NCBI GenBank assembly: GCA_964402535.1
Contig: CAYOCH010000001.1
Coordinates: 8,286-72,285 of the forward strand
Source: an uncultured Candidatus Saccharibacteria bacterium
Lineage (GTDB): Bacteria > Patescibacteriota > Minisyncoccia > Phycocordibacterales > Phycocordibacteraceae
Direction of reading: 5' to 3'
DNA: 64,000 bases
Part shown: positions 1 to 64,000 of the stretch, one piece after another
Numbering within the stretch: position 1 is the first letter of the stretch
How the letters are laid out: each line of letters begins with the position of its first letter
Made by a program: the position numbers and the translations under genes
Notes under the pieces: model-generated
Seen by the model: the letters and a program-made list of their open reading frames with translations, nothing else
Told to the model about the DNA's origin: nothing
Database searches by the model: none

Positions 1-738
1 GAGGAGCATGTGATACAGCGAGACTGCGATAAGCCGCGGGATCACGATGTCGAGCACCTCAGCGGGCGACGGCTCGACGACATATGAGGCTGGCGCAGCG
101 AGCACGGCCTCGTGGCTCCACTTGCCCTTCGCAGGGATGATGCCCTCGACGATGTCGCGCACGGCCCCGACCGAAAGCGGCAGGAGCCGGCGCACGGTCG
201 GCGTCTGCTCGAACGTCGACTTGAAGTTGCTGTAGACGGTGACGACCTTGTCGTAATCTCCGCCAGTGAAGCCGGCGGCGAGCTCGCGCGTGAGCTCGTC
301 CATCGATGAGAGCGGCACGTCGTCGCCCTTGTTCTCATAAGCCTTCGCAATGCGATAGCCGCGGCGGTTGAAGTATTCCTCTCCCTTCTTGCCGAAGGCG
401 TAAACGACCACCTCCTCCCTCTTGCGGCCCTCGAGCGCCTCGACAGCGCGCTTCAACACGCCGCTGTTCAAGGCGCCCGCGAGCCCCTTGTCGCTCGTGA
501 TCACGACGAGCGCGAGCGCGCGGCCCTCGCGGTGCACCGCGAGCGGGTGGTTGCGCACGTGCTCGGTGCCGGCGAGGCGCGTGAGGACAGAGAGCGCCGC
601 GCGCGCATACGGGCGGCCGGCGAGCGCGGATTGCTGCGTCTTGCGCATCTTCACCGCTGAGACGGCCTCCATCGCCGCCGTCACCTTGTGGGTGCGGTGC
701 GTCGCGCCGATCTTCGCCTTGATATCCTTGAGCGCCAT
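1..738 (-). CDS. atpG: F0F1 ATP synthase gamma subunit (N-terminal part; gene continues past window start)
   Basis: Reverse strand from 738 translates MALKDIKAKIGATHRTHKVTAAMEAVSAVKMRK..., typical AtpG N-terminus; last gene of the atpBEFHAG order; no stop before window edge. Confidence 0.85.
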   Translation of the reverse strand, partial: MALKDIKAKIGATHRTHKVTAAMEAVSAVKMRKTQQSALAGRPYARAALSVLTRLAGTEHVRNHPLAVHREGRALALVVITSDKGLAGALNSGVLKRAVEALEGRKREEVVVYAFGKKGEEYFNRRGYRIAKAYENKGDDVPLSSMDELTRELAAGFTGGDYDKVVTVYSNFKSTFEQTPTVRRLLPLSVGAVRDIVEGIIPAKGKWSHEAVLAAPASYVVEPSPAEVLDIVIPRLIAVSLYHMLL

Positions 739-762
739 ACCGAAGTTAGGACATCCGATGTC

Positions 763-2337
<1,575 letters not shown>

Positions 2338-2338
2338 G

Positions 2339-2710
2339 TTAGTTCGTTACGTTCTGGTAAATGGTGAGGAGCGCGCGCTTTGCCGAGCGGTCGAAGAGCT
2401 GCCCCTTAGCACGGGCGCGCCAGCCGCGGACGAGTGAGTGATTCACTGTCGCGTGCCGGGCAACGATGCCTGCCGCTGCTGCATCGCGGAGCGCCTGCGC
2501 CTCCTCGGCGTGGCTCGCGACCTCGACAACCGGCCGGAGCGCATGGCGGCGCGCAGCGACCTTCTTGAGCTCGCGCGCGATCGCAGGGAGCATCTTGAGC
2601 CGTCCAGCGCTCTTCAAATGCATGATGAGCTTGGTGACCGCCGCGTCAGAGACTGCCTTGTCCTCGAGCTCTGCGGTCGCCTCGAGCAAGCGGGTGTAGT
2701 CGTCAACCAT
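2339..2710 (-). CDS. atpH: F0F1 ATP synthase delta (OSCP) subunit
   Basis: Start trimmed to [20 protein letters not shown]; ATGGTTGA overlap with atpF stop; position between atpF and atpA. Confidence 0.75.
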
Positions 2711-3152
2711 GGTGTTCTCGGAGCACCTTCTCTGCGGCGAGCACCGCAAGCCGCGCGACTTCTCGCTCGCTGTCGCGCTTCGCTCTCGCCTGCGACTCCT
2801 CCGCGCGCGCCTGCGCATCTGCGGCGATCGCAACGACTCGCGCCTCCGCCTCTTTGAGGAGGAGCGCCTTCTCTTCAGTCGCGGCCTCGTGCGCGCGAGC
2901 GACGATCGCCGCCGCCTCGCTCTCGCTCGCTTCGACGCGCTTCGCTGCCTCCGCGTCGGCGCCTGCGAGCTTCTCCTCCGCCTTTGCAGCGTCCTCGACG
3001 CCCTTCGCGACGATCGCGCGGCGCTTATCGAGCGTCGCCATGACCGGCCGGTACAAGAAGTACGTGAGCGCCGCGAGCACGATAGCGAAGTTCACCGCCT
3101 GCGCGATGAGCAAGCGCCAATCGATCCCGAATGCGGAGAAGAGTTCTGACAT
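2703..3152 (-). CDS. atpF: F0F1 ATP synthase b subunit
   Basis: N-terminal TM helix followed by long Ala/Glu/Arg-rich coiled coil; operon position. Confidence 0.8.
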   Translation of the reverse strand: MSELFSAFGIDWRLLIAQAVNFAIVLAALTYFLYRPVMATLDKRRAIVAKGVEDAAKAEEKLAGADAEAAKRVEASESEAAAIVARAHEAATEEKALLLKEAEARVVAIAADAQARAEESQARAKRDSEREVARLAVLAAEKVLREHHG

Positions 3153-3163
3153 GCGCCCGCGGG

Positions 3164-3391
3164 TTAGACGAACTTGATGATGAACGCGACAACGAGCGTG
3201 AGGATGCCGAGCGCCTCGGTGAACACGATCGCGAGGATCATGTTGGAGACGATCTTGCCGGATGCCTCCGGATTGCGGCCGATCGCGTCCATCGCGCCGC
3301 TGCCGATCAAGCCGATGCCGATGCCTGGGCCGATGACGCCGAGGCCGGCGGCGATCGCCATGCCGATCAAACGTGCTGAATCAATGTCCAT
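3164..3391 (-). CDS. atpE: F0F1 ATP synthase c subunit (proteolipid)
   Basis: 75 aa, two TM helices, GxGxGxG motif and conserved carboxylate (FTEALGI). Confidence 0.9.
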   Translation of the reverse strand: MDIDSARLIGMAIAAGLGVIGPGIGIGLIGSGAMDAIGRNPEASGKIVSNMILAIVFTEALGILTLVVAFIIKFV

Positions 3392-3400
3392 GTGAATGTC

Positions 3401-3431
3401 GAAAAATAATAAAAGGCCCGGGTCACGGGGC
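3401..3431 (-). terminator. Intrinsic terminator-like hairpin (GGCCCG...CGGGCC) plus U-run between atpB and atpE
   Basis: Minus strand reads GGCCCCGUGACCCGGGCC then UUUUAUUAUUUUU immediately after the atpB stop. Confidence 0.5.
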
Positions 3432-3445
3432 CATGCCGCGCGAGG

Positions 3446-4201
3446 CTAGTGTGCCTCGTGTGGATCCACGATCGCGAGCTTGATGAAGAACAAGGTCAAC
3501 ATCGCGAACACGAGCGCCTGGATCAGCCCGATGAACATCTCGAATCCCATCAGCGGCGCCGGGAGAACGTACGGTAAAAAGTAACCAGCGACAAGCACCA
3601 TCACTTCACCCGCAAAAATATTCCCGAAAAGACGGAATGAGAACGAGACGAGCCGGCCGAGGTTGCTGATGAGCTCGATGAGCCCGACCGCGAACCCGAC
3701 CGGCGACTTCAGGTTAACATACTTACCCGCATATTTGAAAAATCCGAGGAGCGCGATGCCGGTGACCTCGATCGTGAAGAAGGCGATGATCGCGAGCGCG
3801 AGGGTGAAGTTGAGGTCGGTCGTGGGCGCACGCAGCACGGGGAGGAACTCGGAGGCGTGCACGAGCCCGATCGAACCGATGCCCGGGAAGAACTCGATCT
3901 CGTTGATGAAGGCGATGAAGATGAAGATCGTCGCCACAAGCGGAAAGAAGCGCCGCGCGAGCTGCTCGCTCTCCAAGACCTCGGCCATATAGGCGATCGC
4001 GCCCTCGAAGGCCCACTCGACGCCCGCCTGGAGCTTACCGGGCACGACCACGAGCGAGCGGCGGAAGAGGTAGGCCCCGCCGATGAGGAGCGCCATCACG
4101 AGCCACGCCATGATGAGCGAATTGGTGATGGGGAAACCGAAAACGGAGCCCAATTGCTCCGCCGAGAGGACGACACTGATGCCCGAATGCATTATACCCA
4201 T
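3446..4201 (-). CDS. atpB: F0F1 ATP synthase a subunit
   Basis: 251 aa polytopic membrane protein with conserved Arg-containing helix (LVSFSFRLFGNIFAGE). Confidence 0.85.
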   Translation of the reverse strand: MGIMHSGISVVLSAEQLGSVFGFPITNSLIMAWLVMALLIGGAYLFRRSLVVVPGKLQAGVEWAFEGAIAYMAEVLESEQLARRFFPLVATIFIFIAFINEIEFFPGIGSIGLVHASEFLPVLRAPTTDLNFTLALAIIAFFTIEVTGIALLGFFKYAGKYVNLKSPVGFAVGLIELISNLGRLVSFSFRLFGNIFAGEVMVLVAGYFLPYVLPAPLMGFEMFIGLIQALVFAMLTLFFIKLAIVDPHEAH

Positions 4202-4272
4202 GCTACCCGACGAGGGCTGGAATTGGAAGTCGAGGTATGTATACTTAAGGGCATTACGAAATAATTGAATCT

Positions 4273-4530
4273 ATGGCACGTCAAATTAACCCCGCTCTTA
4301 TCAAGCCGCTCGCGCTCGACGCCATGCTCGAGGCCGTCGTCGGCAAGGGTCCGATGCCCCGCTCGGAGGTCGTGAAGAAGCTCTGGGAGTACATCAAGAA
4401 GAACGACCTTCAGAATCCCGCCAACAAGCGCAACATCCTCGCGGATGACAAGCTTAAGCCGGTCTTCGGCGGCAAGAGCGAGGTCACGATGTTCGAGATG
4501 ACGAAGCTCGTCTCGGCGCACATGAAGTAG
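4273..4530 (+). CDS. SWIB/MDM2 domain protein
   Basis: 85 aa; KPLALDAMLEAVVGKGPMPRSEVVKKLWEYIKKNDLQNP is a typical SWIB domain. Confidence 0.7.
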   Translation: MARQINPALIKPLALDAMLEAVVGKGPMPRSEVVKKLWEYIKKNDLQNPANKRNILADDKLKPVFGGKSEVTMFEMTKLVSAHMK

Positions 4531-4550
4531 GGCTACTGCCCCTCTTAAGC

Positions 4551-4578
4551 AAAACCCGCCTCACGGCGGGTTTTGCTT
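4551..4578. terminator. Bidirectional intrinsic terminator (AAAACCCGCC-TCAC-GGCGGGTTTT)
   Basis: Perfect 10-bp stem carrying A4/T4 on both sides, between convergent SWIB gene and mscL. Confidence 0.7.
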
Positions 4579-4976
4579 TATCCGACCGGCTGGCTGCAGA
4601 ACTTGCAACGCGTGGCGCCGCGCGGGATCTCGCTCAGGCACTCCTTGCAGATCATCGTGGCGCTGCCCGAGTCGCCGCGGCGGGCGCGGTTGATAAGCAC
4701 GTTCATCGGCTTCACGACGAAGAAGAAGACGGCCGCCGCGACGAGCATGAACGAGACGACGGCGTTAATCAAGTGGCCGTACATGAAGCGGCTCCCATTC
4801 AGCGTGAAGAAGAGCCCGCCGAAGTCAGGCACCTTCACGAGTGCGGCGATCAAGGGCGTGAGGAGGTCAGCGACGAGCGCCGTCACGAGCGAGCTGAATG
4901 CTGCGCCGACCACGACGCCGACCGCCAGGTCGACGACGTTGCCGCGGAGCAAGAATTGTTTGAAATCTTTGAACAT
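4578..4976 (-). CDS. mscL: Large-conductance mechanosensitive channel
   Basis: 132 aa; MFKDFKQFLLRGNVVDLAVGVVVGAAF is the canonical MscL N-terminus. Confidence 0.9.
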   Translation of the reverse strand: MFKDFKQFLLRGNVVDLAVGVVVGAAFSSLVTALVADLLTPLIAALVKVPDFGGLFFTLNGSRFMYGHLINAVVSFMLVAAAVFFFVVKPMNVLINRARRGDSGSATMICKECLSEIPRGATRCKFCSQPVG

Positions 4977-4978
4977 AC

Positions 4979-5052
4979 TGGTCGGGCCGCCGGGAATTGA
5001 ACCCGGTCTACACGCACCCGAAGCGTGCGTACTACCGGCATACTCCGGCCCG
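4979..5052 (-). tRNA. tRNA-Pro(CGG), CCA encoded
   Basis: Cloverleaf: acceptor CGGGCCG/CGGCCCG, anticodon loop UUCGGGU, T-loop TTCAATT. Confidence 0.75.
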
Positions 5053-5053
5053 G

Positions 5054-5127
5054 TGCGCTCTGCAGGGATCGAACCTGCGACCTTACGCGTGTGAAGCGTA
5101 CGCTCTAACCAACTGAGCTAAGAGCGC
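5054..5127 (-). tRNA. tRNA-Val(CAC)
   Basis: Acceptor GCGCTCT/AGAGCGC, D-arm GCTCAGTTGGTTAGAGC, anticodon loop TTCACAC, T-loop TTCGATC. Confidence 0.8.
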
Positions 5128-5156
5128 GCTCCTGCACGATAACAGATTTATCTTTG

Positions 5157-5227
5157 TCGGGCTACCGGGAATTGAACCCGGTCTACATCCACCCCATGGA
5201 TGCGTACTACCGGTATACTATAGCCCG
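5157..5227 (-). tRNA. tRNA-Pro(GGG)
   Basis: Acceptor CGGGCTA/TAGCCCG, anticodon stem CATCC/GGATG with loop ATGGGGT. Confidence 0.7.
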
Positions 5228-5272
5228 CGACGAGGTTGAGAATAACACATGTCGTGATAAAATCGCTCGCAC

Positions 5273-5345
5273 GGGCCATTAGCTCAGTTGGTAGAGCGCG
5301 TCATTCGCATTGACGAGGTCAGGAGTTCGACTCTCCTATGGTCCA
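5273..5345 (+). tRNA. tRNA-Ala(CGC)
   Basis: GGGCCAT..ATGGTCC acceptor with G3:U70, anticodon loop TTCGCAT. Confidence 0.8.
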
Positions 5346-5378
5346 CAAAGGGTTTGGTATACTTATCCATCATGAAAA

Positions 5379-5677
5379 TGCCTGGAGAAGGGATCCGACA
5401 GTATCTGAATCAGCAGGAGTCAAATGAAGGCGCCGAGGCGCGTTTAAAGACCGAAATATCAGAGTATGTTGCCGGCATTGACGCGAACGCCACAGTCGAA
5501 TTCGAGACGTACAAGTGGTCTCGCGAGGCCGAGGAGGGCGATGGGCTCAAGATGACCTTCAAGTACAACGGCCGCGAAGAGGTGTACCGCGACCAGGAGC
5601 TGAACGATGCGTCGTTTGATGCCGCAAAGGATGTGTTCGACCGGTTCTATCGCGCCGCCAAGAACTCCATCGCGTAG
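5379..5677 (+). CDS. Hypothetical small acidic protein
   Basis: About 100 aa ORF between two tRNA-Ala genes; start trimmed to downstream ATG outside the tRNA; no recognisable domain. Confidence 0.4.
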
Positions 5678-5714
5678 CGATTTCGGAAAAAATACGGTAC
5701 AAATAGCGAGTAAG

Positions 5715-5785
5715 GGGCCTATAGTTCAGCGGTAGAACGCGTCCATGGCATGGACGAGGTCGGGGTCCGACTCCCCGTAGGTCCA
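5715..5785 (+). tRNA. tRNA-Ala(GGC)
   Basis: Acceptor GGGCCTA/TAGGTCC with G3:U70, anticodon loop ATGGCAT. Confidence 0.75.
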
Positions 5786-6718
5786 CTAAATTCCCAGATT
5801 CCCAAGGGCGTTCCTCACCTCAGCGATCGGGAGGGCGAAGCCGATATTCTGCGCGCCCTGCACCATCGCCACGTTCACGCCGACCGCCTCGCCCGAGAGG
5901 TCGACCAAGGGGCCACCCGAGTTCCCTGGGTTGATCGAGGCGTCGGTCTGGATCACGTTCTTCAAGGTCTCGGTGCCGCCGCTATCGTTTGCGGCGGTAA
6001 TCGTGCGGTTTAAGCCCGAGATCACGCCCACAGACACCGAATTATTGTATTCGCCGAGCGCGTTGCCGATCGCAAAGACAGACTGTGCGAGCTGGAGCGA
6101 AGAGGAGCTGCCGAGCGGGATCGTCGGGTAGCCGCTCCCTGCGACCTTCACCACCGCCAAGTCCTCTGTCGGCGAACGCCACACGACCGTGCCGTCCTTC
6201 TGCTTGCCGTTTGAGAGCAGCACCGTGTAGGTCGCGTTCGCGTCCGGCACGACGTGCTTGTTGGTGACGGTATAGCCGCTCGAGCGGACGAAGAATCCTG
6301 TCCCGGCCGAGACCTGCTGCGTCGTCGTGCCCACCTGCTGATAGACCGGCACCTGTACGCCGAAGTCTTGGAAGAACGGGTCGTTGCCGAACGGGTTCTC
6401 ATAGGTCACCTGCAATTTAGGCACGACCTGGCTCTCGACGATCGAGACGACCGCAGGCGACGCGGCTGCGACCGCGTCCTGCAACGTCTGCGTCTGCGAC
6501 TTCTGCGCCACCTGCTGCCGGCGCGTCAGCTCCGAGAGGTTGGCGTTCGTGCTCGCGGCCGTCGAGCTCGCCGAGGTGGCGACCTGTAATATCTCACCCT
6601 GAAGTGCATTGATCGTGCGCGACAGCTTCGCGATCTGGCTGTTCTCGTAGACGAGCCCGCCCACGACGATAATCATCGCCAGGAGCCCCACGAGCCAGAG
6701 CGTGTCTATCTTCTTCAT
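5786..6718 (-). CDS. Trypsin-like serine protease, HtrA/DegP family (no PDZ domain evident)
   Basis: Catalytic His (TNKHVV), Asp (TEDLAVVKV), Ser (GNSGGPL); N-terminal TM anchor; start trimmed to MKKIDTLW. Confidence 0.8.
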   Translation of the reverse strand: MKKIDTLWLVGLLAMIIVVGGLVYENSQIAKLSRTINALQGEILQVATSASSTAASTNANLSELTRRQQVAQKSQTQTLQDAVAAASPAVVSIVESQVVPKLQVTYENPFGNDPFFQDFGVQVPVYQQVGTTTQQVSAGTGFFVRSSGYTVTNKHVVPDANATYTVLLSNGKQKDGTVVWRSPTEDLAVVKVAGSGYPTIPLGSSSSLQLAQSVFAIGNALGEYNNSVSVGVISGLNRTITAANDSGGTETLKNVIQTDASINPGNSGGPLVDLSGEAVGVNVAMVQGAQNIGFALPIAEVRNALGNLGI

Positions 6719-6783
6719 GCCCTTAATGATACTACGCCCGCACATTACGCTTGTATTTCGAGTCCTATGCACCCCCGAAACGG

Positions 6784-7113
6784 CTAGGCATCCAATATCT
6801 TTACTGAGCGCTTAATAGCGACAAATCCATAGGCCCATAGGAGCGGCAACCACAGCGGCATGAGGCCGAACAATGAGCGCCTCGTAAACGTCTCGACTCC
6901 TGTGCTGATGAAGAGCGTCTCCGATACCGTCATAATTCCGAATCCAAATACGAGGACGAGCATGTCATTTACTTCCCTCTTCGTATACATGGCCGCAGCG
7001 ATTATCGCGACATACAAGAGCGTGAGCGCGTAATCATCCGACACAAGAGGAATTAACGCGATCATCGCGAGTACTGGCAGCGCATTGAGCACGATACTAA
7101 GAGATTTTGTCAT
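6784..7113 (-). CDS. Hypothetical small membrane protein
   Basis: 109 aa, 3-4 predicted TM helices; start trimmed to MTKSL so as not to overlap the tRNA. Confidence 0.45.
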   Translation of the reverse strand: MTKSLSIVLNALPVLAMIALIPLVSDDYALTLLYVAIIAAAMYTKREVNDMLVLVFGFGIMTVSETLFISTGVETFTRRSLFGLMPLWLPLLWAYGFVAIKRSVKILDA

Positions 7114-7131
7114 GCATTCTGCTATAACCGG

Positions 7132-7204
7132 TGGACCATAGCGGATTCGAACCGCTGACCCCCTCATTGCAAATGAGGTGCTCTACCAACTGAGCTAATG
7201 GCCC
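7132..7204 (-). tRNA. tRNA-Ala(TGC)
   Basis: GGGCCAT acceptor with G3:U70, anticodon loop TTTGCAA, T-loop TTCGAAT. Confidence 0.8.
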
Positions 7205-7235
7205 GATATTGCTAGTTTATCACGAGATGTCGCAA

Positions 7236-7270
7236 TAAAAAAAACGCGCGGAGGGCAATCTCGCGCGCGG
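7236..7270 (-). terminator. Intrinsic terminator (CGCGCGCGAG hairpin plus U8)
   Basis: Minus strand: GC-rich hairpin followed by UUUUUUUU; lies about 210 nt downstream of the ddl stop and upstream of tRNA-Ala. Confidence 0.6.
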
Positions 7271-7480
7271 CACGTCTGTGGTCGCAGCTGACTCTATGTC
7301 AGTAGGTTCGCGTTCGCCACGCTACTTCACGACTCGGGTCCACTCCTGTTCCTAGATCTCGCGGTTCAGGAATGTCAGTTGGTCACTGCCGACCGAACTC
7401 GTTCGTCACAAGGGCGCACCGGTTGATCAGTCCGGCTCACACCGTGGGTATGTTTCCCGCCACTGCTGACCATGAGCATC

Positions 7481-8452
7481 TTACGCGACTGCTTGTCCAC
7501 GAGCAAGACCAACGAGATGCGATAAGAAATCTGAAAACTTCACACCCACCGCGGCGAGCGCCTTGGGCATCAAGGATTCGGTCGTGAGGCCCGGGAGTGT
7601 GTTGGTCTCGAGATAATAGATGCCCTTCTGCGTTACGATAAAGTCGCTCCGCGAGTAGTGGCGCACGCCGAGCGCGCGATGCATCACCTTGGCGAGCCGC
7701 TGCAGCTCCTCGCTCGCGACGCGCGAGAAGTGCCCGGGGCAGATCTCGCGGCTCCCGCCTGAATATTTCGCATCGTACGAGAAGAAGTCGTCTCTTGGAG
7801 GGATGATCTCGATCGGCGGGAGCGAGTAGAGCGGCTCGCCGCGGAGGTTCTCGACGACGCCGACCGTCGCCTCCCTCCCCTTCACGAGCTCCTCGATCAG
7901 CACGCCGCGTGCGCCCTCGTCGAAGAGTTGCTCGGTCGCAGCAAAGACCGGCGCATAGCCGCCGAGGATCGAGACGCCTACCGAGGAGCCCCAACCGACC
8001 GGCTTCACCACCACCGGCTGATGGAAGGAGCGTATCGCCTCGGCGACGCCCTCTGCCGCATCTTCTGCCCGCTCGATATAGCGGAACTCAGGCGTGAGTA
8101 CGCCCGCCTCGAGCGCACGCGCCTTGGCCATCACCTTGTGCATCGCGAGATACGACGCGAAGGAGTCAGCGCCCGCATACGGCACGCCGTAGCGCTCCAA
8201 GAGCTTCTGCACCTCGCCGTCTTCGCCATACTCGCCATGGAGCCCGACGAGAGCGACGTCGACCTGCCGCAGTACGCGCTCTGGCTCGACGACACGACCC
8301 CGATAGTGCCACTGCCCATCTCGGTCGATAAAGATGTCCCGCGCGTGGTAACGCTCCTCGGGCAGGTTCGCGATGATCGCCGCGCCGGTCTTAAGCGAGA
8401 CCTCGTGCTCCCGGCTGGGACCGCCGCGCAATACGCCGACTATCGTCTGCAT
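7481..8452 (-). CDS. ddl: D-alanine--D-alanine ligase
   Basis: 323 aa ATP-grasp; conserved Ddl blocks (GxxGEDG, KPxxxGSSxG, ExNTxPG). Confidence 0.9.
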   Translation of the reverse strand: MQTIVGVLRGGPSREHEVSLKTGAAIIANLPEERYHARDIFIDRDGQWHYRGRVVEPERVLRQVDVALVGLHGEYGEDGEVQKLLERYGVPYAGADSFASYLAMHKVMAKARALEAGVLTPEFRYIERAEDAAEGVAEAIRSFHQPVVVKPVGWGSSVGVSILGGYAPVFAATEQLFDEGARGVLIEELVKGREATVGVVENLRGEPLYSLPPIEIIPPRDDFFSYDAKYSGGSREICPGHFSRVASEELQRLAKVMHRALGVRHYSRSDFIVTQKGIYYLETNTLPGLTTESLMPKALAAVGVKFSDFLSHLVGLARGQAVA

Positions 8453-8459
8453 CCCCGAA

Positions 8460-9707
8460 TTATATCAGGCTGCGAGAGCGCGCTGCGCGGTGCTTCGCAA
8501 GAGAAAACCGGTGCGCCTCGGCGTTCGCAAGCACCGCATCTGCCTCGCTGATACCCGCCGCGCGGGCACCGATCACTTCGCGCGGTCGGTGCCGCTCGTC
8601 TTTGACGAGCGCAACCACCGGTATCTTCACGCCAGCGTCCGCGAGAGCTGCCTCTGCTGCCTTCTTTTGTGTCTTACCGCCGTCGACGACGATCGCCTGA
8701 GGGAACGGCCACTCCGGATGATTGAAGCGCCGTGACAGGATCTCTTTCAGCGATCCGACATCGTCGTTCTTCTTGATGCCACGGATACGGAACGTGCGGT
8801 ACTCGCTCTTCACCGGAGCGCCATCTGACACGACCGTCATCACGCCGATCGCATTCGTCCCCGCCAAGTGCGCCGTATCATAGGCTTCTATCCTGTATCC
8901 AAATCTGTCCGCGGTCGCGTACATATTTGGATGCAGGTTTTCGTCCTTGATGAGCGAGACGTCCTGGATATGATCGAGCGCGAAGAGCTCTCGGCGCGCC
9001 TCTGCCGCGTCCTCGAACCGCTCATCCTTGGCCGCCTCGCGCATCTCGCGCGTTAGCGCGACGCGCAGCTCCTTGCCGCGACCGCTCAAAAACAGCTTCA
9101 CCTTGAGGATCGTGCGGCGATAATGCTTTGCATCAATCTCTCGCGGGTACTGGCCAATCTGCGTATTAAACTCGATTTTGGCGCGGTGATGCTTGCTCGT
9201 GTGGCCGACCGGCTTCGGGGTATCGAAAAACGGGAAGATGCGGCGGATGAGCCGCAGCCCCTCGCGCAGCTGCGCGCCCGAAGGGAACGGTCCGTAGATC
9301 GACTCAAACCGGCTCCCGGCGGCGATCTTCTTTACAAAATCTATGTCCTTGCCGCGCACGGCGAGCACGCGCGCGATCGGCTCCTTGGTGATGATCGCGT
9401 AGAGAAAGCTTTTATCATCCTTGCCCTCGACGTTGGCCTTGGGCTTGTACTTCTTGATGAGCGCGGCCTCGCGCACCAAGGCCTCGAGCACGGTCGGGCA
9501 CGTCTCGTGCGCGACGCGGTCAGCGCGCGTCACCATGTCGACTATGCGCGGCCCGCGTGTCGCGATCAGGTCGTCGTCGAAATAGCTCCGCACGCGGTCG
9601 CGCAGGCTCGTCGCCTTGCCGACATAGAGCACCGCCCTCCCCTTCTTAAAGAGGTACACGCCCGGCACGTCCGGGAGGTCAGACTGTTTTAGGTCGCTTC
9701 TTTGCAT
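8460..9707 (-). CDS. uvrC: Excinuclease ABC subunit C, short form (GIY-YIG plus UvrBC-interaction plus endonuclease domain; C-terminal (HhH)2 apparently absent)
   Basis: N-terminal GIY-YIG (VPGVYLFKKGRAVLYVGKA), UVR motif, C-terminal EAYDTAHLAGT...IVVDGGK block homologous to the UvrC nuclease domain; only 415 aa. Confidence 0.8.
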   Translation of the reverse strand: MQRSDLKQSDLPDVPGVYLFKKGRAVLYVGKATSLRDRVRSYFDDDLIATRGPRIVDMVTRADRVAHETCPTVLEALVREAALIKKYKPKANVEGKDDKSFLYAIITKEPIARVLAVRGKDIDFVKKIAAGSRFESIYGPFPSGAQLREGLRLIRRIFPFFDTPKPVGHTSKHHRAKIEFNTQIGQYPREIDAKHYRRTILKVKLFLSGRGKELRVALTREMREAAKDERFEDAAEARRELFALDHIQDVSLIKDENLHPNMYATADRFGYRIEAYDTAHLAGTNAIGVMTVVSDGAPVKSEYRTFRIRGIKKNDDVGSLKEILSRRFNHPEWPFPQAIVVDGGKTQKKAAEAALADAGVKIPVVALVKDERHRPREVIGARAAGISEADAVLANAEAHRFSLAKHRAARSRSLI

Positions 9708-12366
9708 GATGCAGCGCTTTGGCGAGGTACTCGCCCGTGTGCGAACCCTTGGTGTCGGCGACCTCCTCTGGCGTCCCCTTCGCGACGACCTTGCCGCCGC
9801 CGACGCCGCCCTCGGGCCCGAAGTCGATAAGATAATCCGCGCTCTTGATCACGTCCAGGTTGTGCTCGATCACGACGACTGTGTTGCCGCGCGCGACGAG
9901 CTCTTGCAGGATCTCGATCAGCTTCTTCACGTCCTCGTAGTGAAGGCCGACCGTCGGCTCATCGAGGAGATAAATAGTCTTTAGCGCCATCGGGCGGTAG
10001 AGCTCCGAGGCGATCTTCACGCGCTGCGCCTCGCCGCCCGAGAGGGTGGTCGCGCTCTGGCCGAGCGTGAGGTACTCGAGCCCGGTCGCGTTCAAGCTCG
10101 CGAGCCGGTCTGCGATCGCCGGGATGTCGGCGAAGAACGCCTCCGCCTCCTCGATCGTCATCTGGAGCACCTCGTGGATGTTCTTGCCGCGATACGTCAC
10201 CTCGAGGGTCTCCTTCATGAATCGCTTGCCCTCGCAGATGTCGCAGGTCACGTAGACCGTCGGCAAGAAGTGCATCTCGACCGCGATCGAGCCGTTGCCC
10301 TGACAGGCCTCGCAGCGGCCACCTGCGACGTTGAAGGAGAAGCGACCCGGCTTCCATCCCCTTGCGCGCGCCTCGGGCGTGGCGGCGAAGAGGTCGCGGA
10401 TATGCGTGAACGCGCCGGTGTAGGTCGCCGGGTTAGAACGCGGCGTGCGGCCGATCGGCGACTGGTCGATCAAGACTGCGCGGCCGACGTACTCGGTGCC
10501 GGTCATCGAGGCGACATGCTCGAGCCCAGCACCAGAACGAGTTCGGTGCTGGGTAAACTTGGCCACAATATTCTTGTGCAGAATGTCGTAGAGGAAGGTC
10601 GACTTACCCGAGCCAGAGACGCCGGTGATGCACACGAGCTTGCCCAAAGGCACGTCGATATTCTGGTTCACGAGGTTGTGCAGCGTCGCGCCGCGCACCT
10701 TGATCGCGCCGCGCTCGCTTGTGCGGCGCGACTCGGGGATCGGGATCACTGTCTCGCCGCGCAGATACGCGAGCGTCTTCGATTCCGTCTCGTTCTTCTT
10801 CGCCATGAGCAATTCGTCGAGCCAGCCGTGCGCGACGACCTTGCCGCCGTGGATGCCGGCGCCCGGGCCGATGTCGACGATATAGTCGCCCGCATAGATC
10901 GTGTCCTCGTCGTGTTCGACGACGACGATCGTGTTGCCGAGCTCCTTCAGGGTGAGGAGCGTTGTGATGAGACGGTCGTTGTCGCGCTGGTGGAGACCGA
11001 TCGTCGGCTCGTCGAGCACGTAGAGCGCGCCCGTGAGCCCGCTGCCCAGCTGTGAAGCCAAACGTATCCGCTGTGCTTCGCCCCCAGAAAGAGTCGCGGC
11101 CGACCGATCAAGCGTGAGATAGTCGAGGCCGACGTTCAGCATGAAGGTGAGGCGGCTCTCGATCTCCTTCAAGATCGGCGCCGCGATGTCGAACTTCATC
11201 TCCGAGAGCTCAAGTGAGTCGACAAACTTCTTGGCGTCGCCGATCGACATCGAGGTGAAGTCGACGATGTTCTTGCCGAGCCCTTTCTCTTTGCTGCTCT
11301 TCAGGTACACCCGCAGCGCCTCCGGGCGCAGACGCTTGCCCTCGCAGACGGGGCACGGCGCTTCAGAGAAGAGCGACTCGGTGCCGAGCCCGTGACAGGC
11401 CGGACACGCACCGTAGGGCGAGTTGAAGGAGAAGAGCCGCGGCTCCACCTCGGGGAACGAAGCGCCGTCCTCGGGGCAGATGAACTTGGACGAGAGCGTC
11501 TCGACCGTGCCGTCGGCGTGACCGATCTTCACCAAGCCGTCCGCCTCCTTGAGCGCGAGCTCGAGCGCCTCGGAGAGGCGCTCGCGGGCTGCCTGCGTCG
11601 AGCGCGCGAACTCTGATACGTAGATCGAGTCGACGACCGCGTCGATCGAGTGCCGCTTGTTGCGGTCGAGCTCGATCTTCTCGCGCAGCGACTGCAGCTT
11701 GCCGTCGACGACGACGCGCTCGTAGCCCTTGCCGAGGAGGTCGTAGAGGAGCTGATAGTATTCGCCCTTGCGGCCGACAACGACCGGCGCATAAATCGTG
11801 ACCGCGCTCTTGTCGACCGCGACGCCCATGATCCTTCCGGCGTCAGGGCCTCCGGCCGTGCTAGTTCCTTTGCGCTTCGCCTCGACGCGCGCGAACACCA
11901 TCTTGATCATCTCTTCTTTGGAGAGGCGCACGATCGGCACGTCGTGATGGATGCAGTAGGGCTGGCCAGCACGCGCATAGAGGACACGCAGGTAGTCGTA
12001 AATCTCCGTCACGGTCGCGACCGTCGAGCGCGGATTATTGGAGCGGCTCTTCTGGTCTATCGATATTGCGGGCGAGAGGCCAGAAATTTCATCGACATCC
12101 GGCTTGGCCATCTGATTCAAAAACTGCCGCGCATACGCGGACAAGCTTTCTACGTATCGCCTTTGGCCTTCTGCGAAAATAGTGTCGAACGCGAGCGAGG
12201 ACTTCCCGCTCCCCGAGAGGCCGGTGATCACCGTCATCGCCCCGCGCGGCATCTGCACGTCGATGTTCTTCAAGTTATGCGTCCGGGCGCCTTTGACGTG
12301 CAGCCAGTCAGACCCATGGCGGTGCCCATGGGCTTCATGTGCTTGCTTACTGCTCTTTTTAGTCAT
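9679..12366 (-). CDS. uvrA: Excinuclease ABC subunit A
   Basis: 895 aa with two ABC ATPase modules and zinc-finger CxxC pairs; conserved throughout. Confidence 0.95.
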
Positions 12367-12680
12367 GGATATGGGAACTCCTGCCCGTGGCGGGACAGGT
12401 ACGGCTTGACTATACCATAACGAGTACTACAATTGAATTGAGCTTAGGCTCGGTTTTATTAGCTTAGTCCGGCCAATATGGCAGTACTCTTGCTAGAAAA
12501 ATTGAGCCCTGTTCTTCCAGCTGCATTTTGACTATCTGCATCGAATCCCTGAACAAGGTTCTTCCGATCCAGATCTAATTCCCGAGTCAATGACAACTTG
12601 CAGTTAGAATTAAGTTACGTCTTGTCATGACGTGACCGAAGTAAGAATCTCGGGTGTTCTTGCAGGACAGTGGGCTCAAT

Positions 12681-12712
12681 GCGAACCGCCTACCGGCGGT
12701 TCGGCGTTTTTA
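12681..12712 (+). terminator. Intrinsic terminator-like hairpin (CGAACCGCC-TACC-GGCGGTTCG) plus T5, plus-strand polarity
   Basis: Perfect 9-bp stem followed by GCGTTTTTA on the plus strand, yet no annotated plus-strand gene upstream. Confidence 0.5.
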
Positions 12713-13513
12713 TCATATTTGCATCGAGTCTTGAACTTCGTAAGTCTCTGCGGTCAGTATCAGCTCTATAGAACGCGCCCAAAGAAGATATATGTTACTT
12801 AGTGCAGCATTATGATCAAGAGGTGTTGGGAAGAGTGTGTGTATTTGCTGAACTAATCCGGTTCTATTTTCTGCCGAAATCGCGTAATCAATCGAGCCGC
12901 TTGGATTGGGGTCATTCGTTGGATGCTCAATGATATATTTAATAATCTGCAGTATCTTCGACAGATCGTCTTGAAGCGTTTTATCATCCGCCGCGAATGA
13001 AGCCATCTGGGTCTGGAAAACACGAACGGCTTGGACGTCCTGATTTTGAATAGCAGAGGAATACGAACTTCGCATTTGGTTCACATCTTGAAGTTCCTTA
13101 GTTATGTCTGCCCACAGCAGTGTCGCCGTCGCGCTGATTGCTTTATCGCTGTCATTGAGATAGGGCTGCAAACTACTGCTAGCGTTCTGCAAATGTGTCG
13201 CCGATTCATTTAACGCAGTCAGTATCACGACGTCTGACTGCGATTCTCCGAATGTTGCTTGCGCCTCGGAATAGGTTTTAGTTTTCCCATATAGCTCTGA
13301 AAGGGCAACAAGAAAAGAGTATATATAGTCGCTTGAATGCTGAGAATATTTACTATCATCCGTATTTGATGCGACGGAAGCATTAGTGGTATTTGCAGCT
13401 ACACTGTCGCCTGTGATAGGAGGGCTAGCGACGGAATGAATTCCCCATGCGATAGCTACAATCAATACGAGAACGACAACCGGGAAGAGTGTCGACTGTT
13501 CTGACGGCTTCAT
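12713..13513 (-). CDS. Hypothetical secreted/membrane-anchored Ser/Thr/Asn-rich protein (low-GC island)
   Basis: 266 aa, N-terminal TM helix; about 45% GC versus about 65% in flanking genes; no recognisable domain. Confidence 0.5.
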   Translation of the reverse strand: MKPSEQSTLFPVVVLVLIVAIAWGIHSVASPPITGDSVAANTTNASVASNTDDSKYSQHSSDYIYSFLVALSELYGKTKTYSEAQATFGESQSDVVILTALNESATHLQNASSSLQPYLNDSDKAISATATLLWADITKELQDVNQMRSSYSSAIQNQDVQAVRVFQTQMASFAADDKTLQDDLSKILQIIKYIIEHPTNDPNPSGSIDYAISAENRTGLVQQIHTLFPTPLDHNAALSNIYLLWARSIELILTAETYEVQDSMQI

Positions 13514-13544
13514 TAATACATAGTTTTCACCTAGTGCGCTACTG

Positions 13545-15587
<2,043 letters not shown>

Positions 15588-15592
15588 ATACG

Positions 15593-16843
15593 TTAGGCGT
15601 AGTAGGAACGGACAAAGTCTGCCCGATATTGTTCAAATCGTCCATCGATGATCGCCTGCCGCGCGCCAGCGACGAGGTCGAGGATGAAGCCGACGTTGTG
15701 CATCGAGGCGATAGCTGCGCCGAGCATCTCGCCCGAGCGCAGGAGGTGCGCGACATAGGCGCGAGAGAACTGCTCGGTGCCTGTTACAGCGAGCTCTGGG
15801 TCGAGCGGGCCGAAGTCTGTCCTATATTTTTCGTTCGTGAGACGGATGACGCCTTGTTTCGTATAGATCGAGCCGTGCCGGCCGAGCCGCGTCGCTGCGA
15901 CGCAGTCGAAGAGGTCCATGCCGTTCGCGATGCCCTCGAGGATATCGCCCGGCTCACCGATCCCGAGGAAGTGCCGCGGCAGCTCCTCGGGCAGTTCCCC
16001 CACGGCTGCCGAGAGCGCGCTCCGCATATCCTCCTTGCTGAAGGAGCCGCCGATGCCGATGCCGTCGAAGCCGAGTGAGGCGATCTCGCGAGCCGACTCG
16101 GCGCGCAGATCTTCGTGACGGCCGCCCTGCACGATGCCGAAGATCGCCTGCTTCTTGCTCGCGTCGATATTCTGCCGGTGCGCCGTAAGCGACCGCGCCG
16201 CCCAGCGATGTGTGCGTTCCATCGCCTCCTTCTGGTATTCATACGGCTCAGTCGGCGACGTGCATTCGTCGAAGGCGAAGAAGATGTCCGCGCCGAGTGC
16301 GTGCTGGATCTCGATCGTGCGCTCTGGCGTGAAGCGATGCAGCGAGCCGTCCAGGTGCGAGGTGAAGGAGACGCCCTCGTCGTCGATCACCGCGAGCTGG
16401 CCGTGCTGGCTCGCGACGCTCTCGTCGAAGTGCGCGAGCCCATGTCGGGACGTCGTACGTCCTACATCAGATGTAGGACGTACGACGTCCTCCACATTCG
16501 AGATCTTCGAGATCTTACGGCCGAAGGCCGCCCCGAGCGAGAAGACCTGAAAGCCGCCCGAGTCAGTGATCGTCGGCCCGCTCCAACCCATGAACGTGCC
16601 GAGCCCGCCAGCCTCTTGGACGATCTTCTCTCCCGGCTGCAGGTAGAGGTGATAGGTGTTCGCGAGGACGACCTCGGCGCCGAGCGCCTCGAGGGTCGAG
16701 GGCAGGATGCCTTTCACGTTCGCCTTCGTTCCCACCGGCGTGAAGGCGGGCGTGCGGATCGCCCCGTGAGGCGTCGTGAGGATGCCAACACGCGCGCGGC
16801 TCTTCAGCTCGCGTGATTCAATTGAGAATGAGATCGCGCTCAT
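15593..16843 (-). CDS. tgt: Queuine tRNA-ribosyltransferase (tRNA-guanine transglycosylase) with about 43-aa insertion
   Basis: TDSGGFQVFSLG, FDECT and Zn-site CxCxxC-like blocks conserved; 416 aa versus about 375 typical; extra segment after FSLG contains a perfect palindrome. Confidence 0.85.
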   Translation of the reverse strand: MSAISFSIESRELKSRARVGILTTPHGAIRTPAFTPVGTKANVKGILPSTLEALGAEVVLANTYHLYLQPGEKIVQEAGGLGTFMGWSGPTITDSGGFQVFSLGAAFGRKISKISNVEDVVRPTSDVGRTTSRHGLAHFDESVASQHGQLAVIDDEGVSFTSHLDGSLHRFTPERTIEIQHALGADIFFAFDECTSPTEPYEYQKEAMERTHRWAARSLTAHRQNIDASKKQAIFGIVQGGRHEDLRAESAREIASLGFDGIGIGGSFSKEDMRSALSAAVGELPEELPRHFLGIGEPGDILEGIANGMDLFDCVAATRLGRHGSIYTKQGVIRLTNEKYRTDFGPLDPELAVTGTEQFSRAYVAHLLRSGEMLGAAIASMHNVGFILDLVAGARQAIIDGRFEQYRADFVRSYYA

Positions 16844-16863
16844 TCCCTCACCCTAACAGATTT

Positions 16864-17391
16864 TCAGTGAGTCGGCTTCGTGACCTTCACGAGCTCAACC
16901 TCGAAGACGAGGTCGGAGTTCGCTGGGATCACATTGCCAACCGCCTGGCTGCCGTAGGCGAGCGCCGCGGGGATGAGGAGCTTGCGCTTGCCGCCCTCCT
17001 TCATGCCGACAAGGCCCTGATCCCACCCCTTGATCACCTGGCCGGCGCCGAGCGTGAAGGTGAAGCCCTGTGTGCCGCGGTTCGCTGATGCGTCGAAGAC
17101 GGTCCCGTTCGTGAGCGAACCGACGTACTGCACCGTGACGCTATCGCCCACTGCGGCAACCGTGCCGGTACCGACGGTCTCGTCCTGTATGAGGAGCTCT
17201 TTGAAGGGTTCGCTAGGCATGGTTGAAGTGGTTGAAGCGGTTTGTGATTGTCCGGGAGTAATGTTCGCCTGATTCTGCTCCTCTTGCGCTGGCGCGGAAG
17301 AGCCGAACGGCGAGAGATTCGGGAGGATAAAAAAGAGCACGACGACGGCGAGTGCAAGCGCTGTGGCGATACCGGTTTTCGTTGGTGTCAT
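16864..17391 (-). CDS. FKBP-type peptidyl-prolyl cis-trans isomerase, membrane-anchored
   Basis: C-terminal FKBP domain (VTVQYVGSLTNGTVFDAS...GAGQVIKGWDQGLVGMKEGGKRKLLIPAALAYG). Confidence 0.85.
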   Translation of the reverse strand: MTPTKTGIATALALAVVVLFFILPNLSPFGSSAPAQEEQNQANITPGQSQTASTTSTMPSEPFKELLIQDETVGTGTVAAVGDSVTVQYVGSLTNGTVFDASANRGTQGFTFTLGAGQVIKGWDQGLVGMKEGGKRKLLIPAALAYGSQAVGNVIPANSDLVFEVELVKVTKPTH

Positions 17392-17416
17392 ATGGTTAGG
17401 CTATGTCGTGAGTATA

Positions 17417-17725
17417 CTACGGCGCGCGGAACGCCTTGAACCGCTTCACCTCCTCGTCGACAGCGGCCTTGGCGAGCGCCTCGTGATCCGGCACCTCCAT
17501 GTCGAGGAACGCCTGGAGCGCAGCAGAGTCTCCTGCCTCGGCGAGTTTGCCGAACGCCTCACGCTTGTCCTCGGCGAGCTTGCCGACCACGGCCAGGGTC
17601 GCAGCCTTGAGCGCCACTTCGCCGAACTGGGCGATGAGTGGTTTTTGTTCTTCGGGCGTGAGTTCAGAGAGGCCGAGATCGGCGGCGATGAGCGCGGTGA
17701 GTTGGTCGTCTGGCATGGGTGTCAT
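17417..17725 (-). CDS. Hypothetical protein
   Basis: 103 aa after trimming to MTPMPDD; helical and acidic; no domain recognised. Confidence 0.4.
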   Translation of the reverse strand: MTPMPDDQLTALIAADLGLSELTPEEQKPLIAQFGEVALKAATLAVVGKLAEDKREAFGKLAEAGDSAALQAFLDMEVPDHEALAKAAVDEEVKRFKAFRAP

Positions 17726-17735
17726 CTTAGCATGG

Positions 17736-20090
17736 TTAGCGGATAAGCCGCGCGAAGTCGTCGAGCTCGGGCGGCTTCGCAAATGCGGAGAAGAAGCTCG
17801 TGATGCCCGTGTTCTTGATCGGCGCACCAGAGATGAGTCGGCCGTCGACGACCCCCCACGCGACTCGATATTTGCCGGAGTCGTCCGCCGCGTAGATCAC
17901 CTCGTTCGGATGCGTCGTGAGATATTTCGTCATCACCTCAAGGCGCGCTTCGGCTGTACCGCCGAACGCGAAGACCTTGGTCCCTGCCGAATCGATATAG
18001 AGATGCGTCTCTTTGACCGGCACGTCAAGACCGTAGTTGTTGCGGACGACATCGGCCGCCTGCTCATAGGAGCCCGAGTGGATCAGGTTGCCTGAGCCGT
18101 CCCTGATCGCGTTGCCAGAGCCGTCATGCACGACCGGCGCCTCTGGTGCGAGAGCAGGCGCCGGGGTCGGCACGTTCGCGGCGTTGACTGCCGCCTCGTG
18201 CGCCTCTTGTGCTGCCGTGAGATCGTTGGTCTCGACTGACGGTGGCGGCTGCGCCTCGATATGCGCATCCTCTGGTACGGGCGCGCTCGGAACCGGCGCT
18301 TCGATATGCGGCGCGCCTGACAGCTTCATCCCCTCTGCTGCGTTCACGATGTCGCCGTGCGCCGCGTCAGAGAAATGCAGCGCGCCGTCTGCACCGATCG
18401 AGAGATGCGCACTCTTGTCGATCACGACGCTCCCGCCCTCGCCGAAGAACTTGTGATCCATCGCGAGCCGATGAATCACGCCGTTGATCTTCTCTGGATG
18501 CGCTTTAGCATCAAATAGCCTCTCAATATCACTGTTTGCTTGCATCCCCGCTGGCGGCTGATCAGGCAGCTGCTTGATCAAGTCCTTCAGCATACCCTCG
18601 TAGCCGTGTGACGAAGCGCCGACTGACACGACCGGCGCTTCTGCGATCGGTGCTGGTGCAGCCACCGCAGGAGCCGCCTCAGCTGCCGGAGCCGCGGTTG
18701 CTGCTGCCTGCGGCACCTCCGGCGGTGCTGGCGGCGGCGTCGCATCGGGCACTGACGATGCGTGTGGTGCTAGCGTTGGCGCTTCGCTTGTCTGTGATGC
18801 CATGGGTGCAGCCGCATGGTGACCCAACTTGTCACCAAGCCATTCGCGGACATGCGCCGCCCAGTCCGACTGGCTCACTTCTCTGATCAACTCGCTCATC
18901 GCAAGCGTCATGCCTGCTGAAAAGAGTATCGCCTTTACCATCGCCTTCTCTTTCGCATGCGTTCCGCCCTTTTCGAGCTCGCTCTTCTCAAACTTCAGAA
19001 ACGCTGTCGAAAGTCCGGCGACGCGCTGCGCTGCGACGCCGGTGAGACATGCAAACGCTGCCGGGAGTGACGCGCCGGAGGCGATACCAGCGCCGACACC
19101 GAGCGTGAGTCCGACTGCGATCTTTGTCTTCCATCCCATCTTGTTGTATTTCTCCCCAAGCCGACGAAATCCGCTTTCGACCTTACCCATCTTGGCAAGA
19201 CCAGCATCGAGTTCTTGTGAGCGCACCGCAAGCATCTCTCCAGGAGTCGCGGGTTCCTTCTCCTGCTTCGTCTCCTTCTCTGCATCTGCCTTCGCCGTCG
19301 CCTCGGCAACAAGCCGCTGCAATTCTTCTTGTGCCTCCTTGCGCGTCATCTCCTCGCTCTTCCGCCAGACTGCCGGCCCTTCCGCATTCGCCTTATCAAT
19401 ATCGAATGTCGGCGTTTGCCCCGCCGACTCCTGTGTTGGCAGAGTTGCTGGTTCCGATTTCGCCGGCGCTTGCCGCGCGTCGAGGCGCGCTTGCCCCTGC
19501 GCTATCGCGCGATTGAGCGCACTGCTCTTCGGGTCGTTGATCGATTCACCTTTTTTGAGAGCCTCAGTATTGTCTGCCGTTCTTTCTGCAACCTGCTGCT
19601 GTGCCTCTTGCTGCAAGCTCGCCTTGAGCGCCTCTACATCCGCGCCCGTTTCCAATCCGGCATCAAGGTCGATATCGACATGCTGTTCTTGTCCTGCCGG
19701 CGATAGCGCATCTATGTTCTGAAGGGTGTCCGAAATGACCTGTTCTCGCTCCTCTGGCGTAAATCTGGTCTGCTCTTTTTCTGCCGCAGCTGCCTCCGCG
19801 TAGACGCGCTCGCGGCGTACTGAGTTCAGATCTTCGACCTGCCTCGTCATCGCGTTTTCAATCCTGTCTTTGCTCTTGGCTGCTTTGGCCTTCGGATACG
19901 CTCGGGCGAGCTTAGCGACACGATCGAACATCTCGTTCGCACCCTTCCATGCCTTGCCCTCGAATTCACCGGGATCCTCGCCCGCAAGCTTCAGGCGCTT
20001 CCCCATCGCTGAATACCCCTTCTTTGCTTCTTCAAAAGAGGCCTTCGGATCGAACGGTTTCGCGCTGTCGTCGGGGGGATATTCAGCCAT
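17736..20090 (-). CDS. Large hypothetical membrane protein (coiled-coil N-terminus, 2 TM, Pro/Ala-rich linker, C-terminal globular domain)
   Basis: 784 aa; 5 nt downstream of the ATPase gene on the same strand (operon). Confidence 0.55.
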   Translation of the reverse strand: MAEYPPDDSAKPFDPKASFEEAKKGYSAMGKRLKLAGEDPGEFEGKAWKGANEMFDRVAKLARAYPKAKAAKSKDRIENAMTRQVEDLNSVRRERVYAEAAAAEKEQTRFTPEEREQVISDTLQNIDALSPAGQEQHVDIDLDAGLETGADVEALKASLQQEAQQQVAERTADNTEALKKGESINDPKSSALNRAIAQGQARLDARQAPAKSEPATLPTQESAGQTPTFDIDKANAEGPAVWRKSEEMTRKEAQEELQRLVAEATAKADAEKETKQEKEPATPGEMLAVRSQELDAGLAKMGKVESGFRRLGEKYNKMGWKTKIAVGLTLGVGAGIASGASLPAAFACLTGVAAQRVAGLSTAFLKFEKSELEKGGTHAKEKAMVKAILFSAGMTLAMSELIREVSQSDWAAHVREWLGDKLGHHAAAPMASQTSEAPTLAPHASSVPDATPPPAPPEVPQAAATAAPAAEAAPAVAAPAPIAEAPVVSVGASSHGYEGMLKDLIKQLPDQPPAGMQANSDIERLFDAKAHPEKINGVIHRLAMDHKFFGEGGSVVIDKSAHLSIGADGALHFSDAAHGDIVNAAEGMKLSGAPHIEAPVPSAPVPEDAHIEAQPPPSVETNDLTAAQEAHEAAVNAANVPTPAPALAPEAPVVHDGSGNAIRDGSGNLIHSGSYEQAADVVRNNYGLDVPVKETHLYIDSAGTKVFAFGGTAEARLEVMTKYLTTHPNEVIYAADDSGKYRVAWGVVDGRLISGAPIKNTGITSFFSAFAKPPELDDFARLIR

Positions 20091-20094
20091 AGCC

Positions 20095-22899
20095 TTATCG
20101 CGAGAGGTAGCGCTCCCGAATCATGTTCTCTACCGTAGCACGGTCGCGGCCGTAGGTGAGGGAGGAGAGCTGGATAAGGTCGTTCACCTGCTCGTGATTC
20201 AGTGCCGGCAGATCGGGCGTGCGCAGGTCGAAGGGCTGCTGCGGTACGCCCTGCGAGAGGATCTTCATGTATGCATTGCGGTTCTCGATATTCACGAAGT
20301 CGAGGGCGACGAAGACGGGCGCGAACTGCTTGGCGAAGAACTCGGCATCCTCCTCCCCGACGCGGAAGACCGCCATGTTCCCCACGTTGCCGAAGACTGC
20401 GTCGCGCGTCTTCTCCTCGATCTGGCTCAAGAATTGGTGCGCGACCGTCAAGGAGAGCTTGTACTTGCGCGCCTCCGAAAGGATGCCCGGGATCGAGTCG
20501 GTCGTCACGTTCTGGAACTCGTCGATATACAGATAGAACGGCGGATACGCCGCGCGCGGATTGTCAGCGCGCGAGAGCGCGGCCATGAAGAGCTTGCCGA
20601 CGATGATGAGGCCGAGGAGGTTCGCGTTCTTCTCGCCCAAGCGCCCCTTCGAGAGGTTGATGAGCAGGATCTTCTTGGTATCCATCACCTCGCGGAATTT
20701 GAAAGAGGACTCCTGCTGCCCCACGATCGGGCGGATGAAGTCGTTCGCCGTGAAGTCGTCGAACTTGTTCGTGATATAGGGCACGATATTCTCCAAGGCC
20801 GCGTCACCGCCGGCCTTCGTCGCGATGTCTGTCCAGAACTGGTTCACGATCGGGTTGAGGCTCTTCGCGAGCTTCATGCGGCGGTACTCGCTGTTCGAGA
20901 GCACGCGCGCTATGTCGAGGATCGTCGAGCCGCTCGAAGGATCCTCCATCACGAGCTGCGTCGCATTACGGAAGTATTGCTCGAACGCGGGACCCATCGA
21001 CTCGGGCACGTCGCCATAGAGCCGCTTGAAGATCATCAGGAGCTCGTTGACGATGAACGTCTTCTGCTCCGGCCGCGAAAGATCGTATTCGAGGAAGTTG
21101 AGCGAGAAGGGGCGCGAGAGATCTGCCGGATCGAAGTAGATCACGTCCTTGTAGCGCTCGGGCGGGATCGCCGCGAGGATGTCGAGGATATCGGTGCCAT
21201 GCGGGTCGATAAAGCAGCAGCCCTCGCCCGCATTGATGTCCTGAATGATCATCGACTTCATCAGCCCGGTTTTGCCCGTGCCCGTCTGGCCGATCACATA
21301 GAGGTGCCGCAGGCGATCCTCGCTCGTGAGATAGATCGGCGTTTCTTGTCCGCGGTAGGAGTTGATGCCGAGAAGCGCGCCTGATTGAGGGAGGTTCATG
21401 GGTGCCGCGGCGTGCGTAAATCGCGCCTGCTTCAGGTGCGGCGAGCTCGCGATACCCGCTGGCGGGAAGTGATAGAGCGTCGTGAGCTCGCGCAGCGATA
21501 AGGGAAGCGCCTCTGCCGCAGGGACGCGGAATGAGAAGTCCTCGAACAACGCTTGCGCGCTTCGGCCTTCGATGCGTTTGAAGTCGAGCCGGTTCCCTTG
21601 CGTGTTACCGAACTGGTTGAATCCGGCCTCGAGCTCGCTCAAGACCTGCCCGGCCTTGCGCTCATCGGCAGAGGACGCGACAAGCCGGATCGTCGCGCCG
21701 ACGATCGGCGTCGCGATCTTCTTCTCGACCTCTTGGATGTAACTCTTGTTCGCTTCGGCTTGGCGCGTCTCGGCCTCCTTCGCCTTCTCGACATCCTTGG
21801 GCTTGCTCGAAAAGAGCCGCTTGCTGAAGTCGCGTGCAAGCTCGCCAAACGCCGTCTCGGGCGTGGTGAAGGCGGCTTGGCGCTTCTCCCCTTTTCGCAG
21901 CGCCTGGAGGATCTTGCTGTAGTGGCGCACGTGCCGATCGCCGCGCGGCTCGATGATGAGCTGTATCGCGGCACCCTCGCCCTTGTGCTCGATCTTGGCG
22001 AACGCGTTCGTGATCGCGTTAATCGGGTCGTAGTCGAACTCCGGGTACTCCTTCAAGGGGAGCGCTGGATTCTCGGCCAAGGTCGCGACCGACGCGAGCG
22101 AGGCACCCTTGGGAGCGAAGATGTTGTAGTCCAAGGGCTGCGGGACCAGGTGTGCGTCCGGGAAGATCGCGAGGAGCTGCTTCTCGAAGAGCGCTGCCTT
22201 GCCGTTCGGCACTGCCGCATAGAACTGGAGCTCGGGCGAGTTCGCCGGCACAGCGAGCTCGAGCGCGAAGTAGGGCGGCTCGTCGCCCTGTGCATCGCCG
22301 ACCGAGAGCAACCCGGCATAGAACTGCTCCATGCCGGAGATGAGCTCCTTCAAGGTCTTCTGTCGCGCGCCCTGCTCTTGCACCTTCGGCGCGGGTAGCG
22401 CGATCTCGTAGAGCGTCATCTTGAGCGCGCGGAATCGGGGCGCCTTCTCGTCGGCCCCGGGCACCACGAGGCCGGCGGCGATGTAGCGCACCAGGTAGCG
22501 GTGGAAGTCGTCTGCGACCTCGGGGTCGCCCATCTTCTCGACGATCGCGAGCGCATTCTTGATCCCATGCTCCTGCATCGCCTGTTGCAGGCTCGCGATC
22601 ACGCGCTCGTCGTCGCCAAGGGCGAGATCAGAGAGGATAGCCTCGGCCTCGCTCTTCTTGGTCTTCTCGCTGATGCGATACTCGCGGGCGAGCACCTTAT
22701 CGGGCGCGTCGGCATGCTCCTTGACCTGCTCCGAGATGATGCGCACGTGCTCGAACGCGCTTGGCGACTTGCCCCTGCCCGCCAGCTCCGCCTCTTTCTT
22801 GGCCACTTGCTCGCGCAGGTAGGCCAATTCCGCTTCAGGCGTGGACAACGTCGGTGCCGATTCCATGTGATATCTAGTATACTGCACGCGAATGCTCAA
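20095..22899 (-). CDS. FtsK/HerA/TraD-VirD4-like P-loop ATPase (type IV secretion/conjugation coupling-protein-like)
   Basis: 934 aa; Walker A VIGQTGTGKTGLMK, Walker B YLYIDEFQNV, downstream TVAHQ motif; N-terminal about 450 aa lacks TM helices. Confidence 0.6.
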   Translation of the reverse strand: MSIRVQYTRYHMESAPTLSTPEAELAYLREQVAKKEAELAGRGKSPSAFEHVRIISEQVKEHADAPDKVLAREYRISEKTKKSEAEAILSDLALGDDERVIASLQQAMQEHGIKNALAIVEKMGDPEVADDFHRYLVRYIAAGLVVPGADEKAPRFRALKMTLYEIALPAPKVQEQGARQKTLKELISGMEQFYAGLLSVGDAQGDEPPYFALELAVPANSPELQFYAAVPNGKAALFEKQLLAIFPDAHLVPQPLDYNIFAPKGASLASVATLAENPALPLKEYPEFDYDPINAITNAFAKIEHKGEGAAIQLIIEPRGDRHVRHYSKILQALRKGEKRQAAFTTPETAFGELARDFSKRLFSSKPKDVEKAKEAETRQAEANKSYIQEVEKKIATPIVGATIRLVASSADERKAGQVLSELEAGFNQFGNTQGNRLDFKRIEGRSAQALFEDFSFRVPAAEALPLSLRELTTLYHFPPAGIASSPHLKQARFTHAAAPMNLPQSGALLGINSYRGQETPIYLTSEDRLRHLYVIGQTGTGKTGLMKSMIIQDINAGEGCCFIDPHGTDILDILAAIPPERYKDVIYFDPADLSRPFSLNFLEYDLSRPEQKTFIVNELLMIFKRLYGDVPESMGPAFEQYFRNATQLVMEDPSSGSTILDIARVLSNSEYRRMKLAKSLNPIVNQFWTDIATKAGGDAALENIVPYITNKFDDFTANDFIRPIVGQQESSFKFREVMDTKKILLINLSKGRLGEKNANLLGLIIVGKLFMAALSRADNPRAAYPPFYLYIDEFQNVTTDSIPGILSEARKYKLSLTVAHQFLSQIEEKTRDAVFGNVGNMAVFRVGEEDAEFFAKQFAPVFVALDFVNIENRNAYMKILSQGVPQQPFDLRTPDLPALNHEQVNDLIQLSSLTYGRDRATVENMIRERYLSR

Positions 22900-22936
22900 C
22901 TTCCTCTCCGCCTGTATAAATCTTGATCCGATCGAG

Positions 22937-23509
22937 ATGGTGAAGACCGGCAGCTACGTCGGCATCGCCGTGCTGGTCTTCGCCGAGAGCGGACTCCTCT
23001 TCGGCATCTTCCTCCCCGGCGACTCGCTCCTCTTTGCGGCCGGGCTCCTCGCGGCGGGCGGCGTGCTCTCGATCCAACCGCTCATCATCTTCGTCGTCAT
23101 CGCTGCGATCATCGGCGACTCGGTGGGCTATTGGTTCGGCGCAAACGTCGGCGTCAGCTTCTTCAAGCGCAAGGACTCCTTCTTCTTCAAGCAGGAATAC
23201 TTGAAGCGCACTGAGCGCTTCTACGAGACCTACGGCGGGCGTGCCGTCGTGCTCGCCCGCTTCATCCCGATTGTGCGTACGATCGCCCCGATCCTCGCCG
23301 GCGTCGGCTCGATGACCTATCGCCAATTCATCACCTACAACATCATCGGCGGCACGCTCTGGGGCGCCGGCATGCTCGCGCTCGGCTTCTCTCTCGGCTC
23401 CGTCCTCCCGAACGCCGAGTCCTATGTCCTCCCGCTCTCGCTCGTGATCATCGTCCTCTCATTCCTCCCTATCCTCCTCAACCTCCTACGCGGCAAAAAG
23501 GCAGTCTAG
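22937..23509 (+). CDS. DedA/VTT-domain family membrane protein
   Basis: YVGIAVLVFAESGLLFGIFLPGDSLL and FIPIVRTIAPILAGVG motifs typical of DedA; start trimmed to MVKTGS. Confidence 0.8.
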   Translation: MVKTGSYVGIAVLVFAESGLLFGIFLPGDSLLFAAGLLAAGGVLSIQPLIIFVVIAAIIGDSVGYWFGANVGVSFFKRKDSFFFKQEYLKRTERFYETYGGRAVVLARFIPIVRTIAPILAGVGSMTYRQFITYNIIGGTLWGAGMLALGFSLGSVLPNAESYVLPLSLVIIVLSFLPILLNLLRGKKAV

Positions 23510-23715
23510 TAGCCGATGCTATTGAGCGTTGTCGTGTAGCTCGAGAGGAACTGCGGGATCGCGAAAGCGAGGCCGATGAGAGGCAGGATGATAAGCGCGG
23601 CGGTGACGACGCCCGTCCAGAAGAGATACTTGCGCGCAGACTCTGCCGCGGCGGCGGCCTTCTCGGCATTCGCGTTTATCTCGTCGAGCAATGCTTTGAG
23701 TTCGGGGTCGATCAT
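23506..23715 (-). CDS. Hypothetical small membrane protein
   Basis: 69 aa with one C-terminal TM helix; overlaps DedA stop by 4 nt. Confidence 0.35.
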   Translation of the reverse strand: MIDPELKALLDEINANAEKAAAAAESARKYLFWTGVVTAALIILPLIGLAFAIPQFLSSYTTTLNSIGY

Positions 23716-23736
23716 GCCGACAGTATACGGTGCGTC

Positions 23737-24078
23737 TTAAAGCGGTTTACTCCAGAAATGGAAAACCCAGTTGATCACCATCAGCACGAGCGCGAAGAAG
23801 AAAGCCGGCCAGAAGCCCGCGACGACGAAGCCCGGCACGATATAGGCGGTGACCATCACGAGGAGCGCGTTGATCACGAGCGAGAAGAGGCCGAGCGTGA
23901 TGATGTTGATGGGAAGCGTGAGGATCGAGATGACCGGCTTGACGAAGAGATTCAAGGCGCCGAGCACGACAGCTGCGATTGCAGCGCCCGGATACGTCAC
24001 GGAGATGCCCTGCACGATATAGGCTGCGACCAATATCGCGAGCGTCGCAGTGATCCAGTGGACGAGCAACTTCACCAT
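23737..24078 (-). CDS. DUF360/YvlD-like (phage holin family 4-2) membrane protein
   Basis: 113 aa, 4 TM; pattern GALNLFVKPVISILTLPINIITLGLFSLVINALL matches the YvlD family. Confidence 0.65.
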   Translation of the reverse strand: MVKLLVHWITATLAILVAAYIVQGISVTYPGAAIAAVVLGALNLFVKPVISILTLPINIITLGLFSLVINALLVMVTAYIVPGFVVAGFWPAFFFALVLMVINWVFHFWSKPL

Positions 24079-24085
24079 ACTCGGA

Positions 24086-24835
24086 TCATATCAAAGATAC
24101 GACGATATAGACCATGAACGCGCCGAGGAGCGTCATGAGGGTGGTGAGAGCCCGCGGGTGACGGTGATGGCTCTCGGGGATCAGGTCGCTCGCCGACAGG
24201 TAGAGGAAGGTCCCGACGAAGAGGCCGAGCGCGAGCCCGATGTATTGCGGACCGATCGTAAAGAAGAGCGTGGCGGTGGCGCCGAGCAATGGCGCTGCTG
24301 CGTCGACAAGGAGCCAGCGGAAGGCGCGGCGCCAGGTGCCCCCGTTCTTCAGCACGAGATTCACCGTGTTGATGCCGTCAGAGAAGTCGTGGGTCAGCAC
24401 GGCAGCCGTCACGACGACGCCGACCGCCGCCGAGGCCTGAAAGCCGATGCCGATCGCCAAGCCATCGAGAAAGCTGTGTGCCGAGAGAGTAAACGCGCCG
24501 AAGCTGCCTCGTGCAGTGTGCGCCTGGTGCTCGTCATCTTCATCATGCGTGTGCAAGAGGATCAGCCGGTCGAGCACCAGATAGCCGAAGAAGCCTGCGG
24601 CGATCGCGAGCGCCACCGTCTCGGCGCTGTAATAGGCGGTACCGAGCGCCAATGCTTCGGGCAGAATGTCAAAAAGCGCGACGCCCGCGACTGCGCCAGC
24701 CGAGAAGCCGAGGATCAGATGCAGCTTGTCGCGGAACTTCAAAGCGAAGCTACCGCCGATAAAAGTCGCCGTGAACGCCGCGAGTGCGAACAGGATGGTC
24801 ATGCCGTCATGATACACCATCCCCGTTAGAACCAC
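24086..24835 (-). CDS. ZIP family metal (zinc) transporter
   Basis: 8 TM helices; His-rich loop HTHDEDDEHQAH; conserved HDFSDG block of ZupT-like transporters. Confidence 0.8.
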   Translation of the reverse strand: MVLTGMVYHDGMTILFALAAFTATFIGGSFALKFRDKLHLILGFSAGAVAGVALFDILPEALALGTAYYSAETVALAIAAGFFGYLVLDRLILLHTHDEDDEHQAHTARGSFGAFTLSAHSFLDGLAIGIGFQASAAVGVVVTAAVLTHDFSDGINTVNLVLKNGGTWRRAFRWLLVDAAAPLLGATATLFFTIGPQYIGLALGLFVGTFLYLSASDLIPESHHRHPRALTTLMTLLGAFMVYIVVSLI

Positions 24836-24882
24836 CCGAGAGCGGTGAGGATGAAGAGCTGCGAAATGGGTACCGGATGCTC

Positions 24883-25590
24883 CTATTTGACCACCTGGTC
24901 GAGCGCCGCCTTAAAGTTCGCGTAGGGGTACGCGCCGAGGATCAGCTGCTTGCCGATCACGAAGGCCGGGGTCGCGTTCACGCCCGCCTTCTGCCCTTCT
25001 GCCTTGTCGGAGGCGATTGCAGCGTCGTACGCCGCTTTGTTCGCGGCGACAGCTGCGGTGACCTTCGCCGCATCGATGCCCGCGACCGACTCCGTCGTCT
25101 TCTTGATCCAAGCGAGATAGTCGGCATCGTTCAGGGTGTTCTCGGTCGGCTGTGTCGCGTAGATCGCAGTGCGCCAGTCCATGTACTTGTCCGGATAGAG
25201 CTGCCACACCGCGCGGCCATACTCTGCGCCGACCAAAGAATCAGGACCAAGGAAGGCGAAGTCCATCACGACGATCTTGACCTTGCCGGTGGCGACATAG
25301 TCCGTAATGATCTGCGGCAGCGTATTCACCTCGAACTGCTTGCAGAAGGGGCACTGATAATCGCTCCAGAACGCGATCGTGAGGGGCGCATCGGCTTTGC
25401 CGATGTAGGGGTCGCCGGCCGTCTTCAGGTCCTTGACTTCTGCCTGCGCCGCAGGCGGCTCGTCGCCCTGCTGCCCTGCCCCAGCCTGCCCGGCAGGGCG
25501 AGAGCCGTTCCAGAGCACGGCGCCCGCGATCAGGATGCCGGCCACGATGACGGCGACGGGTAAGAATTTGCTAGTGTCGGTGGTTTCCAT
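24883..25590 (-). CDS. DsbA-like thioredoxin-fold thiol:disulfide oxidoreductase, membrane-anchored
   Basis: CPFC active site in WSDYQCPFCKQF; start trimmed to METTDTSKF. Confidence 0.8.
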   Translation of the reverse strand: METTDTSKFLPVAVIVAGILIAGAVLWNGSRPAGQAGAGQQGDEPPAAQAEVKDLKTAGDPYIGKADAPLTIAFWSDYQCPFCKQFEVNTLPQIITDYVATGKVKIVVMDFAFLGPDSLVGAEYGRAVWQLYPDKYMDWRTAIYATQPTENTLNDADYLAWIKKTTESVAGIDAAKVTAAVAANKAAYDAAIASDKAEGQKAGVNATPAFVIGKQLILGAYPYANFKAALDQVVK

Positions 25591-25642
25591 ATGCGGGAGA
25601 TGATAGCATGCGCATAGACTGCGCAACCTGGGAGATATCGTT

Positions 25643-26116
25643 ATGAAAATCGCTACACTCGGCATCATCCTGAACGATAAGGGCGAGGTCCTCCTTGGCT
25701 TGAAAAAGAAGGGAGAGATCGGCACGGGCAAGCTCTCGGGCCCTGGCGGCAAGCTCGACCCGGGCGAGACACTCGAGAGCTGCTTGCTCCGTGAGACGCG
25801 CGAGGAGCTCGAGATCGAGCTTGATCCACGATCGCTCGAGCTCGCCGCACGGATCGACTTCTACGCCGACAACGCGTGCGACTTCTGCGTCTGGGTGTAT
25901 CGCGCAGAGATCTTGTCGGGAGAGCTTCATGAGACCGATGATATGGTACCGGGTTGGTTCCCGCTCACAGACGAAACATTCAAGCGGACCTACGAGGCTG
26001 ATCGGCACTGGCTGCCCAGAGCAGTCAATGGCGAGAAGTTTCGCGTCGACGTGTTCTATAAGGATCGCGCCAATACCTTTGACCGCATCGGCGAGTTCCA
26101 TCCGCTCACCATTTGA
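25643..26116 (+). CDS. NUDIX hydrolase (MutT-like)
   Basis: NUDIX box GPGGKLDPGETLESCLLRETREELEIE. Confidence 0.85.
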   Translation: MKIATLGIILNDKGEVLLGLKKKGEIGTGKLSGPGGKLDPGETLESCLLRETREELEIELDPRSLELAARIDFYADNACDFCVWVYRAEILSGELHETDDMVPGWFPLTDETFKRTYEADRHWLPRAVNGEKFRVDVFYKDRANTFDRIGEFHPLTI

Positions 26117-26118
26117 AA

Positions 26119-26148
26119 CGGCCGCCCCTCGGGGCGGCCGCTTTGTTT
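26119..26148 (+). terminator. Intrinsic terminator (CGGCCGCCCC-TC-GGGGCGGCCG plus CTTTGTTT)
   Basis: Perfect 10-bp GC stem plus T-rich tail immediately after the NUDIX stop. Confidence 0.75.
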
Positions 26149-27253
26149 ACTGGTACTGGATGTAAATTGGTGACGGATCGAGGTTAAGCACCTCGGTTGT
26201 CGTGAGGAGGCCGGTCGATGGCGGTTTGACGTCGTTCTTATAGAAGAGCTTCACGCCGGTGAACTGCACGGGCTCGTCAGCGATCACGCGCGCGTAGGTG
26301 TTCTTCTTCTTCGCCTGCGAGCCCCAGCCGTCCATGTCCATCACGATCTGCACCTCGGGGAGCGGAGTGATGTCCCGGTAGTTCGTAACCATCTCCTCAG
26401 TGAACCGGTGCACCACGAGGACCTTTGGCGGCAGCTTATTGTCGCGCACGAGCTGCGCCAGATAACGTGCCGCAAAATTGATATCCGCTGCGTCGAAGGT
26501 GCCGATCATGCGCCCGGGCGCCTCGCCGTACTTCATCGAGAACTCCGGATCGATCGCGAGATGCACATCCGGCAGCTTGAGATACTTCTCGAGCAATGGA
26601 AGCTCGTCCGCGAGCGTGCTCTTCCCCACCTGCACGTCAATGAAGAGGAGCCCGTTTATCTTCCGCGCCATCTCGAGCGCATGATCGATCTGGTCGTCCG
26701 GCATGCGGAGGATGTACTTGCCCTCTCTGCCGGCGGTCGCCTGCGCGACGACCGCGATGTACTGGATCGCGGGGATGGTCGGCGTCGTCGGATCAGCCTT
26801 CGCCCACTGCTCCGTCGAGCTCGCGAGCATCGAGATGACCTGCTCCTCGGGATATTCGCCCAAGATGCCCATGCCTTTCGAATAGAAGTTCCCGTAATAG
26901 GCGACGATGCGCTTGAAGGGCAGGATCGCCCCCACCTCCGGGTACGCAGTCGAGACCGGCCACGGGTGGCCGGGCATATACACGGTTGAGGAAGCGGTCG
27001 AGATCGGCAGCGTGGGTGGCGTTGAACTCGCGGTAGTCGAGGTCGCCGTCGAGGTAGCGATGGTGATATGCGCGAGCGCAAGCATCCGCGCGTTATAGTC
27101 AGCCTTGTCGAGAGTCGGGAGCGGGATGAATCTTTCCGGTGAATTCGCCGCCTCGCTCAAATACTCGCTCGCGACGAATCCCGAGAACCCGAGGAGATAC
27201 ACGAGGCCGAGTATGACGACGACAATCAACGTCACGCGGACCTTCGTGTTCAT
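26147..27253 (-). CDS. Hypothetical secreted protein (N-terminal TM anchor, Thr/Ser-rich linker, globular domain)
   Basis: Start trimmed to MNTKVRV; no confident domain assignment. Confidence 0.45.
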   Translation of the reverse strand: MNTKVRVTLIVVVILGLVYLLGFSGFVASEYLSEAANSPERFIPLPTLDKADYNARMLALAHITIATSTATSTTASSTPPTLPISTASSTVYMPGHPWPVSTAYPEVGAILPFKRIVAYYGNFYSKGMGILGEYPEEQVISMLASSTEQWAKADPTTPTIPAIQYIAVVAQATAGREGKYILRMPDDQIDHALEMARKINGLLFIDVQVGKSTLADELPLLEKYLKLPDVHLAIDPEFSMKYGEAPGRMIGTFDAADINFAARYLAQLVRDNKLPPKVLVVHRFTEEMVTNYRDITPLPEVQIVMDMDGWGSQAKKKNTYARVIADEPVQFTGVKLFYKNDVKPPSTGLLTTTEVLNLDPSPIYIQYQ

Positions 27254-27289
27254 GATGCCCCTATAGTAGCCCATGCGGCCGCCCTGCCG

Positions 27290-28471
27290 CTAGTCGCCCG
27301 AGTCGCGCTCACTGCTGCCCCCGTCCTTCTGGCCGTTCGAGTCAGTCTTCGACTTGTGCTTCGACTGATCAGACTGTCTGTCGTGAGAGTCCGTCTGCTC
27401 GGTACTCAACTGGAGCCCTTGCTGCAGCGATGTGTCGGCCGCCTTCGCCGCGCTCTCAGAGTCGAGGAGCGACGAGAACGCCTTCTGCGCGTCGCCCGAA
27501 TGTTGCTCGGACTGCGCGTTCTTGAGAGCGTCCATCGCCTGCTGCAGCGACTCGACCGAGCTGCCGACGATCTCGCGCTGCACCGAGGAGCTCGCGGGCG
27601 TCGTCGTCGAGAAGTCGCGGATCGTGTTCGAGGCGTTCGCAATGATCTGCTGCACCGCCTGCACGCGCGCGTCGAACTGCTGCTGCGCATCAGTGTCGCC
27701 GTAACCGCGCGAGCGTACGGGCGCGCCCTCACGCAGCGGCGGCGTTGTCGAGCCGCTCGTGCTCGCGAGCGGCGCCGCAGCGCTCCAGTACACCTGTGCG
27801 GCGTTCTCACGCGCCGCGTGCGCGGCCTCAGCGCTCGCGCCGACCGCGTCCTGGAGCGACGCGACGTCAGAGGCGAGCGAGCTCGTGGCCGCGCCGCCGA
27901 TCACCGAGAGGATCTGCGCATGCGCGTTCACCCCCGCCTCGAAGTCGACGGCAGCGTTCACGAGCGCGACCGTGGGAGTCGTGGATGCCGCCTTCTGCAC
28001 TATCGTATTAAAAGTCTCTGCACTTTTCTGAAAATTGGTCTGGAGCGTCTGCACGTCGGCGATCGTGAGGCGCCCCTGCGCCGCCAGTGTTTCTGCTTCT
28101 TGGAGACGCCGCAGCGCGACCTGCGCCTCCCAGCGCGCCTGTGGTACCGCGCCGAAGGTCATCGCGCTCGTCGCCGGCTCCATGACGTAGAGCTTGACCG
28201 GGTAGAGCAGGTCGCCCGGCAAGGCGCCCTCTGAGGCATACGCCGCCGAGCCGCCCGTGAGCACCACGAGCAAGAGCGCGGCGATCGCGTACCTTGAAGA
28301 GAAGCGCGAGACGTAGACCCGCCACGGCGAGACGATGAGCGGCGGGTGCGCCTCCATGTGCGCAGAGAGGCGCGCGAATACCGCCGCCTTCTCCGCCGGA
28401 GAGAGCCGGATCTTCTTCAATCCCGCTATGCCTTTCTGTAGGGTTTCGTCAGTCATGTTTGGCTTCATCAT
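27290..28471 (-). CDS. Putative anti-sigma factor (membrane-spanning, immediately downstream of the ECF sigma gene, 23-nt overlap)
   Basis: Single central TM helix, cytoplasmic N-terminal domain, long Ala/Gln-rich extracytoplasmic part; gene order sigma then anti-sigma. Confidence 0.5.
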   Translation of the reverse strand: MMKPNMTDETLQKGIAGLKKIRLSPAEKAAVFARLSAHMEAHPPLIVSPWRVYVSRFSSRYAIAALLLVVLTGGSAAYASEGALPGDLLYPVKLYVMEPATSAMTFGAVPQARWEAQVALRRLQEAETLAAQGRLTIADVQTLQTNFQKSAETFNTIVQKAASTTPTVALVNAAVDFEAGVNAHAQILSVIGGAATSSLASDVASLQDAVGASAEAAHAARENAAQVYWSAAAPLASTSGSTTPPLREGAPVRSRGYGDTDAQQQFDARVQAVQQIIANASNTIRDFSTTTPASSSVQREIVGSSVESLQQAMDALKNAQSEQHSGDAQKAFSSLLDSESAAKAADTSLQQGLQLSTEQTDSHDRQSDQSKHKSKTDSNGQKDGGSSERDSGD

Positions 28472-28988
28472 AGCCTGCCACCTTGCGCAGCTGCTTCAGT
28501 CCGCGATGGAGCCGGACCGAGACCACGTTCACCGTGACGCCGAGGATCTGGGCGATCTCTTTGGGACGCAGGTCCTCGACGTAGCGCAGGTACACGGCTT
28601 GTTGATATGTCGCATCAAGGTCACGAATCTTACCGAGCAGTGCCCGCGCCTCGTGCGACATCTCGATCTGCGCCTTGCCGTCCTCGCTCTCCATAAACAC
28701 CTCGATGTCCGTCTCGGCCGCCTCGGCGAGGGCGTCGAGCGAGACCGCCTTCTTGCGGCGGTACCAGTCGATGATCCGGTTACGCGCGATCGTGAAGAGG
28801 AACGCCCTGCCCCGGTGCACCTCGACCCTCCCGGCGGCCACCACTTCCCAGAAGCTTAAGAACGACTCTTGCATGATGTCGAGCGCCACCTCCTTGTCGG
28901 AGGTTCGGAGAAGGCAAAAGCGATAGATCGAATCCGCTTCGTCGACATACATCTTTGCGAATTGTTTCTTCAAATCATCCGGGGCCAT
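28449..28988 (-). CDS. RNA polymerase sigma-70 factor, ECF subfamily
   Basis: Region 2 (FLFTIARNRIIDWYRRKK) and region 4 HTH (YLRYVEDLRPKEIAQILGVTVNVVSVRLHRG). Confidence 0.85.
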   Translation of the reverse strand: MAPDDLKKQFAKMYVDEADSIYRFCLLRTSDKEVALDIMQESFLSFWEVVAAGRVEVHRGRAFLFTIARNRIIDWYRRKKAVSLDALAEAAETDIEVFMESEDGKAQIEMSHEARALLGKIRDLDATYQQAVYLRYVEDLRPKEIAQILGVTVNVVSVRLHRGLKQLRKVAGYDEAKHD

Positions 28989-29139
28989 ACATGAAGACGT
29001 GCGGGAATGCCCTTTCTTACGCGTGCGGCTGTAAGAATGGGTCATTCATGACGTCTAGGGGTGTGTGAGCACTTCAGAAATATATCCGAACGGTACCAGA
29101 AACGATACCACCGATTCATTAGCAATTAATTAGCAGCAC

Positions 29140-30135
29140 ATGACATATATCAGGAAATGGTTCGGGCTCTTCCTGGCTCTGTCGCTTTCGATGACGCCCG
29201 CATTCGCGTCCGCGGCACCGGGACACGGCGACGGGAACGGCAGGGCCGAGGGAGATTCCGAACAACACGCAGCACGTAGCGCGCTCACGCTCTCGATGCC
29301 GGCGATCCGCACGACGCCGGCGCAGGATCCGGTAGAGTGGCGCGGCGGCACCGATAACGGCCTCGGCAACGCCGGCCGCAACATGGGTCTCGGCACGGAG
29401 AAGCATGCGGACGCCGAGGACGGTAACGGCACGACCACGATCGTCAGCGAACATCACGGCGACACTGCCGACAAAGACGACGATGAGTGCGCCGAGGCGA
29501 CTGTCTCGAGCGACGACGATGACTGCACGGCGACCACGACGCCGCCTGCAGCCGCCGCGCCAGTGGTGAGCTCGATCACAGCCGCTCCGGCGACCTCCAC
29601 CGCGACGATCGCATGGATCACCGACACTCCCGCGACGAGCGTCATCTACTGGGGCACGGCGAACCCGCTCGACCCGAACGCTTCGACAACGCTCTCGATG
29701 AGCGATCCTGCCCTGCTCACAGGCCACTCGCTCAGTCTGACGGGTCTCACCGCGAGCACGACGTATGAGTTCATCGTCCGTTCCGCAAATAGCGTCGGGA
29801 CGACGACGTCGAACCCGTTCACCTTCACGACGCATCCGGTCGTCGCGCCGCTCTCGCTCTCGAGCGTAATGCCGACCTCGACGACGCCCGGCGCGGTGAC
29901 ACTCTCGTGGACGACGAACGCCCCGGCGACGGGTACGGTCTTCTTCGGCACGACGACGCCGCTCGACCTCCTGGCCACGACAACGCCCAGGGTCTCGACG
30001 ACGACCTTGAGCACGGCTCACTCGCTCACGATCACGGGCCTCACGGCGAGCACGACGTACCACTTCGTCGCGCAGTCGACGGACGCCTCGAACAACACGG
30101 CCACTTCGAGCGACATCCCGTTCCTCGTTCCTTAA
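29140..30135 (+). CDS. Secreted protein with two fibronectin-III-like repeats
   Basis: Signal peptide; two about 95-aa repeats (ATSTATIAWITD...TGLTASTTYEF and PGAVTLSWTT...TGLTASTTYHF). Confidence 0.55.
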   Translation: MTYIRKWFGLFLALSLSMTPAFASAAPGHGDGNGRAEGDSEQHAARSALTLSMPAIRTTPAQDPVEWRGGTDNGLGNAGRNMGLGTEKHADAEDGNGTTTIVSEHHGDTADKDDDECAEATVSSDDDDCTATTTPPAAAAPVVSSITAAPATSTATIAWITDTPATSVIYWGTANPLDPNASTTLSMSDPALLTGHSLSLTGLTASTTYEFIVRSANSVGTTTSNPFTFTTHPVVAPLSLSSVMPTSTTPGAVTLSWTTNAPATGTVFFGTTTPLDLLATTTPRVSTTTLSTAHSLTITGLTASTTYHFVAQSTDASNNTATSSDIPFLVP

Positions 30136-30189
30136 CGCTGGATAGGTAGGATGTGCAGGCAGCCGACCCCCAGCGGGCCGGCTGTCGTT

Positions 30190-30507
30190 TTAGGCATGAG
30201 CGGATTTCGTGCGCTTAGCAAGGATGCCCCGCACAGAAGGGCTCACCGCCTTGTCCGTGCGATGGATGCAGCCGATCCAGCAGCACGGGCGGCGCTTGCT
30301 CTCGTTCAGCTCCGAGCGCACTCGCGCGACATGTTCTTTTCTCGTCTTGTCCTGCTTGACGGAGATCGCCCAGCAGATCCACTCGTTACGCGCCAAGGGC
30401 GTGAGGCTCTCCCATGCGGCACGCGCCTTCGGGTCGGCGGCGAGCGCGGTGCGCAAGTCTTGCGGCAAATCGTGCACGACCCCGCCGGCAATCAGTGTGC
30501 TGCTCAT
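30190..30507 (-). CDS. YdeI/OmdA-domain protein
   Basis: 105 aa; HVARVRSELNESKRRPCCWIGCIHR resembles the OmdA (PF13376) C-terminal motif. Confidence 0.55.
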   Translation of the reverse strand: MSSTLIAGGVVHDLPQDLRTALAADPKARAAWESLTPLARNEWICWAISVKQDKTRKEHVARVRSELNESKRRPCCWIGCIHRTDKAVSPSVRGILAKRTKSAHA

Positions 30508-30590
30508 GCACGTATTTTACGAAAGCGCGGCGCATGTGTCACTTTTCATCATTAACGTTAGCGTCACGGCGCCAGTGCTACGCTCCGCCC

Positions 30591-30974
30591 ATGATCAAAG
30601 ACGCACCATCATTCAGCAGCTATTCGGTGAGCGACGTGAACGAAGCAAAGCATTTTTACGGCGATATCGTCGGCGTACCGTGCGCGGAGCGGCCCGAAGG
30701 CCTGGAATTGAAGCTCAACGGCGGCCGCGTATTCCTGTATCCGAAGAGCGACCATGCGCCCGCGACGTTTACGGTGCTCAATTTCAAAGTGGCGGATATC
30801 GACGCCGAAGTCGACGAGCTCGCCGAGCGCAGCGTGCATCTCGAGCGCTACCCCGGCATGCACCCTGACGGCAAGGGCATCTGCTGGAACGACGGCCGCA
30901 CCCCGGGCCCGCGCGCAATCGGCTGGTTCAAGGATCCTGCCGGCAACATCCTCGCCGTGATCCAGGAGAAATGA
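30591..30974 (+). CDS. VOC (glyoxalase/bleomycin-resistance) family protein
   Basis: 127 aa; beta-alpha-beta-beta-beta pattern with conserved His/Glu positions; start trimmed to MIKDAPS. Confidence 0.65.
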   Translation: MIKDAPSFSSYSVSDVNEAKHFYGDIVGVPCAERPEGLELKLNGGRVFLYPKSDHAPATFTVLNFKVADIDAEVDELAERSVHLERYPGMHPDGKGICWNDGRTPGPRAIGWFKDPAGNILAVIQEK

Positions 30975-31023
30975 GTGCGCTTCGTCGTGCGAGCGCCTGC
31001 TGAGGCAGGTATATACTAGTGGC

Positions 31024-31395
31024 ATGCAAACCGACAAGAAAAAGCTTTTCGTGAATACGCTCGCATGGGGAGTGGCGCTGTGGTTCTTCGGCTACGCGCT
31101 CGGGTTCGTCTTCTTTGCGCTCGTGCCGCCCAGTGAGATCGGCTGGTACGTGACGCCCTTCGGCGTCGCGCTGACGCTCTGGGTCCTCTATACGAAGATC
31201 GCGCGGCATGACTTCACCTGCTACGTCGCGCTCGGCGTCATATGGGCGCTCATCGCGATCCTCCTCGACTACCTCTTCATCGTGAAGCTCTTGGGTGGAG
31301 CGGGCTACTACAAGCCGGACGTGTACCTCTATTACGCTCTCACCCTCGCGCTCCCGATCATCGTCGGCTGGCACAAGCTCCACCGCGCGAAATAG
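31024..31395 (+). CDS. Hypothetical membrane protein (4 TM)
   Basis: 123 aa hydrophobic; no domain recognised. Confidence 0.45.
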   Translation: MQTDKKKLFVNTLAWGVALWFFGYALGFVFFALVPPSEIGWYVTPFGVALTLWVLYTKIARHDFTCYVALGVIWALIAILLDYLFIVKLLGGAGYYKPDVYLYYALTLALPIIVGWHKLHRAK

Positions 31396-31400
31396 TATTT

Positions 31401-31423
31401 TGAGCAAGGACAGTCCTTGCTCA
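31401..31423. terminator. Hairpin TGAGCAAGGA-CAG-TCCTTGCTCA between convergent genes
   Basis: Perfect 10-bp stem; T-run on the upstream side (TAGTATTTT). Confidence 0.5.
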
Positions 31424-31428
31424 CGGCA

Positions 31429-31839
31429 TTATGCAATTCGTTGCAGCTCCCCATTCAATACGATCGGATCGAAGCCGCGGATCTCGTCGTGGAGGATCCC
31501 TTCGGGAATGTCGTTATAGAGGAATATCTTCTTGCCGATGCGGAAGGCGTCGTACATCTCGAGGAATGTCGCCCCGCCGATATATTTCTTGGCGCCATCC
31601 TTATCGAAGTTTAGGACGAGGACAGCATCGTTATCCTGTATCACCTGTGTACTGTGCGCAATCATGCCGCCCTTCCATTTGGCATGGACGTCAGTACCTA
31701 ATGCCCGATGCCGCTCTTCGGCTGCTGGATCGTCGAAGCAATTGGGCAGCGTCACCATATGACCCAGCTTCTGCAGTTCAGCCTCGATAGGCGGTATCCG
31801 ATCGTAGAATCTCTTGCTGCAAATCACAAATATCTTCAT
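31429..31839 (-). CDS. Nucleoside 2-deoxyribosyltransferase-like protein
   Basis: MKIFVICSKRFYDRIPP...VLVLNFDKDG...GGATFLEMYDAFRIGKKIFLYNDIP resembles the NDT/DUF4406 fold; about 52% GC. Confidence 0.4.
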   Translation of the reverse strand: MKIFVICSKRFYDRIPPIEAELQKLGHMVTLPNCFDDPAAEERHRALGTDVHAKWKGGMIAHSTQVIQDNDAVLVLNFDKDGAKKYIGGATFLEMYDAFRIGKKIFLYNDIPEGILHDEIRGFDPIVLNGELQRIA

Positions 31840-31850
31840 TTGTGGCAATG

Positions 31851-32441
31851 CTACTTCCTCCTCCGTTCTTCGAGCCATGCGGGAATAGGGCCGAAAGTTA
31901 GAGGCACTGTGCATATCTCCGTTCGTGTGACATCAAACGTCAACATATAGAGCTTATCGGCACTATCGAAGATCGCCTTCTCCCAGTCGAATCCGAGCTG
32001 TGCTGAAACCCTACGGACCGTATCCTCATCCTTCCCTTCCACTTCAGTTATCGGGTCGAGCCACGGCCATGTATCGAGCATTATTTCTGTCGTTCCGAGC
32101 TTCCACAGCTCGCGCTTTGTTTCTTGTTCAGCTTTTATCGAGAGGCCGATAGCAAGCATAAATGCTTTCGTCTTGTCATAGTCATCAACGACGAGCTCAA
32201 TCTCCTTCATCCCTTCTATAGTCTCGCTATTGCGCTGCTTGAATGTCAGCGTGATAGCGTCACCCTCATCGCGCAAGCGTATCCAGGCTGCCTTCTTGTC
32301 GAGGCGCAGATCCTCGTAGTCGAAGATCGTGCGTCGGATGAGCCGCTCGGGCGTCACAAGTGTCGCACCCGCTGCTTCAAGCTTCCGGCGCACATCAGCG
32401 TGAGCCGGACCGATAAACGTCGCTTCGATTTCTGTATTCAT
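31851..32441 (-). CDS. CYTH-domain protein (CyaB-like triphosphate tunnel metalloenzyme)
   Basis: N-terminal EIEATFIG resembles the EIExKF motif of CYTH; 196 aa; start trimmed to MNTEIEA. Confidence 0.55.
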   Translation of the reverse strand: MNTEIEATFIGPAHADVRRKLEAAGATLVTPERLIRRTIFDYEDLRLDKKAAWIRLRDEGDAITLTFKQRNSETIEGMKEIELVVDDYDKTKAFMLAIGLSIKAEQETKRELWKLGTTEIMLDTWPWLDPITEVEGKDEDTVRRVSAQLGFDWEKAIFDSADKLYMLTFDVTRTEICTVPLTFGPIPAWLEERRRK

Positions 32442-32536
32442 ATGCTGGGGGACTTGGAATCGGACCAAGATTGAGAGCTTCAAAGGCTCCTGTCCTACCA
32501 TTAGACGATCCCCCAATGAGCGCACTCTATCACTTT

Positions 32537-33337
32537 TTAGCTGCCGCACACGGCAGCGAGAGACGAGAGGTCGGACGCCGTCGGCTTCAGGTTGCCGCTC
32601 TCGTTCTGCGCATACATGATCGCCTTCGGGTCGCCGTTGTGGCCGAGGCCGATCGCATGGCCGAACTCGTGGGCCAGGACGCGCACGAGCTGCGTGCTGC
32701 CGATGAACTCGAAGATATCGATCCGCTCGCCTGCGGCATCGCGCACGAACTCGCCCTCCTCGAACGGGCGACCGGCCAGCTGATTGTACTGCTCTACGAG
32801 TGCGTTCAACGCGGCCACGCTCGCGTTAAAGGTCGCGACGCCGGCGTTGATCGAGTCCGCGAGCGCGTTCAGCGCGTCGCGCTCTCCGTTCAAGGTCTTG
32901 AGCTCCTCGGGCGTCGCGCCGCCGCGCGCGTTCACCTCGGCCACCGCCTGGTTATAGGCGTCCTGCTGCGCGACGAACTGCTCGTGCAGGGCGTCGAGAG
33001 AGGCGCGGGCTGCGTCAGCGTCGGCCTGCTTCTGCGCGATCTGCGCGCCGAGCTTGGCGTTCGCCTCGCGCTCGTCGTAGATGAGGTTCACCTTCAGGGC
33101 CGCGTTCGGGTCATAGGTGAGGAGCGGCTTCCCTCCGGCCTTGTTCCAGATCGCAGCGGCCGTCTCGAGGTCGCTCACGAGCTCTGCGCGCGTGATACCG
33201 AAGCGCGAATCGACCTGCCCCACCGCATACGGGATCGGCCGCGTGCACGGGATGTGCTGCTGATAGTAATAATAGAGACCCGCCGCCGTCGCAAGCGCGA
33301 CGATAAAGACGACGATCCAATTGAGTGCGTCTCTCAT
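32537..33337 (-). CDS. Zinc metalloprotease, metzincin-like (HEFGHAIGLGH)
   Basis: HExxHxxGxxH motif plus downstream Met-turn (AIMYAQ); N-terminal TM anchor; coiled-coil middle. Confidence 0.7.
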   Translation of the reverse strand: MRDALNWIVVFIVALATAAGLYYYYQQHIPCTRPIPYAVGQVDSRFGITRAELVSDLETAAAIWNKAGGKPLLTYDPNAALKVNLIYDEREANAKLGAQIAQKQADADAARASLDALHEQFVAQQDAYNQAVAEVNARGGATPEELKTLNGERDALNALADSINAGVATFNASVAALNALVEQYNQLAGRPFEEGEFVRDAAGERIDIFEFIGSTQLVRVLAHEFGHAIGLGHNGDPKAIMYAQNESGNLKPTASDLSSLAAVCGS

Positions 33338-34398
33338 TCGGCAGAGCCGAGCTCGAGGACAGCGAGCTCGAGAGGGAGCGCCGGGATCGGCGCGAAGCGG
33401 ATCCGATCAGCTGCGGTGAGGAATGCGAGCATCGTGTCGTGCGTGATGCCCTTCTCTCTTGCATACGCCTCGAGCGATGCGAACTCGTCTGCACCGTACT
33501 CTTGTGCGAGCTCGCTCCGGAGCTCGGGTGCATAGCGCACGAGGAGCGTGGCCCGCAGCGTCTCGAGTATGAGCTCGAGGAAGAGCCGCATGTCGACCCC
33601 GGCCTTGGCCGCCTTCTCGATCGCCTCGAGCGCCTTGCCGCGTTCGCCTGCCGCGAGCGCGCCGATGAGCGCGTTAACTTGCTCTCTCTTAGGCGCTCCC
33701 GTATGAGCCTCGACCCACACTCTAGAAATCTCTCCTGGCCTTTCTTCTTTTGCGGCTACCGTCTCCTTTATCCATTTCTCACCCGCAATGACCTTCTGCA
33801 ATGTTGATAACGCATCGCGATAAGAACCGTCACCAATCATGGCTATCAAATCCGCTGCGTCAGGCGCCAACTTGTATCCCTCCATCTTCGCTACGCGCGT
33901 TACTACTTGTGCGAGCACCGCGCGGGTCGGCTTCTTAAACTCGAAGACCTGGCAGCGCGACTGCACGGTCTCGGGCACCTTCTCTAATTCTGTCGTCGCG
34001 AGGATAAAGACTGCGTGAGGGGGCGGCTCTTCAAGCGTCTTCAAGAACGCGTTCCACGCGCTCTTCGAGAGCATGTGCACCTCGTCGAGGATGTAGACCT
34101 TATAGGGCGAGGCGAACGGCAGCGTATAGACGCCCTCGGAGAGTGCGCGGATGTCCTCGACGCTGTTGTTCGAAGCCGCGTCGACCTCGTAGAGGTCGCG
34201 CTCGTCGCAGCCGATTGCGCTCGCAAGGATGCGCGCGACCGAGGTCTTGCCGAGCCCGCGCGTGCCAGCAAAGAGGTATGCGTGGCCGAACTTCTTCGCC
34301 TTGACCGCCTCCTCGAGGGGCTTCGTCACCTGCTCTTGGCCGACCACTTCGGCGAACGCCTGCGGCCGATAGATCCGATAGAGCGACTGGTGCGCCAT
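33334..34398 (-). CDS. dnaX: DNA polymerase III subunit gamma/tau, short form
   Basis: AAA+ clamp-loader motifs (GTRGLGKTS, DEVHML, SRC); 354 aa. Confidence 0.9.
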   Translation of the reverse strand: MAHQSLYRIYRPQAFAEVVGQEQVTKPLEEAVKAKKFGHAYLFAGTRGLGKTSVARILASAIGCDERDLYEVDAASNNSVEDIRALSEGVYTLPFASPYKVYILDEVHMLSKSAWNAFLKTLEEPPPHAVFILATTELEKVPETVQSRCQVFEFKKPTRAVLAQVVTRVAKMEGYKLAPDAADLIAMIGDGSYRDALSTLQKVIAGEKWIKETVAAKEERPGEISRVWVEAHTGAPKREQVNALIGALAAGERGKALEAIEKAAKAGVDMRLFLELILETLRATLLVRYAPELRSELAQEYGADEFASLEAYAREKGITHDTMLAFLTAADRIRFAPIPALPLELAVLELGSAE

Positions 34399-34415
34399 AG
34401 TCGCTAGAGTATATC

Positions 34416-34472
34416 AAAAAGAAAAAGCCCCGGGACAGCTCCACTCGATGAGGTCGATGGAGCGCCCGGGGC
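34416..34472 (-). terminator. Intrinsic terminator (GCCCCGGG...CCCGGGGC long hairpin plus UUUUUCUUUUUG) 17 nt upstream of the dnaX start
   Basis: Minus strand: 45-nt GC-rich hairpin followed by U5CU5. Confidence 0.65.
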
Positions 34473-34567
34473 CAAGGGAGATTACAAGTGAAGAAGACTT
34501 ACCACTACTGCTCCCTCCCACGAGGGAGCAGGCTAAGGATCAGGAAAGCGATAACCTTCACCAAAGC
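34473..34567 (-). ncRNA. Candidate small structured RNA (about 150 nt including terminator) upstream of dnaX
   Basis: Bracketed by a consensus promoter and the intrinsic terminator; contains perfect hairpin GCUCCCUC-GUGG-GAGGGAGC enclosed by a GUGAAG/CUUCAC helix; no ORF. Confidence 0.45.
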
Positions 34568-34573
34568 CTCACT

Positions 34574-34602
34574 ATTCTAGCGCACCCCTATAATCTTGTC
34601 AA
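34574..34602 (-). promoter_or_regulatory. Sigma-70-type promoter TTGACA-17 bp-TAGAAT (minus strand)
   Basis: Plus-strand TGTCAA at 34597-34602 and ATTCTA at 34574-34579 give a perfect -35 and near-consensus -10 with 17-bp spacer. Confidence 0.65.
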
Positions 34603-34630
34603 ACCCCCAAAATATGCCGGAATTACTGGC

Positions 34631-35641
34631 TTATGCGTGACCAGACGCTGTCACCACCTGCTCGAGCTCGGCGGCGGAATTGGCGGCCATGAGCTTGGCG
34701 CGGAGGTCGGCGGCGCCGTCAAAGCCGGTGACGAATGCCTTGATGTGCTTCTTGAGTATCGAAAAGTTCTTCGGCGGCGCGAGCTTCTCAAATCCGTGCG
34801 CGAGTTCGACGAGCGCCATCAGCTTCTCTTGCAGTCCATGTTCGGGTTTCGTAAATCCATCATGCATGATGGATTTACGAAACCCATCATTGCCGCGCTC
34901 CGCAAATACCCACGGATTGCCAAACATGCCGCGGCCGATCATGACGCCGTCACAACCGGTCTCTGCGGCGAGCCGCTCCCCTTCTGCGATGCTCTGCACA
35001 TCGCCATTCCCTATGAGGAGCACATCGGGCGCGATCCGGTCGCGGAGCTCTTTAGCCTTCTTCATCCGCTCCCAATCGGCGGGGACGAGCGAGAGCTCCT
35101 TGCGCGTGCGCAGGTGGAGCGTGAGCGCCGCCGGTCGTGCCGAGAGGATCGGCGTGAGCCACTCTAGAAGCGTCTCTTTGTTATAGCCGATGCGCGTCTT
35201 CACCGAGACCGGCAGCCCTGCAGACTTCGCCGCCTCGATGAGTTCGACCGCTAAGGTCGGCGACTTGATGAGCGCTGCGCCGGCACCCTGCTTCTCGATG
35301 CTCCTATCCGGGCAGCCCATGTTGAGGTCGACGCCGTCGAAGCCAAGCTCGGCCACGACCTTGGCGCCATACGCGATCATCTCGGGTTTCGCCGAGAAGA
35401 TCTGTGCGACGATCGGATGCTCAGCGCTCGTGAACCGCAGATCGCGCATAAGCGGATTCTCTGCGTCCGGCATCTTAGCGATCTCGCGGGTGTGAAGGAG
35501 CCCGTCGGCCGAGACGAACTCGGTCCACGTGACGTCCGGCTTGCCATGCTTCGCAACGAGCGCGCGGAAGGCAGCGTCGGTGACATCCGCCATCGGCGCC
35601 ATCGCGAAGAACGGTCGCGAGAGCTTATTCCAGAATGACAT
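34631..35641 (-). CDS. dus: tRNA-dihydrouridine synthase
   Basis: TIM-barrel Dus motifs (APMADVTD, NMGCP, VKTRIG, conserved catalytic Cys); 336 aa. Confidence 0.85.
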   Translation of the reverse strand: MSFWNKLSRPFFAMAPMADVTDAAFRALVAKHGKPDVTWTEFVSADGLLHTREIAKMPDAENPLMRDLRFTSAEHPIVAQIFSAKPEMIAYGAKVVAELGFDGVDLNMGCPDRSIEKQGAGAALIKSPTLAVELIEAAKSAGLPVSVKTRIGYNKETLLEWLTPILSARPAALTLHLRTRKELSLVPADWERMKKAKELRDRIAPDVLLIGNGDVQSIAEGERLAAETGCDGVMIGRGMFGNPWVFAERGNDGFRKSIMHDGFTKPEHGLQEKLMALVELAHGFEKLAPPKNFSILKKHIKAFVTGFDGAADLRAKLMAANSAAELEQVVTASGHA

Positions 35642-35667
35642 GCAGACACCCTAGCAGACTTCGCCGC

Positions 35668-36534
35668 TTACCGCTTTGTGCCGTCCGACTTTCGCTTCAC
35701 GTAGACTTTACCGTCGAAGCGCAGGTCGACGTAGACGAGCGAGCCGTCGCCAAGGTTCATGCTGCCCTTGCCCGAGGTGAGCGCGGTAAACGCCGCTTGC
35801 TCGTGACCGAGCACATAGGTCACGCGGGTACCACTCGCGAGATAGTCGTCGATCTCGTCGCCGCGGAGCGCGACCCTGGTCACCTCCGTGCCGAAGGTCG
35901 CGAGCTGCCGCGCGAAGTCGAACGTGCTCGGCAGCTCGTCTGCGCGCGCGATAGTCGCTCGGAGAGGTTCAAGCACATCGCCAATCAGGGGCGCGTAGAC
36001 CGCGAACGGGTTGATCGTCTCGGTCGTCGTCGCAGCAGGTGCGAAGACGAATCCGTTCGCGTCAAAAACATAGCAGTTCTCGACTCCCGATGGCTTGGAG
36101 CTTGCCCCGTTGGAAATCAGATTTTCAACGGGGCACCAGCGTGCGACCGCGACGCGGTCGTTCACCTTGATCGAGAGGCCCGTGAGCCCGTTGTGGAATA
36201 TCGAAATGGAGGCGATCTCCGGATGCGCCGCCATGATGTTCGCGCGGATCTGCCCGTCCGGATAGAAGAACATCGAGTCGCGCGGCACGAGCCCCAGATA
36301 GCTGCCCTGCATCGCCGAGGTCGCAACGTCTGAGAGCGACTGGTCAGCGCCGTAGATCGTGACCTCGCTGATGCGCACGGCGCTCTGGTTCAAGCCGTAG
36401 AGCAGCCCCGCGAGCGCGAGGATTGCGAGAACGACAAACGTGATCAAGACGCGGCGTCGGCGCTGTCGGCGGCGTTCTGCAAGCCGCGCGCTACCGTGCG
36501 GTACCGAGGACAGTCTTGCCGACATACGGCACAA
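35668..36534 (-). CDS. FtsQ/DivIB-like POTRA-domain protein
   Basis: Arg-rich cytoplasmic N-terminus, single TM, then VRISEVTIYGADQSLSDVATSA POTRA-like segment. Confidence 0.45.
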   Translation of the reverse strand: MCRMSARLSSVPHGSARLAERRRQRRRRVLITFVVLAILALAGLLYGLNQSAVRISEVTIYGADQSLSDVATSAMQGSYLGLVPRDSMFFYPDGQIRANIMAAHPEIASISIFHNGLTGLSIKVNDRVAVARWCPVENLISNGASSKPSGVENCYVFDANGFVFAPAATTTETINPFAVYAPLIGDVLEPLRATIARADELPSTFDFARQLATFGTEVTRVALRGDEIDDYLASGTRVTYVLGHEQAAFTALTSGKGSMNLGDGSLVYVDLRFDGKVYVKRKSDGTKR

Positions 36535-37759
36535 GCACCTCGGGCACCTTGATCGTGCCGTCGGCTTGCTGGTAGTTCTCGATGATAGAGACGAGGATGC
36601 GCGGCGTCGGGATCGCGGTCGAGTTCAAGGAGTGCGCGAAGCGCATATTCCCCTCTGCATCGCGGTAGCGGATATTGAGGCGCCGCGTCTGGAAGTCGTG
36701 GAAGTAGGAGGCCGAGCTGATTTCGCGGTACTTCTGCTCTGCCGGGACCCAGAGCTCGACATCATATTTCTTCACCTGACCGAGGCCGAGGTCGCCGCCG
36801 CAGTTCGCGACCGTGTGATACGGGATATTCAAAAGCTCGATGAACTCCTCGGTGTTGCGGTTGATCTGCTCGTGCATGCGCACGGTCTCGTCGTGCTCGG
36901 CCTTGCAGAGCACGACCTGCTCCCATTTGAAGAACTCGTGCACGCGGATGAGGCCCCGGACGTCCTTGCCGTGCGCGCCCGCCTCACGACGGAAGCAGGG
37001 TGAGAACGCGAGGAACCGGATCGGGAACTGCGCCTCCTCGACCGTCTCGTTCATGTAGTAGCCCATCGTCGCGACCTCGCCGGTGCCGGCCAGATAGTCG
37101 CCGTCTTGCGTCTTGTAGAGATCTTCTTCGCCCTGCGGGAGATAGCCCGTGCCCATGAACGGTTCGCGCCGCACGAGACTCGGCACGCTCATGAGCGTCA
37201 TGCCCTTGCCGCCGAAATGCTTCAACGCGAGCTGCCACACCGCGTTCGCGAGGAGCACACCGTCATTCTTCAAGAAGTAGCCGCGGAATCCGGCGACCTT
37301 CGCACCGCGCTCGAAGTCCGCCATATCGTTCGCGACCATGAGCTCGACATGGTCCTTAGGCGTGAACGAAAACTCGGTGGGCGTACCCCACTTCTTCACC
37401 TCGAGATTATCAGCGTCGCTCTCGCCGTCCGGCACCGACATGTCAGGGACGTTCGGCACCGTGAGCATCAGCTGCTGCCACTCGTTCATGACGCCCTTCA
37501 GCCGCTCCTCTGCCTCAGTCATGCCGTTCTTGAGCTCGCGCATTTGCGCGAGGAGCTTCTCGCGATCCTCGCCCTTGGCGATCTGGATCTCGTTGCTGCG
37601 GCGGTTCTGCTCTGCGCGCTTGGTGTCGAGCTCGAGGCGGATCGCCTTGCGCTCGTCGTCGACCTTGATAAGACGGTCGATGTCGACCTCGATATGCTTC
37701 TTAGCGGCGCCTGCTTTGATAATGTCCGCATTCTCGCGGATAAAGTGAATATCGAGCAT
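36491..37759 (-). CDS. serS: Seryl-tRNA synthetase
   Basis: 422 aa; N-terminal coiled-coil arm plus class II motifs 1-3. Confidence 0.95.
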   Translation of the reverse strand: MLDIHFIRENADIIKAGAAKKHIEVDIDRLIKVDDERKAIRLELDTKRAEQNRRSNEIQIAKGEDREKLLAQMRELKNGMTEAEERLKGVMNEWQQLMLTVPNVPDMSVPDGESDADNLEVKKWGTPTEFSFTPKDHVELMVANDMADFERGAKVAGFRGYFLKNDGVLLANAVWQLALKHFGGKGMTLMSVPSLVRREPFMGTGYLPQGEEDLYKTQDGDYLAGTGEVATMGYYMNETVEEAQFPIRFLAFSPCFRREAGAHGKDVRGLIRVHEFFKWEQVVLCKAEHDETVRMHEQINRNTEEFIELLNIPYHTVANCGGDLGLGQVKKYDVELWVPAEQKYREISSASYFHDFQTRRLNIRYRDAEGNMRFAHSLNSTAIPTPRILVSIIENYQQADGTIKVPEVLVPYVGKTVLGTAR

Positions 37760-38636
37760 GATTTATCAGTATACTGCACCCATGGAGATACGCGAGCTTG
37801 CGAAGGAGGAGTGGCCTGCACAACTACGGGAGATCCCGCAACCGCCGAAGCGCCTCTGGGCGCGGGGCGTGCTACCGCCGAGAGAGAACAAACTCCTCGC
37901 GGTCGTCGGCAGTCGTGCGATGACCCGATACGGCCAAGAGGCGTGCGAGCGGCTCATCATGGGGCTCGCAGGCTACCCCGTCACGATCGTCTCCGGCCTC
38001 GCGCTCGGGGTCGACACCTGCGCCCACAAGGCGGCGCTCGCTGCCGGCCTCCACACGCTCGCCGTGCCGGGCTCGGGTCTCGACGATTCGATCCTCTACC
38101 CAAGGAGCAACCGTCCGTTCGCAAAGCAGCTCCTCGCAAAAGGCGGCGGGATGATCTCTGAGTATGAGCCCGTGACGCCCTCGCACGTGCGCTACTTCCC
38201 CGAGCGCAACCGCATCATGGTCGGCCTCTCCGACGCGGTGCTCGTAGTCGAGGCCGGTGAGAAGTCGGGCACGCTTATCACCGCGCGTCTCGCATCGGAC
38301 TATAACCGTGACCTCTTGTGCATCCCGCATCGGATCGGCGACCCGCACGCGTTCGGCCCGCACCTCTTCATCCGTCTCGGCGCGGCGCTCGTCACCGATG
38401 CGCTTCACATTCTTGAGGTGCTCCACATCCCGCCCCGTGAAGCGAGCTCGACCGCAACGCCGCGCGACTTAACTGACGCCGAATCGGTTGTCTGGGATAT
38501 GATCGCCGAGCCTAAGACGCGCGACGAGATCCTGCGTGGTGCTGCGGGCGGCGCGGGCGAGATCATGACCGCGCTCATCGCGCTCGAGCTGCGCGGCCTC
38601 GCGCGCGAAGAGTTCGGCGCGTGGCATCGCGTTTGA
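37758..38636 (+). CDS. dprA: DNA-processing protein DprA (Smf)
   Basis: Rossmann-like DprA core (LLAVVGSRAMTRYG...IVSGLALGVDTCAH...GGGMISEY). Confidence 0.85.
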   Translation: MIYQYTAPMEIRELAKEEWPAQLREIPQPPKRLWARGVLPPRENKLLAVVGSRAMTRYGQEACERLIMGLAGYPVTIVSGLALGVDTCAHKAALAAGLHTLAVPGSGLDDSILYPRSNRPFAKQLLAKGGGMISEYEPVTPSHVRYFPERNRIMVGLSDAVLVVEAGEKSGTLITARLASDYNRDLLCIPHRIGDPHAFGPHLFIRLGAALVTDALHILEVLHIPPREASSTATPRDLTDAESVVWDMIAEPKTRDEILRGAAGGAGEIMTALIALELRGLAREEFGAWHRV

Positions 38637-39430
38637 ATATTTACATATATAAACATTTAAACGTGACAATCTACTCTTGGAACATGCTCTACCGGAACGC
38701 TGAGCAGGATCGCGCGTTCGACTTCATTTCTCACGCCACCTTCGACATATTCTGCCTGCAGGAGGTGCCGATTGAGTTTTTGCAGAGACTCGAGACGCTG
38801 CCCTACCACGTTGCGCACCGGAGCGAGCGTCTCCTGCTCGGAGAGAAGATCCACAACTATGTCGTCATTCTCTCGAAGCATCCGATCATCGCGACCGGCG
38901 AAGTCCCGCTGCCCGAGTACAAGCACCTCTTGCCGTGGCGCACCCGCCTCTTCGTGACTCTCATGCCCGACCGCATGTTCACCTGGGTGACGAACCGCAA
39001 GAACGTCTACGCGGACATCGAGACGCCACAGGGCTCGATGCGCGTCTTCAACCTGCATCTCATCCTCGCGCGGCCGGCCTGGCGCCTGCACGAGTTCGAG
39101 CTCTCGATGGCTGAGCGCGACCCCTCTCGCCCCACGATCGTCTGCGGCGACTTCAACGTCCTCGAGTCGCCGCACATCACGCCGCTCAACTGGCTCCTCG
39201 GCGGCCCGCTCAGAGATGCCTTCCGCTACCGGCGCGAGCGCACCGTGATGGAGACGCATTTCGTCGAGCACGAACTCGTCAATGCGATTCGCGGCAGGGT
39301 CACGCATCCGTTCTCTCGGTCGCAGCTCGACCACATCCTCGTCTCCTCTTCATTATCGGTGACAGATGCGAGCGTTCTTGCAGAGCGTTACGGTTCTGAC
39401 CACGCTCCGGTGCGTGCAGAAATCGCATAG
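38621..39430 (+). CDS. Endonuclease/exonuclease/phosphatase (EEP) family protein
   Basis: FDIFCLQEV, VCGDFN and SDHAPV catalytic motifs; true start may be GTG at about 38663 (VTIYSWN). Confidence 0.7.
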   Translation: MASRLNIYIYKHLNVTIYSWNMLYRNAEQDRAFDFISHATFDIFCLQEVPIEFLQRLETLPYHVAHRSERLLLGEKIHNYVVILSKHPIIATGEVPLPEYKHLLPWRTRLFVTLMPDRMFTWVTNRKNVYADIETPQGSMRVFNLHLILARPAWRLHEFELSMAERDPSRPTIVCGDFNVLESPHITPLNWLLGGPLRDAFRYRRERTVMETHFVEHELVNAIRGRVTHPFSRSQLDHILVSSSLSVTDASVLAERYGSDHAPVRAEIA

Positions 39431-39452
39431 CGACGCTTGACCATATATAGGT

Positions 39453-41864
39453 GTGCGCGTTATGAGTGAGGGGGTGAGCTCCAAACTACTCATCGTCGAA
39501 TCACCGACCAAGGCGCGCACGATCGGTCACTACCTGGGCAAGGACTACACGGTCCTCGCTTCAGTCGGCCACGTGCGCGATTTGCCCAAGACGAACAAGG
39601 ACGCCGTCGACATCGAGGGCGGCTTCGTGCCGCGCTACGTGATCCCCGCCGAGAAGCGTGAGGTGATCGAGAAGATCGAGCGCGCCGCCAAGAAGGCCGA
39701 CGAGATCTATCTCGCGACCGACCCCGACCGCGAGGGCGAGGCGATCGCGTGGCATATCAAGGAGGTCGCCGGACTGAAGCAGCCTAAGCGCGTCGCCTTT
39801 CACGAGATCACGAAGGAGGCGATCGAGGAGGCGCTCAAGGAGCCGCGCGCGATCGACGAGCACCTGCGCCAGGCGCAGGAAGCCCGCCGCGTGCTCGACC
39901 GCATCGTGGGCTACGACCTCTCCGGCCTCATCTGGAAGAAGGTGCGCTACGGCCTCTCTGCCGGACGCGTGCAGTCACCTGCGCTCCGGATCCTCGCGGA
40001 GCGCGAACGCGAGATCACTTCGTTCATCCCGGTCACGTACTTCGTGCTCTCTGCGCTCTTCACCTCGAAGAAGGGTGAGATCGCCACGACCTGCACCGAG
40101 CAGCCCGCGACGCGCGAGGAGGCCGAGCGGATCGTGCGCGAGGGCAAGAGCGCGTCGTGGCAGGTCGCCGACGTGAGCGAGAAGGCCGAGGAGCGCAACC
40201 CGCGTCCACCCTTCACCACCTCGACGCTGCAGCAGGCAGCCTCGACGCGGCTCGGCTTCGCACCTTCGCGCACGATGCGCGCCGCGCAGAAGCTCTACGA
40301 GGCGGGTCACATCACCTACATGCGTACCGACTCGGTGAACCTCGCGAAGGAGGCGGTCGCCAAGCTCGCCGGCGTCGTCGAGAAACAATTCGGCAAGGAG
40401 TACCTGCAGGTGCGCGCCTACAAGACGACGAGCAAGAACGCCCAGGAGGCGCACGAGGCGATCCGCCCCACCGACCCTTCAAACACGCACGCAGGCGCGA
40501 CGCCTGACGAGACGCATCTCTATGAGCTTATCCGCACGCGCACGCTCGCCTCGCAGATGGCGGCCGCCAAAGTGATGCGCACGTCGATTTCAATACAAGC
40601 AGATAAAATGATTCCGCTCTTCGTCGCGAACGGCTCGCGGGTCATCTTCCCGGGCTGGCTCGCGCTTGACGTGAAGGCGCGCGGCGAGGACGTCGAGCTG
40701 CCGCACGTCGCGAAGGGCGATGCCGTGTCGCTCCTCTCGCTTACCAGTGAAGAGAAGCAGACCGAGCCGCCGAACCGCTACACCGAGGCCGGCCTCATCA
40801 AGGAGCTCGAGAAGCGCGGCATCGGCCGCCCCTCGACCTACGCCTCGATCATGAAGACGATCCAGGATCGCGGCTATGTAGAGAAACTCGGCAGGGCGCT
40901 TAAGCCGACCGCGACCGGCATGGTCGTCTCCGGCTGGCTCGAGGAGCACTTCCCCGAGTATGTGAGCGACACGTTCACCGCCGAGATGGAGGATGAGCTC
41001 GACGAGATCGCCCGCGGAGAGCGCGGCTACACCGAGACGCTCTCGGCCTTTTATGGACCGTTCGAAAAGGCGGTGCACGCCAAGGACAAGCTGCCCAAAG
41101 CGACCTCGCTCGGCAACGTAGACGCCAAGTTCCCCTGCCCGATCTGCGGCGGCCCGATGGAGTTGAAGCTCGGCCGCGGCGGCGTCTTCATGTCCTGCAA
41201 GCGCTACCCGGACTGCGTCGGCGCCCGCACCGAGGACGGCGCTGAGCTCAAAGGTGACGAGCCGATCGGCAGCCACCCCGAGACCGGCGCACCTATATAT
41301 GTGAGGAGCGGCCGCTACGGGCCGTATGTCGAGATGCCCGAGCCCGAACCAAGGTCAGACCTTAAGAATTCGGATCCAAGGTCTGACCTTAGTTCGGGTA
41401 CGAAGAAACGCGGTAAAGGGCGACCGAAGGTCGCTGCCAAGCGCGCGAGCATCCCTGCCGGCACTAAGCCCGAGGACGTGACGCTCGCCGACGCCGTGCG
41501 CTACCTCTCGCTCCCGCGCGAGCTCGGGACGCATCCCTCGACCGGCAAGCCGGTCATCGCCTCCACCGGCCGATTCGGCCCCTACGTCGGGAGCAACGGC
41601 GAGTTCCGCTCACTGAAGAAGCAGGACCCCTACACCGTGACGCTCGACGAGGCGCTCGCGCTCCTTGCGCAGCCCAAGCGGCCGCCCAAGGGCGTCGAGA
41701 TCGTGCGCGAGATCGGCGCGCACCCAAAGTCTGGAAAGCAGCTCGTCCTCTACAAGTCGAAGCAAGGTCTCTTCCTCAAGAAGGGCTTGCGCCGCATCTA
41801 CCTGCCTTCGAATACGAGCGCCGACGCGCTCACGCCCGCAGAAGCGGCCACGTATCTCGCATAA
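39453..41864 (+). CDS. topA: DNA topoisomerase I
   Basis: TOPRIM (LLIVESPTKARTI), catalytic Tyr region, C-terminal Zn-ribbon (CPICGGPMELK...CKRYPDC) and basic tail. Confidence 0.95.
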   Translation: MRVMSEGVSSKLLIVESPTKARTIGHYLGKDYTVLASVGHVRDLPKTNKDAVDIEGGFVPRYVIPAEKREVIEKIERAAKKADEIYLATDPDREGEAIAWHIKEVAGLKQPKRVAFHEITKEAIEEALKEPRAIDEHLRQAQEARRVLDRIVGYDLSGLIWKKVRYGLSAGRVQSPALRILAEREREITSFIPVTYFVLSALFTSKKGEIATTCTEQPATREEAERIVREGKSASWQVADVSEKAEERNPRPPFTTSTLQQAASTRLGFAPSRTMRAAQKLYEAGHITYMRTDSVNLAKEAVAKLAGVVEKQFGKEYLQVRAYKTTSKNAQEAHEAIRPTDPSNTHAGATPDETHLYELIRTRTLASQMAAAKVMRTSISIQADKMIPLFVANGSRVIFPGWLALDVKARGEDVELPHVAKGDAVSLLSLTSEEKQTEPPNRYTEAGLIKELEKRGIGRPSTYASIMKTIQDRGYVEKLGRALKPTATGMVVSGWLEEHFPEYVSDTFTAEMEDELDEIARGERGYTETLSAFYGPFEKAVHAKDKLPKATSLGNVDAKFPCPICGGPMELKLGRGGVFMSCKRYPDCVGARTEDGAELKGDEPIGSHPETGAPIYVRSGRYGPYVEMPEPEPRSDLKNSDPRSDLSSGTKKRGKGRPKVAAKRASIPAGTKPEDVTLADAVRYLSLPRELGTHPSTGKPVIASTGRFGPYVGSNGEFRSLKKQDPYTVTLDEALALLAQPKRPPKGVEIVREIGAHPKSGKQLVLYKSKQGLFLKKGLRRIYLPSNTSADALTPAEAATYLA

Positions 41865-41899
41865 GACAAAAATAAATGTGCGGGTGTATAGTACCCGCA

Positions 41900-43492
41900 A
41901 TGACGACCGTCAAGGAGATCATCGCCGCGATGGCGGCGCCGTCGCCAGAGGACGTCGCCTTCGTCGAGAAGGCGTACGACTACGCCAAGAAGGCGCATGA
42001 GGGCCAGACCCGCTACTCGGGCGATCCGTATTTCATTCACCCGGCCGCCACCGCCAAGATTCTCGCCGAGTACGGCATGGACGCGACGACGATCGCCGCC
42101 GGCCTCCTGCACGACGCCGTCGAGGACGGCCGCGTCTCGCGGGAGGAGATCGAGAAAGAGTTCGGCAAGGAGCTGATGTTCATCGTCGACGGCGTGACCA
42201 AGCTCGGCACGCACAAGTACCGCGGCGCCGAGCGCCACGCAGAGTCGCTCCGGCGGCTCCTGGTCGCGACCGCGAGCGACATCCGCGTCCTGATCGTGAA
42301 GCTCGCCGACCGCAAGCACAACATGCAGACGCTCGAGTTCGTGCCCGAGCACAAGCGCCGGCGCATCGCGCTCGAGACGCTCGAGATCTATGCGCCGATC
42401 GCCGACCGGCTCGGTATGGGCAAGATGAAGAACAACCTCGAGGATCTCGCCTTCCCCTATGTCGACCCCGATGCCGCCAAGCACGCCGCCGAGGTGCGCA
42501 AGCTCGAGACGCAGGAGACCGAGGACGGTCTTGCCGCCGTGCAGAAGGAGCTCAAGAAAGAGCTCGGCAAGAAAGGGACGACCTTCCGCACTGAGATCCG
42601 GATGAAAGGCCTGTGGAGCCTGCACCAGAAGCTCTCGCGCAAGAACGATGACATCAGCCTGATCCACGACATCGCGGCGCTTCGCATCATCGTCCCCTCG
42701 ATCGAAGACTGCTACACGACGCTCGGGATCGTGCATGCGCTCTACAAGCCGCTGCCGGGCGAGTTTAAGGACTATATCGCCTTCCCGAAGCCGAACGGCT
42801 ACCAGTCGCTCCACACCACCGTCGTGACGCCGGTCGCCGGCATCGTCGAGATCCAGATCCGCACCGAGGAGATGCACAAGGTCGCGCAGTTCGGCATCGC
42901 CTCGCACATGACCTACAAGCAGCTCGGCAAGGGCGTCGAGAAGCTCGGCAAGGAGGTGCAGAAAAGCCGCTTCTCTGCGATCTCGTTCTCGTGGATCCGC
43001 TCGCTCATCCCCTCGCTCATGCGGGTGTCGAAGAGCGACGCTGGCGCGCACGGCGTCGCCAAGGTGCCGCCCTGGCTCGCCGAGCTCGCCGAGGCGCACA
43101 CCGACGTCGCTGGCTCGAAGGAGTTCGTCGAAGGGCTCAAGGAGGACTTCTTCTCGCACCGCGTGTTCGTCTTCACGCCGCAGGGCGACGTGATCGACCT
43201 GCCCTCACAATCGACGCCGATCGATTTCGCCTATGCGATCCACAGCGACCTCGGCGACCATCTGCAGGGCGCGAAGGTCAACGGCAAGCTCGTCTCCTTT
43301 GATACGCAGCTCGGCAACGGCGAGGTCGTCGAGATCATCCGCCGCGACTCAGCGCACCCCTCGCCCAAGTGGCTCGATATCGCGCGCACCTCGCTTGCGC
43401 GCCGGCATATCCGCGCGGCACTCGGCCTGTCAGACGTGAACCCGCGCCCTGGACGCCGTCAGCGCCGATTCTGGAAGAAGCACAGCGCTTAG
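41900..43492 (+). CDS. Bifunctional (p)ppGpp synthetase/hydrolase, RelA/SpoT family
   Basis: HD domain (HPAATAKILAE...HDAVED), synthetase domain (RMKGLWSLHQK...YQSLHTTV), TGS domain. Confidence 0.9.
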   Translation: MTTVKEIIAAMAAPSPEDVAFVEKAYDYAKKAHEGQTRYSGDPYFIHPAATAKILAEYGMDATTIAAGLLHDAVEDGRVSREEIEKEFGKELMFIVDGVTKLGTHKYRGAERHAESLRRLLVATASDIRVLIVKLADRKHNMQTLEFVPEHKRRRIALETLEIYAPIADRLGMGKMKNNLEDLAFPYVDPDAAKHAAEVRKLETQETEDGLAAVQKELKKELGKKGTTFRTEIRMKGLWSLHQKLSRKNDDISLIHDIAALRIIVPSIEDCYTTLGIVHALYKPLPGEFKDYIAFPKPNGYQSLHTTVVTPVAGIVEIQIRTEEMHKVAQFGIASHMTYKQLGKGVEKLGKEVQKSRFSAISFSWIRSLIPSLMRVSKSDAGAHGVAKVPPWLAELAEAHTDVAGSKEFVEGLKEDFFSHRVFVFTPQGDVIDLPSQSTPIDFAYAIHSDLGDHLQGAKVNGKLVSFDTQLGNGEVVEIIRRDSAHPSPKWLDIARTSLARRHIRAALGLSDVNPRPGRRQRRFWKKHSA

Positions 43493-44448
43493 ACTGAAAA
43501 ATTGGAGACTGAGTAGAGCTCGTCGTCTTCAGACGGCTCCTCGGGCGCGGCCGCCGGGACTGGATCTGGGAGCGCAGCGTTCTCCCGCGCGGCAGCCTCC
43601 TCAGCCTTCTGCTGCGCGGCGAGTGCGTCGGCCAAGACCTGCAGATCCTCTGGAGAGAAGAAGTCGATCATGAGCCGACCGCCTTCTGCGTTCGTCTCGA
43701 TGATGACGCGCGTGCCGAGCGACTCGGTGAGCGCCTTCTCGAGCTCGAGCATCTCTGGCGTCTTGCGGTGGTGCTTGTGGACGCGCTCCTGTGCGATCGA
43801 GCGCGCGATGCGCTCGGCCTGCCGCACTGGCAGCTTCTTCAAGATGATCTCCTTGAAAAGCGTCTCGCGCTCCTCAGGCTTGTCATTGAGCGCCATCAGC
43901 GGGCGCGCATGCCCCTCGGTGATCTCCTTGTTCACGATCGCCATCTGAATGTGATCAGGCAGCGAGAGGAGACGGACAGAATTCGAGACGTACTCGCGGC
44001 TCTTACCGATCTTGGCCGCGGTCTCGGCGTGCGAGATGCCGAACTCGTCGATGAGCTTCTGCAGCGCCTTGGCGCGATCGATCGCGTTCAAGTCTTCGCG
44101 CTGGAGGTTCTCGATGATCGCGAGCTCGAGCTTGGTGAGATTGCTCTCGCCGTGGCGGATCACGACCGGGAGCTGCTTCAGCCCCGCGAGTTTCGACGCG
44201 CGCAAGCGTCGCTCGCCGGCGATAAGCTCGTAGACGCTCTCGAGACCGCCGTCCGGCTTCTCTACTTCGGTGCGGCTCACGACCAAGGGCTGCAGCACGC
44301 CGTATTGGCGGATGCTCTCGGCGAGCGAGGTCAGCCCCGCCTCGCTGAACTCCTTGCGCGGCTGGTACGGATTCGGGACGATACGGTCGGTATCGATCCA
44401 GAAGACCGAGTCGTACTTGGTCGGGATATAGCCCGCATCATCCTTCAT
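43489..44448 (-). CDS. parB: Chromosome partitioning protein ParB/Spo0J
   Basis: ParB box (LQPLVV...YELIAGERRLRASKLAG) and HTH. Confidence 0.85.
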   Translation of the reverse strand: MKDDAGYIPTKYDSVFWIDTDRIVPNPYQPRKEFSEAGLTSLAESIRQYGVLQPLVVSRTEVEKPDGGLESVYELIAGERRLRASKLAGLKQLPVVIRHGESNLTKLELAIIENLQREDLNAIDRAKALQKLIDEFGISHAETAAKIGKSREYVSNSVRLLSLPDHIQMAIVNKEITEGHARPLMALNDKPEERETLFKEIILKKLPVRQAERIARSIAQERVHKHHRKTPEMLELEKALTESLGTRVIIETNAEGGRLMIDFFSPEDLQVLADALAAQQKAEEAAARENAALPDPVPAAAPEEPSEDDELYSVSNFSV

Positions 44449-44503
44449 ACACTCATTTTAACACAATGAAATCCGCGACCGAAAATGCTAGTGTTAGCGC
44501 ATT

Positions 44504-44585
44504 GCCGGGATGGCGGAATTGGTAGACGCAACGGATTCAAAACCCGTCGACGCAAGTCATGAGAGTTCGATTCTCTCTCCCGGCA
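44504..44585 (+). tRNA. tRNA-Leu(CAA)
   Basis: Type II tRNA: 3-bp D-stem, anticodon loop TTCAAAA, long variable arm, T-loop TTCGATT. Confidence 0.7.
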
Positions 44586-45245
44586 CTAAAGTTTCCCGAC
44601 GAGATCGAGGCCTGGTTCGAGTGTGTCGTCACCCTCCTCCCACGAGGCCGGACAGACCTGCCCCTTGTGCGTCTCGACGAACTGCGCGGCCTTGAGCTTG
44701 CGCAGGGTCTCGGCGCCCTTGCGGCCGATCGAGTTGTCGTTCACCTCCATGGCGCGCAGGATGCCTGCCGGGTCGATGATGAACGTACCGCGCAGCGCAA
44801 GTCCCTCATCAGCCGTGAGCTGCGGGCCCTCGTCCTCGATCAGGACGCCGAAGGCTGATGCGATCTTGCCAGAAGGATCGGCGCCCATCGGGTACTCGAT
44901 CGCGCGGATGCCCTCGGAGGCGTCCTTCCACGCCTTGTGCGTGAAGACCGTGTCGGTCGACATCGAAATCACCTCGGCGTTGGCCGCCTGGAACTTGGGG
45001 TAGAGCTTCGCCAATTCCTCGAGCTCGGTCGGGCAGACGAACGTGAAGTCCGCCGGATAGAACGCGAGCACGACCCACTTGCCGCGCAGGGCTGAAAGCG
45101 ACATCGTCTTGATCTCGCCGCCATGGAATGCCTCGAACTCTGCATCGGGCGCCGACTGCCCCACCTTGACCTGCGCGGTGTAGTCGACGACCGGATCGTG
45201 GAACTCGCCGCAGTGCTCGCAGTAGTTGCTTTTAGTATCTTTCAT
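44586..45245 (-). CDS. Peroxiredoxin (AhpC/TSA family)
   Basis: Peroxidatic Cys in FTFVCPTE; start trimmed to MKDTKSNY; N-terminal CxxC extension. Confidence 0.85.
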   Translation of the reverse strand: MKDTKSNYCEHCGEFHDPVVDYTAQVKVGQSAPDAEFEAFHGGEIKTMSLSALRGKWVVLAFYPADFTFVCPTELEELAKLYPKFQAANAEVISMSTDTVFTHKAWKDASEGIRAIEYPMGADPSGKIASAFGVLIEDEGPQLTADEGLALRGTFIIDPAGILRAMEVNDNSIGRKGAETLRKLKAAQFVETHKGQVCPASWEEGDDTLEPGLDLVGKL

Positions 45246-45288
45246 GGGCGTGTTGATTACGTGGAGGCACATGATACCATCGCGCGTG

Positions 45289-46182
45289 ATGACAATACAA
45301 TTACTCGCCATCGCCGGCCCGACCGCCTCGGGCAAATCCTCTCGCGCCGTCGAAGAGGCGCTCACGCGCAACGGCGAGATCATCTCGGTCGACTCGCGTC
45401 AGGTCTACCGCGGGCTCGACATCGGCACCGAGAAGGTTACGGCATCTGAGATGCGCGGTGTGCCGCACCACCTGCTGGATATACGCGAGCCGGAGGAGAC
45501 ATATTCCGCTGGCGAGTTCGTCGCGGATGCGACAACGGCCATTAACGATATCGTCGCTCGCGGCAAGCTGCCGATCCTTGTGGGCGGCTCGCACTTCTAC
45601 TTCGACGCGCTCCTTCAGGGGCTGCCCGACAGCGCCGACCCTGACCCGACGCTCCGCGCAGAGCTCGAGCGGCTCTCTGACGAGGAACTCTGTGCTCGCG
45701 TGCGCGCTGCCGATCCGCGTCGCGCTGCCGAGCTCGACCCCAAGAACCGCCGCCGCTTGATCCGTGCACTCGAGATCATCACCGCCCGCGGCTCCGTCCC
45801 GGAGCGGCGTTCGTTATCTTGTACGACCGTTGAAGATAACGAACACCGGCGACCATTTCAAGCCGAGTGGATCGAGATAAATCCGGATCGGGATGAGCTG
45901 CGGGCGCGGATCGACGCTCGGCTCAAGAGCGCGTTCGAGCGCGGCCTGATCGATGAGGTGCGGCGGGTCCGCGAACGTGTGGGCGACGCGCGGATCAACG
46001 AGCTCGGGCTCGAGTATCGCGTCGTGGGAGAGTTCTTGCGCGACGAGCGCAGTGAGGCATCACTCCTCCCTGCTCTCTCCGCCAAGCTCTGGCAATATGC
46101 CCGCCGGCAGAAGGCCTGGCTGCGCAAGCTCCGCGACGAGAACGTTATTGCGGGAGCGCCGTCGCACCCGGACAGAAGCTGA
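45289..46182 (+). CDS. miaA: tRNA dimethylallyltransferase
   Basis: P-loop IAGPTASGKS, DSRQVYRGLDIGT, and typical MiaA remainder. Confidence 0.85.
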   Translation: MTIQLLAIAGPTASGKSSRAVEEALTRNGEIISVDSRQVYRGLDIGTEKVTASEMRGVPHHLLDIREPEETYSAGEFVADATTAINDIVARGKLPILVGGSHFYFDALLQGLPDSADPDPTLRAELERLSDEELCARVRAADPRRAAELDPKNRRRLIRALEIITARGSVPERRSLSCTTVEDNEHRRPFQAEWIEINPDRDELRARIDARLKSAFERGLIDEVRRVRERVGDARINELGLEYRVVGEFLRDERSEASLLPALSAKLWQYARRQKAWLRKLRDENVIAGAPSHPDRS

Positions 46183-46750
46183 AGCCGAGATTCTTGCCTG
46201 CGAATTGCTGATTCACGGGCAGCGTCACTCCCAGGTAGTAATTCAAGCCGCACATCTGCGCTTGCGAGAGCCCGAGCGTTACCTCAAGGAACTGCTCAGC
46301 ATCGAGCCGCGACTGGCCGATCGGTTCTGACGTGAGGTTGATCGTGAAGACCTGTGTCGCTACATCGTAGTACGCATTGAAATCGGCCGCCGTCCCCGCT
46401 TGGCATTTCGACTGATCCGTGAGGCAGGTACCGAGATTCCCTGCAAGGAGATAATTCCCGCTGTTGGCCTTGTCAGCGAGTGTGACGCCGTTACGTATGA
46501 AATTGCTCGTCGTCACTACCGTCCCGTCTCGCAGCGTGATGCTCATCATCTTCGCCTCCGGCGTACTGGTGCCCGAGGAAGCGCCGGTCGTGTAGGGCGT
46601 CACCGAACCGCTCGTCGGCAAGGTCGTCGTCGTGGTCGGCTGCGTATTGTTGGTGGTCGATGATTTCGGCGCGAACAAGAGATACCACGCAGCGGCTACT
46701 ACAACCGCTCCGACAATGACGATGACTACGCCGGTAAGAACCTTTTTCAT
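46145..46750 (-). CDS. Hypothetical secreted protein
   Basis: Start trimmed to MKKVLTG; TM anchor, poly-Thr linker, then globular domain. Confidence 0.4.
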   Translation of the reverse strand: MKKVLTGVVIVIVGAVVVAAAWYLLFAPKSSTTNNTQPTTTTTLPTSGSVTPYTTGASSGTSTPEAKMMSITLRDGTVVTTSNFIRNGVTLADKANSGNYLLAGNLGTCLTDQSKCQAGTAADFNAYYDVATQVFTINLTSEPIGQSRLDAEQFLEVTLGLSQAQMCGLNYYLGVTLPVNQQFAGKNLGFSFCPGATALPQ

Positions 46751-46751
46751 A

Positions 46752-47753
46752 TTAGCCGCCATTATTGATACATCCGGTCTGAACCGCATTATTCACATCC
46801 GCCTGCCAGGGGCTGAAATTGCCCGTCGCCTTTAACAGGCACGCTGCTGCTGAAGCACTGCAATTGAGATTCGCGGCCGCATCTATGCACCTTTGCGGTA
46901 TCGAACTGCCGGGAATCGGGTTGCCGCCCTTGAAACCGGCAGCGCAATTCAAGCTAGTGCCGTCCGGCAATCCTGCCGCCGCGGTGCACGCCTTATTGTC
47001 GTAACATGATCCATTCCTTTGAAGAAGCACCTGGAACGCGCCGACGGCGCTCGATCCACTGCCCCATTTGTAGTTGATGAGATTCTTCCCGCAGCTGCTC
47101 TCTGGGCGAGCGATGCACGCGAACGTGTTCGCCTCCACATTTGAGAGTGAATAGCCTCCGGCGGCTGCAGCCGCCTGTACTGCAGCAGGATCACAGGCGC
47201 TTCCGGCAGGAGCGCCCGGTAAGACACTATTCAACGTTCCGGCATTTATGCCCGCCGTGTTCTGTTCGACAGACTGACTGAGGCTGCCTTTAAGCGGGAT
47301 GCACCCTGTCTCTTGGATATTGCCCGAGGTGATGAGTGAGGACCACGTACCACCCACGGCACCCGGGTTATACAAGACCGCCATGATCGCGTCGACGATC
47401 ATCCAACCGGCGAGCGCGATGACGATGCCGGCGATCGTGTTCCAGAGCACCGACTTCGCATGTTCCCTGCCGCCCGCGTTCACCGGGTTTAGCACGAACA
47501 AGAAGCCGGCATAGGCGATCATGATCGGCGCGACGAACACGATCGCGATGGTGATAGAGAAGGCGATGATGTTGTTCGCCACCATGATGAGCATTCCCCA
47601 CCCCGCGGCGCAGGTCTCTGAGCCCAGGATGCCGCTCACCTGCTGTGGCGGGATGATCGGACCGAAGAACGGTATAGCCGCGTGCGCAGTGTACGGGATA
47701 GTGAACGAGCCGATGACGAACAGCAGCGCGATAATCGCGACATGAGAACGCAT
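46752..47753 (-). CDS. Two-TM pilin-like domain fused to Cys-rich extracellular domain
   Basis: N-terminal part shares the TM1-(GGREHAKS)-LW-TM2 architecture of the 58.9-61.5 kb paralog array; C-terminal about 200 aa has 12 Cys. Confidence 0.5.
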   Translation of the reverse strand: MRSHVAIIALLFVIGSFTIPYTAHAAIPFFGPIIPPQQVSGILGSETCAAGWGMLIMVANNIIAFSITIAIVFVAPIMIAYAGFLFVLNPVNAGGREHAKSVLWNTIAGIVIALAGWMIVDAIMAVLYNPGAVGGTWSSLITSGNIQETGCIPLKGSLSQSVEQNTAGINAGTLNSVLPGAPAGSACDPAAVQAAAAAGGYSLSNVEANTFACIARPESSCGKNLINYKWGSGSSAVGAFQVLLQRNGSCYDNKACTAAAGLPDGTSLNCAAGFKGGNPIPGSSIPQRCIDAAANLNCSASAAACLLKATGNFSPWQADVNNAVQTGCINNGG

Positions 47754-47831
47754 AGCCCTATCATACCTCCCTGCCGCCTCCCCGAAGCGGCTTTCCCCAC
47801 TGCGGCTCATCTGCTATGGTTTGTGCAGTTC

Positions 47832-47902
47832 GGGCCTATAGTTTAATGGTAGAACGTCGGTCTCCAAAACCGTCGGTCGAGGTTCGATTCCTCGTGGGCC
47901 CG
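47832..47902 (+). tRNA. tRNA-Trp(CCA)
   Basis: Acceptor GGGCCTA/TGGGCCC, anticodon loop CTCCAAA, T-loop TTCGATT. Confidence 0.75.
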
Positions 47903-47904
47903 CA

Positions 47905-47934
47905 TAAAAAAGAGTCAACCACAAGGGTTGACTC
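47905..47934 (-). terminator. Hairpin GAGTCAACC-ACAAG-GGTTGACTC followed by U6 on the minus strand
   Basis: Perfect 9-bp stem; A6 on the plus strand precedes it, so polarity is minus. Confidence 0.55.
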
Positions 47935-48195
47935 AGGACACGGGCGGCTAGAGAAGAAAGAAAGCAGAAAGAAGAGGAAGACGCCGTGTGGGGGGGTGGG
48001 ACAAGCATAGGCGAGTCCCGAAGGTACAGAGAGGAGAAGAGCGGTGGAAGAAGGATGAAAGAAGTGAAGGTGAATGGGTTTGGGTGAGGAGGAGAGAAAT
48101 TAGTAGCAAAAACGGCTACGCAATCTCTCGCTCCCTGCCAAACCGTCGACACCATTTCAAACTCCTTCCACCTATATATACGGCCGCCGAGGCCG

Positions 48196-48233
48196 AAAAG
48201 TTTCAAAGCAACAGCCCCGCATTTGCGGGGCTG
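48196..48233 (-). terminator. Intrinsic terminator after rpmG (CAGCCCCGC-AAAU-GCGGGGCUG plus U-rich tail)
   Basis: 9-bp GC stem followed by UUGCUUUGAAACUUUU on the minus strand. Confidence 0.65.
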
Positions 48234-48237
48234 TGGC

Positions 48238-48393
48238 TCATTTCTTGGTCTCCTTGAAGAGGACGCGCTTCTTAAGCACAGGGTCGAACTTCATGAGCTC
48301 GATCTTGCGCTCCGTGGACTTCTTATTCTTGCGCGTCCAAATGACGTGCGCCGACTTGGTCGACTTGAGCTTGAGCAGACGGTCTTGAGACAT
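48238..48393 (-). CDS. rpmG: 50S ribosomal protein L33
   Basis: 51 aa: MSQDRLLKLKSTKSAHVIWTRKNKKSTERKIELMKFDPVLKKRVLFKETKK; not in ORF track (below 60 aa). Confidence 0.8.
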   Translation of the reverse strand: MSQDRLLKLKSTKSAHVIWTRKNKKSTERKIELMKFDPVLKKRVLFKETKK

Positions 48394-48420
48394 GCGAGAA
48401 ATCTAACAGAATAGGCGCGT

Positions 48421-51093
48421 TTAGGCAACTGCCGCTGCCTTCTTAGCGCGTGACGTACCCTTCTTCACCTCAAACGCCGGCTTGTCGCCCTTGATCGAGA
48501 CCGTGACCGTGCCGCCCTCCATGACGCCATGGTCGACCATCATGCCCGCAAGCGGCGTGAGGATCTCGTCCTGTACCGTGCGGCGCAAGGGGCGAGCGCC
48601 GTACTGCGGGTTGTAGCCGCGCTCGGCGAGCCAGCTCCGCACCTCCGGCGAGATGACGAGCGTGATGCGCTTCGCGGCGAGGCGCTTCATCACCTCCTCG
48701 ACCTGGTTGTCGACGATCCGGCCGAGCGCCTCCCTGGCGAGCACGTCGAAGATGATGATGTCGTCAAGACGATTCAAGAACTCGGGGCGGAAGTGCTCCT
48801 TAAGCGCATCCAGCACCTTCTCTTTGGTCTCTTCGTAGCGGGTCGCGTCGGTGGCGTCCGCCTTGCCGAAGCCGATATGCGCGAGCCGGTCGATATACTC
48901 GCCGCCGATATTGCTCGTGAGCACGATGATCGTGTTCTTAAAGTTGACCTTGCGGCCTTTAGAGTCGGTTAGGTGACCGGAGTCGAGCACCTGCAAGAGG
49001 ATGTTGAATACCTCGGGATGCGCCTTCTCGATCTCGTCGAAGAGGACGACGGCGTACGGGCGGTGGCGGATGCGCTCGGTCAAGGTCCCCGACTCTTCGT
49101 AGCCGACATACCCTGGCGGAGCACCGATCAGCTTGGCGACCGAGTGCTTCTCCATGAATTCGCTCATGTCGACGCGGACGAGCGCGTCCGGATCGTTGAA
49201 CATGAACTCGGCGAGGCGGCGTGAGAGCTCCGTCTTGCCGACACCGGTCGGACCGAGGAAGAGGAATGAGCCGATCGGCCGGTTGGGGTCGCTGATCCCG
49301 ACGCGCGAGCGCTTCACGGCGTCCGCAACCTTCTTCACCGCCGCGTCCTGGCCGATGATGCTCATCTTCAAGGACTCCTCCATGCGCGAGAGCTTGGCGG
49401 CCTCCTCTTCGAGCATGCGCGCGACCGGGATGCCGGTCCAGCGCGACACGACCGCGGCGATATCCTGCTCCGTCACCTCCTCGTTCAAGACGCGGCGCGA
49501 CTTCTGCAGCGTCTTCAAGCGCTTCAGCTTGGTCTCGAGATCCTTCTGGATCTGCGGGATCCGGCCGTAGCGGATCTCGGCGACCGTGCCGAGGTCGGCA
49601 GCGATCTCGGCATTATCTGCCTGCACCTTCAAGGTCTCGAGCTCAGCCTTGGCGGCGCGGATGCCCGTGAGCACCTCCTTCTCGTTCTTCCACTTGAGCT
49701 CGAGCTCGCTGGTCTTCTCTTTCAAATCGGCCATCTCCTTGTCGATATCCTTGATGCGCTCCTTGATCTGCTTCGCATCTTCGCTCTCGAGGTCCTTGGC
49801 GAGCGCCTGCTTCTCGATCTCGAGCCGGCGGATCTTGCGGTCCGTCTCTTCGAGCAAGGGCGGCTTGTTCTCAAGCGCGATGCGCAGCCCAGAGGCGGCC
49901 TCGTCGATCAGGTCGATCGCCTTGTCCGGCAAGAAGCGGTCGGAGATGTAGCGCGACGAGAGCTCGACGGCCGCGACAATCGCGCCGTCAGTGATCCGAA
50001 CGCCGTGGAAGAGCTCGTACTTATCGCGTAGACCACGCAAGACGGCGATGCCGTCCTCGACCGAGGGCTCCTGCACGAACACCGGCTGGAAGCGGCGCGT
50101 GAGCGCAGCATCCTTCTCGATATATTTCTGGTATTCCTTCAAAGTCGTAGCGCCGATAATACGGATCTCGCCGCGCGAGAGCGCAGGTTTCAGCATGTTT
50201 GAGGCGTCCAAGGAGCCCTCTGCTCCGCCGGCACCCACGAGCGTGTGAAGCTCGTCGACGAAGATGATCGCCTTACCCTCTGCGCGCTCGACCTCCTTCA
50301 TCACGTTCTTCATGCGCTCCTCGAACTCGCCGCGGTACTTGGTGCCCGCGATCATGAGCCCGAGATCGAGCGAGAGGAGCTCCTTGCCCTTAAGCGATTC
50401 GGGCACATCGCCCTGCGCCATGCGCGCCGCGAGCCCCTCGGCGATCGCCGTCTTGCCGACGCCCGCCTCGCCGATCAAGACCGGGTTGTTCTTGGTGCGG
50501 CGCGCGAGGATCTGGATCACGCGATTGATCTCGGTATCGCGACCGATCACCGGGTCGAGCTTGTTCTCTGCTGCAAGCTTGGTGAGATTGCGGGAGTACT
50601 TGGCGAGCGCGCGGAAGCGCTTGGGCTCTGCACCCTGGCCATCCTTAGAGCTCTTGAGCTCCTTCAAGATCGCGAGCGCCGCGTCGCGACCGATCGAGAA
50701 GCGCGCGAGGAGATCTGCCGCCGGCCCCGGGTGCTCGATTACCGCCAAGAAGAGATGTTCCGTGCCGACGAACGTGTCGTTCATCCGCGCAGCAATCTTG
50801 CCGGACGCTTCGAGCGCCTGTGCGAGGTCAGGGGTGAGATAGATCTGATACGAAGGCGAGAGGACGGAGGCCGTCTCTGGCGCCTCGAGATGCTCGAGCA
50901 CAGCGTCCGCGAGCATGATCGTGTCGACCTCCATCCGGTCGAGTATCGAAAACACGAGCGACTCCTCCTGCAGCACGAGTGCGGCAAGCAGGTGGAGCGG
51001 CGAGACGTGGTTCTGGCCGCGCTCGATCGCGAGCTCGTGCGCGCGCCGCACGGCTTCCTTGGCTTTGGTGGTGAAATTATTGAATGGAGGCAT
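48421..51093 (-). CDS. clpB: ATP-dependent chaperone ClpB
   Basis: 890 aa; Clp N domain, two AAA+ modules ([15 protein letters not shown]; [15 protein letters not shown]), middle coiled coil. Confidence 0.95.
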
Positions 51094-51121
51094 AGCGGTG
51101 CGGAATAGCTAGTAAAGAGAA

Positions 51122-51889
51122 CTACTTCGCGGCCGTCGTCGTTGCAGCAGTCGTCGTCGCGGTGAGGAGCGCCGTGATCGTGTTCGCACTGAGGAGGAGG
51201 CCAGCCGTACCTCCTGCCGCGATGCCGATCAGATCACCCGAGAGGTCGACTGCTGCGCTGCCGGCGCCGATGTCGGGAAGCGTCGTGTAGATGCCCTTCG
51301 ACCCGACGCGAGCGACGATGCCGGTCGAAGCGGCACCGTCTGCACCGATCGCGAGCACGGTCTGACCGAGCTTCAGGTTGGCAGCACTGATGAGATCGGG
51401 CGAGGCCATCTTGGGGAGCGCTGCAGAGTCGGCAAACCCGTAGATCGCGATACCCTTCCCTTCATGCGAGAGCGAGGCAGGGACGAACGCGCCGTTCGTG
51501 AACTCGACCAGCACCTCCTTGGTGAGCGCGTCCTGCGCCGCAGTCGCGACCGCACGCGACTTAGGCAGATAGGTGCCGATGGCGAGGGCGGGCGTCGAAG
51601 TGCCGGTATCTGCCGCGTAGATTGCGATCGCACGCGTAGCGTCAGCGCCGATCGCCGCGGTGACCAGGTCCTGGTTCGACGGCGCGGGCGCCTGCTGGGT
51701 CACGGCGGGAGCGGCCGCTGCGACCGTCTCAATCGTGCGTTCGACGACGCGATTCACCGTCTGCGTGACGAATGCGGGTGCGCGGTCGAGGAGCGATACG
51801 GTCAAGATGCCGGTCGCGACCGACGTCACGAAGTTCACGAGGATCGTGAGGAGAATCAGCTGCGATTTCGTCAGTTCCTCTATGTTCAT
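51122..51889 (-). CDS. Hypothetical membrane-anchored Ala/Thr-rich protein
   Basis: 255 aa; N-terminal TM; no domain recognised. Confidence 0.4.
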   Translation of the reverse strand: MNIEELTKSQLILLTILVNFVTSVATGILTVSLLDRAPAFVTQTVNRVVERTIETVAAAAPAVTQQAPAPSNQDLVTAAIGADATRAIAIYAADTGTSTPALAIGTYLPKSRAVATAAQDALTKEVLVEFTNGAFVPASLSHEGKGIAIYGFADSAALPKMASPDLISAANLKLGQTVLAIGADGAASTGIVARVGSKGIYTTLPDIGAGSAAVDLSGDLIGIAAGGTAGLLLSANTITALLTATTTAATTTAAK

Positions 51890-51901
51890 ATCGGTATAAT
51901 G

Positions 51902-53026
51902 CTACCCGCGACTACTGCTGTCAATGAACGCGACCGACGCGGCGAGCGCACTCGCGAACCGCCCGAGATCCCGCTCTGAAACGCGCGGACCCCACGAGAT
52001 CCGAAGCGTCGATTTCGAGCGTTCTGCGTCTCCGGTGAGGGCAAAGATCGCGCGCGAACCCTCTTGCGAATCCGTCTCACAGGCGCTCCGCGTCGAGATA
52101 GCGAATCCGGCTTCATCGAGGAGCGCCACCAGGTAGTCTGTATCGCGACCGGGTAACGAAACATTAAGGACGTTCGGCGCCTGCGCTTTGCCCTCGTTGA
52201 TATATACGTTCGAAACATCGCGCATGATTCGTCCGACGAGCTCCGAGCGCGCCGCCGCTGCGACAGCGCGAAACGTCTCGCGATTGTTCGCGGCAGTGTG
52301 CAGTGCCGTCGCAAATCGCGCTGCAAGCTCGGGCGACTCGCTGCCAGAGCGCAAGCCGCGCTCTTGGCCGCCGCCTGCATATATAGGCACGAGCGGGATC
52401 GTGCGGTGCGCGATCACGGCGCCGATCCCGCGCGCGTCGCCGACCTTCGAGCCATCGAAGACGAGCAGGTCGGCGGCAAAATGAGCGCGGGTGACCTTCT
52501 CCGTCAAGGGCGCCTGTGAGGCGTCGACGTGCAGCAGTACCTTCCCTATCGCCTGTTTCACCTCGCGCGTATTCCAGATCACACCCGTCTCGCCGCAGAC
52601 GGCGTCCATCGAGACGAGAACCGTCTCGGGGCGGATCATCTTCTTGAGTGCGGCGACATCAATGCGCGCATCCTTGATCGGCAACGGCTCCACTGCGACG
52701 CCCTCTGCCGCAAGCAGTTTCGCGTTCTCGACGATCGAGGCATGCGCGCTCGGCAGATAGAGCACGTGCAGGTTGTTGCGGCCGGGCGCATCAGCGTCTG
52801 CACTCTGCCGCAACGCTCGCACATGCCCGAGCATCGCGAGCGCGTTGCCCTCGGTCGCGCCGCTCGTGAAGAGGACGTCGTCGCTCTGCACCTCGGCGAG
52901 CCGCGCGATCGCCGTCCGCGCCTCTTCGAGCACACGCTTCGCCTCCCGCCCCTCCGTATGCGGCGAGGACGGGTTCCCGGTCGCGCCGGCAGCGGCGTCG
53001 AGATAGACCCTGGAGCGCGAGAACAT
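51902..53026 (-). CDS. Cysteine desulfurase-family class V aminotransferase
   Basis: PLP-lysine region and conserved Cys loop near the C-terminus (STRSACETD). Confidence 0.8.
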   Translation of the reverse strand: MFSRSRVYLDAAAGATGNPSSPHTEGREAKRVLEEARTAIARLAEVQSDDVLFTSGATEGNALAMLGHVRALRQSADADAPGRNNLHVLYLPSAHASIVENAKLLAAEGVAVEPLPIKDARIDVAALKKMIRPETVLVSMDAVCGETGVIWNTREVKQAIGKVLLHVDASQAPLTEKVTRAHFAADLLVFDGSKVGDARGIGAVIAHRTIPLVPIYAGGGQERGLRSGSESPELAARFATALHTAANNRETFRAVAAAARSELVGRIMRDVSNVYINEGKAQAPNVLNVSLPGRDTDYLVALLDEAGFAISTRSACETDSQEGSRAIFALTGDAERSKSTLRISWGPRVSERDLGRFASALAASVAFIDSSSRG

Positions 53027-53083
53027 AGCAGTATTCTACACGACATTGCAGATACGCCATTTTTGTGATGAAATGGGGACATT

Positions 53084-54553
53084 ATGGCGCGGGAACAGCG
53101 ACCGCCCGTCATCGCGGTGATGGGTCACATAGACCACGGCAAGTCCTCTCTCTTGGACTATATCCGCAAGGCCAACGTCGTCGCCGGCGAGGCGGGCGGC
53201 ATCACGCAGCACGTCGCCGCCTACATCGCTGAGCACGCGGAGCGCAAGGTCACCTTTCTTGATACACCGGGCCACGAGGCGTTCAAGTCGCTCCGCACGC
53301 GCGGCGCGGCCGCAGCGGACATCGCGATCCTCGTCGTCGCGGCAGACGAGGGTGTGATGCCGCAGACCTTGGACGCGCTCGCCGCCATCACGGAGGCCAA
53401 GATCCCCTACGTCATCGCGATCACCAAGATCGACAAGAACAACGCCGACATCGGCCACACCAAGAACTCGCTCATCGAGAACGGCATCTATATCGAGGGC
53501 ATGGGCGGCGACATCGCCTATGCGCCGATCTCGTCGAAGACAGGCGAAGGCGTACCCGAGCTCCTCGATCTCGTGCTCCTCGCCTCTGACCTTGCAGAAC
53601 TCACGGCCGACCCCGCAGCGAGCGCGACCGGCTTCGTCCTCGAGTCGACGCAGGACCCTAAGCGCGGCGCCTCTGCGACGCTCATCATCAAGGACGGCAC
53701 GCTCACCAAAGACGGATTCGTCGTCGCAGGCGACGCATACGCGCCGATCCGCTTCATAGAAGACTTCCGCGGTGCTCGCATCGAGAGCGCCGGCCCCTCT
53801 GCGCCGGTGCGCATCTCGAGCTTCTCTAAGCTGCCGGTCGCCGGCTCTCTCTTCTCTATCGCCGCAACGAAGAAAGAGGCAGAGTCGCTCACCGCCGAGG
53901 CTGCTAAAGCGCAGGCGGCGACCGTCGAGCGCAGCGCACTCGCCGAGGGCCTCGCAGAACTTCCGCTCGTGGTGAAGGCAGACGTCGCAGGCTCGGTCGA
54001 CGCGATAGCGCACGAGCTCAAGAAGGTCACCCACGAGCGCGCGATCGTACGCGTCATCGCCTCGGGCGTGGGCAGCGTCTCTGAGGGCGACGTCAAGACG
54101 GCGTATGCCGCGAGCGGCGCGATCATCGCCTTCAACGTCGGCACTGATCCGATCGCGAGCGAGATCGCGCTCCGCGATGATGTCGGCATCTATACGTTCT
54201 CGATCATCTATGAGCTCTCAGAGAAAGTGCGTGAGCTCCTCGCTGCGAGCGTGCCGAAGGTCGAGACCGAAAAGGAGATCGGCCGCGCACTCGTGCTCAA
54301 GCCCTTCTCTTCGACCGCAAAGAAGCAGGTGCTCGGCGTGCGCTATGTATCGGGTGCGCTCTCAGTCGGCGACCGCGTCAAGCTCATCCGCAAGGGTGAA
54401 GAGATCGGGCGCGGCAGCATCGCGAACTTGCAGCAGGCTCGCGCGGACGTGAAGGTGGTCAAGGCCGAGGGCGACTTCGGCACTGAGATCGAGTGCCGCG
54501 CGGCAGCAGCCTACGGCGACGAGATCATCGCCTTCGAGGTGACGCAGGCATGA
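53084..54553 (+). CDS. infB: Translation initiation factor IF-2 (short form lacking the N-terminal region)
   Basis: G domain ([30 protein letters not shown]) then IF-2 domains II-IV; 489 aa. Confidence 0.9.
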
Positions 54554-54855
54554 GCAAGCAGACCGACCGCGCCGCAGAGATCGTCGCGCACGAGGCGGCA
54601 GAATTTATCGCCCGCGAGGCAGGCACCGAGTCGCTCATCACCGTGATTCGTGCGCAAAGCGTCGCACACGGCGACCGGATGCTCGTGTTCGTGAGCGTCT
54701 TCCCGGCTGACAAGACGCACGCCGCGCTCGCCTTTCTCGACCGGCAGCGTGAAGCATTTTCTGATTATCTGAAAGAGCACATCCGTATGCGCTTACCTCG
54801 CGTCGAGTTCTTGCTCGAGAACGGCGAACATTCAGGAGGCCCGGGCGGGAATTGA
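54550..54855 (+). CDS. rbfA: Ribosome-binding factor A
   Basis: ATGA overlap with infB stop; KH-like fold sequence ITVIRAQSVAHGDRMLVFVSV; canonical infB-rbfA order. Confidence 0.75.
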   Translation: MSKQTDRAAEIVAHEAAEFIAREAGTESLITVIRAQSVAHGDRMLVFVSVFPADKTHAALAFLDRQREAFSDYLKEHIRMRLPRVEFLLENGEHSGGPGGN

Positions 54856-54908
54856 ACCCGCGCATCGCGGTTTTGCAGACCGCTGTGTTACCACTTCACC
54901 ACCGGGCC
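54837..54908 (-). tRNA. tRNA-Cys(GCA)
   Basis: Acceptor GGCCCGG, anticodon loop CTGCAAA, T-loop TTCAATT, U73 discriminator. Confidence 0.75.
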
Positions 54909-54950
54909 ATGTGTACGAGAATAACAGAGAAGATAGTATCATCCAAAGAC

Positions 54951-55039
54951 GCCGAGGTGATGGAATGGTAGACATAGGGGACTTAAAATCCCCAGAGGAC
55001 ATAAACACCCTCATGAGAGTTCGAGTCTCTCCCTCGGCA
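54951..55039 (+). tRNA. tRNA-Leu(TAA) with unusually long variable arm
   Basis: Acceptor GCCGAGG/CCTCGGC, anticodon loop CTTAAAA, variable region about 21 nt, T-loop TTCGAGT. Confidence 0.65.
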
Positions 55040-55040
55040 C

Positions 55041-55850
55041 ATGACGACGCGGACGAAACGCATAGGGGTCTTCGATTCCGGCTTCGGCGGGCTGCACGTC
55101 CTGCGCTCGATCGTCCGCGAGCTGCCCGACTATGAATACGTCTACTTAGGCGACACCGCCCGCGCACCCTACGGCGACCGGCCGCAGGAGACGATATATG
55201 CGTATACCAAACAGGCGGTAGACTTTCTCTTCTCGCACGGGTGCGGCCTCGTGGTGATCGCCTGCAATACGGCCTCGGCCGACGCGCTGCGCAAGATTCA
55301 AGACGAGTACGGTGCAAAGAAGAAGGTGCTCGGCGTCCTGATCCCTGCAGCTGAAGAGGCGGTCGAGATGACCGCGAACCGCCGCGTCGGCGTGATCGCA
55401 ACGCACAGCACAGTCGAGTCGGGCAAGTTCGTCCGCGAACTCGCCAAGCTCGACGAAGGCGTCGCGGTCTATCAGCAAGCGTGCCCGCTCTTGGTGCCGC
55501 TCGTCGAGGCCGGCGAGCACGACACGCCCGAGATGACGACGATCCTCGAACGCTACCTCGAGCCGCTCAAATCGAGAGACATAGACACGCTCATCCTCGG
55601 CTGCACGCACTACGGGATCCTCGAAGAGAAGATCCGTGCGGCTATCGGGCCCCAGGTCGCGATCGTCTCTGAGGCGCAGGTCGTGCCCAAGAAGCTCGCT
55701 GACTATCTCTCTCACCACAGAGAGATCGAAGAGACGCTCAGCACGACACCCGCCGTGCATTTCTATTCGACTGACCGCACTGACAAGTTCCAGACGCTCG
55801 GCAGCAAGCTCTTCGGCCGACCGATCGAGGTCGAACAGGCTGACCTATAA
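55041..55850 (+). CDS. murI: Glutamate racemase
   Basis: VFDSGFGGL, two catalytic Cys (IACNTAS and GCTHYG). Confidence 0.85.
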   Translation: MTTRTKRIGVFDSGFGGLHVLRSIVRELPDYEYVYLGDTARAPYGDRPQETIYAYTKQAVDFLFSHGCGLVVIACNTASADALRKIQDEYGAKKKVLGVLIPAAEEAVEMTANRRVGVIATHSTVESGKFVRELAKLDEGVAVYQQACPLLVPLVEAGEHDTPEMTTILERYLEPLKSRDIDTLILGCTHYGILEEKIRAAIGPQVAIVSEAQVVPKKLADYLSHHREIEETLSTTPAVHFYSTDRTDKFQTLGSKLFGRPIEVEQADL

Positions 55851-55863
55851 ATCGAACGATTTG

Positions 55864-55936
55864 TGCTCCCACCAGGGCTCGAACCTGGGACCCACTGCTT
55901 AAGAGGCAGTTGCTCTACCAACTGAGCTATAGGAGC
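55864..55936 (-). tRNA. tRNA-Lys(CTT)
   Basis: Acceptor GCTCCTA/TGGGAGC, anticodon loop CTCTTAA, T-loop TTCGAGC. Confidence 0.75.
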
Positions 55937-56028
55937 TGTATAGCGACAGTATACTAGTCGCCTGGTTGTTTCAACTGTGACCTGTGCATAAATGGTAGAC
56001 GTACTCGGTCTTAGGCTATGCTTTCTGA

Positions 56029-56670
56029 ATGGGAAGACATGCAAACCACTTCGACCTGTCATGGACTCACGATCTCGCGTATGTTGTGGGACTCTTAACA
56101 AGCGACGGCAATCTGTCTCCCGATGGTAGACACATTAATCTTACCTCTCGCGACAAGGAACTTGTTGAATATGCTCGCACGATTCTGGGTCTTACAAACA
56201 AGATCGGCAAGAAGGGTCGAGGGGGTTCGTTAACCAAAGACTATTATGTGCTGCAGTTCGGCAGCATACAATTCTATTCCTTTTTGCTTAAGATTGGGCT
56301 GACACCTGCGAAGTCAAAGACGCTAGGGCCGCTTGCGATCCCTCAACATTATTTCTGCGATTTCGTTCGCGGCTGCATCGACGGAGATGGAAACATCAGT
56401 GAGGCCTTGCACCCTGAGAGTTCGCTTATCCAGCTCCGTTTGCGCATTTCATCGGCAAGCCCCGCGTTCTTACGATGGTTGTTGACTCAACTGCGGCGGC
56501 AGTGCGAGGTGCCTGGGGGCTGGATCTATTTAGACAAGAAGAAATCTGTGAGTATGTTATGTTTTGGCAAGAGAGATTCAATCGATATATTACGAAGGGC
56601 GTACGAATATAAATCAGCGTATTTTCTGAGACGAAAATATGCGATTGCTAGGAAATATCTGGGCGAGTAG
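56029..56670 (+). CDS. LAGLIDADG family homing endonuclease (two-motif, single-chain type), free-standing
   Basis: Motif 1 YVVGLLTSDGNL and motif 2 FVRGCIDGDGNI about 100 aa apart; about 47% GC versus about 65% genome. Confidence 0.7.
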   Translation: MGRHANHFDLSWTHDLAYVVGLLTSDGNLSPDGRHINLTSRDKELVEYARTILGLTNKIGKKGRGGSLTKDYYVLQFGSIQFYSFLLKIGLTPAKSKTLGPLAIPQHYFCDFVRGCIDGDGNISEALHPESSLIQLRLRISSASPAFLRWLLTQLRRQCEVPGGWIYLDKKKSVSMLCFGKRDSIDILRRAYEYKSAYFLRRKYAIARKYLGE

Positions 56671-56742
56671 CCGAATTGGTACAGGCGCATGGCTTAGGAC
56701 CATGTCTCGCAAGAGGTGAGGGTTCGAGTCCCTCCTCGCCCA
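56661..56742 (+). tRNA. tRNA-Leu(TAG)
   Basis: Type II tRNA: acceptor GGGCGAG/CTCGCCC, anticodon loop CTTAGGA, long variable arm, T-loop TTCGAGT. Confidence 0.75.
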
Positions 56743-56749
56743 CTTGAGC

Positions 56750-56777
56750 TTGACAAACACGTGTTTTCGTGTATTAT
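56750..56777 (+). promoter_or_regulatory. Sigma-70-type promoter TTGACA-16 bp-TATTAT for the SPFH/NfeD operon
   Basis: Consensus -35, 16-bp spacer containing ACACGTGT palindrome, good -10; strong GAAGGAG SD 9 nt before ATG at 56836. Confidence 0.6.
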
Positions 56778-56835
56778 AGATAGCTAGATAGCGGGCTCTT
56801 TCCGCTACCCATCAACTCACAGAAGGAGAAGTCCA

Positions 56836-58008
56836 ATGTTAGACACCGTGCTTTCGTGGATGATCATCGTGCTTTTTGGCATGATGGCCGTCTGTATCCC
56901 CTTCTTCCTGCAGCAACTCGGCGAAGCCAGCATTCTCTTCACTACCGTGAAAGAAGGTACGGCTAAGGCGATTGTTCGCGGAAAATCCTTCGAACGATTC
57001 ATCATGTCATTCGAGGGCCGTCACCTGAATGACCCCGGGAAACCCTGGTTCGACGCTCGCCTGACGAAATGGGAGGTGGTTTACCACGGCGATATTCGGG
57101 GAGAGCTTGGGAAGGATGCGCATTACGACAATCGCTGGTGGCCGACTCGCTCACTCGGTCTGTATTGGATCGGATGGCCGTGGTCACATAGCGTCTATGT
57201 CTACGCGTTCGAATGGAATGAAACGGCGACGGATCGCGAAGGCAAACAGGTCATACGTCCTCGTGCAGAAGCTACCGACTACGTCGTTATCGGCGACTTC
57301 ACGTATGCAATCAAGACCGATGCCGCTGAAACAGCGGATCGCCTGCCGACCGACGAGCTCACGCTAGTCACGGTAGCGATTCAGAACCCGTATCGCGCCC
57401 TGTTCAACGGCGAAGACTGGATGCGCCGTACCACGTCTGCAATCAACCGACTGATCCGTGATATTGTCGGAAGGAAGACATTCGCTGAACTCATATCTTC
57501 TGATCTCGGGTCATTTTCTGGAGATATAGCTCGTCTGAGCAGAGAATTGCCCGGGGATGATCCGCAATCTAAACAAGGCGGACTCGAGGGGCGTTACGGC
57601 GTAGAAATACGCACAGCGGATCTGCAGACTGTCACCCTCACGGGGAAAGCTCAGGAGCGGAACGAGGAAGCGGCCGCGAAACAATACGTCGCCACTCAGG
57701 ATGCCTTAGCAGCAAGTATCAAAGGGAAAGCAGAAGCGGACGTCGCTCGGATGAAAGGTGAACAAGAAGCTGTGGTTATCGCACTGAAAGGTGCGAGAGA
57801 AGCCGAGGCGCTTGATAAACGCCTCGAAGTCATTAAGCGCCATGGCAAAGTCGCGGTTCAACTTGCCGGCTACGATGCATTGCAGGAGTCGGCAAAAGGT
57901 GCCGGCAGCACGATCATCTGGGCTAACGACCCACTTGGTCCGCTTGCCAGCCTGTTCCCGCACGGTCACCGCCAGCAAACTCAACAGAAAGGAGCCAAAC
58001 AAGCATGA
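56836..58008 (+). CDS. SPFH/band-7 (stomatin/flotillin/HflK-like) domain protein
   Basis: N-terminal TM, SPFH core, C-terminal Ala/Glu/Lys-rich coiled coil typical of flotillin-like proteins. Confidence 0.75.
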   Translation: MLDTVLSWMIIVLFGMMAVCIPFFLQQLGEASILFTTVKEGTAKAIVRGKSFERFIMSFEGRHLNDPGKPWFDARLTKWEVVYHGDIRGELGKDAHYDNRWWPTRSLGLYWIGWPWSHSVYVYAFEWNETATDREGKQVIRPRAEATDYVVIGDFTYAIKTDAAETADRLPTDELTLVTVAIQNPYRALFNGEDWMRRTTSAINRLIRDIVGRKTFAELISSDLGSFSGDIARLSRELPGDDPQSKQGGLEGRYGVEIRTADLQTVTLTGKAQERNEEAAAKQYVATQDALAASIKGKAEADVARMKGEQEAVVIALKGAREAEALDKRLEVIKRHGKVAVQLAGYDALQESAKGAGSTIIWANDPLGPLASLFPHGHRQQTQQKGAKQA

Positions 58009-58838
58009 CTACTGAAGATGTATGGATCAAGATAGGCTTCATATTCGCTCTTGCGGTCTGCTGTGCTGGAATGCTCGTCGTGACGATGTTCCTACGTAGC
58101 GGCGGGGCACACGCCGGCAAGATGGCACGCAAGCAAGCCAATGAAGATGCGATGCGCGACCAGAAACCGCGTACTGAGCCTGAGCCAACGACAAGGCAGA
58201 AAAAGAGGTACGAGTGGTTCAAATGGATCACTTCGTACTTCCCGATTCTCGCCCTCGCAGTCGCTACAACATTCCTCGCGTACTACTGGCTGACGGCTGA
58301 TTCGCCATCAATTAACGCAGTATGGACGGCAGTCAGGAGAAATGGTCTCTGGATAATTCTCGGGCTCTCTGTCTTATGGCTCACGCCTATTTTTCTTCCA
58401 GCAGAAGAGGACGAGAAGAGCGAAAAGCGCCGAAAGGAACGCGCTAGCGAGGCACGAAACATCGCGTACGGACTCGCAGCTGCAATGTTCATCGTCCTGC
58501 CGATCGTGAACTTCTTCTGGGGTGAGACGTCAGCGGCGGCGAAGTCGGAGGCGCAATTGCCCTCGGCGAAGCTGCCCTTGGCGAGCGAGCCGCAGTCTAA
58601 GTGGCCGAAGCTGGCCATCCCTGCCGGAGGGGAGTCCGAGAGGATCCCCCTCCCCGTCGGCGGCATGCACGTGTCGGTCGCCGGCTGGAACATCAAGGTG
58701 CACAACGTCTTCAGCAATGGGACGGAATGCATCTCCGGTGCGGCTGGGTGCGGAGACGGGGACATCGTCTCTGTCTATGTGACCTCCGACTCAAGAGAGC
58801 CGATGGTAGTCGCATACGCATACGAACCCAAGAAGTGA
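58005..58838 (+). CDS. NfeD-like membrane protein (partner of SPFH protein)
   Basis: ATGA start/stop overlap with the SPFH gene; multi-TM N-terminus and C-terminal beta-rich domain (GGMHVSVAGWNIKVHNV...DIVSVYVT), as in NfeD OB-fold. Confidence 0.5.
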   Translation: MTTEDVWIKIGFIFALAVCCAGMLVVTMFLRSGGAHAGKMARKQANEDAMRDQKPRTEPEPTTRQKKRYEWFKWITSYFPILALAVATTFLAYYWLTADSPSINAVWTAVRRNGLWIILGLSVLWLTPIFLPAEEDEKSEKRRKERASEARNIAYGLAAAMFIVLPIVNFFWGETSAAAKSEAQLPSAKLPLASEPQSKWPKLAIPAGGESERIPLPVGGMHVSVAGWNIKVHNVFSNGTECISGAAGCGDGDIVSVYVTSDSREPMVVAYAYEPKK

Positions 58839-58853
58839 GTTAGCAGCACCTTG

Positions 58854-58896
58854 CAAAAAAAGGCCGCACGGATATTCCGGCGGCCTTTTTTCTTTT
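58854..58896. terminator. Bidirectional intrinsic terminator (A7-GGCCGCACGG-ATATT-CCGGCGGCC-T6CT4)
   Basis: GC hairpin with A-run upstream and T-run downstream between convergent NfeD-like gene and first pilin-like gene. Confidence 0.8.
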
Positions 58897-58904
58897 GCCT
58901 ACCC

Positions 58905-59189
58905 TTATGGCACCTGCGCAGACGTCGTTTGCTGATTGATCTTGTCGAGGTTGAAGGTGCCGAGCGCGATGTTGATGATCCCGTATGCGCCGAAGATGAT
59001 CACGAGACCGACGAGCCCCCACATGATCGCGCTCCTGCCCTCTTTGCGCTTCGTCTCGTCGCCCGCGTGTGCGATGAACTCGAACACGCCCCAGATGAAG
59101 ACGACGAACGCGCTCGCTGCGAGGAGCAGGATGACCGGATTGACGATCTGCGCGACGACCTTATCGAGAAAGTCGTTGAGCGCGGCCAT
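58905..59189 (-). CDS. Two-TM pilin-like small protein, paralog 1
   Basis: 94 aa; TM1-AGDETKRKEGRS-IMWGLVGLVIIFGAYGIINI; family motif G[DN][EP]xxKxxEG...LWGL[VI]G. Confidence 0.65.
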   Translation of the reverse strand: MAALNDFLDKVVAQIVNPVILLLAASAFVVFIWGVFEFIAHAGDETKRKEGRSAIMWGLVGLVIIFGAYGIINIALGTFNLDKINQQTTSAQVP

Positions 59190-59192
59190 CTG

Positions 59193-59570
59193 TTACTGGC
59201 CGACCTGGACGCCCGCCTTCGGCGTGCCGCCCGTGACGCCGGAGTTGTTGCCGAAGGTCACCGTGCCCGTGAGGATGTTGACCAGGCCCCAGATCGAGAC
59301 CATGACGAAGAAGCCGATCAAGCCCCAGAGCATGAGCCCCTTGCCCTTCTCCTTCACGTCTTCGTTGCCGGCGCCGATGATGAACGTCTCGAACACGCCG
59401 TAGAGGAAGACGATGAACGCGATCGCGAAGAGCACCGGCACGATGATGTTGTTGATCGTGTTGATGATGAACGTGCCGACGTCAGAGACGTTATTGATTG
59501 CGGCCATGGAGACCAAGGGCAGTGCGAGTGCTGCGACCGTTCCGGTAGTAAGGGCGAGGGCTTTTTTCAT
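59193..59570 (-). CDS. Two-TM pilin-like small protein, paralog 2 (with signal peptide)
   Basis: 125 aa; GAGNEDVKEKGKGLMLWGLIGFFVMVSIWGLVNIL. Confidence 0.65.
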   Translation of the reverse strand: MKKALALTTGTVAALALPLVSMAAINNVSDVGTFIINTINNIIVPVLFAIAFIVFLYGVFETFIIGAGNEDVKEKGKGLMLWGLIGFFVMVSIWGLVNILTGTVTFGNNSGVTGGTPKAGVQVGQ

Positions 59571-59651
59571 AGGTTAGATAAATGAGTAACGGATTAATTG
59601 TAGCGCCCGAGAGGGGCGGGTCAATACGGCTGGTGGATGCGTGTGGATAGC

Positions 59652-60218
59652 CTAAATGCCAGAACCGGTGCTCACGGAACACTGCGCAACGTCAGACACG
59701 ACGCTACCGTCAGGACAATACACATTGTTTGTGACAGGTGCACTCGCACTGGTTTGAGATGCCCCAGTAGGCAACGTCGCACTGGTTTGTGTAGGTGGCG
59801 GAGGCGGGATCGAGGCGCCAGAACCGGTCTGCGACGCGGATTTGCCGATCGTCGGGAAGTCCGGCGCGTTGCCGCCAGGCCGCAGACCGAGCGTGGACAT
59901 GAAGAGGTTCACGAGCCCCCAGAGTGAGAGGATGACCACGAAGCCGATCACGCCCCAGAGCGTGAACTGACGTCCTGTCGAGCGGCTCGTTTCGTCATCT
60001 GCTCCCTTGATGAAGTAATTGTAGACACCCCAGATAAAGACGATGAAGGCGATCGCCATCACTACTGGCACCAAGACGAAGTTGATGAAGTAGATGATCT
60101 GGTCGGTGTAGGGCTTCTTGATCGCGTCGATGTTGATGCCTTGCTGCGCTGCTGCGGCAAACGGCAGAGCGAACGCTGCTGCAAGCGATGAGAGGCGGAG
60201 GAGTCTTTTCATGGTCAA
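59652..60218 (-). CDS. Two-TM pilin-like small protein, paralog 3 (Pro/Thr/Ser-rich C-terminal tail)
   Basis: 188 aa; KGADDETSRSTGRQFTLWGVIGFVVILSLWGLVNLF; tail IPPPPPTQTSATLPTGASQTSAS. Confidence 0.65.
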   Translation of the reverse strand: MTMKRLLRLSSLAAAFALPFAAAAQQGINIDAIKKPYTDQIIYFINFVLVPVVMAIAFIVFIWGVYNYFIKGADDETSRSTGRQFTLWGVIGFVVILSLWGLVNLFMSTLGLRPGGNAPDFPTIGKSASQTGSGASIPPPPPTQTSATLPTGASQTSASAPVTNNVYCPDGSVVSDVAQCSVSTGSGI

Positions 60219-60225
60219 GATCAGA

Positions 60226-60693
60226 TTAGTAGTTCGGCGGCTGGATGTACGGCTGCGTCTGCCCTGTCCCCGTGGTCGGAGGTGGCGGTGGCGGCGTGCT
60301 CTGTCCGCTGCTGCCCGAAGGATTACCGGTACCGTAGACCGGAGCGACTGCCGGACCGAAGGGCGAGATCGAGGTCGGCGTCGGCGGCGCGTAGTAACCC
60401 GCGAGACCGAAGGTGTTCGCCACGACGTTCACGAGCCCCCAGATCGAGACCATGACTGCAAAGGCCACGAGCCCCCAGAGGATCAGGTGATGACCCTCCT
60501 TGACCTTTTCCGGATCACCGTAGGAGAAGATGTATGAGCGCGCGATCCCGTAGAGGAAGACGATGAACGCGACCGCGAAGAGGACAGGGACCAAGACCGA
60601 GTTTATGATATACAGGATATTCTGTGCCACGAGACAGATCGTATTCGCACAATAGTTCCCCACCGTAACGCCGAGGCCGAATGAGATATTCAT
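60226..60693 (-). CDS. Two-TM pilin-like small protein, paralog 4 (poly-Pro tail)
   Basis: 155 aa; YGDPEKVKEGHHLILWGLVAFAVMVSIWGLVNVV; tail STPPPPPPTTGTGQTQPYIQPPNY. Confidence 0.65.
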   Translation of the reverse strand: MNISFGLGVTVGNYCANTICLVAQNILYIINSVLVPVLFAVAFIVFLYGIARSYIFSYGDPEKVKEGHHLILWGLVAFAVMVSIWGLVNVVANTFGLAGYYAPPTPTSISPFGPAVAPVYGTGNPSGSSGQSTPPPPPPTTGTGQTQPYIQPPNY

Positions 60694-60714
60694 ATGAATG
60701 CAGTATATAGCCGA

Positions 60715-61029
60715 CTATGCCTGGGGGGCGATGCCGAGCGTGGATAACATGATGTTCACGAATCCCCAGACGGAGAAGAGGACGATGAGCCCGATGATGC
60801 CCCAGAACATGAACTTGCGCCCCTCCTCTCGCTTGGTCTCGTCTCCGCCGTGGATGAACAGATAGTCGACGGCGCCCCAGACGAACGCCGCGAACGCGAG
60901 CGCGAAGATGACCGGGATGACGACAAGGTTGAAGAGGCCGATAATGCCGCTCGAGCCGCTCCCGACATATTGTGCGAAGGTCATGCTAGCCGCCGAGCGC
61001 CTGGACGGTCGCCTGGATCGCCATCGCAA
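60715..61029 (-). CDS. Two-TM pilin-like small protein, paralog 5
   Basis: 104 aa; HGGDETKREEGRKFMFWGIIGLIVLFSVWGFVNIM. Confidence 0.65.
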   Translation of the reverse strand: MRWRSRRPSRRSAASMTFAQYVGSGSSGIIGLFNLVVIPVIFALAFAAFVWGAVDYLFIHGGDETKREEGRKFMFWGIIGLIVLFSVWGFVNIMLSTLGIAPQA

Positions 61030-61480
61030 TCGCCTGCGCGCCGAGGAGGACGAGCGCGCCGATGACTGTCCACAGGAGCATCGTGCGCGCCTCCGTGATC
61101 TTGCCTGGCTCGCCCTGCGCGGTCACGAACTTGAAGCCGACATAGACGACCATCAGGATCACGACGATCGTGCCGATGCGGATGATGAACTTGAGGATCT
61201 CGCCCAAGAACCCTTCGAGACTGTCGCCGCTCGTCAAGGGGTTCGTGAGAGTGACGCTCGAACCCTGTCCGGTCACCCTGTCACCCGAGTTCGTCACCGG
61301 AGCGGTCACGGAGGAGTCCCCCGAATTGACGACCGCCGCACAGACTTCTCCACCCGCATCGACGCACTGATTCGGATTCAATGTCCCTGGCGTGCAGTTC
61401 GTCGGGCACGTGAGCGCACGAGCGCTTGGTGCGACGACAAAGAGGGAGAGGACGAATGCGGCGACGATGAGAGTACGCAT
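60986..61480 (-). CDS. Two-TM pilin-like small protein, paralog 6 (Cys-containing N-terminal extension after signal peptide)
   Basis: 164 aa; QGEPGKITEARTMLLWTVIGALVLLGAQAIAMAI; N-terminal CPTNCTPGTLNPNQC...EVC. Confidence 0.55.
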   Translation of the reverse strand: MRTLIVAAFVLSLFVVAPSARALTCPTNCTPGTLNPNQCVDAGGEVCAAVVNSGDSSVTAPVTNSGDRVTGQGSSVTLTNPLTSGDSLEGFLGEILKFIIRIGTIVVILMVVYVGFKFVTAQGEPGKITEARTMLLWTVIGALVLLGAQAIAMAIQATVQALGG

Positions 61481-61481
61481 G

Positions 61482-62777
61482 TTATGGCTGTAAGAGTGCG
61501 GTGAGCGACCGCTCGGCTCCCGCGAGCGCGGCTTGCAGGTTCAAGCGGCCGCTGATCACATTCCCAATCATAGCCGAGAAGACAGCGTCGGTGTCTGCAG
61601 GCGCTGGGGATAGCCAGCCCTTCGCATAGAGCGCTTCAGAATAGGCGACGGCTGCCGTCGCGTCTGCGGGCGCCTGCGAGAGCTGCGAGAGAGAGGCCGG
61701 CGCAAGGCCGGTATTCGCGGCCGCAGTGGCCTGCGCCGCAGAGTTCGTGAGGTTGGCGGCCGCCTGGTAGGCGCCTGCAGAGTTCCTGGCTCCGCGCGGG
61801 AACATGAATGCATAGACAAGCCCGTATGTGCTCTTCCCATTCGCGGTCGCCGGCTGCGGCACCGGTACCATGTCCATATCGAGGTTCGGGTTGGCCGCGC
61901 GGATAAAGCGCGCCTCAGAGGCGTAGCCGAGGTAGAGCGCAAGGTCGCCCGAGAGGAACGCCTGCTGCGAGTCCGGCAGGGACGCATTCCACGTGTACGA
62001 GACCTTCGATGGATCAGTGAACTGGGTATAGAAGCCGACAACGGCCTGCCCTGCCTGCCCATCTGCCGAGCCGAGATTCGCGACCGGCACGCCCGCGGCC
62101 GAGTAGCCGGCCACCCCGACGCCGGTCTGGATAAAGAGCGTCGAGAGGATGCCGCGCGCGTCGTGCACATTGTCGTAGGTACCGAGCGCGATCAGCCCGC
62201 GCGAGACCTGGCGCGAGGCGGTGAGCTTGGCCGTGCGCGGCACGAGCCCCACCAAGGCCTCCCAGGTCGCGGGTGGCTGCGCGATCCCGCTCGACGAGAG
62301 GATTGCGCGGTTGGTGAAGAGTGCGATCGGGTCGATCAAGAACGGCACGCCGTAGTAGCCCTGGTTGCCAGGCGCGGCGAAGATATTCCCCCCTTCGACG
62401 AACGCGCTCTGAAAGGTGCGCGCCGAGAGGGTCGCAAGCGGGATCGGCGTGAGGAATTTGGCGAGCGGCTTCAAGAGCTCCTGCGAGGCGAGAATCGCGT
62501 CTGGCGCTGCGCCGGTCGCGATCGCCGAGGCGAGGTCAGAGGCGAGCGTCGCAGGGTCCTTCTGCACATAGGTGACCGCCTTCATCGTCTGATCAGTCTG
62601 CTGCGCAGCGTTCAGGGTCGCGGTCATCGCCGTGCCGGGGAGCGTGCCCCAGATAAGGACGGTGCCGACGGCGTTCGTCGAGCCCTTGTTAGAGTAGGTC
62701 GCAAAGGTGAAGAGGCCGATCACCGCAGCGAAGGCGAATACGCCGAAGAGGATGGTCTGGAAGAGGGATAATTTCAT
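61482..62777 (-). CDS. Membrane-anchored extracellular solute-binding-like protein
   Basis: 431 aa; N-terminal TM then periplasmic-binding-protein-like alpha/beta sequence; 2 nt upstream of the pilin array on the same strand. Confidence 0.45.
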   Translation of the reverse strand: MKLSLFQTILFGVFAFAAVIGLFTFATYSNKGSTNAVGTVLIWGTLPGTAMTATLNAAQQTDQTMKAVTYVQKDPATLASDLASAIATGAAPDAILASQELLKPLAKFLTPIPLATLSARTFQSAFVEGGNIFAAPGNQGYYGVPFLIDPIALFTNRAILSSSGIAQPPATWEALVGLVPRTAKLTASRQVSRGLIALGTYDNVHDARGILSTLFIQTGVGVAGYSAAGVPVANLGSADGQAGQAVVGFYTQFTDPSKVSYTWNASLPDSQQAFLSGDLALYLGYASEARFIRAANPNLDMDMVPVPQPATANGKSTYGLVYAFMFPRGARNSAGAYQAAANLTNSAAQATAAANTGLAPASLSQLSQAPADATAAVAYSEALYAKGWLSPAPADTDAVFSAMIGNVISGRLNLQAALAGAERSLTALLQP

Positions 62778-63362
62778 TTAGGGTGCTGTGAAGATAATAC
62801 CGTAGTGATGCGGCCCGGCGCGGAACGACTTCTGCTTGTGGAAGCCGCCATTGATGAAAAAGGCCTCGGCGTCGCGCTCGGTCACCACCTTCTCAGGCGT
62901 GGGGCCCATGCCGCCGTAGCTCCCTGCCCAATCAACCACCATGAGCTTGCCGCCCTGCTTCAAGACGCGCTTGATCTCGTTCAAGAGCCCGTAGCGGTTC
63001 TCGACTTGGAAGAAGGTGTTCGCGAGCAGCACCGCGTCGAGCGAGGCGTCGCGCAGGTGCGAGCCGCCCGGCTTCTCGATGTCGCCCCAGATCGCGTCGA
63101 TCGTGTTCACGTGGTGCGCGTGGGTGTTGTGCTTCAAGTGCTTCAAGACGTCCTCTTGAATATCGACCGCATAGACACGCCCGTCACGCCCGACCACCGC
63201 TGCTGCTGCGCGAGAATAATGACCCGAGCCGGCGCCGAAGTCGCCGACCCGCATCCCCTCGCGCAGCCCGATCTGGAGCACGTTCTCGTGCGGAGAACTG
63301 AAATGCGCGCTCATGTCATAAAAATACCACGTGTCATCCGCTACCGAACGCGCAATCAACAC
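62778..63362 (-). CDS. Class I SAM-dependent methyltransferase
   Basis: Motif I VGDFGAGSGHYS, motif II DAVLLANTF; true start may be MSAHFSS at about 63314. Confidence 0.7.
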   Translation of the reverse strand: MLIARSVADDTWYFYDMSAHFSSPHENVLQIGLREGMRVGDFGAGSGHYSRAAAAVVGRDGRVYAVDIQEDVLKHLKHNTHAHHVNTIDAIWGDIEKPGGSHLRDASLDAVLLANTFFQVENRYGLLNEIKRVLKQGGKLMVVDWAGSYGGMGPTPEKVVTERDAEAFFINGGFHKQKSFRAGPHHYGIIFTAP

Positions 63363-63426
63363 TCGTTATCCGTATCTTCTCGATAGTCGACAATCCACTA
63401 ATTATAACGGCCGTTAGAATTAGTGG

Positions 63427-63942
63427 TTAATCCTCGATCGGTAGACCGAAATGCTGACGGAGCGGTTTGTCGTATTCAATCTTCTCAACGATCGCATACA
63501 ACACATCCTTCCCGACCCGCAGCTCAGATTTCAACAACGTAACGAACTCCTCGCAATCATACGGGAATGCCCACACGCTGGCCTGTAACTTTACGAATCC
63601 AACGTCACGCATTAGGTCGCGCAGACGAAATCGGACGGACTTGCGTCTCTCGGGGATATCAAAAATGACGAGCCGCCATCTCTTGTCCCATTTCCGCTTC
63701 TTTATCAATTGCGCTTTCTCCTTCTCGAACAGGAGCGCCGTGCGACCCTTGTCCGTGATGCGCAGAAACGTCTTGCCGTCTTCCTTAACCCATTCCGCTA
63801 ACCCTTTATAAACAAGCTTGCCTGCAGCAGTCTTCGCGTAATAGCGGAAACGGTTCAGGTCCTTCGGCTTCCCGAGCAGTTGAATCGCATTTCCAGCAAG
63901 CGCTCCGACCGTCACGATCGTGGCGAGGCCGAGCGTTATCAA
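63427..63942 (-). CDS. Hypothetical protein with Cas2-like/PaaX-like C-terminal segment
   Basis: 171 aa; WRLVIFDIPERRKSVRFRLRDLMRDVGFVKLQASVWAFPYD resembles the Cas2 core; about 50% GC; no CRISPR array nearby. Confidence 0.35.
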   Translation of the reverse strand: MITLGLATIVTVGALAGNAIQLLGKPKDLNRFRYYAKTAAGKLVYKGLAEWVKEDGKTFLRITDKGRTALLFEKEKAQLIKKRKWDKRWRLVIFDIPERRKSVRFRLRDLMRDVGFVKLQASVWAFPYDCEEFVTLLKSELRVGKDVLYAIVEKIEYDKPLRQHFGLPIED

Positions 63943-64000
63943 GAGTGCTCGTTGAATATCGCCGCGTCGCCGAGCAGATCTCGCTTCTTGTTCCAGCTTA

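Follow-up and report, generated by a model that had tools for sequence, protein, structure and literature searches.

A perfect palindrome lying in frame within the gene of a tRNA-modification enzyme raises the question of whether it is a device proper to this gene, an accident that arose in place, or one copy of a more widely dispersed sequence. In the window, i.e. the whole 64,000-nucleotide stretch of DNA that was analysed, such a palindrome is found in dus, which encodes a tRNA-dihydrouridine synthase of 336 aa (34631..35641, minus strand; Pfam PF01207, E 7e-59).

The palindrome in the Dus interdomain linker

The sequence-only reading of this DNA had reported a perfect 42-bp palindrome at 34844-34885, and this holds: two arms of 21 nt (GGGTTTCGTAAATCCATCATG|CATGATGGATTTACGAAACCC) span exactly this interval with 100% complementarity and no spacer, centred on ATG|CAT, the longest perfect arm obtained by chance being 10-15 nt over 20 Markov-type resamplings in which the dinucleotide content was approximately kept. 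Considered in gene orientation, on the minus strand, the element body (34844..34885) is made of core 1 (GGGTTTCGTAAATCC, 34871-34885), the inner arms ATCATG|CATGAT (34859-34870) and core 2 (GGATTTACGAAACCC, 34844-34858), where each 15-nt core is itself a mini-hairpin (GGGTTT-CGT-AAATCC) and both differ by 3 mismatches from the type-A core GGACTTCGTAAGTCC. On the same strand, a CATGG tag (34836..34840; CCATG on the plus strand) stands 3 nt past core 2 within the codons E-H-G (GAA CAT GGA), and the ATG of the 5' flank AATGAT (34886..34891) is predicted by RNA folding to pair with the CAT of this tag in an imperfect outer stem. The fold computed for the dus region reaches -38.1 kcal/mol, against -15.8 +/- 2.9 for shuffled sequences (z = -7.6). 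An intrinsic transcription terminator was considered and rejected, given a G+C content of 43%, a position internal to the CDS and the downstream sequence GAACATGGAC; the true terminator-like hairpins of the window (4547-4578 and 58856-58891) are unlike the dus palindrome. Besides, a scan of the window with Rfam 15 at gathering scores returned 13 tRNAs and no other family.

The palindrome starts at codon position 1 and encodes GFRKSIMHDGFTKP (residues 253-266), preceded by ND so that DGF is present twice, just as the sequence-only reading had described, and its suggestion that about 14 aa are extra in Dus is likewise confirmed by the orthologue alignment, the linker from NPW to EK counting 32 aa in the window protein vs. 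18 aa in insert-free orthologues. The short linker FAGRKxEDTPLxEKL occurs in 68 of the 120 closest Dus orthologues and the remainder carry inserts at exactly the same site; in more distant Paceibacteria, 15-21 aa are found there. This site joins the TIM barrel, ending in ...GNPWVF, to the C-terminal helical domain. Alignments of the window Dus to PDB structures end at residues 243-252, and in the AlphaFold model mf796681e6295 residues 249-265 are modelled as coil with pLDDT below 50, the element falling in the sole run of at least 3 residues with such values. The dus palindrome is an insertion, in frame, within a low-confidence linker.

Regarding its occupancy in different lineages, this same site is filled by three types of doublets (A, B and C), that is, pairs of cores in inverted orientation. 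In one locus (L085), it holds the same 15-mer pair as the type-B doublet found in atpA of the window, and in another (L002) a sequence identical at 41 of 42 positions to the type-C doublet of topA. Near-identical Dus proteins vary between no element, type B or type C, and a recombination-like mosaic surrounds the linker. In a trio of Dus genes 5-6% apart (empty, B and C), the flanking codons differ too and no fresh insertion event was caught. Another allele series leads from 15-nt arms with a 12-nt spacer (L084), through 20-nt arms with a 5-nt spacer (L081), to the 21+21 arrangement of the window. The window copy may have developed via template switching out of an ancestor with 15-nt arms; its long arms may also be inherited, because a subfamily with long arms (…AAATCCATCAT/ATGATGGATTT…) is present in other genes (L108, L122, L132).

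Related elements in the window and in metagenomes

The dus palindrome has relatives in the window itself. In tgt, the sister element GGACGTCGTACGTCC-TACATC-T-GATGTA-GGACGTACGACGTCC (16448..16490, minus strand; 21+1+21, perfect) encodes EDVVRPTSDVGRTTS, is accompanied by its own CATGG tag (16440-16444, minus strand) and presents the same ATG...CAT outer pairing; the insert is missing from most Tgt orthologues, with variants at the same site in P0198, P0170, P0125, P0131, P0169 and P0210. These two palindromes had been regarded as independent and unrelated in sequence, a view that is overturned by their alignment, with 41 of 60 positions identical (~68%) and a score of 13, where 1000 shuffles reached 6 at most. 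Common to both are the GGnnnT-CGT-AnnTCC core, inner arms with CATC/GATG and, 3 nt past the last core, CATGG. Because its copies have diverged to this extent, no recent burst is apparent in the window genome. A type-B doublet (GGACATCCGATGTCC-10 nt-GGACATCGGATGTCC; 749..788, minus strand) extends across the stop codon of atpA and the short spacer between atpA and atpG, giving the final residues GTSDVQMR and the stop, and a type-C doublet (CCCGAACCAAGGTCAGACCTT-AAGAATTCGGATCC-AAGGTCTGACCTTAGTTCGGG; 41343..41398, plus strand; 21-nt arms with one mismatch) encodes PEPRSDLKNSDPRSDLSSG in the linker between topA repeats, a site where L002 and L023 also have copies. A solitary core-like 15-mer (GAACTTCGTAAGTCT; 12733..12747, plus strand), with 2 mismatches to the type-A core, lies near the 3' end of the ORF 12713-13513. 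Altogether, the window contains 8 matches to the type-A core vs. 1.3 expected and several unrelated core types coexist in its genome, at a density of some 4-5 doublets over 64 kb, when five are found in 11 kb of L002 and none in many related 20-kb loci. Of note, miaA carries an imperfect palindrome (45805..45848, plus strand; 21-nt arms, 86% complementary), corresponding to a 10-11 aa insert compared with other MiaA; this palindrome may or may not belong to the same superfamily, and a similar one was observed in L035 (17784-17821).

Beyond the window, metagenomes were scanned with the type-A core doublet (GGAYTTCGTAARTCC-spacer-GGAYTTACGAARTCC) as query. At least 120 stretches were matched and the matches listed comprise 128 elements, 119 of them unique. 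All listed elements are doublets with a spacer of 0-21 nt (mostly 0-13), their perfect arms mostly measuring 14-29 nt and the elements mostly 33-58 bp, and the arms are perfect in most listed copies. As many as 89 of the 128 (~70%) are located within ORFs of 150 aa or more, representing at least 43 unrelated ORF families, where the hosts confirmed by Pfam are GluRS, Pol III delta', UvrB, PurL, UvrC, TsaD, UvrA, PheRS-beta, ValRS and AlaRS; MiaA is also among the hosts. Extragenic clusters of elements are present in some lower-GC contigs, and stand between housekeeping genes on L100, L148 and L179. The family is spread over all these ORF families as well as extragenic clusters, and the scenario that had been set against the palindrome, namely that such sequences are frequent through base composition, was not encountered: their frequency comes from their being copies of a repeat family. 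In the MiaA genes of L132 and L191, GGGTTTCGTAAATCCATCAT...ATGATGGATTTACGAAACCC has 20 nt of each arm in common with the window dus copy, without a mismatch, and is read in another phase. Compared with the window's own MiaA, UvrA, UvrB and UvrC, which are empty at these positions, the filled sites add 14 to 22 aa in frame at loops, and in every intragenic copy seen the frame is predicted to stay open through the element with residues added to the protein. One and the same element DNA can thereby be read in several phases, giving peptides as different as GLRKS..GLTKS, DFVSP..DLRSP and GFVNP..GFTKP. The family appears to be widespread in Kaiserbacteria-like bacteria of the CPR, in frame in essential genes, and apparently undescribed; a literature search with the core sequences gave no match, searches on CPR and palindromes turned up nothing relevant, and the same doublet pattern had 0 matches in 2.9 million viral contigs.

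As for the ends of the elements, 33 of the 119 unique listed type-A elements (28%) carry CATGG on one side only, ending in ...GTCC-NNN-CATGG(G/A)C, with nothing conserved at the remaining ends. In 28 of these 33, CATGG is placed exactly 7 nt past ...ACGAA, where ~1% would be expected, and the tagged elements differ in their host genes and reading frames. The tag is a real feature of the family, and neither GTAG nor CGTC was seen at the ends of the 119 elements. The idea that the residues xHGL form a universal tail of the elements turned out only partly right, CATGG being found in 28% of type-A elements and not at all at the topA and atpA copies.

Conservation of the element DNA far exceeds that of nearby synonymous sites, the identity of the cores amounting to 90% vs. 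48% at flanking synonymous sites among dus orthologues picked by protein similarity. Of the variable stem positions in these orthologues, three were changed on both arms and one was not, and a nonsynonymous change in one arm was mirrored by a synonymous change in the other. Such strong conservation of the cores could instead reflect a host function.

Explanations for the origin, spread and upkeep of the elements

The reading favoured here, at a probability of about three in four, is that the dus palindrome belongs to a family of small, selfish hairpin repeats dispersed in Kaiserbacteria/Paceibacteria (CPR) and comparable with REP/REPIN or with the Rickettsia palindromic elements (RPEs). The unit would be a 15-nt self-complementary core, GGAYTT-CGT-AARTCC, arranged as an inverted doublet with a short spacer and, in a large subfamily, followed by the one-sided tag NNN-CATGGG. 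Such an element would be built as a REP doublet (REPIN) and behave like an RPE, its copies having been dispersed to many unrelated places in gene-dense genomes, where the surviving intragenic ones would be those that keep the frame, free of stops, in tolerant surface loops or interdomain linkers. At Dus, the outcome would be 14 added residues in a linker predicted to be disordered, the peptide itself presumably being functionless. By analogy with RAYT/TnpA-REP, spread may proceed via a single-stranded hairpin intermediate and a structure-specific nuclease or transposase. The arms could stay identical through hairpin-templated copying, i.e. template switching or arm-to-arm conversion, or else through repeated replacement from other copies of the family, and homologous recombination would shuffle filled and empty linker alleles among related lineages.

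If the palindrome were rather a functional hairpin specific to dus, acting in mRNA or DNA by pausing ribosomes between the domains, as an RNase III site or through attenuation, its very stable stem (-38 kcal/mol, z = -7.6), its location at the Dus domain boundary and the retention of hairpin potential in orthologues through changes on both arms would be readily understood. The same sequence, however, occurs in unrelated genes and intergenic clusters, about 57% of close Dus orthologues are without any hairpin and near-identical Dus proteins have none, B or C; since a hairpin that is both dispensable and dispersed is not what a gene-specific regulator would look like, this explanation is improbable. 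The breadth of hosts would better suit a signal for DNA uptake or recombination. The Neisseria DUS and Haemophilus USS are likewise present in frame within coding sequences, with a reported enrichment in genes for genome maintenance; here, UvrA, UvrB, UvrC, TopA and Pol III subunits are among the hosts, the cores are conserved across lineages far past the neutral expectation, the dus linker shows a recombination-like mosaic and dprA is present a few kb off in the window (ORF 37758-38636; Pfam DNA_processg_A in syntenic loci). Yet the density of the elements is much too low and uneven for this role (~4-5 doublets per 64 kb, with five in 11 kb of L002), a single genome combines several unrelated core types and uptake signals are not normally nested palindromes, which makes such a function unlikely. 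An adaptation at the protein level, whereby the inserted peptide GxRKS...GxTKS-xHGL would for instance bind tRNA or a partner, draws on the recurrence of the peptide motif and on inserts being present in Dus, Tgt, MiaA and TsaD, all of them tRNA-modification enzymes. It is scarcely plausible given that the same DNA in different phases yields different peptides, that nonsynonymous changes in one arm are mirrored synonymously in the other, that the insert is predicted to be disordered and that unrelated enzymes as well as non-coding DNA also host the elements.

Two further explanations dispense with any family. A palindrome born in place, by template switching during replication or inverted duplication of adjacent sequence, and immobile since, would follow a recognised route from quasi-palindrome to perfect palindrome, as discussed in PMC6649704, and the allele series from L084 and L081 to the window fits a symmetrisation of the spacer. 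It leaves unexplained the arms shared with MiaA on other contigs, identical over 20 nt, the 41/42 identity between dus and topA of different genomes, and the common one-sided CATGG tag; as sole explanation it is very unlikely and, judging from the sequences, looks already contradicted, although template switching may lie behind the symmetric inner spacer. Lastly, perfect palindromes can be made by fold-back chimeras during sequencing or assembly, typically at contig ends, as observed on L164, where a 113-bp palindrome stops ~18 nt short of a contig end. The dus palindrome is internal to a 137-kb contig, its reading frame is intact and homologous inserts at the same codon are found in many assemblies produced independently by different studies and pipelines, so that an artefact is barely credible.

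Returning to the dispersed repeat family, it is the distribution of the elements that suggests their mobility. Pfam revealed no transposase or Y1/HUH gene among 26 ORFs of the window and no transposase among 10 ORFs adjoining the clusters of L100, L148 and L179; a tblastn search of 2.1 Mb of genome fragments with IS200 TnpA and the E. coli RAYT as queries gave nothing below E = 0.1, which is a weak negative. Comparison of filled and empty UvrA, UvrB, UvrC, MiaA and Dus disclosed no clean target-site duplication or excision footprint, the flanking codons always differing too. The filled and empty linkers are best read as old haplotypes. ATGGG-like motifs flank some copies on both sides (UvrA, MiaA), albeit inconsistently, and GC skew was uninformative for the orientation of the elements relative to replication. 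A bolder version, in which the CATGG-tagged doublets are mobile DNA specific to the CPR that does without a RAYT-type transposase, undergoes active hairpin-templated conversion and rides on recombined segments between lineages, is put forward as a tentative and rather doubtful proposal. If true, the CPR would have their first described mobile repeat family, which would also serve as a natural system for the study of palindrome maintenance in coding DNA, and the essential genes of minimal genomes would be continually colonised and remodelled.

The genomes of CPR/Patescibacteria are tiny, gene-dense and usually discussed in terms of loss, and here core genes for DNA repair, replication, tRNA synthetases and tRNA modification carry selfish-looking hairpin repeats that are predicted to be translated into additional loops of the proteins. 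These elements account for many lineage-specific insertions in alignments of CPR proteins and can mislead phylogenies and structure predictions; they also mark permissive loop sites of essential enzymes and may mark recombination between related populations. Besides, with its many copies, perfect or slightly imperfect, the family amounts to a set of natural replicates for the persistence of long palindromes in coding DNA.

Comparison with known systems

PARCELs (palindromic amphipathic repeat coding elements) and intragenic MITEs are longer than the present elements, and MITEs are defined by terminal inverted repeats and target-site duplications. Here the whole element is the inverted repeat and no target duplication is definable, even between Dus genes ~5% apart, the likeness residing in mobile repeat DNA that is translated in host proteins (PMC2996958; PMC5896051, PMC10969869). 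In mitochondrial genes of Nematomorpha, perfect inverted repeats are coding, are gained and lost between relatives, and are proposed by the authors to result from active conversion or template switching (PMC6649704). Perfect inverted repeats inside protein-coding genes are common to both; in Nematomorpha, each arm codes for conserved segments of the protein, with repeats of up to 284 bp, whereas here an extra linker loop is concerned, the sequences form a dispersed family and extragenic copies exist too. The byp elements of Magnusiomyces mitochondria, as presented in the same source, are short palindromic mobile inserts in protein-coding genes that ribosomes skip, so that the frame need not be kept. 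A translational bypass of this kind was rejected for the present elements, since the ORF reads as continuous and in frame through all intragenic copies, apparently with residues added.

The likeness to REP/REPIN is closer. As described in the literature (PMC3733652, PMC3116915, PMC3337134), these are short palindromic units in many copies, forming inverted doublets that fold into a larger hairpin, with a conserved short motif at one end only, intergenic clusters, occasional in-frame intragenic copies that are mostly dimers, and several families per genome; the present elements are likewise many dispersed copies of a short palindromic unit, paired as inverted doublets with a short spacer. Intragenic REP dimers are known from other phyla, where they add 20-30 aa, frequently to tRNA synthetases or repair proteins (Di Nocera et al. 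2013, PMC3733652); the phyla listed in the relevant passage of that paper do not include the CPR. The differences lie in the tag, here CATGG at 3 nt from the stem instead of the GTAG or CGTC of REPs, and in the unit, a perfect 15-nt mini-hairpin that turns the doublet into a nested palindrome. REP/REPIN are moreover predominantly extragenic, whereas 89 of the 128 listed copies are in ORFs of at least 150 aa, and searches of the window, of the cluster surroundings and of the 2.1 Mb of fragments gave no RAYT/Y1 transposase.

The RPEs, reportedly described by Ogata and colleagues in 2000, are said to be palindromic repeats that have entered many housekeeping genes of a small reduced genome with the frame kept, and to appear in the proteins as additional surface segments. 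RPE-1 measures ~100-150 bp, and no dedicated transposase is known for the RPEs. With 33-58 bp, the present elements are shorter than RPE-1; they also differ in tag and host phylum and, apparently, in sequence. RPEs are moreover reported to lose the identity of their repeats over time (PMC6649704), whereas here the arms of most copies are perfect. The inserts are in frame here too (+14 to +22 aa), that of Dus falling in an interdomain coil modelled with pLDDT below 50, and the whole forms a parallel to the RPEs of Rickettsia in another reduced lineage.

An in-frame insertion in a disordered linker of Dus

Pfam assigns the minus-strand ORF at 34631-35641 to tRNA-dihydrouridine synthase (Dus, E 7e-59), and the sequence-only reading had placed within it a perfect palindrome that keeps the reading frame and adds some 14 residues to the protein, all of which is borne out. 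The arms GGGTTTCGTAAATCCATCATG and CATGATGGATTTACGAAACCC (21+21 nt, at 34844-34885) adjoin with a spacer of 0, the palindrome starts on a codon boundary, residues 253-266 of the predicted translation read GFRKSIMHDGFTKP, and the NPW-to-EK interval counts 32 residues vs. 18 in insert-free relatives. When the window was resampled 20 times by a Markov-type procedure that approximately keeps dinucleotide content, perfect arms reached at most 10-15 nt, and the RNA fold of the palindrome region reaches -38.1 kcal/mol (z = -7.6 vs. shuffles). Named relatives of its Dus and Tgt proteins place the window, part of a 137-kb contig, in a Candidatus Kaiserbacteria/Paceibacteria (CPR) bacterium.

In dus, the palindrome adds DNA to a disordered linker and keeps the frame open and free of stop codons. 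A short linker (...NPWVF-AGRKxEDTPL-xEKL...) is present in 68 of the 120 Dus proteins nearest to that of the window (68-77% identical) and an insert at exactly the window's linker position in 52, and in more distant Paceibacteria NPW-to-EK mostly spans 15-21 residues with no palindrome. Alignments of solved Dus structures to the window protein stop at residues 243-252, and in its AlphaFold model (mean pLDDT 83) residues 249-265, a coil lying between the final helix of the barrel and the helical domain at the C-terminus, are the sole stretch of at least 3 residues with pLDDT below 50.

In the DNA of relatives, three kinds of insert occupy this one dus codon, every arm of which forms a small hairpin by itself. 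Type A reads GGACTTCGTAAGTCC-12 nt-GGACTTACGAAGTCC in the loci L007, L084 and L088, with longer arms in L081 (20 nt) and the window (21+21), type B reads GGACATCGGATGTCC-12 nt-GGACATCCGATGTCC in L085, and type C reads CAAGGTTCGACCTTG-13 nt-AAGGTCGAACCTTG in L002 and L086. Composite linkers, namely one half of a type-C element with a complete type-B element after it in the protein P0015 and about one and a half type-A elements in L087, suggest that elements land in or beside existing ones. Yet another kind of hairpin, GGAAAGTC-A-GACTTTCC (encoding GKSDFPE), is found in topA of L009 (4941-4971) and in the dus linker of L010 (2942-2960), the length of which is nearly unchanged despite it.

A family dispersed over genes and spacers

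The dus element has family members scattered across numerous genes and spacers. Scanning metagenome contigs with TTCGTAARTCC-N(0-16)-GGAYTTACGAA retrieved at least 120 stretches and at least 128 elements; among the matches listed, 89 of 128 elements sit in ORFs of at least 150 aa, which cluster into at least 43 unrelated families. Ten hosts are Pfam-confirmed (GluRS, Pol III delta', UvrB, PurL, UvrC, TsaD, UvrA, PheRS-beta, ValRS and AlaRS), Dus, Tgt and MiaA being further ones, and the same DNA is read in several phases (GLRKS...GLTKS, DFVSP...DLRSP, GFVNP...GFTKP). The arms of the MiaA copies in L132 and L191 (...GGGTTTCGTAAATCCATCAT-CAA-ATGATGGATTTACGAAACCC...) match the window dus copy over 20 nt, at a site that is empty in the window MiaA (AL-TRN-GEIIS vs. 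filled AL-MGFVNPSSNDGFTKPIM-GEIIS); likewise, UvrA, UvrB and UvrC of the window are empty where 73-87% identical relatives have 15 to 22 additional aa. Regarding type C, the dus copy in L002 and the topA copy in L023 agree at 41 of 42 positions, and L002 holds five doublets within 11 kb. In some lower-GC contigs, the same hairpins cluster in short spacers between ordinary genes; the type-A doublet pattern had 0 matches in 2.9 million viral contigs. Of note, a 113-bp perfect palindrome (53-nt arms) with a type-A core at 2132-2244 of L164 ends about 18 nt from the end of this 2.2-kb contig and probably reflects a fold-back artefact of assembly that started from the hairpin.

Within the window, the palindrome in tgt, held by the sequence-only reading to be unrelated to that in dus, proves akin to it, with 41 of 60 positions identical and an alignment score of 13 vs. 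a shuffle maximum of 6. This type-A-like element (perfect 21+1+21, 16448-16490) encodes EDVVRPTSDVGRTTS, and its last core is followed 3 nt on by CATGG, as in dus (16440-16444 in tgt); the insert is missing from most Tgt orthologues, a minority having variants at the same site. A type-B doublet (GGACATCCGATGTCC / GGACATCGGATGTCC, 749-788) overlaps both the stop codon of atpA and the 14 nt that separate it from the following gene (MALKDIKAKI..., probably atpG by position), the last residues of the predicted AtpA translation coming from it. In topA, a type-C doublet (window 41343-41398, L002 4150-4205, L023 4193-4246) occupies a lysine-rich linker between two C-terminal TopA repeats in three related genomes and is absent from others about 80% identical; its 14-nt spacer is inverted in L023 vs. 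the window and L002, either by a flip between the arms or by insertion in the opposite orientation. The degenerate palindromic insert in miaA (45805-45848, 10-11 aa extra vs. other MiaA) and an imperfect palindrome in an FtsQ-like gene (36103-36135, 16-nt arms, 94%) may be decayed elements of other types.

Regarding the tag, CATGG stands on one side only in 33 of 119 unique type-A elements among the matches listed, and in 28 of those 33 exactly 7 nt past ...ACGAA (GTCC-NNN-CATGG(G/A)C), about 1% being expected by chance. It spans different hosts and frames, i.e. K-H-G in UvrA/UvrC, I-M-G in MiaA and E-H-G in Dus, and in the RNA folds of dus and tgt its CAT pairs with an upstream ATG to give a longer hairpin. 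Read along the sense strand of ORFs of 200 aa or more, the tag points downstream 24 times and upstream 4 times, an orientation bias that is only suggestive since many cases are orthologous sites.

Other features of the window include a solitary type-A-like core (12733-12747) near the 3' end of a 266-aa ORF (12713-13513) that sits between uvrA and uvrB, has an unusually low GC3 (0.43) and returned no Pfam match. A free-standing LAGLIDADG-type endonuclease ORF of low GC3 (56029-56670; Pfam LAGLIDADG_3, E 5e-9) abuts a tRNA gene (56661-56742) within a lower-GC stretch at 54-60 kb. A TraG/VirD4-like coupling-protein ORF (934 aa) adjoining a 784-aa ORF without Pfam match (17736-22899), together with two type IV secretion pilin-like genes (59652-60693), gives this CPR genome a predicted conjugation- or secretion-like set. 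At 63381-63440, an imperfect palindrome of 30+30 nt (77% complementary) lies just upstream of a PaaX-like regulator gene (63427-63942) and runs into its start; it may be an operator.

Evolution of the copies and proposed mechanism

In a set of dus orthologues picked by protein similarity rather than DNA pattern, identity is 90% for the two cores (100% between L007, L084 and L088), 71% for flanking conserved coding DNA and 48% for synonymous sites. Three variable stem positions are each changed on both arms together (G-C/A-T, T-A/C-G and A-T/G-C), a single uncompensated stem change occurring in L082; either constraint or homogenisation acts on the DNA of the element. Of 119 pattern-selected elements among the matches listed, a set biased to perfect cores, 36 are perfect palindromes of 40 bp or more whose loops do not exceed 3 nt.

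On a Dus tree built with the linker left out, insert presence or absence takes 30 parsimony steps vs. a mean of 39 with shuffled labels. In a trio of Dus proteins 5-6% apart, P0074 is empty, P0043 has type B and P0007 type C, and their DNA is 95-100% identical over about 2.2 kb upstream, 62-71% at the linker and 73-91% on to the gene end. The dus regions of L209, L210 and L211, from Kaiserbacteria MAGs of consecutive accessions (GCA_0389126xx-0389128xx), form a mosaic of 95-100% identity before the linker and only 62-91% from the linker on, suggestive of recombination. Because the trio flanks diverge and clean excision cannot relate filled to empty alleles, filled and empty dus linkers are read not as new insertions into the dus site but as old haplotypes that homologous recombination has shuffled.

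By analogy with REP/RAYT and IS200/IS605 biology, as treated in PMC6006769, PMC8266576 and PMC3733652, we infer as the most likely mechanism that the hairpin with its one-sided tag would, in single-stranded form, be recognised by a structure-specific enzyme and copied elsewhere by it, selection leaving only in-frame copies in tolerant loops. Arm perfection could stem from hairpin-templated copying (template switching or conversion), proposed for other coding palindromes in PMC6649704, or from replacement by family copies with long arms. Since other genes hold a long-arm subfamily that shares the ATCAT/ATGAT inner arms, the window dus copy may have inherited its long arms rather than grown in place.

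Comparison with known systems

A literature search returned no paper that mentions the cores, or a repeat of this sort in CPR bacteria, and no RAYT was found for the family in genome fragments searched with approximate query sequences. It departs from the GTAG/CGTC REP superfamilies in two features that define them, its tag being different and most sampled copies being intragenic, and from RPE-1 in size, small Rickettsia RPEs being equated with CGTC-tagged REPs in PMC3733652. Both arms of the Nematomorpha palindromes encode conserved protein, unlike those of the present family, and byp elements are not translated, unlike the in-frame copies here, for which translation is predicted. The family works like the intragenic REPs of Di Nocera et al. 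(PMC3733652), which are for the most part dimers, code for 20-30 aa and are often located in genes for DNA repair and tRNA synthetases.

What the first reader, a model, noticed from the sequence alone, without database searches (positions are those of the whole stretch)
41340..41400. Near-perfect 21-bp inverted repeat flanking an AflII-EcoRI-BamHI hexamer cluster, in frame in the topA C-terminal tail
CCCGAACCAAGGTCAGACCTT at 41343-41363 and AAGGTCTGACCTTAGTTCGGG at 41378-41398 are inverted repeats with one mismatch. They are separated by AAGAATTCGGATCC, so CTTAAG, GAATTC and GGATCC overlap or abut. The element encodes EPEPRSDLKNSDPRSDLSSG (PRSDL repeated) in the linker after the Zn-ribbon region. 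This makes a third in-frame palindromic element in a housekeeping gene. The polylinker-like site cluster is improbable by chance: a specific 12-mer is expected about 0.004 times per 64 kb.
Basis: seen in the sequence. Interest (0 to 1): 0.6.

Follow-up and report, generated by a model that had tools for sequence, protein, structure and literature searches.

The report
Palindromic repeat inside CPR topoisomerase gene
The "polylinker-like" palindrome in topA is a natural member of a short, two-fold-symmetric DNA repeat family that is spread through ultra-small Patescibacteria genomes, often sits in frame inside housekeeping genes, and is apparently undescribed.

Summary
The arms 41343-41363 and 41378-41398 pair with one mismatch. 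The spacer AAGAATTCGGATCC is in frame in topA and encodes PEPRSDLKNSDPRSDLSSG.

It is not vector or adapter, and it is not a contig join. An identical TopA is on record in NCBI. Independently assembled TopA orthologues carry the same element at the same linker site. Among those alleles there are compensatory arm changes and an exactly inverted spacer.

The core is AAGGTC-N-GACCTT, a 10-14 nt spacer, then AAGGTC-N'-GACCTT. Of these, 90 are labelled Patescibacteria.

About half of the copies lie inside long ORFs of unrelated genes: LigA at four sites, UvrA, LeuRS, LepA, RecN, a P-type ATPase and TopA. Each is a 10-13 residue insertion that homologues lack.

A covariance model built only from other genomes' copies scores the window element at 49 bits (E 5e-13). 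CTTAAG, GAATTC and GGGGAT-type strings are features of the family consensus.

Best reading: a REPIN/RPE-like selfish palindromic repeat, tolerated because it is translated into a disordered linker. The mobilising enzyme is unknown. I found no published description.

The parts
39462..41864 (+). topA (type IA DNA topoisomerase I) coding sequence that hosts the element
   Evidence: Pfam Toprim, Topoisom_bac, Zn_ribbon_Top1 and Toprim_C_rpt. A 100% identical 800-aa protein, P0001, is on record in NCBI.
41337..41414 (+). Hypervariable linker (residues 626-651) between GPYVEM and KGRPK, predicted disordered
   Evidence: An alignment of 120 orthologues shows 0-45 unalignable residues here. AlphaFold2 gives pLDDT below 50 and no secondary structure for residues 629-656, in a model of modest overall quality.
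41343..41363 (.). Left arm of the 21-nt inverted repeat: a locus-specific outer part CCCGAACC plus unit 1
   Evidence: The outer arm occurs only in TopA genes in the metagenome scan.
41351..41363 (.). Family core unit 1, AAGGTC-A-GACCTT (encodes RSDL)
41364..41377 (.). Asymmetric spacer AAGAATTCGGATCC, which forms the hairpin loop. It matches the 38-class family spacer read on the other strand (TTGGGGATnnATTCTTAAGG).
   Evidence: The spacer is inverted between TopA alleles: L002 GAGGATTCGGATCT versus L131 AAATCCGAATCCTC, whose reverse complement matches at 13 of 14 positions.
41378..41390 (.). Family core unit 2, AAGGTC-T-GACCTT. Its centre base is complementary to that of unit 1.
   Evidence: Centre bases are complementary in 90 of 103 pairs from loci labelled Patescibacteria.
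41378..41398 (.). Right arm of the inverted repeat: unit 2 plus the outer part AGTTCGGG
   Evidence: Covariation with the left arm across 7 TopA alleles.
41350..41391 (.). Extent matched by the family covariance model R1, which was built from copies in other genes and genomes
   Evidence: 49.2 bits, E 5.5e-13. The next best hit in the window scores 12 bits.

Best explanation
The element is one copy of a dyad-symmetric short dispersed DNA repeat of Patescibacteria (the candidate phyla radiation, CPR). It consists of two inverted copies of a 13-nt palindromic unit, AAGGTC-N-GACCTT, separated by an asymmetric spacer of about 10-14 nt.

Shown:
- The family is real.
- In the species-representative genome scan it is found mainly in genomes labelled Patescibacteria.
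- It is multi-copy in some genomes.
- It occurs both between genes and inside many unrelated genes, as 10-13 residue insertions that homologues lack.
- In topA it sits in a hypervariable, predicted-disordered linker.
- TopA alleles in related lineages carry it at the same site.
- The arms stay complementary through compensatory substitutions.
- The spacer exists in both orientations between identical arms.

Inferred:
- The repeat spreads as non-autonomous selfish DNA, mobilised in trans by an unidentified enzyme that recognises the palindromic unit or the hairpin formed by single-stranded DNA.
- Copies survive in these gene-dense genomes where they are harmless. The core has no stop codon in five of six frames (none when N is C or G), so in-frame copies in surface loops and linkers are simply translated. 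Here that adds 19 hydrophilic residues.
- After insertion, hairpin-templated correction (quasipalindrome template switching) or recombination between the arms keeps the arms matched, can extend them into flanking sequence (the locus-specific CCCGAAC/GTTCGGG), and flips the spacer.
- The restriction-site cluster is a by-product of the family consensus.
For: Family and taxonomic range:
- 90 of the 120 loci are labelled Patescibacteria, from many classes and with GC 27-66%.
- One Lloydbacteria MAG has copies on 9 contigs, and H43-bin105_1 on 7.
- Centre bases are complementary in 90 of 103 CPR-labelled pairs, against 25% expected by chance.
- Centre-to-centre spacing peaks at 24 and 27 bp.

Membership:
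- Model R1 was built without the window or any TopA-linker allele. It scores 41350-41391 at 49.2 bits, E 5.5e-13.

Insertion and mobility:
- 55 of 104 copies lie in ORFs of at least 200 aa.
- Hosts include a P-type ATPase, LigA, UvrA, TopA at another site, LepA, LeuRS and RecN/SMC.
- Three LigA genes carry four elements at four different sites. Each is absent from the other LigAs.

Translation:
- Codon-phase use is strongly biased: RSDL frame 60, G-x-T frame 40, V-x-P frame 10 of 110 units.
- No copy was seen splitting a gene.

The TopA copy:
- It has the same site and the same outer arms in win, L001, L002 and L131, with diverged versions in L125, L129 and L130.
- 5 of 21 arm pairs show double (compensatory) changes and 93% of cells are paired. 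0 of 500 shuffles reached the covariation score.
- The spacer is inverted between identical arms in L002 versus L131.
- Element-bearing alleles are scattered on the TopA tree. Other hairpin-forming elements occupy the same linker in other alleles.
- The linker is predicted disordered.

Not an artefact:
- An identical protein is on record in NCBI, and orthologues with the element come from independent assemblies.
Against: - No mobilising gene was identified. No transposase appeared among the 23 window ORFs scanned with Pfam, and the rest of the genome was not available.
- No target-site duplication or exact insertion boundary could be defined for this family. Every filled-versus-empty comparison is between diverged genes.
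- Copy number here is low: one copy in 64 kb. That is unlike classical REP/REPIN populations.
- Conservation of one 13-nt core across a whole superphylum is unusual for selfish repeats. It could instead point to a conserved host protein and a cellular role.
- Some intergenic copies in Lloydbacteria are flanked by A-runs and T-runs like bidirectional terminators.
- The TopA copies may all descend from a single old insertion, so this particular copy shows persistence, not recent mobility.
- The family census is conditioned on the search pattern and capped at 120 rows.
Confidence: 0.6

Rival explanations
1. A host-function site. The AAGGTC-N-GACCTT doublet would be the binding site of a conserved Patescibacteria protein, or a structural signal such as a bidirectional terminator, a nucleoid or topoisomerase/gyrase site, or a DNA-uptake signal. 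On this view it is maintained by selection for that function, and the intragenic copies are functional or by-products.
For: - The same 13-nt core is kept across very divergent classes with GC 27-66%.
- Dyad symmetry is maintained by compensatory change.
- Some intergenic copies in Lloydbacteria have the form AAAAATACA...TGTATTTTT, like bidirectional intrinsic terminators.
- Hosts include many DNA-maintenance genes: LigA, UvrA, TopA and RecN.
Against: - Density is far too low for an uptake signal: one copy in 64 kb.
- Insertion sites differ between homologous genes.
- The TopA copy has no T-run and lies mid-gene, where termination would be harmful.
- Arm complementarity can be kept up by hairpin-templated correction without any selection.
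- No binding protein is known.
Confidence: 0.2
2. A cis-acting RNA hairpin in the topA mRNA, selected for regulation of topA itself (for example a translational pause or a stability element).
For: - The RNA hairpin is very stable: -37.8 kcal/mol, z -7.7.
- Covariation supports pairing of the arms.
Against: - Most TopA orthologues lack it or carry unrelated sequence at the same site.
- The same element occurs in many unrelated genes and between genes, in both orientations.
- The spacer orientation flips between alleles.
- There is no Rfam match.
- Perfect Watson-Crick dyad symmetry is what a DNA-level process produces.
Confidence: 0.07
3. A protein-level feature. The repeated PRSDL peptide would be a selected short linear motif or linker module of TopA.
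For: - The RSDL frame is the most used frame among intragenic copies.
- The peptide recurs in about 12 of 120 TopA orthologues.
Against: - The same DNA is read in all three frames in other genes, giving RSDL, QGxTL and KVxP.
- It also lies between genes.
- Spacer inversion changes the peptide from EDSDL to KSESS while the DNA arms are kept.
- Most orthologues have no such peptide.
- The region is predicted disordered.
Confidence: 0.05
4. An artefact: cloning-vector or adapter sequence, or a chimeric assembly join.
For: Three common cloning sites (AflII, EcoRI, BamHI) overlap or abut within 17 bp.
Against: - The ORF is continuous.
- An identical protein is on record in NCBI.
- Homologous elements lie at the same TopA site in independent JGI and ENA assemblies, with differing hexamers.
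- The family is present in dozens of unrelated assemblies.
- The family model matches at E 5.5e-13.
Confidence: 0.01

Closest known systems
REPINs (REP doublets forming hairpins), mobilised by RAYT transposases
   Same: Both have two short palindromic units in inverted orientation, separated by a short spacer, that together form one long hairpin. Both are non-coding, non-autonomous, multi-copy in some genomes and long-lived within lineages. (REPIN definition from the abstract of PMC3337134, listed; anatomy here.)
   Different: - The units are 13 nt, against 20-40 nt for REPs.
- No GTAG or CGTC terminal tag is visible.
- About half of the copies are inside ORFs rather than extragenic.
- Copy number in this window is low.
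- No RAYT was identified.
- One core is shared across a whole superphylum, whereas REP sequences are usually genus-specific (own knowledge).
Rickettsia palindromic elements (RPEs)
   Same: Both are palindromic repeats inserted in frame into unrelated housekeeping genes and translated as extra peptide segments compatible with protein function. (RPE description from PMC10969869; here.)
   Different: - RPEs are about 100-150 bp, against about 37-56 bp here.
- RPEs are confined to Rickettsia.
- No sequence relationship was tested.
- The two-unit dyad architecture, the complementary centre bases and the spacer flip-flop shown here are not, to my knowledge, RPE features.
MITEs such as Correia elements, and terminator-like repeats such as SPRITE
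   Same: All are short, non-autonomous elements bounded by inverted repeats that can land in or near genes. Some act as terminators (PMC10969869). Some intergenic copies here look terminator-like.
   Different: - No target-site duplication and no parent insertion sequence could be shown.
- The element is smaller than typical MITEs.
- The whole element is a palindrome, rather than unique DNA between terminal repeats.
Neisseria DUS and Pasteurellaceae USS uptake sequences (own knowledge)
   Same: Both are short conserved motifs that occur as inverted pairs and inside coding regions in preferred reading frames, with a reported bias towards genome-maintenance genes.
   Different: Uptake sequences occur at about one per kb. 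Here there is one doublet in 64 kb. No link to competence was tested.
Double-hairpin elements and GC clusters of fungal mitochondrial genomes (own knowledge)
   Same: Both are small mobile hairpin-forming elements that can sit in frame inside genes.
   Different: They occur in organelle genomes, have unrelated sequences, and were not tested here.

Membership tests
Patescibacteria AAGGTC-N-GACCTT doublet repeat (family defined here) | Two AAGGTC-N-GACCTT units with a 10-14 nt spacer and complementary centre bases | tested here: met
   41351-41363 and 41378-41390, with centre bases A and T. Covariance model R1, built from 50 copies in other genes and genomes, gives 49.2 bits and E 5.5e-13.
Patescibacteria AAGGTC-N-GACCTT doublet repeat (family defined here) | Host is a Patescibacteria genome | tested here: met
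   The named TopA relatives among the top hits are labelled Kaiserbacteria, Paceibacterota, Parcubacteria or Patescibacteria.
REP / REPIN | Inverted doublet of palindromic units forming one long hairpin | tested here: met
REP / REPIN | Conserved GTAG or CGTC tetranucleotide at the unit end (feature taken from the title and abstract of PMC3733652) | tested here: not met
   The family consensus and flanks show no such tag.
REP / REPIN | Extragenic location | tested here: not met
   55 of 104 copies lie inside ORFs of at least 200 aa. This copy is inside topA.
REP / REPIN | A cognate RAYT (Y1 HUH transposase) gene in the genome | not testable with these tools
   Only 64 kb of the genome is available. 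None was seen among the 23 ORFs scanned.
REP / REPIN | High copy number (tens to hundreds per genome) | tested here: inconclusive
   There is one copy in this 64-kb window. Copies lie on 9 contigs of one Lloydbacteria MAG. Whole-genome counts are not available.
Rickettsia palindromic elements | In-frame insertion into unrelated protein-coding genes, read through as peptide | tested here: met
   Translation is inferred from open frames and frame bias, not observed.
Rickettsia palindromic elements | Size of about 100-150 bp and membership of one of the RPE sequence families of Rickettsia | tested here: not met
   The element is 42-56 bp and is not in Rickettsia. No sequence comparison with RPEs was run.
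MITE | Target-site duplication flanking terminal inverted repeats | tested here: inconclusive
   No direct repeat is evident in the aligned flanks of the copies. No empty site close enough was available to define the boundaries.
DNA uptake sequence | Genome-wide density of about one per kb | tested here: not met
   There is one doublet and no further unit in 64 kb.
Rfam structured RNA family | Match to a curated covariance model at its gathering score | tested here: not met
   Only tRNAs pass in the window. At the element there are only sub-threshold miRNA-hairpin noise hits.
Cloning vector / synthetic polylinker | Sequence absent from natural relatives and flanked by vector DNA | tested here: not met
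   The element is present in orthologous TopA genes from independent assemblies, inside a continuous ORF.

The most novel reading that the evidence does not exclude
The AAGGTC-N-GACCTT doublet, together with sister families such as GGA-NN-T-NNN-A-NN-TCC seen in Dus and Tgt of this window, may represent an undescribed, superphylum-wide system. In it, tiny dyad-symmetric DNA elements are recognised by a conserved Patescibacteria-specific enzyme. They colonise loops and linkers of essential proteins, stay perfect through hairpin-templated correction, and flip their spacers in place. That would make them a continuing source of length and sequence variation in the proteomes of these minimal-genome bacteria.
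Probability: 0.4. Interest if true: 0.75.

Novelty: new variant of a known kind. Interest (0 to 1): 0.62.

Why it matters
Patescibacteria have some of the smallest and most gene-dense bacterial genomes, and selfish repeats are not expected to persist there.

A repeat family shared across the superphylum that lives largely inside essential genes would be a second, independent and much broader case of the "selfish DNA in protein-coding genes" phenomenon known from Rickettsia.

It would also:
- explain part of the puzzling lineage-specific insertions and hypervariable linkers in CPR proteins;
- supply a marker for strain typing and for recognising CPR contigs;
- point to an unknown DNA-processing enzyme that recognises a 13-nt palindrome;
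- offer a natural system for studying how palindromes are kept perfect and inverted in cells, through the compensatory arm changes and spacer flip-flop.

In practical terms, annotators and contamination screens should not flag these restriction-site-rich palindromes as vector.

Tried and rejected
- Exact look-up of the window TopA in the contig index failed twice, although the protein is in the protein collection. The source record and organism name could not be obtained.
- Rfam, in both gathering and permissive modes, gave nothing relevant.
- The viral contig scan gave a single hit, so there is no sign of phage carriage.
- A search of the fetched loci for Tgt-type doublets found none.
- The metagenome scan for the extended 20-mer arm returned 13 hits, mostly chance single units in non-CPR contigs. 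Only TopA carries the outer arm, so the idea that the full 56-bp element is itself a mobile subfamily was rejected.
- Seven literature searches found no description of such repeats in CPR or Patescibacteria.
- Pfam scans of 20 further window ORFs found no transposase. The remaining ORFs were not scanned.
- The AlphaFold2 model of TopA was of modest quality (mean pLDDT 60). It was used only for the local disorder statement.
- A G:U-wobble asymmetry in the 38-class spacer looked like evidence for a strand-specific RNA fold, but the 35-class does not show it, so the idea was dropped.
- A tandem-duplication origin for the Dus palindrome was considered from flank similarities and left unresolved.
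- Spirochaetaceae and Pseudomonadota hits are 24-25 bp tandem arrays of same-orientation units. They were set aside as unrelated.
Full report
**Observation.** The sequence is as described. CCCGAACCAAGGTCAGACCTT at 41343-41363 and AAGGTCTGACCTTAGTTCGGG at 41378-41398 are inverted repeats with one mismatch. They are separated by AAGAATTCGGATCC. CTTAAG lies at 41361-41366, GAATTC at 41366-41371 and GGATCC at 41372-41377. No related 21-mer with up to 3 mismatches occurs elsewhere in the window, and none occurred in 100 shuffles. As a single strand it folds into a 21-bp stem: DNA -22 kcal/mol, RNA -37.8 kcal/mol, z about -8. The element is in frame in a type IA topoisomerase gene (39462-41864, +; Pfam Toprim, Topoisom_bac, Zn_ribbon_Top1 and Toprim_C_rpt) and encodes residues 628-646. 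The two units are 27 bp apart centre to centre, so both are read as RSDL.

**Not an artefact.** A 100% identical 800-aa TopA is on record from NCBI, on a 137-kb contig. The named proteins among the closest TopA relatives (79-84% identity) are labelled Kaiserbacteria, Paceibacterota, Parcubacteria or Patescibacteria, so the window is from a Patescibacteria (CPR) genome. In an alignment of 120 orthologues the element falls in a hypervariable linker between the conserved GPYVEM and KGRPK motifs. That linker ranges from almost nothing to about 45 residues. About 12 orthologues carry related xRSDLxxSxxRSDLxSG peptides. I fetched the DNA of six of these from independent JGI and ENA assemblies. All have the element at the same place. 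L002 has perfect 21-nt arms. L001 has only the EcoRI site and L002 has none of the three hexamers, so the site cluster is incidental. The three hexamers occur at ordinary frequency elsewhere in the window.

**How the TopA copy evolves.** Across seven alleles, 93% of arm positions pair. Five of 21 pairs show changes on both sides, and no shuffle out of 500 reached the observed covariation score. The changes include:
- the centre bases of the two units (A/T in the window, C/G in most other alleles);
- GGTTCGACC/GGTCGAACC in L129, where the local 13-nt palindromes are broken but arm-to-arm pairing is kept;
- GGTTCAACC/GGTTGAACC in L130;
- outer-arm changes CCAGAAA/TTTCTGG in L129.

The spacer exists in both orientations between identical arms. 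L002 has GAGGATTCGGATCT. L131 has AAATCCGAATCCTC, whose reverse complement matches L002 at 13 of 14 positions. This is flip-flop inversion of the loop of an inverted repeat, or re-insertion at the same site. It changes the encoded peptide from EDSDL to KSESS. The constraint is therefore on the DNA dyad, not on the peptide.

On a neighbour-joining tree of TopA without the linker, element-bearing alleles are scattered. The closest element-free allele, P0010, has no palindrome at this site. Other alleles carry unrelated hairpin-forming sequences in the same linker, such as the PTSEVGAPTESVG and EASAEG...HSAKA families. A metagenome scan for the extended arm found it only in TopA, so the outer CCCGAAC/GTTCGGG part is locus-specific. 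An AlphaFold2 model with a 36-sequence alignment is of modest quality overall (mean pLDDT 60), but it gives pLDDT below 50 and no secondary structure for residues 629-656. This is consistent with a disordered linker.

**A widespread family.** I scanned one genome per prokaryotic species for AGGTCNGACCT-N12-20-AGGTCNGACCT. Ninety of the 120 loci are labelled Patescibacteria, from many classes: Kaiser-, Zambryski-, Lloyd-, Nomura-, Nealson-, Adler-, Yanofsky-, Taylor-, Woese- and Beckwith-bacteria, "Saccharibacteria", Paceibacterota and Minisyncoccia. Their GC content ranges from 27 to 66%. One Omnitrophota MAG also carries dyad-type copies on five contigs. Hits in Spirochaetaceae and Pseudomonadota are 24-25 bp tandem arrays of same-orientation units and are a different thing.

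In CPR-labelled loci the two centre bases are complementary in 90 of 103 pairs. Most units occur as pairs, and the singles are often decayed pairs. Spacing peaks at 24 and 27 bp. The two main consensus forms are:
- AAGGTC-N-GACCTT GGGAATTCAAA AAGGTC-N'-GACCTT
- ...CCTTGGGGATnnATTCTTAAGG...

CTTAAG, GAATTC and a GGGGAT-type string are therefore family features. Read on the opposite strand, the window element fits the second form. One Lloydbacteria MAG has copies on nine contigs, with a genome-specific extension (AAAATACA...TGTATTTT). Another MAG has copies on seven contigs. A covariance model built from 50 copies, none from the window or any TopA-linker allele, scores 41350-41391 at 49.2 bits (E 5.5e-13). 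The next best hit in the window scores 12 bits. The window element is a member, and it is the only one in 64 kb.

**Coding context and mobility.** Of 104 dyad copies, 55 lie inside ORFs of at least 200 aa. The rest lie in shorter ORFs or are intergenic, and none was seen splitting a gene. Ten host ORFs were scanned with Pfam. They include a P-type ATPase, NAD-dependent DNA ligase (three genomes), UvrA, TopA (at a different site, inside the catalytic region), LepA, LeuRS and RecN/SMC. Aligning the three LigA proteins shows four elements at four different positions. Each is a 10-13 residue insertion that the other LigAs lack. That insertion polymorphism is the evidence that the family inserts into new sites.

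The core has no stop codon in five of six frames, and none at all when N is C or G. Intragenic units use the three codon phases very unevenly: RSDL 60, G-x-T 40, V-x-P 10 of 110. This is what selection on a translated insert would produce. Flanks beyond the core are self-complementary in only about a quarter to a third of copies.

**Context in the window.** The window has 17 inverted repeats with arms of at least 12 nt, against about 4 in codon shuffles. Several are terminator-like. Others are in-frame palindromes of a second architecture, GGA-NN-T-NNN-A-NN-TCC doublets.
- Dus, 34844-34885: an exact 14-codon insertion relative to L001 and L002. L129 has a co-varying homologue at the same site.
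- Tgt, 16448-16490: lies between the two Pfam TGT stretches.
- The 3' end of atpA, 749-788.

Variable loops of the FtsQ-like and MiaA proteins also hold palindromes, both here and in orthologues. The TopA element is thus one instance of a general habit of these genomes.

**Explanation.** The best-supported reading is a non-autonomous, selfish palindromic repeat of the REPIN/RPE kind. It inserted into the TopA linker before these lineages diverged. It is tolerated because it is translated into a disordered hydrophilic segment. DNA-level processes acting on inverted repeats then keep it symmetric.

Shown:
- family membership;
- the CPR-centred distribution;
- insertion polymorphism in other genes;
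- frame bias;
- compensatory change;
- spacer inversion.

Inferred:
- mobilisation in trans by an enzyme that recognises the unit or the single-strand hairpin;
- arm maintenance and extension by quasipalindrome template switching (a mechanism known from E. coli; own knowledge);
- neutrality of the insert for TopA function.

The main rival is that the doublet is a site for a conserved host protein or a terminator-like signal. The superphylum-wide conservation of the core, and the terminator-like intergenic copies in Lloydbacteria, keep this alive. The RNA-regulator, peptide-motif and artefact readings are disfavoured for the reasons given under the rival explanations.

**Comparison with known systems.**
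- REPINs: the architecture matches (two inverted palindromic units plus a spacer forming a long hairpin; PMC3337134). It fails the GTAG/CGTC tag and the extragenic location. The RAYT association could not be tested.
- Rickettsia palindromic elements: the lifestyle matches (in-frame insertion in unrelated housekeeping genes; PMC10969869). The size and the taxon do not.
- MITE: no target-site duplication could be shown.
- Uptake signal: the density is far too low.

Seven literature searches found no description of such repeats in CPR. The library is incomplete, so prior description cannot be excluded. I rate it a new variant of a known kind.

**Limits.**
- The census is conditioned on the search pattern and capped at 120 rows.
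- Whole-genome copy numbers and the source genome were unavailable.
- No mobilising gene, exact insertion boundary or target motif was found.
- Translation is inferred, not observed.

Noticed in passing
window 34844-34885 (Dus gene, - strand ORF 34631-35641): A perfect 42-bp palindrome, GGGTTTCGTAAATCCATCATG/CATGATGGATTTACGAAACCC, encodes GFRKSIMHDGFTKP. It is an exact 14-codon insertion relative to the Dus orthologues in L001 and L002. L129 has a co-varying homologue at the same site (GGACTTCGTAAGTCC...GGACTTACGAAGTCC). It belongs to a second doublet architecture, GGA-NN-T-NNN-A-NN-TCC.
   Followed up: yes
window 16448-16490 (Tgt gene, - strand ORF 15593-16843): A perfect 43-bp palindrome, GGACGTCGTACGTCCTACATC-A-GATGTAGGACGTACGACGTCC, encodes DVVRPTSDVGRTTS. 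It has the same GGA-NN-T-CGT-A-NN-TCC doublet architecture as the Dus element. It lies between the two Pfam TGT stretches. Orthologues were not aligned.
   Followed up: partly
window 749-788 (overlaps the 3' end and stop codon of atpA, ORF 763-2337 -): A doublet, GGACATCCGATGTCC-TAGCGCATTT-GGACATCGGATGTCC, with complementary centre bases. The same GGACATCCGATGTCC unit occurs singly at the Dus insertion site of L131.
   Followed up: partly
window 36103-36135 (FtsQ-like ORF 35668-36534 -) and 45805-45848 (MiaA ORF, +): Two further near-perfect palindromes with 16-nt arms sit in variable loops of these proteins. The L001 orthologues carry different palindrome-type peptides at or near the same loops (KSDFKSESPKSDF in the FtsQ-like protein; GHPSLLGCPTP in MiaA).
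   Followed up: partly
TopA linker of orthologues (L127 3001-5415, L128 842-3271; proteins P0025, P0027, P0048, P0076, P0080, P0088; P0028, P0062, P0072, P0110; P0047, P0055, P0064, P0094): At least three other recurrent hairpin-forming elements occupy the same TopA linker in other lineages: PTSEVGAPTESVG (two tandem CCGAC...GTCGG hairpins), EASAEG...PHSAKAxRGAAK, and PTSEGEEVPRPAGRGS. This suggests the linker is a recurrent landing site or safe haven.
   Followed up: partly
window 63381-63440: An AT-rich imperfect palindrome (16-nt core arms CCACTAATTATAACGG/CCGTTAGAATTAGTGG) lies in the short gap between a methyltransferase ORF (62778-63362 -) and a PaaX_M/Cas2-like-domain ORF (63427-63942 -).
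   Followed up: no
window 56029-56670 (+), in a low-GC stretch (56-58 kb, GC 0.52) next to tRNA genes: A free-standing ORF has a LAGLIDADG_3 homing-endonuclease domain. The ORFs downstream of it have no Pfam match.
   Followed up: no
window 20095-22899 (-) and 59652-60218 (-): There is a 934-aa protein with a TraG-D_C (type IV coupling protein) domain and a T4SS_pilin-domain protein. The large neighbouring ORF 17736-20090 has no Pfam match. This could be a type IV secretion or conjugation-like apparatus.
   Followed up: no
window 12713-13513 (-), GC about 0.50: A low-GC 266-aa ORF without a Pfam match is wedged between uvrA (9679-12366) and uvrB (13545-15587).
   Followed up: no
L010, L011, L031, L049, L087, L106 (Spirochaetaceae MAG JAITAM01) and L042, L051, L085 (Pseudomonadota MAG JAZKCA01): These loci hold long tandem arrays with a 23-25 bp period. 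Each repeat contains the same 11-mer, AGGTC(A/T)GACCT, mostly in direct orientation. They are unrelated in architecture to the CPR doublets. Their nature is unknown.
   Followed up: no
L120 3125-4090 (Lloydbacteria MHLS01000057): Six single units of the form GTAC(R)AGGTCCGACCT(Y)GTAC lie within 1 kb, some about 63 nt apart. This may be a repeat-rich gene or a local array of singlets.
   Followed up: no
L018, L023, L033, L050, L074 (MAG labelled Omnitrophota, JACRLT01): Dyad-type copies of a CGAGGTC-S-GACCTCG subfamily lie on five contigs of a genome not labelled Patescibacteria. Either the family extends to Omnitrophota or the bin is mislabelled.
   Followed up: no

Follow-up and report, generated by a model that had tools for sequence, protein, structure and literature searches.

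A LAGLIDADG endonuclease gene ending inside tRNA-Leu(UAG) in Parcubacteria: a candidate ancient free-standing homing endonuclease

Background

Unless it keeps moving, a homing endonuclease gene is expected to pass from invasion through fixation to decay and loss, and the very long persistence of some of these genes is an open question. Here we ask how a LAGLIDADG endonuclease gene has come to lie between two tRNA genes in a CPR/Parcubacteria genome, and what keeps it there. The locus was analyzed within a stretch of 64,000 nucleotides (hereafter the window). An initial annotation had flagged positions 55864-56742, a span that takes in both tRNAs besides the ORF, and had proposed a recently mobilised element, a degenerate intron remnant or a domesticated endonuclease targeting the tRNA locus. 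The coordinates of the features are provided in Table 1.

Table 1. Features of the endonuclease locus (positions within the window)
Feature	Position	Strand	Remarks
tRNA-Lys(CTT)	55863-55936	-	intact; ARAGORN; Rfam RF00005, 71.3 bits
39-nt spacer	55937-55975		ends in GTTTCAAC; common to alleles without the endonuclease gene
Relic of the tRNA-Leu(UAG) 5' half	55976-56020	+	45 nt; reused as predicted endonuclease promoter
Relic -35, ATGGTA	55992-55997	+	D-loop-derived
TTAG ending the 17-nt relic spacer	56011-56014	+	anticodon-derived
Relic -10 position, GCTATG	56015-56020	+	degraded in the window genome
LAGLIDADG endonuclease gene	56029-56670	+	213 aa; monomeric two-domain enzyme
Motif 1, YVVGLLTSDGNL	56080-56115	+	residues 18-29; catalytic Asp26 at 56104-56106
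Motif 2, FVRGCIDGDGNI	56362-56397	+	residues 112-123; catalytic Asp120 at 56386-56388
tRNA-Leu(TAG)	56661-56743	+	complete, functional-looking; ARAGORN; Rfam 61.3 bits

The gene and its product

The endonuclease gene is the sole long ORF between tRNA-Lys and tRNA-Leu and, as the initial annotation held, it is free-standing, being part of neither an intron nor an intein. The stop codon was said to overlap the first bases of tRNA-Leu, and this proves correct: the stop (TAG, 56668-56670) coincides with tRNA-Leu positions 8-10, giving a 10-nt overlap in which the beginning of the tRNA encodes the last two codons and the stop. The GC content given for the ORF (47% in a genome of about 65%) is about right locally, with 48% for the ORF against 61-65% for the neighbourhood (GC and GC3 of 0.480 and 0.533 for the ORF, 0.646 and 0.835 for infB, 0.619 and 0.811 for murI; window mean 0.611). 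The neighbours (tRNAs, infB, rbfA, murI, an SPFH-like protein and pilin-like genes) do not form an anti-phage defence setting, and a PADLOC scan of the protein matched no defence family.

Both LAGLIDADG motifs that had been claimed are present, and the Pfam profile LAGLIDADG_3 (PF14528) matches the ORF well above its cut-off (E 4.8e-9; 36.8 against 22.5 bits), the match being confined to domain 1 (residues 15-90). PHROG 4645, annotated as 'endonuclease', is matched at 4.6e-24, and no family was matched in an NCBIfam scan. Because a sequence search against solved structures gave marginal matches to I-CreI variants only (E 0.022), the protein was placed by fold search. The AlphaFold2 model (pLDDT 91.2, pTM 0.89) is predicted to fold as a tandem alpha-beta-beta-alpha-beta-beta-alpha arrangement, the helix and strand order of the LAGLIDADG DNA-binding saddle. 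Its best Foldseek match in the PDB is I-Tsp061I (2dch, E 1.7e-10), followed among the top matches by the TliVMA intein endonuclease, I-AniI, I-DmoI (entries at probability 1.0) and PI-SceI; the transcription factor WhiA (3hyi) and maturases are also among the structural matches. Identity to the solved enzymes is just 17-20%.

In an alignment of 30 sequences D26/G27/N28 and D118-G121 are invariant, and among 87 distinct relatives D26 is retained in 86 and D120 in all. The ORF product is a genuine member of the LAGLIDADG superfamily, of the PF14528 type with two motifs in a monomer. A WhiA-type transcription factor could be ruled out, given the invariant catalytic aspartates and the missing C-terminal helix-turn-helix (HTH); WhiA families are absent from the Pfam and NCBIfam scans of the 213-aa protein, which revealed no extra domain. 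A phage origin was rejected as well: the viral relatives (25-36% identical) are generic LAGLIDADG or intein enzymes of a different family.

Extent, synteny and age of the family

More than 1000 homologues were found, mostly of about 205-225 aa, and relatives occur in at least 513 species-representative genomes (314 clusters at 50% identity, E<=1e-30); the nearest known relative is 72% identical. The link to the tRNA locus that the initial annotation had drawn extends to the whole family: tRNA-Leu(tag) is the direct neighbour in all 92 loci with enough sequence. In 78 of these the tRNA has the orientation of the ORF and is no more than 30 nt from its end (mostly with an overlap of 10-37 nt). 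In the other loci with enough sequence it is inverted or upstream, and these loci form single clades in the IF-2 tree. The C-termini of relatives extend into the tRNA in three different frames. The order infB-rbfA-tRNAs-ORF-tRNA-Leu-SPFH-pilin is conserved, and tRNA-Lys is the upstream neighbour in many relatives, though in variable orientation.

The slot of the endonuclease is the same even in relatives that are only 45% identical, and its divergence follows that of IF-2: the correlation between the two identities to the window is 0.83 (r, 40 loci), and that between pairwise identities is 0.66 (700 pairs). In distant relatives the endonuclease is conserved at least as well as IF-2 (46-57% against 40-50% identity). 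We obtained dN/dS values of 0.04-0.12 in 26 pairs (dS being saturated in two more), and an in-frame stop in just 2 of 99 copies. The comparison with IF-2 revealed no clear horizontal transfer; the only discordant pair, L003-L007 (IF-2 82%, endonuclease 57%), deviates in the direction of acceleration rather than transfer. The downstream SPFH-like protein was too divergent to serve as a second phylogenetic marker, with 5 loci aligned.

The low GC content is a trait of the family. In 74 of 76 loci, hosts of 32-36% GC among them, the endonuclease has a lower GC3 than the genes beside it, yet this GC3 follows host GC3 closely (r 0.89). Because the offset is found throughout the family and moves with the host, low GC was rejected as a signal of a donor.

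A tRNA-Leu relic as predicted promoter

The statement of the initial annotation that both tRNAs are intact stands, but the companion statement that there is no obvious split exon does not: a diverged tRNA-Leu 5' half precedes the ORF. An HMM of tRNA-Leu(tag) 5' halves gives matches in 48 of the 81 regions upstream of the gene but in just 17 of 810 shuffled ones (top real scores 19.7, 15.1 and 14.7 bits; shuffled maximum 4.4), and the relic in the window reaches 7.9 bits when aligned to positions 13-37 of this model. Compared with the functional 5' half, the relic has diverged and contains one inserted nucleotide; it is of one ancient type across lineages, irrespective of the tRNA type of the host. 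When 1.89 Mb was searched with one degenerate relic pattern, relics and functional tRNA-Leu(tag) genes alone were found. The window holds a single relic copy, and a search of the window for additional ones gave none. Extra identical copies of the relic lie away from the gene in loci L033 and L034.

Across the family the relic reads as TTGGCA-17-TATAAT, with the start codon 6-7 nt past the -10. Of 81 distinct loci, 59 have the layout.TGGYA, 17 nt (ending in TTAG) and a hexamer, which is TATAAT in 27, and the consensus of the relic promoter is ATTGGCAGACGCTATATGTCTTAGTATAAT. We show that the displaced tRNA-Leu 5' half now acts as the predicted sigma70-type promoter of the endonuclease gene, and this relic-derived promoter is a new observation. 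The relic spacer is conserved well past what a promoter requires. Since the -10 is degraded in the window, expression from the relic promoter is uncertain in this particular genome.

Elsewhere in the intergenic DNA, the minus strand of 55937-55975 reads TTGAAA-17 nt-TACTGT, a possible promoter of tRNA-Lys as judged from the sequence; it was not listed by the consensus promoter scan. That scan gave a single promoter-like site at 56564-56591, which was dismissed as a tRNA promoter as it is not conserved, and the last 120 nt of the ORF hold no conserved internal tRNA promoter beyond coding constraints. An Rfam scan of the whole window at gathering cut-offs returned 13 tRNAs and nothing else.

Alleles without the gene

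The initial annotation raised the question whether relatives have an uninterrupted spacer between tRNA-Lys and tRNA-Leu, and such relatives were found. We selected 12 metagenome loci by the tRNA 3' half alone and scored them for the ORF; in 6 it is absent and the spacer measures 40-53 nt. Loci L093-L108 come from Parcubacteria-rich groundwater such as the Hainich or Rifle samples. In these alleles tRNA-Leu begins directly after the spacer, whose TATAGCA...GTTTCAA(A/C)A motif, found in the window spacer too, runs straight up to the first base of tRNA-Leu (L096/L100/L101, L098 and L105); the allele of the L096/L098 type has the sequence ...GTTTCAACA / TGGGCGAGTAGCCGAATTGG... here. The endonuclease gene is hence an insertion among conserved host genes that related genomes lack at the corresponding position, as is characteristic of free-standing homing endonucleases.

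Gene-less L098 and L100, close relatives of the window organism, are nested among carriers in the IF-2 tree, and L105 and L108 retain 10-25 nt of the ORF 3' end as a deletion scar. L105 moreover has a 954-nt flank in common with the gene-carrying L093 at 100% identity, a polymorphism that could also be an assembly chimera at the shared tRNA. The existence of gene-less alleles in close relatives, some with deletion scars, is a new observation, and given these the gene is dispensable. The initial annotation had also considered orthologues at native GC that encode a conserved housekeeping protein. The gene is indeed conserved, but its GC3 stays below that of the flanks, and because close relatives do without it, it is not a housekeeping gene.

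The tRNA is identical in gene-carrying and gene-less alleles, with no immunity substitutions in the former; therefore a target would have to straddle the junction broken by the insertion. Sequence to the left of the insertion point varies between lineages, so such a target would have to co-evolve.

Discussion

The reading we prefer, and to which we give an even chance, is that of an ancient free-standing homing endonuclease, predicted to be still functional, that is physically entangled with the essential tRNA-Leu(UAG) gene. The comparisons show that the gene was acquired in or at tRNA-Leu(UAG) by an ancestor that many Parcubacteria have in common (Kaiser-, Nomura-, Yanofsky-, Wolfe-, Magasanik-, Uhrbacteria and others, together a large part of the group). 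A displaced, diverged tRNA 5' half was left upstream and turned into a predicted promoter, its -35 derived from the D-loop and its -10 following the old anticodon, with the ORF running into the complete tRNA-Leu(UAG) as the source of its stop codon. Later inheritance was mostly vertical and under strong purifying selection with both catalytic aspartates retained, and repeated deletion has left gene-carrying and gene-less alleles side by side among close relatives. The mRNA is presumably leaderless and co-transcribed with the tRNA. The protein may still cut DNA at a specific site, namely the uninterrupted junction that gene-less alleles have ahead of tRNA-Leu, after which repair from a gene-carrying copy would restore or spread the gene, i.e. 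homing without an intron, within populations or between sister chromosomes. Reliance of the tRNA on the endonuclease promoter would make clean loss harder, and the promoter spacer, with its unusual conservation, may be an operator at which the endonuclease represses its own gene, in the manner of I-TevI. The homing step itself (cleavage of the target and copying of the gene) we purely infer, with indirect hints from the identical tRNAs of the two allele types and from the mosaic pair L093/L105.

Values of dN/dS of about 0.05, conservation similar to that of IF-2 and a scarcity of pseudogenes are not what the classical homing cycle would usually give for a selfish endonuclease gene; all three fit a host-beneficial gene equally well or better. 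Domestication is a serious rival to homing, tentative as we hold it. The protein would then have a cellular job under host-level selection, and its adjacency to tRNA-Leu would be a frozen accident of origin. As a site-specific nuclease or a DNA-binding regulator it might act on its own promoter, on the tRNA-Leu locus or on further sites that resemble the relic; alternatively it might assist in processing the numerous rRNA insertions of CPR bacteria. Besides selection, the vertical pattern, the GC3 that tracks the host (indicating long residence) and the conservation of the promoter spacer agree with this, and the extra relic copies in L033 and L034 would fit a small set of binding sites. Nonetheless, the gene-less close relatives and the deletion scars mark the gene as dispensable, no domain has been added, NCBIfam and PADLOC offer no match, and both catalytic aspartates are retained. 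WhiA and most maturases do not keep both. The persistent AT-richness at synonymous sites relative to host genes is, moreover, typical of selfish or weakly expressed DNA. The domesticated endonuclease targeting the tRNA locus that the initial annotation proposed stays a live option.

A bolder proposal, which we regard as rather unlikely, makes the endonuclease a permanent, selected part of the tRNA-Leu(UAG) expression unit: a chromosomal addiction or self-maintenance module, stable over a phylum-scale radiation. The relic tRNA half would be the promoter and perhaps an operator bound by the endonuclease itself. A leaderless mRNA would continue into tRNA-Leu(UAG), and its maturation by RNase P would remove the stop codon of the ORF, so that protein synthesis and tRNA release from one transcript would be mutually exclusive. 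The nuclease would police the locus, destroying or repairing copies that lose the gene.

That the locus is a degenerate intron or split-tRNA remnant, with a former intron at the tRNA-Leu anticodon and the relic as the old 5' exon, we consider very improbable. A 5' half ending just past the anticodon does sit where the tRNA begins in gene-less alleles, and the closest structures, I-Tsp061I and I-DmoI, are encoded in archaeal introns. However, the downstream tRNA is complete from position 1, which leaves nothing to splice; the relic has diverged from the functional half and is of one type whatever tRNA the host has; and an Rfam search of 54500-57500 at a permissive threshold (E up to 10) gave tRNAs and chance matches but neither Intron_gpI, for which the initial annotation had suggested a check, nor any other intron family. 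As a description of the present locus, the intron remnant is already refuted. Recent horizontal acquisition from an AT-richer donor into a high-GC genome, to which the GC gap with neighbouring housekeeping genes and the distance to the nearest known relative might point, is already contradicted and scarcely credible, as is the 'recently mobilised' gene of the initial annotation, by the occupation of the same slot in relatives with IF-2 77% identical and at endonuclease identities down to 45%, by divergence in step with IF-2 under purifying selection, and by the GC deficit throughout the family.

The family provides a natural test case for the persistence of homing endonuclease genes. Its intact copies number in the hundreds, evolve slowly and share one defined chromosomal slot; the environments of the carriers also hold empty alleles and deletion scars; and the predicted target is simple. 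Its architecture is unusual, combining a predicted promoter made of a tRNA fragment with a coding sequence that takes its stop codon from within a tRNA. For CPR biology it adds a conserved, unstudied nuclease. LAGLIDADG endonucleases cut long DNA targets of about 20 bp, and the long recognition site that is likely here could make the protein a possible meganuclease scaffold.

Comparison with known systems

Domesticated LAGLIDADG proteins include the bacterial transcription factor WhiA, yeast HO and the maturases bI3 and I-AniI; in WhiA the catalytic acids are lost and an HTH is found at the C-terminus. The present family resembles them in its long vertical inheritance and purifying selection, but both its aspartates are invariant, it has no extra domain, and close relatives do without it. 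The archaeal rRNA-intron enzymes I-Tsp061I and I-DmoI and the PF14528 proteins are likewise about 200 aa long, with a catalytic aspartate at the end of both LAGLIDADG helices, and the two enzymes have the same double fold as our model. In contrast to them, the gene described here is found outside any intron or intein, at low sequence identity, and at one fixed chromosomal slot beside a tRNA in hundreds of species. Scars of genomic islands at tRNA genes also consist of a partial tRNA duplicate flanking inserted DNA with the tRNA still functional, yet here it is the 5' half that is duplicated, whereas integrases use the 3' end, and the locus has no integrase.

SegB of phage T4 is a free-standing endonuclease in a tRNA gene cluster (PMC2988022; Brok-Volchanskaya 2008 cited therein). 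As with SegB, the gene lies free-standing between tRNA genes, is present or absent at the same site among relatives and has its own (here predicted) promoter just upstream. Embedded host promoters favour retention of endonuclease genes (PMC2988022), a logic that SegB and the T-even phages would have in common with our locus where a host gene depends on the promoter borne by the endonuclease. SegB is, however, a phage-borne GIY-YIG enzyme, whereas the LAGLIDADG family resides in cellular chromosomes, is inherited vertically over a deep radiation and has an ORF that ends inside the tRNA. The operator of I-TevI resembles its own homing site and overlaps its own promoter (PMC2988022); similarly, the tRNA-Leu 5' half, part of the presumed insertion target, overlaps the predicted endonuclease promoter, and the relic spacer is conserved beyond promoter needs. 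The enzyme families differ, and the likeness, known here from sequence, may be purely historical in the case of a displaced tRNA half.

Finally, rRNA genes of CPR bacteria carry insertions with LAGLIDADG genes (PMC11270868). That detailed paper on CPR endonucleases covers rRNA insertions only and makes no mention of tRNA-linked or free-standing copies, and in the literature searched we found no description of a tRNA-linked LAGLIDADG family. The family fits the richness of CPR genomes in LAGLIDADG genes that target conserved RNA genes (PMC11270868), but whereas the rRNA insertions interrupt the RNA gene, the insertion in the window leaves its tRNA whole.

Protein family and fold

The protein exceeds the threshold of Pfam LAGLIDADG_3 through domain 1 alone (E 4.8e-9); its match to PHROG 4645 'endonuclease' is full-length (4.6e-24). 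The AlphaFold2 model, built from a 30-sequence alignment, is confident (pLDDT 91.2, pTM 0.89) and consists of two alpha-beta-beta-alpha-beta-beta-alpha halves. In a Foldseek search of the PDB the best match is I-Tsp061I, an archaeal intron enzyme (E 1.7e-10); intein endonucleases, I-AniI, bI3 maturase and I-DmoI come next, and WhiA ranks lower. On motif and fold alike, the protein belongs to the LAGLIDADG superfamily.

Catalytic positions D26-G27-N28 and D118-G119-D120-G121 are invariant in the family alignment, as are, among other polar residues, R34, H35, K62, R64, Q76, K95, H128, Q135, R202 and K203. Among 87 distinct relatives the catalytic aspartates are kept in 86 (D26) and 87 (D120), and the residue pattern looks like that of an active nuclease. 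A WhiA-like protein was rejected, given the retained catalytic acids and the lack of an HTH; nor does the protein qualify as a known defence component.

A protein search yielded 1018 relatives, mostly of ~205-225 aa, the named ones being Paceibacterota/Patescibacteria, and an exhaustive profile search gave 314 clusters at 50% identity (E<=1e-30). Relatives in viruses are remote, at 25-36% identity, and of generic type. Scanning one genome per GTDB species, we found relatives in 513 genomes, a count that requires exact peptide words in mostly incomplete MAGs and is not a carriage rate among Parcubacteria. The labels, many of them automatic and unreliable, include Kaiser-, Nomura-, Yanofsky-, Niyogi-, Wolfe-, Harrison-, Lipton-, Staskawicz-, Gribaldo-, Moran-, Magasanik- and Uhrbacteria. 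Some database records of relatives are already named 'LAGLIDADG family homing endonuclease'; our literature search found no paper on the tRNA-Leu linkage, relic promoter or conservation of this family.

Organization of the locus

ORF, Pfam, GC and tRNA calls bear out the initial annotation of a low-GC LAGLIDADG ORF between tRNA-Lys and tRNA-Leu that ends inside the latter, and both motifs quoted there were recovered. The stop codon TAG coincides with tRNA-Leu positions 8-10. GC and GC3 are 0.480 and 0.533 for the ORF, 0.646 and 0.835 for infB, and 0.619 and 0.811 for murI. A group I intron, whose core the initial annotation suggested looking for, did not appear: a permissive Rfam scan of 54500-57500 returned the tRNAs as sole structured RNAs, with no group I intron and no other family, and an intron-encoded endonuclease was rejected accordingly.

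Features of the window and of homologous loci (L numbers) in relatives' genomes or metagenome contigs
Feature	Sequence	Position	Strand	Description
tRNA-Pro(cgg), tRNA-Val(cac)	window	4979-5127	-	calls share base 5052
Six-tRNA cluster	window	4979-7204		dense; includes tRNA-Pro(cgg) and tRNA-Val(cac)
uvrA	window	9679-12366		
Another low-GC patch	window	12713-13513	-	~0.50 (0.62-0.64 around); 266-aa ORF, hydrophobic N-terminal segment, between uvrA and uvrB
uvrB	window	13545-15587		
murI	window	55041-55850		between tRNA-Leu(taa) and tRNA-Lys
tRNA-Lys(ctt)	window	55863-55936	-	complete; ARAGORN and Rfam, 71.3 bits
Relic (tRNA-Leu 5' half)	window	55976-56020		-35, ATGGTA; -10 position, GCTATG
LAGLIDADG ORF	window	56029-56670	+	213 aa; sole long ORF between both tRNAs
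tRNA-Leu(tag)	window	56661-56743	+	complete; ARAGORN and Rfam, 61.3 bits
Near-consensus promoter	window	56750-56777	+	TTGACA, 16 nt, TATTAT (11/12); begins 7 nt past tRNA-Leu 3' end, ahead of 390-aa gene
Two GC-poor genes	window	56836-58838	+	0.55-0.57; 390-aa protein (weak flotillin/SPFH match), 277-aa membrane protein
T4SS_pilin/TrbC-like genes	window	~58905-61480	-	five or six, small; then solute-binding protein, methyltransferase
Relic	L018	3599		~950 nt upstream of coding region
Coding region	L018	4551-5168		5' end looks disturbed
Extra relic copy	L033	6836-6940		no ORF after it
Two extra relic copies	L034	11970-12165		no ORF after them
Disturbed-looking locus	L076	6001-6594		tRNA-Lys in place of relic and first 14 codons
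tRNA-Lys	L105	1645-1718		orientation differs from L108
tRNA-Lys	L108	1176-1249		orientation differs from L105

Linkage to tRNA-Leu(UAG)

ARAGORN was applied to all 92 loci collected by then. In 78 of these, the ORF end has tRNA-Leu(tag) no more than 30 nt away on the same strand (usually overlapping by 10-37 nt), and the tRNA still adjoins the ORF in every remaining locus with enough sequence, either inverted just downstream (L052, L058, L064, L066, L085) or just upstream (L050, L057, L059, L081). Since the inverted set forms one clade in the IF-2 tree, as does the L057/L059 pair, the rearranged loci reflect few events with vertical inheritance. The C-termini enter the tRNA in different frames (...LGE*, ...GRVAELV*, ...LEWRNW*); therefore the abutment is conserved and no particular peptide.

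A relic tRNA half as putative promoter

A three-part arrangement stands immediately before the ORF in 59 of 81 distinct loci:.TGGYA, a stretch of 17 nt that closes with TTAG, and a hexamer. The opening element takes the form TTGGCA or TTGGTA in 48 loci, and 27 have TATAAT as the hexamer. The distance from the hexamer to the first in-frame start codon is 6-7 nt in 32 of the 59 and exceeds 15 nt in a single case (38 nt); no such codon was found in two loci. So short a distance leaves no room for a ribosome-binding site and suggests a leaderless mRNA. In the window the promoter appears weakened, because its -10 position has diverged.

The spacer is conserved as well: the relic consensus ATTGGCAgACGCTATATGtCTTAGTATAAT mirrors, plus one base, that of the functional tRNA-Leu(tag), AATTGGTAgACGCGCaaGgCTTAGGAcC. 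Of 81 upstream regions, 48 match an HMM of the first 44 nt of the tRNA, compared with 17 of 810 shuffled sequences (best scores 19.7, 15.1 and 14.7 bits; shuffled maximum 4.4 bits), the matches extending to the acceptor stem in L049, L031, L077, L056 and L042. All 109 sites of the degenerate pattern TGGYA..YRY, 7-8 nt, TTAG in 1.89 Mb are either relic or functional tRNA-Leu(tag). The relic is of type GGTAGACGC even where the host tRNA is of type GGTACAGGCGC, as in the window, and this independence points to one ancient origin, with the relic presumably travelling with the ORF.

No conserved promoter is visible in the last 120 nt of the ORF, so that co-transcription of tRNA and ORF seems the simplest reading. 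RNase P has an established role in tRNA maturation; if the two are co-transcribed, its cut at tRNA position 1 would remove the ORF stop codon.

Extra relic copies away from the endonuclease gene occur in L033 and L034, identical inside each genome and one base apart between them. Both sets are preceded by the common string GTAGTAACTTGTT and by a duplicated tRNA 3' end (...TTCAAGTCCTCTCCCCGGCACCA in L033, the shorter ...GAGCACCA in L034). They may be scars of an integration, leftovers of a tandem duplication or further binding sites.

Alleles without the gene

Metagenome contigs were probed with the 3' 52 nt of the tRNA, which is blind to upstream content, giving 16 loci. Upstream sequence is present in 12, six with the ORF and six without (the equal L096, L100 and L101, and L098, L105, L108); the latter have a tRNA-Lys/tRNA-Leu spacer of 40-53 nt. 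In gene-less alleles with a minus-strand tRNA-Lys, tRNA-Leu begins directly after GTTTCAA(A/C)A, the exact position of the relic start in the window, which identifies the relic as the old tRNA 5' half by position as well as by sequence. L105 and L108 retain 10-25 nt of the last ORF codons (…GCAGAAAAATAT, joined to the tRNA) as a deletion scar. In the IF-2 neighbour-joining tree (no bootstrap), L098 and L100/L101 branch within the group formed by the window, L003 and L007, whose outgroups are gene carriers; being nested among carriers, they are read as secondary losses. By these comparisons the gene is dispensable and has been deleted repeatedly.

In the left flank, L093, which carries the gene, and L105, which lacks it, are 100% identical over 954 nt; in the right flank they are 92-94% identical, and the middle is variable. 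This is either within-species polymorphism or an assembly chimera at the shared tRNA. The stretch matching the two GC-poor genes has no L093/L105 similarity despite outer flanks of 94-100% identity, making it, on this alignment, a hypervariable slot beside the endonuclease locus. The tRNA-Leu(taa)-tRNA-Leu(tag) segment is unstable too: tRNA-Lys points in opposite directions in the closely related L105 and L108, and tRNA-Leu(taa) and tRNA-Lys enclose murI in the window and L003, three other genes in L007 and only ~14 nt in L100.

Vertical descent, selection and base composition

The order infB-rbfA-tRNA-Cys-tRNA-Leu(taa)-tRNA-Lys-ORF-tRNA-Leu(tag)-SPFH-like gene-pilin-like genes-solute-binding protein-methyltransferase recurs down to 52% identity. 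Even in distant Parcubacteria (L003, L007, L009-L011) the pilin-like run remains in synteny with the endonuclease-tRNA-Leu unit. Across the 40 loci with infB in the flank, the closer a relative's IF-2 is to that of the window, the closer is its endonuclease (r 0.83); pairwise identities of the two proteins also correlate (r 0.66, 700 pairs), and among distant relatives the endonuclease is at least as conserved as IF-2 (46-57% against 40-50%). Two deviations could be rate variation or replacement: L003 and L007 are 82% identical in IF-2 and just 57% in the endonuclease (3.9 SD under the trend), and in a Nomurabacteria-like clade the endonuclease is the better conserved (85% against 69%).

Of 28 pairs above 78% identity, 26 allowed an estimate of dS, and their Nei-Gojobori dN/dS is 0.04-0.12; an in-frame stop occurs in two copies only (L051, L067). 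These, with the disturbed-looking L018 and L076, may be early stages of decay. Selection strength, IF-2-like conservation and scarcity of pseudogenes would all fit a domesticated host gene at least as well as a homing endonuclease.

Gene GC is lower than that of the flanks in every locus, and its GC3, compared with flanking long ORFs, is reduced in 74 of 76 loci (mean difference 0.117), although it follows host GC3 (r 0.89, slope 0.64). The low GC is thus characteristic of the family and does not mark a late acquisition; the recent mobilization considered in the initial annotation is not supported. As the deficit persists in hosts with 32-36% GC, averaging over a donor pool cannot explain it; it may plausibly stem from weak codon selection, if the gene is poorly expressed, or from the AT-richness that selfish DNA generally shows.

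Interpretation and comparison with known systems

At the level of sequence, the comparisons establish an old, vertically transmitted and strongly constrained endonuclease gene with intact catalytic residues. The gene is physically tied to tRNA-Leu(UAG), and beside it lies a displaced tRNA 5' half with the look of a promoter for the endonuclease. The main rival reading is domestication into a host gene, for which the identical extra relics of L033 and L034 may be a group of binding sites. Against it, close relatives dispense with the gene, the active site is intact, no domain has been added and AT-rich codon usage persists; we consider domestication less likely than homing, though still a serious rival. 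We favour a still-active free-standing homing endonuclease, to which we give about an even chance of explaining the persistence. Its target would be the uninterrupted junction upstream of tRNA-Leu; the tRNA alone cannot be the whole target, because its sequence is the same in carriers and gene-less alleles. Gene-less copies would be re-converted within populations or between sister chromosomes, and retention may be aided by an acquired dependence of the tRNA on the endonuclease promoter.

For T4, the same retention logic has been put forward where an endonuclease gene has a host promoter embedded in it; also in T4, SegB sits in a tRNA cluster, and I-TevI has an operator that is similar to the homing site and overlaps with the promoter (PMC2988022). 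The endonuclease gene resembles free-standing phage endonuclease genes in position and presence/absence pattern, but unlike these it resides in a cellular chromosome, across a very deep radiation.
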